Origin: an uncultured Phycisphaeraceae bacterium
GTDB taxonomy: Bacteria; Planctomycetota; Phycisphaerae; Phycisphaerales; Phycisphaeraceae
Assembly: GCA_964609545.1 (NCBI GenBank)
Contig: CAZSSX010000024.1
Span: 1 to 17,051 of the forward strand
Reading direction: 5' to 3'
Length of the DNA stretch: 17,051 bases
The notes below the pieces were generated by a model, which ran no database searches, was not told where the DNA came from, and saw nothing but the letters and a program-made list of their open reading frames with translations. Every line of letters starts with the position of its first letter. Positions within the stretch are counted from its first letter, which is position 1. The position numbers and the translations under genes were made by a program. Of the stretch, positions 1-17,051 are shown one piece after another.

Positions 1-767
1 TCGCCTCTGCTATTAACCACGGGGATCGCGCGAAGAACCGTTTTGTTTTCATAGTAATACGCATACCCGAAAAACCCGATAGCATCCGCCGTGCCTTGGA
101 TGCCTTTAACTAAAACATTATCATCTTCCGATGCAGTGACATCGCTACGGATGGCGCCCTTTTTCCCCGCAACCACACTCTTAAAATAATCAAAAGTTCC
201 CGAGTCTGTACCTGGGATAAACATCTTGATTTTTTTATGAGGCCAATCGGAATTCACATCACTCCAAAACTTAGCCTGCTTACCATTATCTAAAAATATT
301 TTTTTCAACTGCTCGATAGTGATCTGTTTCACAAATTTATTTTTTTGACTCACCACAATCGATAAGCCATCATAAGCAATCGGAAGCTCCACAAATTCAA
401 CACCCGCTGCCTTGGCCGCTTTAACTTCTTTAAGCTTGATGGATCTAGACGCGCCGGAGAGATCGATTTCTTTTTTCACGAATTTTTTAAATCCGCCACC
501 CGTCCCCGAGAATCCCACCGATATTTTCACGTGCCGATGAATTTTGCCATACTCTTCGACCACCGCCTCGGTGATTGGAAAAACCGTGCTCGAGCCATCA
601 ATGACCAAACTCTTTTTTCCCATTTCATGTTTCACCTGGGAGACGCTGCCATCTGCCTGTGTTTTCGAATCCGTGGATTCAGACTTGCCGCATCCCGTAG
701 TGGCCAAGCCGATTGATCCGAGGAAAACTGCCGCCAACCCTGTGCCTAATATACCTGTAATATTCAT
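1..767 (-). CDS. pstS: Phosphate ABC transporter substrate-binding lipoprotein PstS (partial; C-terminus beyond window start)
   Basis: Reverse-strand translation from ATG (complement of 765-767) with GGAG RBS gives MNITGILGTGLAAVFLGSIGLATTGCGKSE... (signal peptide + lipobox-like TTGC). Followed by ...SLVIDGSSTVFPITEAVVEEYGK...ISVGFSGTGGGFKKF...GASR..., the hallmark PstS/PBP-superfamily motifs (SSTVFPI, GSGTGGG). ORF runs off the 5' edge of the window, so it is absent from the supplied ORF track. Confidence 0.8.
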   Translation of the reverse strand, partial: MNITGILGTGLAAVFLGSIGLATTGCGKSESTDSKTQADGSVSQVKHEMGKKSLVIDGSSTVFPITEAVVEEYGKIHRHVKISVGFSGTGGGFKKFVKKEIDLSGASRSIKLKEVKAAKAAGVEFVELPIAYDGLSIVVSQKNKFVKQITIEQLKKIFLDNGKQAKFWSDVNSDWPHKKIKMFIPGTDSGTFDYFKSVVAGKKGAIRSDVTASEDDNVLVKGIQGTADAIGFFGYAYYYENKTVLRAIPVVNSRG

Positions 768-961
768 CACTTTTTCTCCAATGATGTGATTAATTGACTG
801 ATCTCTGCCGATCAATCTCGATGCACAAATCATAGCCCGTGATTATGAGTGTTTGATTAACACCCGATTAAGCTTTGATCACAATTAAGCTAATAGCCTC
901 CGCGTTAACAGCTTGCAAAGCCAACGCTAACACGATGCTCATAATCCGACATTTTGCGCAT

Positions 962-1004
962 GAAAAAAGCCGCATTGCTTTGAACGCAACACGGCTTTTA
1001 TTTG
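962..1004 (-). terminator. Rho-independent terminator downstream of rplI (hairpin flanked by A-run and T-run, so it could act in either direction)
   Basis: AAAAAA-AGCCGCATTGC-TTTGAAC-GCAACACGGCT-TTTTATTT at 962-1004. About 9 of 11 stem positions pair. On the minus strand the hairpin is followed by TTTTTT, immediately 3' of the rplI stop at 1031. Confidence 0.5.
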
Positions 1005-1030
1005 TTATTCTTTAATAAATCAGGAGAAGC

Positions 1031-1579
1031 TTATCCTTGAGCTGATTCCTCGGTTTCGACCACAGCGCCTTCTTCGGCATTCTCTTCTGTTTCCTCTTTT
1101 GTTTCCTCTTTTTCTTCTTCGAGAGGCTTATCAGATACAACCCAAAGCTTGATCTCAGTCTTAAGATCAGCAGCCAATTGAATAGGAATATAATAAGTAT
1201 CCAAGTGCTTGATCTGCTCGCCTGTACGCACGTAGCGATCTTCGATAGCAAAACCATTGGCTCGTAATGCCTCTGCGATGTCATGCTGATTGACACCACC
1301 AAAAAGAATCCCTTGATCATTGGCTGAGCGCTCAAGAGTCAATTCGTAATTTTCTAATTTTGCAAAAATAGCTTCTTGTTTTTTACGCAAGACTGCAAGT
1401 TCCGCTGCCACCTCAGCCCGACGTTCCGCAAGCTTGGCCACATTACCAGGCGTCGGAACAATGGCTTTGCCACAGGGAAGCAAAAAGTTTCTTGCATATC
1501 CAGCTTTGACTTTAACCACATCACCAACGATGCCTAGGCATTCAATTGTTTCAGTTAGGAGTACTTCGATTGCTTTCAT
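1031..1579 (-). CDS. rplI: 50S ribosomal protein L9 with extended acidic C-terminal tail
   Basis: MKAIEVLLTETIECLGIVGDVVKVKAGYARNFLLP... is the canonical L9 N-domain. Start chosen at the second ATG (MKAIEV), which has AAAGAGGA 5 nt upstream; the ORF-track start at 1594 (MKEDIMK) lacks an RBS. C-terminus KPLEEEKEETKEETEENAEEGAVVETEESAQG is an unusual acidic extension. Confidence 0.85.
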   Translation of the reverse strand: MKAIEVLLTETIECLGIVGDVVKVKAGYARNFLLPCGKAIVPTPGNVAKLAERRAEVAAELAVLRKKQEAIFAKLENYELTLERSANDQGILFGGVNQHDIAEALRANGFAIEDRYVRTGEQIKHLDTYYIPIQLAADLKTEIKLWVVSDKPLEEEKEETKEETEENAEEGAVVETEESAQG

Positions 1580-1640
1580 GATGTCCTCTTTCAAATAAGG
1601 AGTTAGACGCTCAAGTCATCATGCCTAAGCGCCAACATGT

Positions 1641-1667
1641 AAAAAAAATAGGCTAACATTTAGCCTA
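1641..1667 (-). terminator. Intrinsic terminator between ssb and rplI
   Basis: Plus strand AAAAAAAA-TAGGCTA-ACATT-TAGCCTA (7-bp perfect stem, 5-nt loop). On the minus strand the hairpin is followed by T8, directly 3' of the ssb stop at 1679. Confidence 0.5.
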
Positions 1668-1678
1668 CTGATGTTTGT

Positions 1679-2209
1679 TTAGAATGGGATATCTTCTTCT
1701 TCAATAGGCTGATGCGCCGGTGCGCCAGCTGTGGACCCCGATGCGTAGTCATCGTTCCCGCCAGAGGAATATCCGCCGGCCGCTGCGGAGCCTTGATTCT
1801 GCGCCGCAGGTGCTGCAGGAGCCGACGACCCCGAACCCGATGCCGATGGCGGAGGATTGCCGTTGCCTTGACCCGCTGGGCGTGCATCAATAAACTGAAA
1901 GCTCTCTAAGACAACCTTAAGTTTCGAGCGATTACCACCCTCTTTGTCTTGCCATTGATCTAATTTAAGGCGTCCCTCTACGAAAAGAGGCCGTCCTTTA
2001 GTGAGATATTGGCTCAAAAGCTCAGCTTGCCTTCCCCATGCTTCGATATCCACAAAAGTAGTTTCCTGCTGACGCTCGCCGCTTTGATTTTTCCAATCAC
2101 GGTTGATGGCCATACCAATATTAGCCACCGCGGTATTGTTAGGCGTGTAACGTAATTCGGGGTCTCGCGTCAGGTTTCCCATGAGCATCACTTTGTTTAA
2201 ATTAGGCAT
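1679..2209 (-). CDS. ssb: Single-stranded DNA-binding protein SSB
   Basis: MPNLNKVMLMGNLTRDPELRYTPNNTAVANIGMAINRDW... OB-fold, then a Gly/Ser/Ala-rich flexible linker and the canonical acidic tip ...EEEDIPF. Start at internal ATG with AGAGGATAAAT upstream; the track's longer 190-aa version starts 14 codons earlier without an RBS. Confidence 0.85.
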   Translation of the reverse strand: MPNLNKVMLMGNLTRDPELRYTPNNTAVANIGMAINRDWKNQSGERQQETTFVDIEAWGRQAELLSQYLTKGRPLFVEGRLKLDQWQDKEGGNRSKLKVVLESFQFIDARPAGQGNGNPPPSASGSGSSAPAAPAAQNQGSAAAGGYSSGGNDDYASGSTAGAPAHQPIEEEDIPF

Positions 2210-2285
2210 ATTTATCCTCTGTTTCTTCGATATAAAATGAGGCCTACCCATAAAAATAGTAGGCTTTTAGAAATGGCTTATTCTA

Positions 2286-2693
2286 TTATTTAGTTGCCGG
2301 CGCAGCCGCTTCAGAAGAAGCCTCTTCAGTCACTGCGGGGGCCAATGATTCGTTGCCTTCTTTGATCGCAGCTTCTAGCTCAACTTCAGCCATATGCGTA
2401 GGGCGTGTCACCATAACGCGTAAAACAGATTCTGAAAGATTACAGTCTCGGTCTAAACCCGTTAGCTTCTCGCCATCCGCACGGAAATACGCAATCAAAT
2501 ACGTGCCTCGTTTTTGACCATCAATTTCATAAGCAAGACGGCGCTCTTCCCATTTATGTAACGTAATCACTTCAGCCTCGGCACGATCTAAAAGACCCTT
2601 CACGTGATCGATGCAATTAGTCATACCCACCGTGACCGCTTCTTGCGTCATAAGGAAAAGTGCTTCGTATAGATTCGTAGTAGTATCAGACAT
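2286..2693 (-). CDS. rpsF: 30S ribosomal protein S6
   Basis: MSDTTTNLYEALFLMTQEAV...LHKWEERRLAYEIDGQKRGTYLIAYFRADGEKL...ESVLRVMVTR matches the S6 fold pattern (YE..F...P, W..R.LAY.I). GGAG RBS 9 nt upstream of ATG. Gene order S6-SSB-L9 is the conserved cluster. Confidence 0.85.
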   Translation of the reverse strand: MSDTTTNLYEALFLMTQEAVTVGMTNCIDHVKGLLDRAEAEVITLHKWEERRLAYEIDGQKRGTYLIAYFRADGEKLTGLDRDCNLSESVLRVMVTRPTHMAEVELEAAIKEGNESLAPAVTEEASSEAAAPATK

Positions 2694-3006
2694 TTTAAAC
2701 TCCGTCTATTTTGATGCTTCGGTCAACCGACACGACGATGCTGGTCACAGGACCCAAAAAGTGGGCCGAAGTATCTTTATTGAACACAACATTCTAATTC
2801 AAATGCCCCAGAAAGGCAAAAGCATCACACAATTTATCTAAGGCACCGCACCATTGGCGTTAAATCACTATTTTAACTAGACTTGCAAACCAAGATCTTC
2901 TTCATCCAAGCCCATCTTCCCAAAAATGCCATTCCAAATTCTGATTTCCACAACGATGCCAACGTTTTTCGTAGATAATACCCAGAGACTTTAAAGGAGT
3001 ATCACG

Positions 3007-3312
3007 ATGACACACCCCAACCCATCCCCACCACCAACCACCTTAAAAATCATCTGTGTGTTTCTGGTCACAGCAGCACTCATCGCCATCTACAGCATCT
3101 ATCTAACCGGCGAAGCCCGCACCACCTCCGCCCAGATAGCCATGCAACAATTTAACGAGAATCAGCGGGACGTCTCCCGAGATTTACAGACCTACGACAC
3201 AATCAAGCAGCTTTACGAATTCTTAATCGGGCCCATCTGGTTGATCGGCGTCTGGCTCACTTTTAAAACCGAATTCAAATCACTATTTAAAAAAACAACC
3301 CATACCCCATAA
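3007..3312 (+). CDS. Small hypothetical membrane protein (Pro/Thr-rich N-terminus, two predicted TM helices)
   Basis: AAAGGAG RBS 7 nt upstream of ATG. Hydrophobic stretches IICVFLVTAALIAIYSIYL and LIGPIWLIGVWLTF. 40 bp upstream of the SPFH gene, same strand. Composition (P/T/H-rich) partly mirrors the C-rich strand bias, so coding status is moderate. Confidence 0.45.
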   Translation: MTHPNPSPPPTTLKIICVFLVTAALIAIYSIYLTGEARTTSAQIAMQQFNENQRDVSRDLQTYDTIKQLYEFLIGPIWLIGVWLTFKTEFKSLFKKTTHTP

Positions 3313-3351
3313 CCCCATAGCCATGCAAAAGCATGACAAAGGATTTTTAAA

Positions 3352-4410
3352 ATGAACAAAAAGATGACCGCTATTTTTACAACCATTGCCCTGATTACCT
3401 TTTTCGGGCTAGTCGCCATGACCGTGCTAGTCAAACCTTACGACACACCCGAATATCAAATGATCGGGAACTCCGAAACCGCATTCCTCATCGAGCTCGA
3501 AGGCAATGCTTCAGTCAAACTAGAAACCCCCAAAGATTACGAAAGCACAAAGGTCATGCAAAAACGCGTCCGCATCACCCACCTTTGGGTACAAGAAGGC
3601 AGGCTACCCAATGATGGAAAATATGTCGCCGCAGTCAAACTCATCCGAGTCGATCGCGCACCAGTGACACGAGAATGGACACCCGATGCAACCTCTGGCA
3701 CTTCCTCCAGAGACGATGCCATCTGGGTAGAATCAGCCGACTCCATCGGCTTTGCCATCGGTTTTAACTGCACCGCATTAATCGAAGAAACCTCAGCCGC
3801 CAAGTTCCTCTATCGCTACCCCTCGCAAACCAAAGCCAGCTCCAGACTAGCCAAAGTCATGGACTCCGAAATCCGCAACAAAGTCCAATCCCTAGCCGCC
3901 AACTTTGCCGCAAGATACAATCTAGACGAGCTAAGAAGCAAAAAAAATGAAATGCTCAAAGCCATCAAAGAGGCCGTCATCCCACATTTCCAATCCAAAG
4001 GCATCACCATCAGCATGATCGGCATGTACGGCGGATTCACCTACCAAAATAAAAATATCCAAAATGCCATCGACAAAGTCTTCGAAGCGCAACAAGAAAA
4101 AAATAAAGAAGCAGCACTCCTAGAAGCAATGAAAACCAAAGAAGCCAGACTCAAATCAGAAGGCGTAGCTGAAGCCAACCGAGACCGCGAAATCGCATCA
4201 GGCAAAGCAGACGCTATCAAAATCATTAACCAAGCACTCAAAGAAGCCAACTCCAACCCCATCTTTATCAAAATGAAATTGATCGAAGTCGAAAATAACC
4301 GCATCAAAAAATGGAGCGGACAAGTACCCAGAATGATCTTTAATTCAGGCGGCGGAAAAAACAACACCGGCTTCGTACCCCTCCTACAAATACCCACAGA
4401 TATGCCATAA
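3352..4410 (+). CDS. SPFH/Band-7 (stomatin/HflK/C/flotillin-like) membrane protein
   Basis: N-terminal TM (AIFTTIALITFFGLVAMTVLV). Central region with the SPFH-like pattern (…LAKVMDSEIRNKVQSLAANFAARYNLDELRSKKNEMLKAIKEAVIPHFQSKGITISMIGMYGGFTYQN…). Then an Ala/Glu/Lys-rich coiled coil (EAQQEKNKEAALLEAMKTKEARLKSEGVAEANRDREIASGKADAIKIINQAL) typical of the HflK/C-flotillin C-terminus. AAAGGA RBS 9 nt upstream. Confidence 0.55.
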   Translation: MNKKMTAIFTTIALITFFGLVAMTVLVKPYDTPEYQMIGNSETAFLIELEGNASVKLETPKDYESTKVMQKRVRITHLWVQEGRLPNDGKYVAAVKLIRVDRAPVTREWTPDATSGTSSRDDAIWVESADSIGFAIGFNCTALIEETSAAKFLYRYPSQTKASSRLAKVMDSEIRNKVQSLAANFAARYNLDELRSKKNEMLKAIKEAVIPHFQSKGITISMIGMYGGFTYQNKNIQNAIDKVFEAQQEKNKEAALLEAMKTKEARLKSEGVAEANRDREIASGKADAIKIINQALKEANSNPIFIKMKLIEVENNRIKKWSGQVPRMIFNSGGGKNNTGFVPLLQIPTDMP

Positions 4411-4436
4411 CCTAAAACAGCAATACATCCCACAAT

Positions 4437-4474
4437 AAAAAGCGAGGGCGCCTCACAGCGTCCCCGCTTTTTTA
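4437..4474 (+). terminator. Rho-independent terminator after the SPFH gene
   Basis: AAAA-AGCGAGGGCGC-CTCACA-GCGTCCCCGCT-TTTTTT. 11-bp GC-rich stem with 1 mismatch and 1 G·U pair, 6-nt loop, T6 tail, starting 27 bp after the stop codon. Confidence 0.6.
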
Positions 4475-4587
4475 CGATATACTGTGCCCAGCAAACCAAA
4501 CACTTAACCCATACCACCCCTGCTTGACCGCCGACCAACCCCTTGCCGTCACCCTATTTTGAATTTATTTTTTTTAAAAGAGCATCC

Positions 4588-5250
4588 ATGAAACCTACCA
4601 TTTTAATCCCACTTCTTTTTGGCGTAATGTTTTCATACCTCGGCGTAAAACATCTCAACTTTTATTTACACACACAAGCCACCCCACAAACCCTCAGCCT
4701 AGCCGACTTAGAATCCCAAGGCTACAGCAACAATGCCCATCTCATACTCACCGATTTTTCCATGAAATTAACCAACCCAGTCTACAAAGAAAAATCTGAA
4801 AGCAACCACATCGCAGATTTTTCCATCCCCCTAATCTCCACCCAAAGCCAGTATTACCGAACACTCAAGCAGATCCTTCAAACCCACCCCATCCGCGAAA
4901 ACACCTTAAATATCACAAGCCCAAAAAAATTCCGCGTACTCCTCTTAAACCCCGCCATCAACAGCAAAGACCAAGCAACAAAATTTATCCAAAATCACCA
5001 ACACCAACAGCTACAAGGCATCATCGTCAATGATATCTATGACCTACCCAATGCCCAGCGCAAACGCTACCAAGAAGCATACCCCCAGCAGGATATGACA
5101 GACATCCTCCTGTTTTCAGTCGGATACCAACCCCCATCGGGCATCTTCGCCGCCGGCTCCTTAGCCCTGAGCGCAATCAGTTGGACCCTCTGTTTGTATT
5201 TTATTTTCCGTAAGAAACAACAGCCTTATCTCAATACCCCTCTAAGCTAA
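4588..5250 (+). CDS. Hypothetical bitopic/two-TM membrane protein (Gln/His-rich central region)
   Basis: ORF-track start at 4543 is a TTG; the first ATG (4588, MKPTILIPLLFGVMFSYLGV) begins directly with a TM helix. A second hydrophobic segment lies near the C-terminus (IFAAGSLALSAISWTLCLYFIF). Weak RBS (AAAAGAG). No recognisable family; not NfeD-like. Confidence 0.45.
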   Translation: MKPTILIPLLFGVMFSYLGVKHLNFYLHTQATPQTLSLADLESQGYSNNAHLILTDFSMKLTNPVYKEKSESNHIADFSIPLISTQSQYYRTLKQILQTHPIRENTLNITSPKKFRVLLLNPAINSKDQATKFIQNHQHQQLQGIIVNDIYDLPNAQRKRYQEAYPQQDMTDILLFSVGYQPPSGIFAAGSLALSAISWTLCLYFIFRKKQQPYLNTPLS

Positions 5251-5292
5251 TTCCCACCCAATACCCCGCCGCCTTCATACAAATCACAAGCA

Positions 5293-5328
5293 TAAAAAAA
5301 CCAAGACCGATCCGATCTTGGTTTTTTT
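5293..5328. terminator. Bidirectional intrinsic terminator between convergent genes
   Basis: AAAAAAA-CCAAGACCG-ATC-CGATCTTGG-TTTTTTT. 9-bp stem with 1 mismatch, flanked by an A-run and a T-run, lying between the stop of the + gene (5250) and the stop of the - gene (5350). Confidence 0.6.
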
Positions 5329-5349
5329 ATGATCACTTATTCTGTTTTT

Positions 5350-6315
5350 TTAAGCCCCAGCTTTAGCCGCTTTTTTCGCCGCCTTGGCAGCTGCTTTTTC
5401 GACCAATTCTTGTATTTCCGCCCGCGATTTAGGCGCTGCTTTCTTCGCCGCCTTTTCCGCTTGCTTAACCGCCTTGGCTTGCTTCTCCGCTAAAACTTCA
5501 TCCCACCCATCAATCGACGCCTTGGCCTGAGGCAAATAATCTTCCGCGGGCATCAGCGAGGGGAACCACGCCCGATCCCACTCCAAACAAATATAACCAT
5601 CATAGCCAATCCCCTTGAGCCTCTTCAACGTATTTTCGACACCCGCCGTGCCTTGACCAATCGGCAAAAACCCGCTGCCCCTACCAATCACCGAATCCTT
5701 AATTTTTGCAATCTTAATCCTGCTATTAAGCGTCGTAATCCCCACCCAGCCGCCCTTATCATGCGCATCATAAATCGCACTATTCAATGCATTCCAGCAG
5801 ATCCCAACCATCGGGTGATCAATAATATCGAGCATCCACCACCACTCTTTGGCCTGCGTAAAACTCCCCGCATTTTCAAAAAGAAGCTGCACACCATACT
5901 CCCCCGCCACTTCCGCCAACGGCTTGGCATGCTCCGCTATTCGCGCGATAACCGTACGACGATTCTCCCCAGGCATAACCTCATTACCATAAATACGAAC
6001 CGCCGAACAACCAATCTCCGACGCCGTCTTAATAGATTTAATAATTCCCGACGTCGCAGCACCCAGCCGCGTCAAATCACGATGATGCAATGCATAAGAT
6101 GTACTCAAACAAATCGGCGCAATCTCCCGAGACTCAAAAAGATCCCGCACCTTAGAAGCATCGCTCAATGCCGGATCACAAGCCAGTGGGCTTTCCTCAC
6201 CGCCTAACGTACGCAGCTCAACCCCAGCAAAACCAAATGCCTTGGCTTTGTCAACGACCTGCTCCAGGGTCCATTCGGGGCAAGCGACGGTGCTAAATGC
6301 AAGCTTGGTAGACAT
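5350..6315 (-). CDS. Sugar-phosphate isomerase/epimerase (xylose-isomerase-like TIM barrel) with C-terminal Lys/Ala-rich histone-H1-like tail
   Basis: From internal ATG: MSTKLAFSTVACPEWTLEQVVDKAKAFGFAGVELR...YGVQLLFEN...GICWNALNS...GYDGYICLEWD, the characteristic AP-endonuclease-2/xylose-isomerase-like TIM pattern. Final ~45 aa AEKQAKAVKQAEKAAKKAAPKSRAEIQELVEKAAAKAAKKAAKAGA are AKKA-repeat-like. The longer 366-aa version starting at 6450 adds 45 aa with no signal peptide or RBS. Confidence 0.75.
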   Translation of the reverse strand: MSTKLAFSTVACPEWTLEQVVDKAKAFGFAGVELRTLGGEESPLACDPALSDASKVRDLFESREIAPICLSTSYALHHRDLTRLGAATSGIIKSIKTASEIGCSAVRIYGNEVMPGENRRTVIARIAEHAKPLAEVAGEYGVQLLFENAGSFTQAKEWWWMLDIIDHPMVGICWNALNSAIYDAHDKGGWVGITTLNSRIKIAKIKDSVIGRGSGFLPIGQGTAGVENTLKRLKGIGYDGYICLEWDRAWFPSLMPAEDYLPQAKASIDGWDEVLAEKQAKAVKQAEKAAKKAAPKSRAEIQELVEKAAAKAAKKAAKAGA

Positions 6316-6482
6316 AAGCGGTATATCCTTTACTAGGCGCAGCAAGCTGCGATGATCTCTATCAGAAACAAGAAGCCTAATTCTAACCTCCTCCCTTGAA
6401 ATTGCCAAAACTGACCCGCCAAACTCCCCATAAAATTCACCGCAACTCACTTTTCCCCCGCGCCAAGCCCACCTCCCCCACC

Positions 6483-6511
6483 TTGCGACCCTAGCCCCTT
6501 CATATTATAAA
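6483..6511 (+). promoter_or_regulatory. Candidate sigma70-type promoter for the HIT gene
   Basis: TTGCGA-N17-TATAAA, about 45 nt upstream of the ATG at 6557. Sequence inspection only. Confidence 0.25.
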
Positions 6512-6556
6512 AGCCCTAACTTTGTGTTACCTCATCTTTTCTAAAAAGGCTCAAAT

Positions 6557-6988
6557 ATGAATCACCCTACCGATCCAGATTGTATTTTTTGCAAAATCAT
6601 CGCCGGACAAATCCCCGCCTACCAACTTTACCAAGACCCCCACGTCCTAGCCTTTCTAGACGTCGGGCCCATCGCCCCCGGACACACCTTAATCATACCC
6701 AAAGCCCATTACCCCACCCTCGATACAATGCCCCCCAACCTCGCCGCACATTGCATCAAAATCGCACCGACCCTCATCAAAGCCATCCAAAAAGCCACCG
6801 GCGCAACAGCCCTCAACCTCCTACAAAACAACGGCGCCATCGCCGGACAAGCCGTCAACCACGTACACTTTCATCTCATCCCACGCACAAAAAATGACGC
6901 ATTTAAATACACCTGGCCAGCACAAAACCTAAAAGAAACCCAAGGATTAGCCCTACTCGAAAAAATTAAAAAACATCTCAACACTTAA
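6557..6988 (+). CDS. HIT-family (histidine triad) nucleotide hydrolase
   Basis: CIFCKII zinc-ribbon-like N-terminus and histidine triad HVHFHLIP (HxHxHxx). Length 143 aa, typical of HINT proteins. Confidence 0.85.
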   Translation: MNHPTDPDCIFCKIIAGQIPAYQLYQDPHVLAFLDVGPIAPGHTLIIPKAHYPTLDTMPPNLAAHCIKIAPTLIKAIQKATGATALNLLQNNGAIAGQAVNHVHFHLIPRTKNDAFKYTWPAQNLKETQGLALLEKIKKHLNT

Positions 6989-7012
6989 AAACAAACCCAA
7001 ATCGCTCAACCC

Positions 7013-7048
7013 AAAAAAAAAACACGCAATACATCGCGTGCCTTTTTA
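7013..7048. terminator. Weak bidirectional terminator between convergent HIT and sulfatase genes
   Basis: A10-CACGC-AATACATC-GCGTG-CCTTTTT. 5-bp stem, A-run upstream and T5 downstream. Confidence 0.35.
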
Positions 7049-7082
7049 AATTTGTAAATTCAAAATCGTTTATCCCATCGCC

Positions 7083-8828
7083 TTACTTAAAAGGCGTTTT
7101 AGCCGTAGGAATATCCACACGCTTACCCGTCGCCCGAACGATCGGCAACCCCGCATCAGCTGCATCAAGCCAACGGAATAATTCCCGGCGAAGCTTAATC
7201 GCCAGCTTCGGCTTCTTACTCGCAAGATTATGCTTCTCCCCAACATCCACAGAAACATGATAAAGCTCCGTCCGCGGATCATAACCCTTCTCATCACTCA
7301 CACCATCACCATAAAAATAAATCAATTTCCAATCACCCTTACGCATCGCGCTATAAGGCTCAATCCCCGCACCCACACCAACATCACGATACCATTGATG
7401 CGGATAATGCCAAAACAAAGGCTTCTTCCGTGTGAATGATTTTCGACGCAATAAAGAACCTAAATCTTGCCCATCTCTTTGAATTTTTAATAACGGATTT
7501 TTCACCCCAGCGATAGATAAAATCGTAGGAAAAATATCATCACCATGCACAGGCTCCGCACAAGTCGTCCCCGGAACAATCGACAAACGAGAATTAATCG
7601 GCTTCTGCTTTTTAAGTTGACCCGCCCACGCAACGATCATCGGAATCCGCGTACCCCCATCATAGCCGCTCCCCTTCCCGCTTAACGCAGGTGCATTATG
7701 ATAATCACGCTTGTATCGCACACGAATCCCACTATTAAGTAATGCCTTGCCCGCGTTACTCCGAGCATGATTAGAAAGCCCGCCGTTGTCTGATACAAAA
7801 AGAATAATCGTATTTTCAGCGATACTATCCGCAGTATTACCATCCCCGTTAGGATCCCTCAACGTACTTAAAATCGCACCCAAGGAAGCATCCATCCCCG
7901 TAAGCATCGAGCCATAATCACTCTCCACTTTAGGCCTGCCATCACGATAAAATTTGAGATATTTCTCAGGCCCAGCAGCGATTTGCGTATGCACCGCAAA
8001 CTGCGCCATATTCATAAAAAAAGGAACACCTTCCGCCGCAGCATCTCGAATCACACCCCGAGCTTTAATCGTAATCGCATCAGTCAAATACTCGCCCTCA
8101 GGACGATCCTCCAACCCAGGATACATCTTCGCATATTTACCAAGCCAAGGAGAATACCAACCGCCCCAAGGCCCGCCCCCATGACTCCCCGCAATATTAA
8201 TATCAAATCCCAAATTCGTAGGGTCAGCCCCTAAAGCTTGACCAAAGTGAGCCTTACCAATATGAATCGTCCGATACCCAGCACCTCGAAGCAACGTAGG
8301 TAACGTCACAAAACCGTCACCAGGCTGCAAACCCACAGATCGCCATTCAGGCGAAAACAAATACCTATTCTTACTCCGACCATGACCAATCCAATCACTC
8401 ACACCAGAACGAGCAGGATTCTGACCCGTCATAAAACTCATCCGCGTCGGTGAACAAACCGGATGCGATGCATAAGCATTGGTAAACTTCATCCCACGGC
8501 TAGCCAACGTTTCCATATGAGGCGTATGGTAAATATTATTCCATACCGTCCGCTTCTTACCAAAACTAACCGAAGTATCCTGCCAACCCATATCATCAAC
8601 AACAAATAAAATAATATTAGGCTTCACCCCTCGAGCAATCACACCCTTACCCCCAGATCGATTCGTCACTTCCATTGGCCTAGCACTGACACCCGAATCT
8701 CCCCCAGCCAATCCATCCCTTCCCTCTGATATATCTGACACTTCAACAGTCGCACAAGCCCCAATAACAAAACAAATAAAGCCTAAACAAAAGGTCTCAA
8801 ATACAGAAAATAATCTACCAATAATCAT
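7083..8828 (-). CDS. Secreted sulfatase (arylsulfatase/choline-sulfatase family; formylglycine-dependent)
   Basis: N-terminal signal peptide (MIIGRLFSVFETFCLGFICFVIGACA). NIILFVVDDMGWQD metal-binding start, sulfatase signature VCSPTRMSFMTGQNPARSGV (C-x-P-x-R) and a GKAHFG-like downstream motif; 581 aa. Confidence 0.85.
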   Translation of the reverse strand: MIIGRLFSVFETFCLGFICFVIGACATVEVSDISEGRDGLAGGDSGVSARPMEVTNRSGGKGVIARGVKPNIILFVVDDMGWQDTSVSFGKKRTVWNNIYHTPHMETLASRGMKFTNAYASHPVCSPTRMSFMTGQNPARSGVSDWIGHGRSKNRYLFSPEWRSVGLQPGDGFVTLPTLLRGAGYRTIHIGKAHFGQALGADPTNLGFDINIAGSHGGGPWGGWYSPWLGKYAKMYPGLEDRPEGEYLTDAITIKARGVIRDAAAEGVPFFMNMAQFAVHTQIAAGPEKYLKFYRDGRPKVESDYGSMLTGMDASLGAILSTLRDPNGDGNTADSIAENTIILFVSDNGGLSNHARSNAGKALLNSGIRVRYKRDYHNAPALSGKGSGYDGGTRIPMIVAWAGQLKKQKPINSRLSIVPGTTCAEPVHGDDIFPTILSIAGVKNPLLKIQRDGQDLGSLLRRKSFTRKKPLFWHYPHQWYRDVGVGAGIEPYSAMRKGDWKLIYFYGDGVSDEKGYDPRTELYHVSVDVGEKHNLASKKPKLAIKLRRELFRWLDAADAGLPIVRATGKRVDIPTAKTPFK

Positions 8829-8869
8829 GGGAATCGCCTTATCAATGAATAAAAAAACAACGAAACCCC

Positions 8870-8898
8870 ATTATATCCAAAACACAAAGCCAAGCCAA
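8870..8898 (-). promoter_or_regulatory. Candidate sigma70-type promoter for sulfatase gene
   Basis: On the minus strand: TTGGCT-N17-TATAAT (perfect -10), about 35 nt upstream of the ATG at 8828. Confidence 0.3.
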
Positions 8899-9092
8899 CA
8901 TCAACGATTTAAAATGCCTCATCAAAATAACTTATACTGCTGGACCTCTAATAAAAAATGCCTCGCATATAGAGAGAAAGATGCCCCCCCGAAAATGCGT
9001 CGCCATTGATCAACCAAATGTAAAACAAAATCCGCTTGCTTAACATCCTCCGATGAGATGATGAAGTACGCCTATATTTATTTAAATGCATT

Positions 9093-9191
9093 TGAGCCCT
9101 TCTATCAACCTCAAATTTCTTTTGAAAATGTACGATTCAAGATTTGCAATGAGGGTTGTTTTTGAAATTATGAGGTTGATAGAAAGGCTCA
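9093..9191. repeat. Long imperfect inverted repeat (about 27-bp arms, about 45-nt spacer) in the intergenic region
   Basis: Left arm TGAGCCCTTCTATCAACCTCAAATTTC (9093-9119). Right arm GAAATTATGAGGTTGATAGAAAGGCTCA (9164-9191). 26 of 27 positions pair, with a single-nt bulge. The spacer holds two TTTTGAAA(A/T)T copies. Located 200 bp 3' of the 660-aa gene's stop, on the transcribed strand. Confidence 0.6.
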
Positions 9192-9392
9192 TTTAAGACT
9201 AACCCGCAAGCGCCAGCACACATCGGCCGCTACTTCCAATGCAACAATCAAACAACCCCATGCAACGCCCGATGGACACACGCCACATAGAACAGCCCAT
9301 CATAAAATCACCAACCCCAACCCAGCGGCATCAACAATTAACCAATCCACCTTAAACAGCTACCCTCATCTCAAAGACCACTACGCTTCATA

Positions 9393-11375
9393 TCAATCAA
9401 AGCTAGGTGGCGCAATATAGCCTCCACCACTACCAGATAATGCCCGGCGTGGCCTACCAGATGACCGATACCCACCCCTTGAACGACCCTTTTTTTCTTC
9501 CGTCAAACGATTATAAAGAACATAGTATTCCGGATCACTCGTCGATGGACGACTCTTAACACGAATCACACCCCCCATCGCATCCGAGGTATACACAAGC
9601 CCCAGCCCTTGCTCCGTGAGTGCCGTATCAATCGCAACCGCACCGACATTAAAATCAACGATAATCTTTTTGTTCGGCGTGACAGTGCCTCGACTCGGAT
9701 TAGCAACATACATTTTCACAGCCTTAGGCTCACCGATCGTTTCACCAGGATAAACTCGGAAATTTTCACGATAATATTTCCCGTGATGCATACGAATAAC
9801 TTCCACCGCAGCTGAAGAATCTTTAGATGCTTGCTTCACAAAAAAGGTCCGAATCGGATAAACATACACAGCTGCAGACCACGCAGAAGGATCCGTTAAT
9901 AAATAAAGCTTATCCCCGATTTCTGCTTTCTGCTCGGGGTTCACTTTCTCACGATGATAAAGAGGATTTAACAACGCAATCCGAATCCGATACCGGTAAT
10001 AATGACCAGGATCCATACTCATATCATGAGCCAAAATCTCAATCGTTTGCTCTGCTTGTCTCCGCTTTTCCTCCTCTGTCAAGTCCTCCCCGATCGGGTC
10101 CTCTACCTGAACATCTCCCCCATTACTAGCATCAGCCTCGTGATCAATCGCTTCCCGATCAGATTCCAATCTACTGACTTTATCTTCCAATACCGTCATC
10201 TTTTCAATCAACCGCTCAAGCTTGGTTTTTCGTTTCCGAGCATTTCTAGAAGGCCTATTACTGTCAGGCAAAATACTCCCGCCAAGACCTTTATCTGTTT
10301 TCCGCTTAGACAGCGAACGAGGTTTACGCCCAGACTTCAACTCTCTATCTCTACGCGCCTGCTCTCGTTTTTCCTCACGATCAATGCTCTTCTGAAGCTT
10401 GGCTTTTTCTTTTAAAACACTCTCAAGTAATTTAGCATTTTTGGTTAACCGCTTGCGTTGCTCTAAAGTATAAACACGGCTATCAACTTCCAACGGATTC
10501 ACAAACGGCCTAGAACGATTGCTCAACGGCGGAAGTTCCACATACGCATTCTCTTTTTCATTCTGGATCGCCATATTAACTACAAAATCAGACTGCTGAG
10601 GTGTCAAATCCCCCAAATCACTAAACATCATCTCCTGATTAGGCAAATGCTCAACCACTTCCGTCGATCCCCATTGACCCGTTGCCGGATCTTTTTTCTG
10701 ACGCTCAAGCACCCAACCCGTCACCACTTCTCGCTTATATAAAACTGGAAATTTCACCCGAGAGTAAGCTTGACGCATCTTGTATTTTTGATATTTCGCC
10801 GTAAAATGCAATACAGAAAGATGCCTCATCCTCTCATCCGGATCCTGCTTACGCATCAGCGCAGTATACTCCTCAGATAATTCCGTAGCCTTATTTAAAT
10901 TAGCGTTACTACGCGGATCCAAAGTCAACACCCGCTTAGCCAGCCATGCCGAAAATTCTCGCTGAGATTTAAAATCATAATAATCAGCAGAACACTTAAT
11001 CTGCGTAGCCACAGGAAAAAGGGGCATCTTAATATAGCTAATCGAGTCATTAATCTGGTGAGATTCAACACGAGGCCCCACCGCAGGAGCCAACAAAGAT
11101 GCCATCTTTTGCCCTAAACGCGTATCAAGCTTAGCCTCAAATTCCTTAGCATCCTCAAAATAACGATCCTTCCTCACACCACTAGGCAAATTATCAGCCA
11201 AAGCTTCAATCTTAATCTGCCCAGCATCCTTAATCAGCTTCTCCGTACGCTCCTGAATACTTTTTTTACTCGGAGCAAACATCAAATAAGCCGCAAAAAG
11301 AGATACGATCAGCGCCACCAATAATGCGATCTTATCACTATATTTTTCTGCAAAAGTCGCGTCTTTGTACATCAT
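9393..11375 (-). CDS. Large hypothetical bitopic membrane protein (660 aa) with Arg/Lys/Glu-rich coiled-coil region and Gly/Arg-rich C-terminal tail; third gene of the PilMN-fusion cluster
   Basis: Short cytoplasmic N-terminus followed by one TM (IALLVALIVSLFAAYLMF). About 120-aa highly charged segment (…LKEKAKLQKSIDREEKREQARRDRELKSGRKPRSLSKRKTDKG…KRKTKLERLIEKMTVLEDKVSRLESDREAIDHE…). C-terminus …KKGRSRGGYRSSGRPRRALSGSGGGYIAPPSFD. AAGAGG RBS; 98-bp gap to the upstream gene. No recognisable secretin/PilP signature by eye. Confidence 0.7.
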   Translation of the reverse strand: MMYKDATFAEKYSDKIALLVALIVSLFAAYLMFAPSKKSIQERTEKLIKDAGQIKIEALADNLPSGVRKDRYFEDAKEFEAKLDTRLGQKMASLLAPAVGPRVESHQINDSISYIKMPLFPVATQIKCSADYYDFKSQREFSAWLAKRVLTLDPRSNANLNKATELSEEYTALMRKQDPDERMRHLSVLHFTAKYQKYKMRQAYSRVKFPVLYKREVVTGWVLERQKKDPATGQWGSTEVVEHLPNQEMMFSDLGDLTPQQSDFVVNMAIQNEKENAYVELPPLSNRSRPFVNPLEVDSRVYTLEQRKRLTKNAKLLESVLKEKAKLQKSIDREEKREQARRDRELKSGRKPRSLSKRKTDKGLGGSILPDSNRPSRNARKRKTKLERLIEKMTVLEDKVSRLESDREAIDHEADASNGGDVQVEDPIGEDLTEEEKRRQAEQTIEILAHDMSMDPGHYYRYRIRIALLNPLYHREKVNPEQKAEIGDKLYLLTDPSAWSAAVYVYPIRTFFVKQASKDSSAAVEVIRMHHGKYYRENFRVYPGETIGEPKAVKMYVANPSRGTVTPNKKIIVDFNVGAVAIDTALTEQGLGLVYTSDAMGGVIRVKSRPSTSDPEYYVLYNRLTEEKKGRSRGGYRSSGRPRRALSGSGGGYIAPPSFD

Positions 11376-11473
11376 CGTTTAAGCCTCTTGTGTTAATTTT
11401 ATCAATTAAGCAATGAACCCAATTCTTGATCCATCATTTTACCAGAATCACCCCGACACTTGCCCCGCTACTA

Positions 11474-13090
11474 CTAATTATTCTTTTCTACGCCATTCAG
11501 TTCTGCGTTATATTTATCCAAAACCACCTTAGGCATATATTGATCAACCCATTCATTAAGCCACAAACTTTCAATCACCACCGTCAACTCCACCAAAGGC
11601 TTACTACCATAAACATAACCCTCAACCAATTGCTCATACAAATCCACATGCCCCATATGCATCGCGATAACCGTATTAAAATTCACCTTCGCTAATTTAT
11701 CAATAAACACAGGCACTTGCCTAGCCTCTATCACAATCGTACAAATCGTATGCTTAACCCGATAAGTCTTATTGGATTTGCGACCCGTATGAGCCAAGTG
11801 ATAATCAAGAGCCCCCTTGACATCACTGCCCACAACAGTATCGCTACGTTTATTGCGACCCCGATTAATTAACCCCGAATCATTAAAACTCGAAGAAACA
11901 TCGAAATTCCGAGGCTGCTGAAAAGTGCCACCCAACCCACCTTGCCCCGCCAAAGAACCCCCGCCAAAACCCGTAAGCGAGGGATTGCGAGGCACCCAAA
12001 GTTGAACATCACTCATTTGATCTTTCACGTTTTTTACAAGCGTAATTTCACTACCCAAACCTGTGTTATTACCAAGCCCCACATAACCCCTACCAATCCG
12101 AACCTGAACCAATTTCTTAATCGGATTCTCCCGCACAGTACTCGATGCGCTGGCCGTGACAGCTTCATTAGTCAGCCGAATCGCACGAATAATATCCTCG
12201 ATAATCCAAAGCTGTTCCTGCCACTGCCAAATCCGATCCATCCCTATTTTCTCACCACTCTTACTCTGCAGATCAAATTCAAAAGGGTAAGGCGTATTCT
12301 GAGTATTACGATCATCCACTTCAGTATTTAAAGACTGAGCCGCAATAGCACTTCGCGATCGAGTCAAGGCCTCGGGTAATTTCGTATTCGCATAAATATA
12401 AAGCGCCTCAGCACGCTTCACCAACGCAGTATGCCAAACTTTTCGCTGAGCCTCCCGACATTCTTTCTCGTCTACTTCATTCAAAGGCGAATTATCAATC
12501 TCACCATCCGTCAATTCACGCTGCTTATTACTAATAAACTCCGTCCGAGCATCGGACAGTTCCTTATAAATACGATCAACCGAAGGCGGTAATCCCCCAC
12601 GCAAATCCACCTCTAAAAATCGCTTCATCGACGCAATATAAGAAAAACGAGCCGAACGCGCCGTCGTCTCTTTATCACTACGAAACCGCTCCTTCTGATC
12701 CGCACTCATCCTGCTTTCCAAATCAATCTTATCAAATAAACCAGAAAGCATCGGCTTATGATCACCACGATTAAAACGAATCACATTCTTAGAAATTCGC
12801 CCAGAACCAGCGATACGCTCCGCTTTCCACGCTTTCCCAGCCAAAACTAAATGCTGATTCACCACAACCGAAACCGCCTCAGGAGACTCACCAGCAGCCA
12901 AAGGAGGCAGCATCACCTCACCCCGAAGACGCCTCACAATATGACGCGGCTTATCCAGTTGTTTCGCCAAGGCCTCGCGCTCCGTCCGAGCATCTAACGC
13001 CATATATAATGATGCCCCAAATAACAACACAATCACCGAGGAACTAATCGCCAAAGGGTTACCTTTAATAATCACAGAAAACTTATTCAT
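11474..13090 (-). CDS. Large hypothetical bitopic membrane protein (538 aa) with PilO/GspM-like topology, translationally coupled to the PilM-PilN fusion gene
   Basis: Its start ATG overlaps the upstream stop (ATGAATAA, 8-nt overlap at 13083-13090). N-terminal TM PLAISSSVIVLLFGASLYMAL followed by a charged helix (DARTEREALAKQLDK…), then a roughly 480-aa presumably periplasmic region including a Gly-rich stretch (SLTGFGGGSLAGQGGLGGT). Far larger than the ~200 aa of canonical PilO. Confidence 0.7.
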   Translation of the reverse strand: MNKFSVIIKGNPLAISSSVIVLLFGASLYMALDARTEREALAKQLDKPRHIVRRLRGEVMLPPLAAGESPEAVSVVVNQHLVLAGKAWKAERIAGSGRISKNVIRFNRGDHKPMLSGLFDKIDLESRMSADQKERFRSDKETTARSARFSYIASMKRFLEVDLRGGLPPSVDRIYKELSDARTEFISNKQRELTDGEIDNSPLNEVDEKECREAQRKVWHTALVKRAEALYIYANTKLPEALTRSRSAIAAQSLNTEVDDRNTQNTPYPFEFDLQSKSGEKIGMDRIWQWQEQLWIIEDIIRAIRLTNEAVTASASSTVRENPIKKLVQVRIGRGYVGLGNNTGLGSEITLVKNVKDQMSDVQLWVPRNPSLTGFGGGSLAGQGGLGGTFQQPRNFDVSSSFNDSGLINRGRNKRSDTVVGSDVKGALDYHLAHTGRKSNKTYRVKHTICTIVIEARQVPVFIDKLAKVNFNTVIAMHMGHVDLYEQLVEGYVYGSKPLVELTVVIESLWLNEWVDQYMPKVVLDKYNAELNGVEKNN

Positions 13091-15158
13091 AAACGACTCT
13101 CCTTCTCGACCGGCTCATTGCTGCCCCACCGGGCTCTTCATTTTTATCTGTCTCTGGCGCCCGAGGATCTTTCAAAACAATATAGCATTCAAAAACAATA
13201 AGCTTGTAATTACCATCTGTCTTCTCATGAAAAATCAAAGGATCTGAAACAATCAACTCCTCCAGCCTCACACCCGCCCCTTGCCCGCTTGAAGTACGCC
13301 GCCTATAAGATCGCCTCACACCCCCAGGAAGCAATCCGCCCCCAGGCAAAATACCCACGCCAGGCTGAACAAAACCCCCATTCACAGGGTTAATCTTTTT
13401 CCCATCAAGATCTAAAAATACCTTAGGAATCACTTTCAACAAAGGCAAATCAGAACCAACAATCGTATAAGGACGCCGATTGTTCTTAATCACAGATTTC
13501 AAGGGATCCATAAAATGCGTATAAAACCACTGAGATGTACTGTCCCCGGTTTCTAAACCATAAGGCGTCTTAAATTTCAAAGAAACGAAAAAACGCGGCT
13601 TACCCCCCGATTTATCAAAATCACCCGCAGACTTCGCATCTTTCCCACCATCAGCCCCACTCGGTTCAAAAGTACCCGGCAAATACTCAATCGTGGAATT
13701 AAGTAAAGTGATACTTTTTCGCTGAGCAGGCGGAATCTTTAAAATCTCATCCAAATTCCCCTCCTCAAACGCTACCTGAGTGCCTAAGTGCTTAAGCGCC
13801 GTATCCAAATCCGCTAAGAATAAAGGCAGCACCTCACGCCCCCCCAACATACTACGATAAATATCGATTTTGCCCGTCTCACCCGTCCCAATCCCATAAG
13901 CCTCATACAGCCCATGATATTTAGAAGCCTGATTGGTGTCTTTATCGACAACTTTAATCGCTTTGGCAACGTAGGCCTGATCTTGCGACAAGCCTTTCTT
14001 CTGAAAGAAAAAACCAAAAACACCCACCACCAACATCAAGCTCGCTGCAGCCAAAAAGATAGGCCCCTTGGCTTTCCAAATCCGTGACTTAATAACCGCT
14101 TTAGGCAAAATATTAGCATTGATGTATCCCAAGCCCAACCCTTGAAGCGCTAACCCGTAAGCCGTCGCCATATTGATCGCCACACCCGCGAATTCAGACT
14201 CTTGACGCCCTTCTAAGCTCGCCCGCTCATATTCCATAGGCTTAATAATTTCCATCTCAAGCTGTTTTTGCAAAAATTTACGCAAACCAGGCAACTTAAA
14301 AGTAGAACCCACGCAAATAATACGTTGCAAATCCGCATCACGATTCTGACTCTGATAAAAACCTATTGTACGCTGCAAATTTTGAACCAAATCAGAAAAC
14401 ACAGGACGCATCGCTTGAAAAATCTGCCGAGCGTATTTACTAGAACCCGCTTCTCGCTTATGCACCTCAGCTTTGGGAAAACTCAAATTAAATTGATCCA
14501 CCAACGCATCCGTAAAATGATTGCCCCCTAACGAAAGTGTCCGCAACCAAACCCCACCCTGATCCGCGATAATCACATCCGTTGAACTCGTCCCAATATC
14601 GACAAACACAGTACCCGGGGAATCCGCATCCAATTTTTGATCATACGTAAATGCGTTATAAACACTCAAAGGAGAAAGCGTAACACCCTCAACACGGATC
14701 CCAACATCCTGAAGATTTCGCAAAAAACCTTCCACACGAGCCCGAGTTATCGCAAAAATACCCACCTCAATATCAGGCATATCATCTTGCGAAAATACTT
14801 GATAATCCCATTCAACCTCTTCTAAAGGAAACGGAATCTGCTGCTTAGCTTCATACTGAACCATCCCCCGAATCTGCTTCTTATTCACAGGCGGTAATTT
14901 GGCAAACTTGGCGATAGCCATATTCCCAGCCACCGAAACAAAGACAGGCGCATCCGTCAGATCATGCTTGGCAAGCAGCTTTTCTAGCCCAAGCTGAATC
15001 TCTTCATCAACATCCAAGTCAGGCGTGGTCAGCACACGCTTAAACTCGACCACCTCGTGGGCGATCACCGTTACACCATCATCATCGCGTGCCAACTTCA
15101 TCGCTTTAATGGCATTAGCGCCGATATCTAGGCCCCATGCTTCGCTCATTTTCGCCAT
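13083..15158 (-). CDS. PilM-type actin-like ATPase domain fused to PilN-like TM anchor and extended periplasmic domain (GspL-like architecture, 691 aa)
   Basis: N-terminal ~345 aa carry PilM family motifs: WGLDIGANAIKAMKL, VFVSVAGNMA, KKQIRGMVQYEAKQQIPFPLEEVEWDYQV, VFVDIGTSSTDVII, LGGNHFTDALVDQFNLSFPKAEVHKRE, ICVGSTFKLPGLRKFLQKQL. This is followed by INANILPK, which resembles the conserved INLLP PilM-binding N-terminus of PilN. Then one TM (GPIFLAAASLMLVVGVFGFFF) and an approximately 306-aa C-terminal region with Gly/Pro-rich and Arg-rich stretches. GGAG RBS 8 nt upstream. Confidence 0.8.
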   Translation of the reverse strand: MAKMSEAWGLDIGANAIKAMKLARDDDGVTVIAHEVVEFKRVLTTPDLDVDEEIQLGLEKLLAKHDLTDAPVFVSVAGNMAIAKFAKLPPVNKKQIRGMVQYEAKQQIPFPLEEVEWDYQVFSQDDMPDIEVGIFAITRARVEGFLRNLQDVGIRVEGVTLSPLSVYNAFTYDQKLDADSPGTVFVDIGTSSTDVIIADQGGVWLRTLSLGGNHFTDALVDQFNLSFPKAEVHKREAGSSKYARQIFQAMRPVFSDLVQNLQRTIGFYQSQNRDADLQRIICVGSTFKLPGLRKFLQKQLEMEIIKPMEYERASLEGRQESEFAGVAINMATAYGLALQGLGLGYINANILPKAVIKSRIWKAKGPIFLAAASLMLVVGVFGFFFQKKGLSQDQAYVAKAIKVVDKDTNQASKYHGLYEAYGIGTGETGKIDIYRSMLGGREVLPLFLADLDTALKHLGTQVAFEEGNLDEILKIPPAQRKSITLLNSTIEYLPGTFEPSGADGGKDAKSAGDFDKSGGKPRFFVSLKFKTPYGLETGDSTSQWFYTHFMDPLKSVIKNNRRPYTIVGSDLPLLKVIPKVFLDLDGKKINPVNGGFVQPGVGILPGGGLLPGGVRRSYRRRTSSGQGAGVRLEELIVSDPLIFHEKTDGNYKLIVFECYIVLKDPRAPETDKNEEPGGAAMSRSRRRVVYE

Positions 15159-15189
15159 TGATTACTCCTACAAATATCGTCTTATTACA

Positions 15190-15218
15190 AATATAAATGC
15201 ACTATCTTAAAGATTCAA
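15190..15218 (-). promoter_or_regulatory. Candidate sigma70-type promoter for the PilMN-fusion operon
   Basis: On the minus strand: TTGAAT-N17-TATATT, about 30 nt upstream of the ATG at 15158. Sequence inspection only. Confidence 0.3.
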
Positions 15219-15303
15219 TCGATCCTGCTGATCTCATCATCCATTTTTCTTTTGAAGTCATAGCATAACATAACACGCCCCAACATGCACCACCCACAAA
15301 CAT

Positions 15304-15329
15304 CATCCCCAAACACCATCCCCAAACAC
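15304..15329. repeat. Perfect 13-bp tandem direct repeat (CATCCCCAAACAC x2, preceded by partial CAT) in a C/A-rich leader region
   Basis: catCATCCCCAAACAC-CATCCCCAAACAC. Lies about 90-115 bp upstream (in the transcription direction) of the candidate -35 of the PilMN-fusion operon. Confidence 0.6.
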
Positions 15330-15539
15330 ATCTCCTCCCAAATCACACGACCTACCATAAAAAATAGCTTGTCTACGCTCTAAAAGGGTCATCACATTCA
15401 AAAAAAACATCATAAAGTCCGTGCCAATCTAACGATAGACTACCTTTATTATCATAGCCCAGCCCAGCCGCCCTTAGCAACTTTTTCTCAATATTTCTAA
15501 CACATACATCGATATTTTATACCTTACCCTGAGTATGCT

Positions 15540-15893
15540 TTATAAATGCTTCGCAGCCGGGCGATATTTCAACCCCGCCTTAATCGTAAAAACAATCGCT
15601 CCACCCAAAACAAGATAAACCGTCCCCATCATAAAATAAATCGAATACCCGTACGCCATGCTCGCGTTACTCCCCGCGCCATCGTAAACGCTATCCTTGC
15701 TCATCGTAAATTCAACATTACCTTGATGAACATAAATACTCTCCCCACCCGCATCACCATCAGCCAGCGACCCTGCACAGTTCGGACACGCCGACGCAGG
15801 CTGAGCATAACACATCCCAATTAAAATCACTGCACCAATAAATAATCCCACCACATGCCTCCCAGCCATCCACTTATAATAATCTGCCATCAT
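15540..15893 (-). CDS. Small hypothetical membrane protein (N-terminal signal/TM, CPNC motif, C-terminal TM)
   Basis: Start set at the internal ATG preceded by AAGGAA. This removes the 44-bp overlap with the upstream PDZ gene that the 157-aa track ORF would have. Sequence MADYYKWMAGRHVVGLFIGAVILIGMCYAQPASA|CPNCAGSLADGDAGG…, followed by a C-terminal hydrophobic segment YSIYFMMGTVYLVLGGAIVFTI. Confidence 0.45.
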   Translation of the reverse strand: MMADYYKWMAGRHVVGLFIGAVILIGMCYAQPASACPNCAGSLADGDAGGESIYVHQGNVEFTMSKDSVYDGAGSNASMAYGYSIYFMMGTVYLVLGGAIVFTIKAGLKYRPAAKHL

Positions 15894-15969
15894 CCATTCC
15901 TTTATACATCCTCCCCCTACCACTGATCGGTCATCTCCGATCCAAAAACACCCGAAACACGCTTCTTTT

Positions 15970-16818
15970 TTAACCACCCGCATGAAGCTGATAAGCTTCC
16001 TTGGCAACATCAAAACTCAGCGCATCTGCTAAACGTCGTTTCAGCCTGCGTACCACTGATTTGTGTAACACATCACCGTTACCGCCATAGATTTTATCCC
16101 ACCCTAATGCGCTGCCATAAGCAAACGTCACTGAGATCACACGCTTGCCTCGATACACTTTCATCACAATTTTATCACCCGGTTTTCGGCCTCGCACCTT
16201 CGACGCCAGCAACTCGATCCGCGAGGCATAATCTCCTTTGATTTGAGCGCCATCAAAGACCAATATACGATCTCCCGGACGCAAAAACGCGTACGCGGGC
16301 AATCCCAGCGTGGTGCTTTTTAACTGAATCCCTTGATTTTCATATTTAGAGCCTTTCGTGAGAATATCATTTTTCCCAGCAAAAGTAATGCCTAGCATGC
16401 CATAATCGCGCTTAACTAGCGTATCGCTGACCAATCTGATTTCATCTCTAACCAAATAATGCCAAAGCACTCTTTTAATTCTGCTGCGTACTTCAAAATC
16501 ATCGCTCACGCCATAGGCTTGGACCATTTGGCTTGATTTAATCGCTTCGGATTGCATCAAAGCGTACATGGCCTCCTCGCGGACATAAAAATCTTCATCG
16601 CCAAGCTCTTTAATCACCCGAGCGATCCGCTTTTTCGCCCGCTGCGCCTCGGTCAACACTTTGGCTTGCGCCTTCACATCAGCACGGATCCCCGCTTGAT
16701 TAGCCTCAGGCTTGGCCCAGGCAGCACTTTGCCCAGCAGACATAGCCAAGCAGACGTAACTTATGATTACGACGCTAGTTGCGCCGATTTTTTTTGATTT
16801 TTTCATCGTTTTTTGCAT
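15970..16818 (-). CDS. Secreted PDZ-domain protein with HEAT-like N-terminal helix repeat
   Basis: GGAG RBS. Signal peptide MQKTMKKSKKIGATSVVIISYVCLAMSAGQSAAWA. DFYVREEAMYALMQS resembles a HEAT/PBS-lyase-type repeat. PDZ-like segment GMLGITFAGKND…GIQLKSTTLGLPAYAFLRPGDRILVFDGAQIKGDYASRIELLASKVRGRKPGDKIVMKVYRGKRVISVTF. Confidence 0.65.
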   Translation of the reverse strand: MQKTMKKSKKIGATSVVIISYVCLAMSAGQSAAWAKPEANQAGIRADVKAQAKVLTEAQRAKKRIARVIKELGDEDFYVREEAMYALMQSEAIKSSQMVQAYGVSDDFEVRSRIKRVLWHYLVRDEIRLVSDTLVKRDYGMLGITFAGKNDILTKGSKYENQGIQLKSTTLGLPAYAFLRPGDRILVFDGAQIKGDYASRIELLASKVRGRKPGDKIVMKVYRGKRVISVTFAYGSALGWDKIYGGNGDVLHKSVVRRLKRRLADALSFDVAKEAYQLHAGG

Positions 16819-17051
16819 ATTGATAGCTCCATTTTTTCGATTTTAGTTGATTTTATGCTGCGATTCTACCCGCAATAGGGATAAAATCCAAGCTTTAATC
16901 CCCAAATTCAAGATTGCAGGGGCGCGTGACTCGCTGAAGCGATGGTTGTTTTTTTCAAGATTCCATTATATTGGAAATTTCTGTTTCTTCCCGAAAAGGG
17001 CGTTTTGAAAGGCCTTGAAAGAGGGGTGAACGCGATCGAAGGGCTGTGTTA

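Follow-up and report, generated by a model that had tools for sequence, protein, structure and literature searches.

Three consecutive genes of a Phycisphaerae bacterium, here called g1, g2 and g3, probably (at a probability of about 0.6) encode an assembly ("alignment") subcomplex in the inner membrane, part of a T4P-like or T2SS-like machine of the type IV filament class. The three proteins are most likely a stretched variant of the known PilM/N/O and GspL/M parts, resembling Amuc_1101-1099; indeed, the closest known system is the Amuc_1101-Amuc_1100-Amuc_1099 trio (MUL2) of Akkermansia muciniphila.

Organization of the locus

The window, that is, the whole 17,051-nt stretch of DNA analyzed, contains three consecutive ORFs of 691, 538 and 660 aa on the minus strand, each encoding a single TM helix that is the only strongly hydrophobic 19-residue segment of its product (Table 1). 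ORF calls and hydropathy agree on these points with an earlier note on this DNA. As that note had also read, g2 starts on the stop codon of g1: the g2 ATG lies in an 8-nt overlap of the two genes within ATGAATAA, an arrangement that suggests translational coupling. The spacing between g2 and g3 is 98 nt, and the three genes form one operon. An AGGAG ribosome-binding site is located 7 nt upstream of the g1 ATG, and the non-coding region preceding it is probably the operon's promoter region; it includes a 13-nt tandem repeat (2.8 copies, 15297-15332) and two sigma-70-like matches, each 9 of 12, which is not above chance expectation. The rest of the window encodes a PDZ protein, a sulfatase, a HIT protein, a xylose-isomerase-like TIM barrel, an SPFH protein and S6/SSB/L9. 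The sulfatase gene follows the trio, as it does in one related locus (L003), and this adjacency is limited to the two closest relatives.

Table 1. Features of the g1-g2-g3 locus (nucleotide positions in the window)
Feature	Nucleotides	Residues	Strand	Description
Region upstream of g1	15159..15539		-	381 nt, non-coding
g1	13083..15158		-	691-aa PilM-like protein with TM helix and periplasmic domain; GspL-like architecture
g1 cytoplasmic domain	14139..15158	1-340	-	PilM / actin-like ATPase fold; PilM_2 match
g1 TM helix	14004..14060	367-385	-	Kyte-Doolittle 19-residue window 2.54
g1 periplasmic region	13086..13973	396-691	-	Helices, then predicted alpha-beta-beta-alpha-beta-beta ferredoxin-like core, interrupted by two low-complexity loops
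g2	11474..13090		-	538-aa bitopic protein; short cytoplasmic N-terminus, helical region of ~250 aa, predicted C-terminal PilO/Amuc_1100-like core
g2 TM helix	12995-13051	14-32	-	Sole strongly hydrophobic 19-residue segment
g2 C-terminal core	11498..12241	284-531	-	Predicted alpha-beta-(110-aa Gly-rich loop)-beta-alpha-beta-beta
g3	9393..11375		-	660-aa bitopic protein; conserved cytoplasmic N-terminal motif, Arg/Gly/Ser-rich tail
g3 TM helix	11274-11330	16-34	-	Sole strongly hydrophobic 19-residue segment
g3 N-terminal periplasmic domain		between TM helix and spacer	-
g3 spacer		~300-440	-	Charged coiled coil/low complexity
g3 C-terminal domain	9501-10058	~440-625	-	Beta-rich

g1, a PilM domain joined to a periplasmic partner

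The PilM motifs that the earlier note had recognized in g1 are borne out by two models: PF11104 (PilM_2) matches with E 2e-33 (116.2 bits, cutoff 27) and TIGR01175 (pilM) with 143.9 bits, above its curated cutoff of 133. The matched part extends over residues 5-340, PilM_2 covering 9-339. Three motifs are invariant in an alignment of 26 family members, namely DIG (11-13), DIGTSSTD (187-194) and GSTFxLPG (284-291), the first two of which are the actin-fold phosphate motifs. The GspL-type models stay below their cutoffs on g1 (T2SSL, PF05134, 16.6 bits against 25.5; TIGR01709, 13.9 bits against 65). More than 4500 relatives of g1 were found, the top ones being 680-800 aa long and called PilM in Phycisphaeraceae MAGs.

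Beyond the cytoplasmic domain, the segment at 367-385 is the only one in g1 to score above 1.6 (Kyte-Doolittle, 19-residue window). In the periplasmic region that follows it, neither PilN/PilO (PF05137/PF04350) nor GspM (PF04612) gave a match at E<=1, and a PDB profile search was also empty. The structure prediction supports a ferredoxin-like fold of the PilO/GspL/GspM type for this domain. Because of this predicted fold, g1 appears to be a PilM-PilN-type fusion with GspL-like architecture, and the roles of PilM and PilN would be joined in one chain as in GspL, in line with the M-N fusion proposed in the earlier note.

g2 and g3, the two bitopic partners

Profile searches place g1 in the PilM_2 family and assign neither g2 nor g3 to any curated family. 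The g2 protein of the window has no Pfam or NCBIfam match, and PilN/PilO (PF05137/PF04350) and GspM (PF04612) gave no match at E<=1 among 62 family members, nor did a PDB profile search yield any. The only recurrent NCBIfam match is a weak one to Amuc_1100_fam (NF038287), seen in 7 of the 62 members (best E 0.0012); against its cutoff of 180, the window protein has no match at E<=1 and the family consensus reaches 14 bits, over residues 6-97 only. A structural model of g2 has a mean pLDDT of 40, and with it PilO fills the first four Foldseek places, no match reaching E<=0.001; Amuc_1100 is the top structural match of this low-confidence model. The C-terminal core of g2 may therefore belong to the same fold class as the periplasmic domain of g1, with Amuc_1100 and PilO as its nearest relatives. 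A ferredoxin-like PilN/PilO fold, which the earlier note had expected to favor its idea, is thus predicted for g1 and seen for g2 only in a low-confidence model.

At E<=1e-3 the g3 family comprises 1203 clusters, which match residues 440-560 best. No Pfam or NCBIfam match, no PilP or GspC similarity and no HR or PDZ domain was detected in g3. Amuc_1099_fam (NF042425) does not match the g3 of the window and matches 1 of 52 family members at E 0.028, and the g3 domains align to Amuc_1099 in hhalign with a probability below 1%. From gene position and architecture, the role of g3 may be PilP/GspC/Amuc_1099-like.

Conservation of the trio

The earlier note called this operon an orphan, a term that does not fit its distribution. 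Relatives of g1 occur in at least 576 GTDB species genomes, the best 80 all belonging to Phycisphaerae/Planctomycetota. A g2 homolog directly follows g1 in all 66 loci with enough sequence, 51 of which have a 4-nt g1/g2 overlap, and a g3 homolog follows g2 in 53 of 53. The g1-g2-g3 order is invariant across Phycisphaerae, and since the loci come from independent species genomes, it is not a chance arrangement. The genes flanking the trio (about 65 loci, 10 kb on either side) are variable housekeeping genes.

Is the trio an ordinary diverged extra copy, redundant beside a canonical pilMNOPQ set or a full gsp operon that includes L, M and C genes? Duplication does occur, since one MAG holds a pair of paralogous trios (L011 and L056), with 54% identity between their g1 proteins. 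However, both of these are long-form and not canonical, the best 120 protein matches of g1 are all long forms of 610-800 aa, and, with all three genes invariantly conserved, a primary role is favored over a redundant one, so that this explanation is highly improbable.

Absence of linked filament-machine genes

The search for partner genes covered a 19.3-kb contig of the organism's own genome and 10 kb on either side of the trio in related genomes. In agreement with the earlier note, which had seen none in the 2 kb upstream or 7 kb downstream, the window holds no gene for a pilin, a PilB/GspE ATPase, a PilC/GspF platform or a secretin, and no prepilin-type GFTLIE-like N-terminus is present in any frame of the window or of its longer contig copy (L001). 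Likewise, about 65 loci, each read to 10 kb on either side of the trio, are devoid of secretin, PilB/GspE, PilC/GspF and conserved pilin genes, and a secretin or pilin gene is linked to none of the 53 complete trios.

These observations raise the question of whether the trio could be a repurposed PilM/PilN/PilO-derived scaffold, an independent envelope-spanning complex that has given up its part in a pilus or secretion filament and that possibly acts in division or envelope organization in the FtsZ-less Planctomycetota, or in membrane tethering across a wide periplasm. PilM is a member of the FtsA/actin family, and g1 also matches the FtsA Pfam domain (E 4e-10). The trio is invariant, near-universal in the class, set among housekeeping genes and never beside T4P/T2SS genes, and its g3 has a long coiled-coil spacer with no detectable PilP or GspC similarity. 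Yet PilM models far outscore FtsA models on g1 (144 versus 26 bits in NCBIfam), T4P/T2SS assembly proteins have the folds predicted for the periplasmic parts of g1 and g2, the nearest relative system, that of Akkermansia, has a secretin gene (Amuc_1098) and a pilin-like gene (Amuc_1102) in physical linkage, and a division role has found no positive support. We consider such a scaffold unlikely.

Comparison with T2SS, type IV pilus and MSHA systems

The T2SS GspL-GspM-GspC set and the trio alike consist of three bitopic partners, and g1 has the architecture of GspL: a cytoplasmic actin-like domain, one TM helix and a predicted periplasmic ferredoxin-like domain. The cytoplasmic domain of g1 differs from that of GspL in being PilM-type, with the actin-fold phosphate motifs kept, the pilM model above its cutoff and the GspL-type models below theirs; gsp genes are absent beside the trio, and g3 lacks a detectable HR or PDZ domain. 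With T4aP the trio shares a genuine PilM domain in g1, a PilO/PilN-type fold predicted in g1 and, at low confidence, in g2, and a downstream start codon overlapping the upstream stop, as in g1/g2. T4aP PilM, in contrast, is soluble, whereas the PilM domain of the trio is fused to a PilN-like part comprising the TM helix and a 300-aa periplasmic region; the partners in the trio are 2.5-3.5 times larger, with added helical regions and low-complexity loops, and g3 is a large bitopic protein, not a small lipoprotein. pilQ almost always comes next after canonical pilMNOP. In the window, no PilN, PilO, PilP or secretin HMM match was found downstream of the trio, nor was pilQ found downstream in about 65 loci.

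A precedent for the PilM-PilN fusion is MshI of the MSHA pilus, which is encoded within a bona fide type IV pilus operon together with MshJ and MshK. The Msh proteins have the canonical size, and mshL, a secretin gene, comes after their genes. Among the NCBIfam matches at E<=1 there is none to an MshI-type family.

Comparison with Akkermansia MUL2

Published work on Akkermansia describes a PilO/PilN-like structure for Amuc_1100 and a pilus-biogenesis/MUL2 locus spanning Amuc_1098-1102 (bioRxiv 10.64898/2025.12.30.696933; PMC13174399; PMC5332112). The gene order is the same as in the trio: a PilM-like protein with a TM helix and a periplasmic extension, a bitopic protein and then a second bitopic protein. 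The novelty and non-canonical composition that the earlier note attributed to the apparatus were therefore overstated, as the layout parallels GspL-GspM-GspC and, most closely, Amuc_1101-1100-1099. Both hosts belong to the PVC superphylum, although to different phyla, Verrucomicrobiota and Planctomycetota. Amuc_1101_fam (NF045709) is the best NCBIfam family for g1, at 200.5 bits against an equivalog cutoff of 650 and against 753.6 bits for authentic Amuc_1101; the alignment covers only model positions 1-404 of 608. The PilM domain of g1 is 27% identical to Amuc_1101 (BLASTP E 2e-31), and hhalign of the g1 family with Amuc_1101 gives a probability of 99.8%. For g2 and g3, sequence and profile comparison with PilO, PilN, GspM, PilP, GspC and Amuc_1100/1099 recovers only the N-terminal motif and TM helix (E 0.01-0.03). 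The conserved short motifs preceding the TM helix are NWITDNKP and QNYDKILL in Akkermansia versus W-I-K-x-N-P in g2 and E-K-I-V-L in g3. The hhalign cognate pairs are slightly ahead (g2-1100, 0.018; g3-1099, 0.0087) of the crossed pairs (0.34 and 0.062). The Amuc_1101, Amuc_1100 and Amuc_1099 proteins are 612, 317 and 337 aa long, much shorter than g1, g2 and g3 respectively, and their periplasmic parts cannot be aligned by sequence with those of the trio.

The trio could be the Planctomycetota orthologue of the MUL2 module with its role as well, that is, a pilus-like apparatus by which cells attach to complex (sulfated) glycans and acquire them, rather than a generic T4P or T2SS. The top-scoring family of g1, the best structural match of the predicted g2 model, the identical order and bitopic architecture, the slight preference for cognate pairs and the sulfatase gene after the trio are in keeping with this, and mucin acquisition requires MUL2 (PMC13174399). 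On the other hand, all three proteins fall short of the curated Amuc cutoffs (g3 with its single match), the end of the g1 match at position 404 means that the periplasmic parts are not alignable, and about 65 loci show no linked gene resembling Amuc_1102 or Amuc_1098. The sulfatase adjacency is confined to the two closest relatives, in a phylum, Planctomycetota, that is very rich in sulfatases. Orthology extending to the MUL2 role is thus rather improbable.

A possible mechanism

As an alignment subcomplex of a type IV filament-class machine, the trio might work as follows: the periplasmic cores of g1 and g2 would heterodimerize like PilN-PilO or GspL-GspM, and the PilM domain of g1 would dock a cytoplasmic ATPase or platform. 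The short conserved cytoplasmic N-termini of g2 (W-I-K-x-N-P) and g3 (E-x-H-x-E-K-I-x-L) may touch the PilM domain or each other. Occupying the PilP/GspC/Amuc_1099 position, g3 would be the connector to an outer-membrane partner, reaching it through its long spacer, a charged coiled coil, and the beta-rich domain at its C-terminus. Genes for the ATPase, platform, pilins and secretin would lie at other sites in the genome. The extra helical regions and Gly-rich loops, which bring the proteins to 2.5-3.5 times the canonical size, could serve as spacers for an unusually wide planctomycetal periplasm; an enlarged periplasm in Planctomycetes is described in PMC11131199 with reference to Boedeker 2017.

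Implications

There is a small chance, in our estimate, that the trio is instead the inner-membrane core of a PVC-specific T4P-derived apparatus lacking a classical linked secretin or pilus, or a stand-alone trans-periplasmic scaffold with an envelope or division role. If the former were true, the trio might belong to the machinery of "selfish" polysaccharide capture and uptake and of crateriform-structure fibers in Planctomycetota; if the latter, it would have assumed that function in these FtsZ-less bacteria. In either event, the oversized spacers would represent an adaptation to the enlarged periplasm.

Organization of the trio

Three consecutive genes, g1, g2 and g3 (together the trio), are found in the window, which belongs to a 19.3-kb metagenome contig. 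As an earlier note made from the sequence had correctly described, they are minus-strand open reading frames (ORFs) whose products have one transmembrane (TM) helix each, with a PilM domain in g1. A single strongly hydrophobic 19-residue segment is located at residues 367-385 of g1, 14-32 of g2 and 16-34 of g3. The ATG of g1 has an AGGAG ribosome-binding site 7 nt ahead of it, that of g2 is contained in ATGAATAA, where it overlaps the stop codon of g1 (8-nt overlap), and g2 and g3 are spaced by 98 nt. A tandem repeat lies in the 381 nt of non-coding DNA ahead of g1, and the 564-nt gap from the g3 stop to the sulfatase start contains an inverted repeat, a possible regulatory element or terminator-like hairpin, at which no T-tract terminator was predicted. 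Promoter and terminator scans of the window gave matches not above chance, and no Rfam family was found in it.

The other genes of the window, most of whose genes lie on the minus strand, encode a PDZ protein, a sulfatase, a HIT protein, a xylose-isomerase-like TIM-barrel protein, an SPFH protein and S6/SSB/L9. The S6-SSB-L9 cluster usually includes rpsR (S18), which is missing here, since only 84 nt lie between ssb and rplI. Over positions 1-17051, GC skew stays below zero in each 1-kb segment (-0.08 to -0.47), so that cumulative skew falls monotonically.

Coordinates of the trio and of other features in the window
Feature	Positions	Strand	Description
g1	13083-15158	minus	ORF, 691 aa
g2	11474-13090	minus	ORF, 538 aa
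g2 N-terminal motif	13055-13090	minus	g2 residues 1-12
g3	9393-11375	minus	ORF, 660 aa
g3 N-terminal motif	11322-11354	minus	g3 residues 8-18
S6-SSB-L9 cluster	1031-2693	minus	ribosomal cluster
TIM-barrel protein	5350-6450		AP_endonuc_2; Lys/Ala-rich histone-H1-like tail of ~45 aa
Sulfatase	7083-8828	minus	after the trio
Inverted repeat	9093-9118 and 9166-9191		26-nt arms, 88% complementary, 47 nt between arms
Tandem repeat	15297-15332		13-nt unit (CAAACACATCCC-like), 2.8 copies
PDZ-domain protein	15970-16818		secreted; upstream of the trio

Distribution and synteny

How widely is the trio distributed? A K-mer (word-index) protein search returned only two relatives for g2 and only g3 itself for g3, which was misleading: synteny-guided phmmer and exhaustive searches gave large families. 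Relatives of g1 number more than 4500 proteins, the best of which are 610-800 aa long, share 40-50% identity with the query across 70-100% of its length and come from Phycisphaeraceae/Planctomycetota metagenome-assembled genomes (MAGs), where they are annotated as PilM. When GTDB was scanned with one genome for each species, at least 576 genomes had a g1 relative, and the best 80 of them all belong to Phycisphaerae/Planctomycetota. Among the loci of these best 80, a g2 homolog directly follows g1 wherever the sequence downstream is 1.5 kb or longer (66/66), the overlap between the two genes being 4 nt in 51 of the 66, and a g3 homolog follows g2 wherever at least 4.2 kb is present (53/53). The order of the three-gene operon is thus invariant. 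Exhaustive HMMER assigned 1203 clusters at 50% identity to the g3 family (E<=1e-3); 236 of them reach 1e-10 and only two reach 1e-30, and therefore the family is large but fast-evolving. These counts led us to reject the earlier claim that the operon is an orphan.

The trio is also present in contig L003, the only close relative, with identities to the window of 63% for g1, 39% for g3 and 45% overall for g2, whose sole part alignable by BLASTP, ~106 residues at the C-terminus, is 68% identical. There too the trio is followed on the same strand by a sulfatase gene (13479-15098), after which come a beta-helix/GH141-like gene and another sulfatase; a sulfatase behind the trio was not seen in loci other than these two. 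A PDZ protein is likewise encoded upstream of the trio in L003 (2889-4247), a neighbor not conserved across the wider family. PDZ domains are carried by GspC proteins of type II secretion systems (T2SS).

Paralogous trios also occur, two of them in MAG JBBDRF01 (loci L011, 9471-13165, and L056, 10001-16232). The g1 products of these two share 54% identity in their first ~490 residues, which run from the PilM domain as far as the beginning of the periplasmic region; past this stretch only short motifs align. It is highly improbable that the trio in the window is a redundant paralogue beside a canonical set; a canonical pilMNOP reading of the trio itself was rejected.

Predicted architecture of the proteins

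Residues 1-340 of g1 form a genuine PilM domain (Pfam PilM_2, E 2e-33; TIGR01175, 143.9 bits against a cutoff of 133). In the g1 family alignment, this domain, with invariant actin-fold phosphate motifs, is followed by the TM helix and a periplasmic region in which conserved blocks are separated by low-complexity inserts. For the periplasmic region, AlphaFold2 with an alignment of 22 sequences predicted a core (pLDDT 77-92) in which helices are followed by two beta strands, an alpha helix and two further beta strands, which in the model is a PilO/GspL-class fold. On this predicted fold, g1 is a PilM-PilN-type fusion with GspL-like architecture, as the earlier note had proposed.

For g2, no Pfam or NCBIfam match was found even at E<=1, and a profile search of its family against PDB sequences gave only coiled-coil/low-complexity noise. 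Its family has a motif before the TM helix, M-K-x-x-L-x-W-I-K-x-N-P, whose W, K and N are kept in 52, 58 and 54 of 62 members, respectively; in the copy in the window, I replaces W. The structural model of g2 is poor (mean pLDDT 40; C-terminal core 50-60) because only three sequences went into it. The predicted core consists of alpha(284-311), beta(324-332), a 110-aa Gly-rich loop, beta(443-455), alpha, beta and beta, and Foldseek with this model independently placed PilO first to fourth (probability 0.92-1.0) and Amuc_1100 of Akkermansia next. This gives real but low-confidence support to a PilO/Amuc_1100-like C-terminal core. The PilN/PilO-like fold that the earlier note had looked to for support is thus predicted in g1, and in g2 at low confidence only.

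The g3 protein has a conserved cytoplasmic motif near its N-terminus, E-x-H/Y-x-E-K-I-V-L (of 52 members, 46 keep E and 44 keep K). Behind the TM helix lie two conserved domains, an N-terminal periplasmic one and a C-terminal one (~440-625), with a charged coiled-coil/low-complexity spacer between them, and the protein ends in an Arg/Gly/Ser-rich tail. An alternating hydrophobic pattern suggests beta structure in the C-terminal domain. Again no Pfam or NCBIfam match was obtained even at E<=1, the profile search of the family against PDB sequences returned the same kind of noise, and none of the sequence and profile methods (PDB, NCBIfam, Pfam, hhalign) linked g3 to a known family. Pfam scans of all g2 and g3 family members gave nothing consistent, and all-against-all hhalign of g1C, g2N, g2C, g3N and g3C found no internal paralogy.

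Comparison with the Akkermansia locus

Among NCBIfam families, Amuc_1101_fam matches g1 best (200.5 bits, model positions 1-404 of 608). The Akkermansia locus was located with a sequence of Amuc_1100, an immunomodulatory protein, after residues 31-317 of this sequence had been confirmed to be 100% identical to PDB 6LAD/6KNY. It encodes, all confirmed by NCBIfam, pilin-like Amuc_1102 (242 aa), PilM-like Amuc_1101 with a TM helix and periplasmic part (612 aa), bitopic Amuc_1100 (317 aa) and Amuc_1099 (337 aa), and the secretin Amuc_1098 (907 aa). Amuc_1098-1102 (MUL2) is described as a pilus-biogenesis locus required for mucin acquisition and conserved in Verrucomicrobiales, and Amuc_1100 as structurally PilO/PilN-like (bioRxiv 10.64898/2025.12.30.696933; PMC13174399; PMC5332112).

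The g1 family matches Amuc_1101 (hhalign probability 99.8%; BLASTP E 2e-31) over the PilM domain and TM helix only. Pre-TM motifs resembling those of g2 and g3 occur in Amuc_1100 and Amuc_1099, and in hhalign the cognate pairs outscore the crossed pairs; the likeness is limited to the N-terminal motif and TM helix and is not significant (g2 with Amuc_1100, E 0.018; g3 with Amuc_1099, short motif, E 0.0087). A 55-sequence Akkermansia alignment likewise gave for g2 only a non-significant match over this motif and helix, and the N- and C-domains of g3 matched nothing in Amuc_1098-1102. Membership of g2 in Amuc_1100_fam was rejected (weak matches in 7/62 members, spanning residues 6-97 only), as was that of g3 in Amuc_1099_fam. 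Amuc_1101-1099 is nevertheless the closest known module to the trio. A true functional orthologue of MUL2, acting in glycan capture, is quite unlikely. A search for PilM together with Phycisphaer* found no paper in the literature collection covered.

Machine partners and proposed function

The trio is flanked by variable housekeeping genes. When all neighboring ORFs were clustered, no fourth recurrent gene (secretin, ATPase, pilin) emerged; prepilin-motif ORFs occur at only 3 of 65 loci, and no frame of the window has a prepilin-type N-terminus. At none of the loci examined was a secretin, ATPase, platform or pilin gene linked to the trio, which bears out the earlier remark that machine genes are lacking nearby. 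This is the main weakness of reading the trio as an assembly platform. The trio might instead be a PilM/N/O-derived scaffold repurposed for a non-filament role, an unlikely alternative, in favor of which this lack of linkage speaks.

The earlier interpretation is thus supported in part. The trio is probably an oversized version, spread across its lineage, of the type IV pilus (T4P)/T2SS assembly platform. In such a platform, g1 and g2 would pair via ferredoxin-like cores, as PilN-PilO or GspL-GspM, the PilM domain would be coupled to a cytoplasmic ATPase or platform, and g3, in the PilP/GspC/Amuc_1099 position, would make the connection to a partner in the outer membrane. The additional helical regions, together with the coiled coil and the Gly-rich loops, may serve as spacers for the planctomycetal periplasm, described as enlarged in a passage of PMC11131199 citing Boedeker 2017.

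Members of the g2 and g3 families occur in virtually all of the Phycisphaerae genomes that were sampled. Both families are large and uncatalogued, annotated only as hypothetical and having no Pfam or NCBIfam model; their place beside a PilM-PilN fusion suggests a role for them that can be tested. The operon also links Planctomycetota to the Amuc_1099-1101/MUL2 module of Akkermansia, important for mucin foraging, and this link suggests that such a module is an ancient T4P/T2SS assembly-platform variant found throughout the PVC superphylum, which holds Planctomycetota and Verrucomicrobiota.

Follow-up and report, generated by a model that had tools for sequence, protein, structure and literature searches.

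A conserved PilM-type operon of Phycisphaerae with two large membrane-anchored partner proteins

Which envelope machine is served by two unusually large, membrane-anchored proteins encoded behind a PilM-type gene? This question was raised by a stretch of 17,051 nucleotides from an uncultured Phycisphaeraceae bacterium (contig CAZSSX010000024.1), called the window throughout. The three genes concerned are named A, B and C, and their features are summarized in Table 1. The open reading frames of B and C were found exactly as given in the initial annotation; both lie on the minus strand and start with ATG.

Table 1. Coordinates of genes A, B and C and of the features of their products (positions in the window; residues refer to the respective protein).
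Feature	Position (nt)	Strand	Remarks
Gene A, 691 aa	13083..15158	-	PilM-like domain + TM + periplasmic domain
A, PilM-like actin-fold domain, residues 1–340	14139–15158	-	
A, TM helix, residues ~363–387	13998–14072	-	single TM
A, periplasmic domain, ~300 aa	13086–13997	-	
Gene B, 538 aa, ATG start	11474..13090	-	PilO-like layout
B, conserved N-terminal motif + TM	12992–13090	-	
B, helical stalk	12242–12991	-	
B, PilO-like core, first half, residues ~284–345	12056–12241	-	
B, Gly-rich low-complexity insertion, residues ~346–428	11807–12055	-	
B, PilO-like core, second half, residues ~429–531	11498–11806	-	
Gene C, 660 aa, ATG start	9393..11375	-	directly downstream of B
C, conserved cytoplasmic N-terminal motif	11331–11375	-	
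C, TM	11274–11330	-	
C, α/β N-domain, residues 36–303	10467–11270	-	
C, K/R/E-rich block (charged helix–linker–helix spacer), residues 304–442	10050..10466	-	composition, AlphaFold helices, family alignment
C, β-rich conserved C-domain, residues 443–628	9492–10049	-	
C, Gly/Arg tail	9396–9491	-	

Operon structure, synteny and gene neighbourhood

The genes A (691 aa), B (538 aa) and C (660 aa) form a three-gene operon, which was found conserved in 46 Phycisphaerae/Planctomycetota loci, a collection gathered with a narrower Phycisphaeraceae alignment and therefore biased in its taxonomic range. The stop of A and the start of B overlap by 8 nt, and an AAGAGG Shine–Dalgarno-like site is located about 8 nt before the ATG of C. 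Among the testable loci B was preceded by A in 40 of 41 and C was found directly 3′ of B in 42 of 44, confirming the annotated position of both genes behind a PilM-type gene. A lack of synteny with the PilM-fusion gene had been named beforehand as an argument against that annotation; the synteny is conserved, so this argument falls away. An orthologous contig (L001) carries the same A-B-C order, with B and C both present as in the window (identities of 46% and 43%). Based on this contig, the occurrence of both families in the 46 loci and the Shine–Dalgarno-like site before C, B and C are real genes and not chance open reading frames. A, B and C are inherited together. The genes flanking them showed no conservation across the loci; with the exception of a secretin in a few cases, the genes that recurred nearby were of housekeeping type or were spurious antisense open reading frames of high-GC genomes. 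A literature search found no description of the A-B-C operon in Planctomycetes.

The inspection of neighbouring genes extended 8 kb to either side of each operon. In the window, and in most loci, the operon has no adjoining gene for a pilin, an extension ATPase, a PilC-type platform protein or a secretin, and pilin or ATPase genes were not seen around any of the 46 loci within this distance. A secretin or secretin-like gene was present in 4 of the 46. Three of them have a secretin gene (Pfam Secretin 3.7e-20) some 5 kb upstream of the operon, and in the fourth (L049) a homologue of the N-terminal half of that secretin follows directly after C. In nearly all loci the operon is isolated, pilin, ATPase and PilC-type genes being absent within ±8 kb. 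This is also consistent with an orphan PilM/N/O-like module co-opted as periplasmic cage or scaffold of another envelope machine, for example the flagellar motor, and having no role in pilus formation or secretion. The pilMNO genes of Helicobacter pylori, which occur without other pilus genes and whose PilN and PilO form a flagellar motor cage (PMC10823254), provide a precedent. Nevertheless, we consider such a co-option unlikely. The secretin-like gene behind C and the secretins in the three other loci argue against it, no flagellar genes were seen adjoining the operon within ±8 kb, and the nearest relative of A, like the best structural match of B (see below), is a MUL2 protein of Akkermansia, encoded next to a secretin and a pilin-like gene.

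Domain makeup and relatives of A, B and C

Protein A was matched by Pfam PilM_2 (PF11104) with E = 2e-33 (116.2 bits, cutoff 27) over residues 9–339, by TIGR01175 pilM with 143.9 bits, above its cutoff of 133, and by PDB PilM chains at 1.8e-23. The NCBIfam model Amuc_1101_fam (NF045709) matched at 5.5e-59 with 200.5 bits over model positions 1–404 of 608, which is short of its full-length equivalog cutoff of 650 bits, and the family HMM of A matched Akkermansia Amuc_1101 at 3e-50. Comparing the periplasmic domains of A and Amuc_1101 by hhalign, no similarity was detected. By sequence, A is a PilM-family protein whose homology to Amuc_1101 is confined to the PilM domain and the TM. Marginal matches were obtained with T2SSL (0.0055) and GspL (0.021).

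The Pfam FtsA domain also matched A (4.3e-10). FtsZ is not known from Planctomycetes. Both points would agree with a cell-division or envelope-morphogenesis module, in which an FtsA-like actin-fold protein and its bitopic partners replace missing divisome parts in these FtsZ-less bacteria, as would the very wide conservation of the operon in the class and its lack of linkage to pilus genes. Of all explanations considered here we hold this one to be the least probable. A scores far better against the PilM models (PilM_2, 116 bits; TIGR01175, above cutoff) than against the ftsA model (25.6 bits, cutoff 175.85), the predicted fold of B is that of PilO/GspM and not of FtsB/L/Q, and one MAG carries two copies of the operon (L012, L030), unusual for a core divisome gene.

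Each of B and C contains a single strongly hydrophobic segment near the N-terminus (about residues 12–33 and 16–34, respectively) and no second one, in agreement with the one TM per protein of the initial annotation. Its description of both proteins as giant is appropriate in comparison to canonical PilO and PilP (about 200 aa), but not within their own families: B-family members range from 420 to 550 aa, with the 538 aa of the window at the long end, and for the C family, with 510–760 aa, 660 aa is typical. A word-indexed search of 5.8 billion proteins yielded one or two relatives of B and C, orthologs only, also without the charged block of C. Using an exhaustive HMMER search, 1579 B-family representatives were found, which overturned the near-orphan look of B; its orphan status was a sensitivity artefact of the word-indexed search.

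Direct Pfam, NCBIfam and PDB-sequence searches with B yielded nothing, including no match at E ≤ 0.1 to Pfam PilO, PilN and GspM (PF04350, PF05137, PF04612) or to NCBIfam Amuc_1100_fam (NF038287). Likewise, none of 91 B-family members matched the three Pfam models at E ≤ 0.01. One member matched NCBIfam GspM at 0.03, and the commonest NCBIfam match was Amuc_1100_fam, weak and limited to 5 of the 91 (best 1.1e-3). In each of the Akkermansia loci the best open reading frame for the B-family HMM was Amuc_1100 (E 0.0015–0.11), with a match that comprises the N-terminal W-x-x-x-N motif and the TM. The targeted HMM comparison (E 0.0013–0.11) and hhalign aligned only the N-terminal ~50–90 residues. 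By hhalign, the B family and Amuc_1100 were similar in the N-terminal part only (P = 0.008); past the N-terminus no significance was reached with a single sequence or a 6-sequence profile.

The AlphaFold models of B and C rest on shallow alignments (3 and 2 sequences) and have a mean pLDDT of about 40. The layout predicted for B comprises an N-in single TM, a helical segment and an (αββ)2 core, in a model of mean pLDDT 40 that reaches about 50–60 across the PilO-matched region. Foldseek ranked PilO at the top for this model (E = 5e-3), with Amuc_1100 within the top 8. B is therefore predicted to carry a core resembling the ferredoxin-like one of PilO/GspM, structurally closest to Amuc_1100 and apparently enlarged by a long helical stalk and by a low-complexity insertion that splits its two halves. 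The globular domains of C were modelled at a pLDDT of about 30, and for the model of C Foldseek matched helical hairpins only.

For C, no homologues were detectable outside its own family. Searches with C, its family and the profile of its C-domain found no Pfam, NCBIfam or PDB-sequence match beyond coiled coils. The Amuc_1099 family model (NF042425) matched 1 of 40 C-family members (E = 0.025), which does not suffice for an assignment, and the C-family HMM gave E > 3 against Amuc_1099, with an hhalign probability below 2%. What fits a likeness of C to the HR-domain proteins PilP/GspC, whose β-sandwich HR domain binds the secretin N0 domain, is the gene position and the β-rich C-domain, the latter in globular regions of pLDDT about 30, and nothing else. 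The curated thresholds of PilN, PilO, PilP, GspM, GspC, Amuc_1100_fam and Amuc_1099_fam were all missed by both B and C. Compared with one another, B, C and the periplasmic part of A showed no significant homology; the A periplasmic domain and the core of B came closest, with P = 0.011 over 90 columns. The family of C is undescribed, and B and C define two large protein families outside every curated Pfam/NCBIfam model.

The charged block of C

In the initial annotation a K/R/E-rich, heptad-like stretch of about 120 residues in C was suggested to span the periplasm as a coiled-coil ruler. The composition was confirmed, with 38 K/R and 32 D/E among the 149 residues 304–452, as was the Gly/Arg-rich tail (8 G and 6 R among the last 32 residues). 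The block is composed of a helix (304–347), a strongly basic Gly/Ser/Pro linker (348–376), a heptad helix (377–416) and an acidic part (417–442). AlphaFold predicted helices at 304–347 and 377–416, with a pLDDT of 70–82, and at 434–452, with non-helical Gly/Ser/Pro-containing stretches between them. The heptad-like character did not hold over the whole block, where the best a/d register did not differ from shuffles (P = 0.23). Significant heptads were found in residues 377–416 (P = 0.0025; core LERLIEKMTVLEDKVSRLE), where they span only about 20 residues.

A rigid ruler that fixes the span of the periplasm, whether as a coiled coil or as a single α-helix, would be in line with the two long predicted helices (304–347 and 377–416), with the heptads of the second one and with the similarly charged block of the L001 ortholog. 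However, heptads significant over about 20 residues do not support a ruler, and the basic linker of about 30 residues breaks the helices. At the family level this explanation is already largely refuted: the block falls in the least conserved stretch of the C family, varies in length from 15 to 253 aa, is in most members rich in Pro/Gly instead of charged residues and is all but lacking in two of them (L007, L017). We regard a ruler as very unlikely. From the family alignment, the K/R/E block is instead the form which a hypervariable spacer takes in this lineage.

A candidate platform and its place among known systems

Most likely, and with moderate confidence, A, B and C constitute a platform or alignment subcomplex, anchored in the inner membrane and reaching into the periplasm, that belongs to an envelope machine of the type-IV-filament class. 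The best reading is that the PilMNOP/GspLMC platform has here a form specific to the PVC lineage, with Amuc_1101/1100/1099 of Akkermansia MUL2 as its nearest counterparts, and that B and C are the second and third subunits after A, which combines a PilM-like ATPase-fold domain, a TM and a periplasmic domain. In such a platform B and the periplasmic domain of A would form a pair equivalent to that of PilO and PilN. C would be anchored N-in, with its α/β N-domain kept near the A/B layer and its β-rich C-domain presented to an outer partner, a secretin or another outer-membrane component, and a flexible spacer of variable length would lie between the two domains. B and C may dock on the PilM-like domain through their cytoplasmic N-termini, which are short and strongly conserved. 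The spacer of C, extremely charged in this lineage, would serve as an extensible tether and not as a fixed ruler.

A possible but clearly more tentative extension is that A-B-C represents the conserved core of an ancestral envelope machine of the PVC superphylum, related to the MUL2 needed for mucin uptake in Akkermansia, by which sulfatase-rich degraders of the Phycisphaerae type capture or import macromolecular glycans, with the C family as a new periplasm-spanning tether. If true, this tether would combine a domain close to the inner membrane with a distal docking domain, joined by an evolvable spacer that is disordered or charged, a design that would suit the enlarged, variable periplasm of Planctomycetes and would be unparalleled in classical pilus and type II secretion systems. 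Amuc_1100 and its neighbours attract intensive research for their effects on host immunity and in mucin foraging, while the machine they build is not understood; an operon almost invariant across Phycisphaerae would place it in a much wider evolutionary frame. A testable split arises between a core (PilM domain, PilO-like core, the two globular domains of C, cytoplasmic N-termini) and adjustable spacers. The operon could also bear on how Planctomycetes bridge an unusually wide periplasm and take up polymers.

Among known systems, the H. pylori flagellar-cage genes PilM/PilN/PilO are likewise a three-gene operon of the PilM type that stands alone, other pilus genes being absent (PMC10823254). 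The H. pylori proteins, however, are ordinary-sized, recognisable PilN/PilO homologues, and no link to flagellar genes was seen here. Compared to GspL–GspM–GspC, no other gsp genes are adjacent and C is without detectable HR or PDZ domain, while the architecture of A resembles that of GspL and also of Amuc_1101, namely an actin-fold domain, a TM and a periplasmic domain. With type IVa PilM–PilN–PilO–PilP the proteins have in common the PilM domain of A, the PilO/PilN (αββ)2 core predicted for B and the bitopic topology with an N-terminal anchor. In contrast to type IVa, A joins PilM domain and membrane partner in a single polypeptide, as GspL does. C, in further contrast, carries a TM anchor, has roughly threefold the size of PilP and is built from two globular domains and a spacer, and the operon is unlinked within ±8 kb to pilQ, pilB/pilC and pilin genes in most genomes. 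As in pilMNOPQ and Amuc_1101–1098, C takes the PilP/GspC/Amuc_1099 position, with the secretin-like gene next to it in L049.

Differences were also observed to MUL2 of Akkermansia muciniphila. B and C are much larger (538 versus 317 aa and 660 versus 337 aa) and below the NCBIfam cutoffs, C is without detectable similarity to Amuc_1099, neither the window nor any of the Phycisphaerae loci yielded an Amuc_1102-like pilin gene, and the adjacent secretin is missing in the window and in most loci. The order A-B-C nevertheless matches that of MUL2 (PMC5332112, PMC13174399; locus L050), the 'pili-like' cluster Amuc_1102–1098, which contains the PilM-like MUL2B (Amuc_1101) and a secretin (Amuc_1098).

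Organization and distribution of the three-gene operon

The genes for the 691-aa PilM–TM fusion protein (A), the 538-aa protein (B) and the 660-aa protein (C) are co-directional on the minus strand of the window. The stop of A and the start of B overlap by 8 nt, while B and C are separated by a gap of 98 nt, and an AAGAGG ribosome-binding-like site precedes C. Hydropathy analysis found a single N-terminal hydrophobic segment and no other in both B and C, in agreement with the initial annotation as two large ORFs with one transmembrane (TM) segment each. The orthologous contig L001 showed the same order (717-aa PilM fusion, 546 aa, 691 aa, then a sulfatase).

Searches of Pfam, NCBIfam and PDB sequences with B and C gave no match, and among 5.8 billion proteins a word-indexed search detected no more than a single C ortholog and two B relatives. 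This picture of rarity proved false. An exhaustive HMMER search with a three-sequence alignment of B returned 1579 cluster representatives when E ≤ 1e-3 was required and 499 when E ≤ 1e-30 was required; the majority were 420–500 aa long. Scanning a single genome for each species identified 46 loci, nearly all of which carried Phycisphaerae or Planctomycetota MAG labels; this taxonomic range is a lower bound, because the scan motifs were taken from Phycisphaeraceae. The B representatives overturned the apparent orphan status of B, and the A–B–C arrangement is real and not an orphan oddity. Local HMM searches considered loci offering at least 600 nt on the side in question: A preceded B in 40 of 41 such loci and C followed B in 42 of 44, the exceptions (1/41 and 2/44) being contig ends. 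Neighbour comparison across the loci revealed no conserved flanking genes. As A–B–C are kept together while their flanks are not conserved, they form a self-contained three-gene operon. One MAG, LejiaC_63_19, carries it in two copies (contigs L012 and L030), thus paralogous operon modules occur in some genomes.

Coordinates of the operon, of neighbouring features and of secretin-family genes at operon loci
Feature	Sequence	Position	Strand	Remark
A, 691 aa	window	13083–15158	−	
B, 538 aa	window	11474–13090	−	
C, 660 aa	window	9393–11375	−	
Small CPNC-motif protein	window	15540-16013	−	directly upstream of PilM fusion
Small CPNC-motif protein	L001	6558-6917	+	directly upstream of PilM fusion
Sulfatase	window	7083-8828	−	adjoins C downstream
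Sulfatase	L001	13479-15098	+	adjoins C downstream
rpsF, ssb, rplI	window	1031-2693	−	in this order
Xylose-isomerase-like TIM-barrel protein (PF01261)	window	5350-6450	−	
Secretin-family gene	L035	9-1988		TPR-containing
Secretin-family gene	L043	19-2343		TPR-containing
Secretin-family gene	L046	43-2058		TPR-containing
Secretin-like gene	L049	4481-6421		directly after C

Several features were observed around the operon. The small upstream protein (56% identity over 86 aa between window and L001) carries a signal or TM segment at the N-terminus and a TM segment at the C-terminus, besides a CPNC motif and a basic tail. None of the 46 Phycisphaerae loci encodes it, and it may be a fourth operon component specific to this lineage. 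In L001 a β-helix/GH141-like gene and another sulfatase come after the first sulfatase. The adjacency of sulfatase and operon could be coincidental, given genomes rich in sulfatases, or could point to a role related to glycans. The gene rpsR usually sits between ssb and rplI in other bacteria; the gap between both genes in the window is only 85 nt, so rpsR cannot fit there. The TIM-barrel protein ends in a histone H1-like, Lys/Ala-rich tail of roughly 45 residues. GC skew ranged from −0.2 to −0.47 over the whole 17 kb of the window (1-17051, plus strand), independent of gene orientation, and from +0.35 to +0.57 in L001 (1-21104), an extreme strand asymmetry far above the usual replication-associated skew.

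PilM-like protein A and probable PilO-class protein B

Residues 1–340 of A constitute a PilM domain (PF11104, E = 2e-33; TIGR01175 above cutoff), and PilM chains in the PDB were matched with E-values as low as 1.8e-23. This domain is followed by a TM helix (about 363–387) and a periplasmic part of roughly 300 residues. The best NCBIfam match was the Amuc_1101 family of Akkermansia (5.5e-59, below cutoff, with coverage confined to model positions 1–404 of 608), and the A-family HMM matched Amuc_1101 itself over the same N-terminal part (3e-50).

In the family alignment B starts with a conserved motif (M..L.W.K.N…V) before the TM segment. Next come a helical stretch and a conserved block (W.WQ..LWI..D…A…N … PVK.L), then a hypervariable insertion rich in Gly, Pro and Met, and finally a C-terminal conserved block (TGR.SN.LYDVRH … NFMTV … GY.YG … IE..WL..W…MP). 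Two insertions place the window protein at the long end of its family. Searching 91 members against Pfam and NCBIfam, no curated model covering the family was found; the only recurrent NCBIfam match was Amuc_1100_fam (5 members, best 1.1e-3). An AlphaFold model of B from three sequences, with a mean pLDDT of 40 and values of about 50–60 for the C-terminal blocks, retrieved by Foldseek against the PDB PilO first (2rjz, E = 5e-3), then 5uvr and 3jc8_O, and Amuc_1100 within the top eight. Despite the poor model, this predicted fold comparison is strikingly specific. The Amuc_1100 sequence used for comparison agreed with PDB entries 6LAD and 6KNY. Its sequence link to B is weak and limited to the N-terminus, namely a W-x-x-x-N motif, the TM segment and the first helix. 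Over this N-terminal part a targeted HMM gave E = 0.0013 and hhalign P = 0.008, and in all six Akkermansia loci Amuc_1100 was the top ORF for the B HMM (E 0.0015–0.11). We conclude that B is probably a PilO/GspM-class protein with Amuc_1100 as nearest solved relative, which by sequence falls outside the curated Amuc_1100, PilO and GspM families. A divisome-like role of the operon is unlikely, as PilM models gave A a far higher score than FtsA models did and the predicted fold of B is that of PilO.

Domains of protein C and its charged block

Over their full length 40 C-family members were alignable. Their alignment showed a conserved cytoplasmic N-terminus (MK.KN.NF.E.H.EK) before the TM segment, an α/β N-domain (…PRDF.YVSV…, …DV.LERQ..DP.TG.W…, PLPG), a hypervariable low-complexity stretch between two helices and a well conserved β-rich C-domain (WAHD.TV.PG.TYRYR…NPLF…S.WS.PV…FF.V…AT.EVWR.FNG.W…F.V.PGDPIG…VD). 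Between C and its L001 ortholog identity was 63% for the N-terminus plus TM segment, 57% for the C-domain and 23–31% for the helices and basic linker. Searches with C, its family and the C-domain profile against Pfam, NCBIfam and PDB sequences returned only coiled-coil noise. One family member matched Amuc_1099_fam at 0.025; direct HMM and hhalign comparisons of C with Akkermansia Amuc_1099 were negative. The AlphaFold model was unusable for the globular parts. C is assigned as a putative subunit of a PilM/PilO-type platform variant on the basis of gene position, topology and co-inheritance.

The initial annotation had described a charged, heptad-like block in C that could act as a coiled-coil ruler, and a Gly/Arg-rich tail. 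Composition was as described, with 70 of 149 residues charged at positions 304–452, and 8 Gly and 6 Arg among the last 32 residues. The heptad claim held for the helix 377–416, where the a/d pattern was significant (P = 0.0025), but not for the whole block (P = 0.23). AlphaFold splits the block into helices 304–347, 377–416 and 434–452 with Gly/Ser/Pro-containing stretches between them. Across the family this inter-domain region varies from 15 to 253 residues, and is nearly absent in loci L007 and L017. Most members have a Pro/Gly-rich version; charge is highest in the window protein and the L001 ortholog (about 27% K/R and 22% D/E). A rigid ruler is contradicted by this variability in length and composition throughout the family, and the pattern agrees with an evolvable flexible spacer. 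Hypervariable Gly/Pro/Arg/Met-rich insertions occur at fixed positions in all three proteins (window; loci L004-L049), in the periplasmic part of A near the C-terminus, between the core halves of B and between the domains of C.

Secretin context and comparison with known platforms

A secretin gene lies about 5 kb upstream of the operon in three loci, L035, L043 and L046 (Pfam Secretin 3.7e-20; Amuc_1098 1.8e-10). In L049, the most divergent operon locus, a secretin-like ORF without secretin domain directly follows C and ends just before the contig end; it is homologous to the N-terminal half of the secretin from those three loci (E = 9e-22). The near-operon secretins of these four Phycisphaerae loci are a TPR-containing family distantly related to Amuc_1098. 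An orphan PilMNO-type operon serving another machine, such as the flagellar motor cage formed by PilN/PilO in H. pylori (PMC10823254), is compatible with the isolation of the operon in its genome neighbourhoods; the secretin and Akkermansia links speak against it.

The operon encodes a membrane-tethered PilM-like domain, a probable PilO-class partner (B) and a co-inherited third bitopic protein (C). In the proposed mechanism the periplasmic domain of A would pair with B, like PilN/PilO or GspL/GspM. C would be held at this layer via its TM segment and N-domain, and its C-domain projected outward on the flexible spacer toward a secretin or another outer component, like PilP and GspC. Candidate docking peptides for the PilM-like domain are the strongly conserved, short cytoplasmic N-terminal ends of B and C, comparable to the N-terminus of PilN. 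With their long stalks and low-complexity spacers, A, B and C would be suited to a wide periplasm.

In Akkermansia the corresponding cluster comprises Amuc_1102, Amuc_1101 (612 aa), Amuc_1100 (317 aa), Amuc_1099 (337 aa) and Amuc_1098 (907 aa). These are described as abundant, 'pili-like' envelope proteins and as the MUL2 locus of Akkermansia muciniphila, in which Amuc_1101 is reported as a PilM protein, Amuc_1102 as pilin-like, and Amuc_1099 and Amuc_1100 as uncharacterised (PMC5332112, PMC13174399). The order B–C–secretin in L049 equals that of pilMNOPQ and of the Akkermansia cluster. Overall, the operon most likely represents a lineage-wide form of the PilM/PilO-type platform that is divergent and enlarged, with Akkermansia Amuc_1101–1099 as its nearest counterpart.

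Follow-up and report, generated by a model that had tools for sequence, protein, structure and literature searches.

The protein encoded by g1, on the minus strand at 13083..15158 of the window (the whole stretch of DNA that was analysed, 17,051 nucleotides from an uncultured Phycisphaeraceae bacterium), is probably a bitopic inner-membrane protein that unites in a single chain what is shared out between PilM and PilN in type IVa pilus systems, and it is a real, widely conserved variant of an already known design and no new kind of machine. According to the ORF list and translation, the gene runs from an ATG at 15158 to a stop codon at 13083-13085 and specifies 691 aa with the order PilM, PilN-type N-terminus, TM helix and periplasmic part. 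A GGAG Shine-Dalgarno-like sequence can be read 6 nt upstream of the ATG (15165..15168, minus strand), and a weak sigma-70-like site lies upstream of the gene (15218-15190), from a scan whose yield was no higher than that of shuffled sequence; scans of the window for tRNAs, Rfam families, promoters and terminators gave nothing informative. The first-pass annotation had placed the ORF correctly at 13083-15158, the strand being minus, and the sequence features it singled out all lie in g1: INANILPK at aa 346-353, GGFVQPGVGILPGGGLLPGGV at 594-614, VRRSYRRRTSSG at 614-625 and SRSRRRVVYE at 682-691.

That annotation also treated the fusion as a rare oddity, a view that did not survive a search for orthologous fusions in other genomes. 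Relatives occur in at least 405 species genomes, the best 80 of them all from Phycisphaerae, and the fused form is the norm for the gene in this class. Annotations routinely call these relatives plain ‘PilM’, and the two genes that constantly accompany them are labelled hypothetical; no described planctomycete PilM fusion was found in the literature, subscription journals lying outside the coverage of that search.

The cytoplasmic actin-like domain (aa 1-340; 14139..15158, minus strand) was assigned to PilM by Pfam, NCBIfam, PDB and Foldseek alike. The Pfam PilM_2 profile (PF11104) matches aa 9-339 over profile positions 1-338 of 340 (E 2e-33, 116.2 bits, cut-off 27), the NCBIfam model TIGR01175 (pilM) reaches 143.9 bits (cut-off 133), and sequence matches to PilM entries in the PDB (3jc8, 2ych, 5eou/5eox) have E-values of 1e-19 to 1e-23. 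The domain is modelled by AF2 with a pLDDT mostly above 90, and the ten best Foldseek matches of the model are all PilM (E 3e-26 to 3e-22). The best of these is 5EOU, the engineered P. aeruginosa PilM:PilN(1-12) chimera (5eou_B, E 3e-26, TMt 0.81, all 352 target residues aligned), and with a TMt of 0.85 for 2ych and of 0.67-0.71 for PilN-free PilM (5eox, 5eoy, 5eq6), the model resembles PilN-bound PilM more than the PilN-free form. Invariant in the family are G9, G13, D187, T193, D194, G211, G212, N213, G284, S285 and T286, which we take to be residues such as make up the nucleotide-binding motifs of actin-like ATPases.

Directly after this domain, an 8-residue linker (LGLGYINA) leads into the PilN-type motif NILP(K), linker and motif together occupying aa 341-353 (14100..14138, minus strand; INANILPK at nt 14100-14123). 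Among 60 homologues N349 never varies and conservation of A348 and P352 reaches 90% or more, and the pattern N-[ILV]-[LMIV]-[PT] is present in every one of these 60 family proteins, each from a different species. Its spacing is almost as constant, the Asn lying 15 residues past the start of the conserved GLALQG helix end in 59 of the 60 and the TM core beginning 14 residues past the Pro in 55. Elsewhere in these proteins the pattern occurs 7 times in the other 42,821 residues, and its chance expectation is thus about 0.003 per 20-aa window; the motif is not a product of chance. The proposal that NILP corresponds to the PilM-binding N-terminus of PilN was upheld by the HMMER alignment of g1 with the 5EOU chimera, the best structural match, which runs through ‘..yinanilp’ against ‘ARINLLP’. 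Linker and motif have a pLDDT of 80-87, unlike a free linker, and with the motif kept in cis and the model nearer to PilN-bound PilM, it is most likely that the peptide folds back into the groove of the PilM domain in its own chain, as in the engineered chimera. The evidence for docking in cis is indirect, and the ‘lock’ on the PilM:PilN interaction that had been suggested for the fusion is an inference.

The motif is followed by a basic juxtamembrane stretch (AVIKSRIWKAKG, aa 354-365; 14064..14099, minus strand), in which R359, W361 and K364 are invariant. The five K/R and absence of D/E over aa 345-366 fit the positive-inside rule and hence the cytoplasmic side. Hydropathy and AF2 agree on a single transmembrane helix at aa 366-386 (14001..14063, minus strand), the only strongly hydrophobic segment of g1 (maximum Kyte-Doolittle 2.54) and part of a continuous helix predicted over aa 353-389 with a pLDDT of ~82-84. 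INANILP at aa 346-352, the basic stretch and the one TM helix follow the same order as at the N-terminus of a PilN, with its I-N-L-L-P-type motif.

Beyond the membrane lie ~305 residues that begin with a helical stalk (aa 387-480; 13719..14000, minus strand), delimited from AF2 models and conservation and made up of helices at 394-420 and 428-456 together with short helices; aa 421-480 form the best conserved periplasmic block of the family, and D450 and R480 are invariant. There follows an α/β domain (aa 481-669; 13152..13718, minus strand; β484-493, β522-531, α541-559, β564-567, β573-577, β651-662) with disordered loops at aa 499-513 and 581-630. The second loop is a Gly/Pro/Arg-rich insert that includes GGFVQPGVGILPGGGLLPGGVRRSYRRRTSSG (13269..13418, minus strand; pLDDT <50; 26% G, 8% P, 10% R), and an equivalent of 28-88 aa, with on average 21% G, 11% P and 9% R, is found throughout the family. 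The C-terminal tail (aa 670-691; 13083..13151 with the stop codon, minus strand) is disordered and variable, Arg-rich here and acidic or Pro-rich in relatives. At 72%, the mean pairwise identity of the PilM domain within the family is far above the 21-46% of the periplasmic blocks, which fits a conserved cytoplasmic partner.

The description of this region as a 300-aa extension with no obvious precedent in canonical PilN proved partly right. Its layout, a helical stalk and then β-β-α-β-β elements with a final strand, is partly ordinary and compatible with the PilN/PilO/GspL type, to which the fold similarity is weak, and no sequence relation to those families could be detected. PF05137 (PilN) matched neither the 60 full-length members (E<=1) nor the 48 C-terminal halves (E<=10), and at lenient E-values the Pfam PilN, PilO, GspL_C and GspM models found the periplasmic part in 0/60 and 0/48 of the same sets. 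A PDB sequence profile search with the periplasmic half returned only designed helical repeats and Tom20, and no PilN chain, and no link to PilN, PilO, GspL or GspM emerged when 86 aa around the motif were used as the query. When aa 341-691 were compared by phmmer with 1.84 billion representatives, the 30 matches all belonged to the same family; in nearly all of these relatives the periplasmic part begins near position 341, the whole protein being 700-850 aa long, and the short matches that were read are fragments, one of them from a frameshift-ridden assembly.

Across related loci, g1 heads a three-gene operon, g1-g2-g3. The start of g2 (11474..13090, minus strand) overlaps the stop of g1 by 8 nt (ATGAATAA), and its product is a 538-aa bitopic protein with a TM helix at ~aa 12-32 and a conserved C-terminal block at aa 428-523. 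The third gene, g3 (9393..11375, minus strand), encodes a 660-aa bitopic protein with a TM helix at ~aa 16-35, a charged coiled region, a conserved C-terminal domain (WAHD..PG.TYRYR..NPL, aa ~445-550) and a Gly/Arg-rich tail. A g2 homologue lies directly downstream of g1 in 75 of 84 loci, those without one mostly ending before the expected position, and g3 comes third in 68 of the 84; the order g1-g2-g3 is kept in a distant relative, and stop and start codons often overlap. Neither partner matches a Pfam or NCBIfam family, their profiles found nothing in the PDB, and no relation of either to PilO, PilP or GspC, or by hhalign to g1 (its periplasmic part included), was detectable. Word-indexed searches gave 3 matches for the fast-evolving g2, and the g3 profile retrieved its query only. 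Flanking genes are unrelated housekeeping genes, and no neighbour beyond g1-g2-g3 is conserved across the loci. At the level of clades, Memo, CusF-like, epimerase, UDG and CNNM proteins occur as neighbours.

Based on these features, g1 would probably form the cytoplasmic ring and the inner-membrane ‘alignment’ layer of a type IV filament machine: a cytoplasmic PilM domain (aa 1-340), an 8-residue linker and an N-[ILV]-[LM]-P peptide would be joined through the basic stretch and the one TM helix to the periplasmic stalk and α/β domain. On the inside it would dock the ATPase and platform proteins, and in the periplasm it would pair with the co-transcribed g2 and g3, which would replace PilO and PilP/GspC/PilW. 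The surroundings of g1 are not those of a PilM gene in a pilMNOPQ-type cluster: the window holds no secretin gene, and neither in it nor in the 84 related loci is there a consistently adjacent secretin, PilB/C/T, prepilin peptidase or pilin gene. We tentatively entertain the possibility that g1-g2-g3 is a self-contained envelope module of the Phycisphaerae, perhaps of the wider PVC group, in which PilN, PilO and PilP have been replaced, only the PilM domain and the few PilM-binding residues of PilN have been kept, and three periplasmic proteins without detectable homologue carry Gly/Arg-rich disordered segments. Such a module may have a task other than classical pili, for example the capture or uptake of polymers, or anchorage to the unusual envelope of planctomycetes.

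Akkermansia, whose Amuc_1101 family comes from the same PVC superphylum as the Phycisphaerae, offers a related but rather unlikely reading. Here, the cassette would be a PVC-type, pilus-like apparatus of the envelope that serves not classical piliation but possibly surface attachment or the capture and uptake of macromolecules, as at the MUL2 locus (Amuc_1099-1102), where the PilM-like membrane protein Amuc_1101 works with the α/β protein Amuc_1100 and a pilin-like protein. On this reading g1 would keep the architecture of our preferred explanation and differ in output only; the two overlap at the level of mechanism. The strongest NCBIfam match of g1 is indeed to NF045709, the Amuc_1101 family (E 5.5e-59; aa 1-395 against model positions 1-404 of 608, spanning both motif and TM helix); Amuc_1101 is MUL2B/PilM in a mucin-utilisation locus (PMC13174399), and the g1 operon stands isolated from pilus genes. 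The match amounts to 200.5 bits against a cut-off of 650, however, which leaves g1 outside that family, no secretin or pilin-like gene is found in the window or consistently near the relatives, and Amuc_1100 and Amuc_1099 are far smaller than g2 and g3, which have no PDB sequence match to Amuc_1100.

Far less probable is that g1 is a membrane-anchored, FtsA-like cytoskeletal or division protein of these planctomycetes and has no connection with a filament secretion machine. Pfam FtsA (PF14450) does match aa 184-308 (E 4e-10), FtsA structures form the second tier of fold matches (E ~1e-16), and a gene that is near-universal in the class, with a highly conserved cytoplasmic domain and housekeeping genes around it, could be expected of such a protein. 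The HMM comparison proposed in the first-pass annotation nevertheless came out for PilM, as that annotation had held: the PilM-specific models score far higher and above their cut-offs, FtsA, MreB and EutJ all fall far under theirs (TIGR01174 ftsA, 25.6 bits against 175.85), the PilM fold matches are better by ten orders of magnitude in E-value, and the PilN-type motif at its fixed position is a hallmark of PilM/PilN. That an assembly or frameshift artefact joined pilM to a downstream gene can be rejected, given that two assemblies (ENA ERZ27262693 and Logan SRR8439058) contain the protein in identical form, that full-length relatives of 610-870 aa number thousands of database records with uninterrupted ORFs in dozens of species, and that conservation is continuous through the junction; a split copy (L084) and one seemingly ‘unfused’ relative (P0138) exist, the latter in an assembly whose neighbouring genes are fragmented too.

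The fusion of a PilM-like domain to a membrane-spanning partner has precedents in GspL, in the C. difficile PilMN and in the NF045709 Amuc_1101 family. With the PilM and PilN of type IVa pili, g1 shares a homologous PilM domain (E 1e-20 to 1e-24; TM-score 0.80-0.85, normalised to target, with the T. thermophilus PilM:PilN-peptide complex, 2YCH, and P. aeruginosa 5EOU) and an N-L-L-P type peptide that likewise immediately precedes a basic stretch and one TM helix, and its natural linker sets the motif at the position it has in the 5EOU chimera. It differs in being one natural polypeptide, in a periplasmic part without a PilN Pfam match, and in having downstream not pilO, pilP and pilQ but two orphan bitopic genes.

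GspL, which has been described as PilM plus PilN (PMC10191384, PMC3724824), has the same single-chain order of a PilM-like domain, one TM helix and a periplasmic domain. The likeness of g1 to GspL/PulL/EpsL/XcpY is architectural only: T2SSL (PF05134) scores 16.6 bits, under its cut-off of 25.5, over aa 69-159 alone, even a weak match to it is seen in only 23/60 relatives, the domain is a bona fide PilM (116 bits to PilM_2) with the PilN-type peptide kept, and there is no gsp gene context. The combination of PilM domain, one TM helix and periplasmic part therefore points to a GspL-like topology of PilM-lineage origin, in keeping with the earlier suggestion. In the C. difficile PilMN, PilM and PilN are fused naturally in one gene, and monoderm PilN has a different, C-terminal motif for PilM binding (PMC6916266); g1, from a different phylum and envelope type than these monoderm type IVa pili, is likened to it by description only. 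The Amuc_1101 family, named ‘PilM-like pilus complex protein’ in NCBIfam and consisting of long PilM-like proteins with a C-terminal extension, aligns with g1 over the PilM domain, the segment after it and the TM region, with the last third of the model (positions 405-608) unmatched, and whereas the Akkermansia locus has a secretin (Amuc_1098) and an adjoining pilin-like gene (PMC5332112, PMC13174399), the g1 cassette has neither beside it.

Seen against these systems, g1 is a natural counterpart of the crystallography chimera, and a 1:1 covalently tethered PilM-PilN unit is evidently viable and the rule in a whole class. It would also represent a second, independent route to a GspL-like topology, one with an intact PilM domain and the PilN peptide kept, which bears on the kinship of the inner-membrane platforms of type II secretion and type IV pili. 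Once the cassette is recognised, its three proteins become candidates for the PilN/O/P layer missing from Phycisphaerae. The sharp contrast between a highly conserved cytoplasmic half and a periplasmic half that evolves fast shows where to expect the conserved contacts and where the lineage-specific ones.

The gene under study, g1, is a single ORF on the minus strand (13083-15158, by ORF list and translation), with a GGAG 6 nt before its ATG at 15158, and its 691-aa product is a PilM member by both HMM and fold. Residues 9-339 matched Pfam PilM_2 (E 2e-33), and TIGR01175 pilM gave a score of 143.9 bits (cut-off 133). The peptide INANILPK occupies aa 346-353, a single segment of strong hydrophobicity lies at aa 366-386 behind a flank with five K/R and no D/E, and the Gly/Pro- and Arg-rich strings fall at aa 594-625 and 682-691. 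Every feature described in the first-pass annotation was confirmed, the strand alone having been left unstated there. In addition, the HMMER alignment of g1 with PDB 5EOU, an engineered P. aeruginosa PilM:PilN(1-12) chimera, continued through the PilN part ('lg.lgyinanilp' against 'fdsSGMARINLLP').

A word-indexed search produced more than 4,500 relatives of g1, the best 120 of which were all 610-801 aa, many of them labelled 'type IV pilus assembly protein PilM' and originating from Phycisphaerae or Planctomycetota MAGs. When one genome per species was scanned, at least 405 encoded a relative, and the best 80 of these were all Phycisphaerae (Phycisphaerales, Phycisphaeraceae, Algisphaera, Tepidisphaeraceae). 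The pattern N-[ILV]-[LMIV]-[PT] was present in 60 of 60 family proteins, each from a different species, and a 60-sequence alignment revealed N349, R359, W361 and K364 to be invariant and A348 and P352 to be at least 90% conserved. The spacing was similarly constant, with the motif Asn 15 residues past the start of the GLALQG helix end in 59 of the 60 and the TM core starting 14 residues past the motif Pro in 55. Elsewhere in these proteins, the pattern occurred only seven times in 42,821 residues, and the chance expectation is therefore about 0.003 per 20-aa window.

The AF2 model of g1, made with the family alignment, had a mean pLDDT of 76.6, with values mostly above 90 in the PilM domain and of 80-87 across the linker, motif and TM helix. 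A Foldseek search of the PDB placed 5eou_B first (E 3e-26, target-normalised TM 0.81, 352 of 352 target residues aligned), and the model gave a TM of 0.85 with the PilM-PilN complex of T. thermophilus (2ych) versus 0.67-0.71 with PilN-free PilM (5eox, 5eoy, 5eq6). This ranking is consistent with a PilN-bound conformation of the model, in which the peptide would be docked in cis.

Conservation along g1 is very uneven, mean pairwise identity being 72% for the PilM domain, 61% for the motif and pre-TM stretch, and 21-46% for the periplasmic blocks. After the TM segment, the model contains helices at aa 394-420 and 428-456, strands at aa 484-493 and 522-531, a helix at aa 541-559, strands at aa 564-567 and 573-577, a disordered stretch at aa 581-630, and a strand at aa 651-662 followed by a disordered tail. 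A disordered Gly/Pro/Arg-rich insert of 28-88 aa (21% G, 11% P, 9% R) is common to the family, and the C-terminal tail is variable. No hit to the Pfam families PilN, PilO, GspL_C or GspM was obtained with 60 full-length members or with 48 C-terminal halves, even at lenient E-values, and a profile search of PDB sequences with the periplasmic part returned nothing relevant. An exhaustive phmmer search of 1.84 billion representatives with aa 341-691 found only 30 matches, and in nearly every case the matched region starts near position 341 in a protein of 700-850 aa. The succession of TM helix, helical stalk and α/β domain could fit the PilN/PilO/GspL type, a likeness short of established membership.

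The g1 gene is the first of a three-gene operon, followed on the minus strand by g2 (11474-13090, 538 aa, TM at about aa 12-32), which overlaps the end of g1 by 8 nt, and g3 (9393-11375, 660 aa, TM at about aa 16-35). Among 84 related loci searched by tblastn and blastp, 75 had g2 and 68 had g3, with order and strand always kept; loci without one or the other mostly stop short of the expected position, and the same arrangement was found with a distant 845-aa g1 relative. The two downstream genes represent two conserved families of bitopic proteins, g2 having a conserved C-terminal block at aa 428-523 (..TNFMTVL..VDE..L..GY.YG.. in relatives) and g3 a conserved domain, WAHD..PG.TYRYR..NPL, at aa ~445-550. 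The periplasmic parts of all three products (9393-15158) carry Gly-rich and/or Arg-rich low-complexity stretches, at aa 594-625 and 682-688 of g1, as GFGGGSLAGQGGLGGTFQQPRN in g2 and as KKGRSRGGYRSSGRPRRALSGSGGGYIAPPSFD at the g3 C-terminus. No conserved neighbours extend beyond the cassette in related loci, the clade-level neighbours being housekeeping genes.

We consider it fairly likely that g1 is a covalent PilM-PilN-type unit in which the cytoplasmic PilM domain binds the N-x-L-P peptide of the same chain. Such binding would hold the domain at the membrane in a fixed 1:1 stoichiometry. The stalk and α/β domain extend into the periplasm, where they would probably pair with g2 and g3 in place of PilO and PilP/GspC/PilW. 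The PilM identity, the motif, the topology, the fusion and the operon are established by the data, and we infer the docking in cis, the partners and a role in a pilus system. Neither g2 nor g3 matched Pfam, NCBIfam, PDB sequences or the g1 periplasmic part. It is possible, if rather unlikely, that the three genes form a lineage-specific substitute for the entire PilN/O/P layer or serve a non-pilus function. Also rather unlikely is a pilus-like apparatus of PVC type whose output differs, as has been proposed for MUL2 of Akkermansia; its mechanism would overlap that of the cis-bound unit. The window contains no secretin, ATPase, platform or pilin genes, and the prepilin-type (N_methyl) genes that lie upstream in two relatives carry no weight, because planctomycete genomes contain them in large numbers. 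An FtsA-like cytoskeletal role is highly improbable. FtsA structures did match the g1 model (E ~1e-16), ranking after PilM, and the FtsA, MreB, EutJ and T2SSL HMMs were all far weaker than those for PilM or under cut-off. A frameshift joining two genes, the artefact raised at first pass, is excluded, since an identical protein occurs in two assemblies and long relatives are abundant. Two related assemblies have a split or truncated g1, L084 (8001-10176) with a 400-aa ORF and then a gap, and L087 (4986-7044) with a 347-aa ORF beginning just before the motif; the L087 case is probably due to assembly errors rather than to a genuinely unfused gene, because the adjoining genes are fragmented as well. 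The sole apparently unfused relative, P0138, is from an assembly in which the neighbouring genes are broken too.

Other genes in the window include, on the minus strand, a xylose-isomerase-like TIM-barrel protein (5350-6450; Pfam AP_endonuc_2, E 1e-28) with a Lys/Ala-rich end, …KQAKAVKQAEKAAKKAAPKSRAEIQELVEKAAAKAAKKAAKAGA, resembling a histone H1 tail. By eye, ORFs resembling ribosomal protein S6 (2286-2693), SSB with a C-terminal DIPF (1679-2251) and L9 (1031-1594) were recognised on the same strand, the 85-nt gap between the last two being too small for an S18 gene. A 47-aa ORF of the source annotation (15215-15358, minus strand), between a 157-aa ORF and g1, was called in both assemblies (L001, 3951-4094; L002, 60-203). 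The window (1-17051; 45% GC) is also extremely asymmetric in strand composition, its plus strand having 5068 C versus 2731 G (GC skew -0.30) and A in excess of T. Third-codon-position GC skew was -0.66 to -0.87 in plus-strand genes and +0.56 to +0.73 in most minus-strand genes, opposite signs which tie the bias to the physical strand rather than to the direction of the genes. Skew in intergenic regions spanned -0.2 to -0.5, and the bias was less marked in the PDZ gene and the ribosomal-protein genes (1031-2693). Skew was near 0 in nine other Phycisphaerae loci (57-66% GC) and in relatives L085 (47% GC) and L087 (73% GC). The nearest relative, L088 (1-19467; 46% GC), has the same pattern (overall +0.45, GC3 up to 0.88, sign reversed in opposite-strand genes) and comes from a different study, which suggests that the skew is a trait of the lineage.

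The first-pass reading of g1, PilM fused to a PilN-like NILP-TM module with a periplasmic extension of ~300 aa, was mostly correct, the fusion being real and conserved; this is the ordinary form of the gene in a whole class and has clear architectural precedents. A literature search, incomplete in its coverage, found no paper describing the Phycisphaerae form or its partners. Amuc_1101 has been named PilM/MUL2B (PMC13174399, PMC12619756), and the first 404 of the 608 positions of the NCBIfam 'Amuc_1101 family PilM-like pilus complex protein' model align to g1 aa 1-395, the score being 200.5 bits against a cut-off of 650. By HMM criteria, g1 belongs neither to that equivalog nor to PilN. GspL/PulL is itself regarded as a PilM and PilN fusion (PMC10191384, PMC3724824), and g1, although not a GspL member by the same criteria, would work like a GspL-type fusion.
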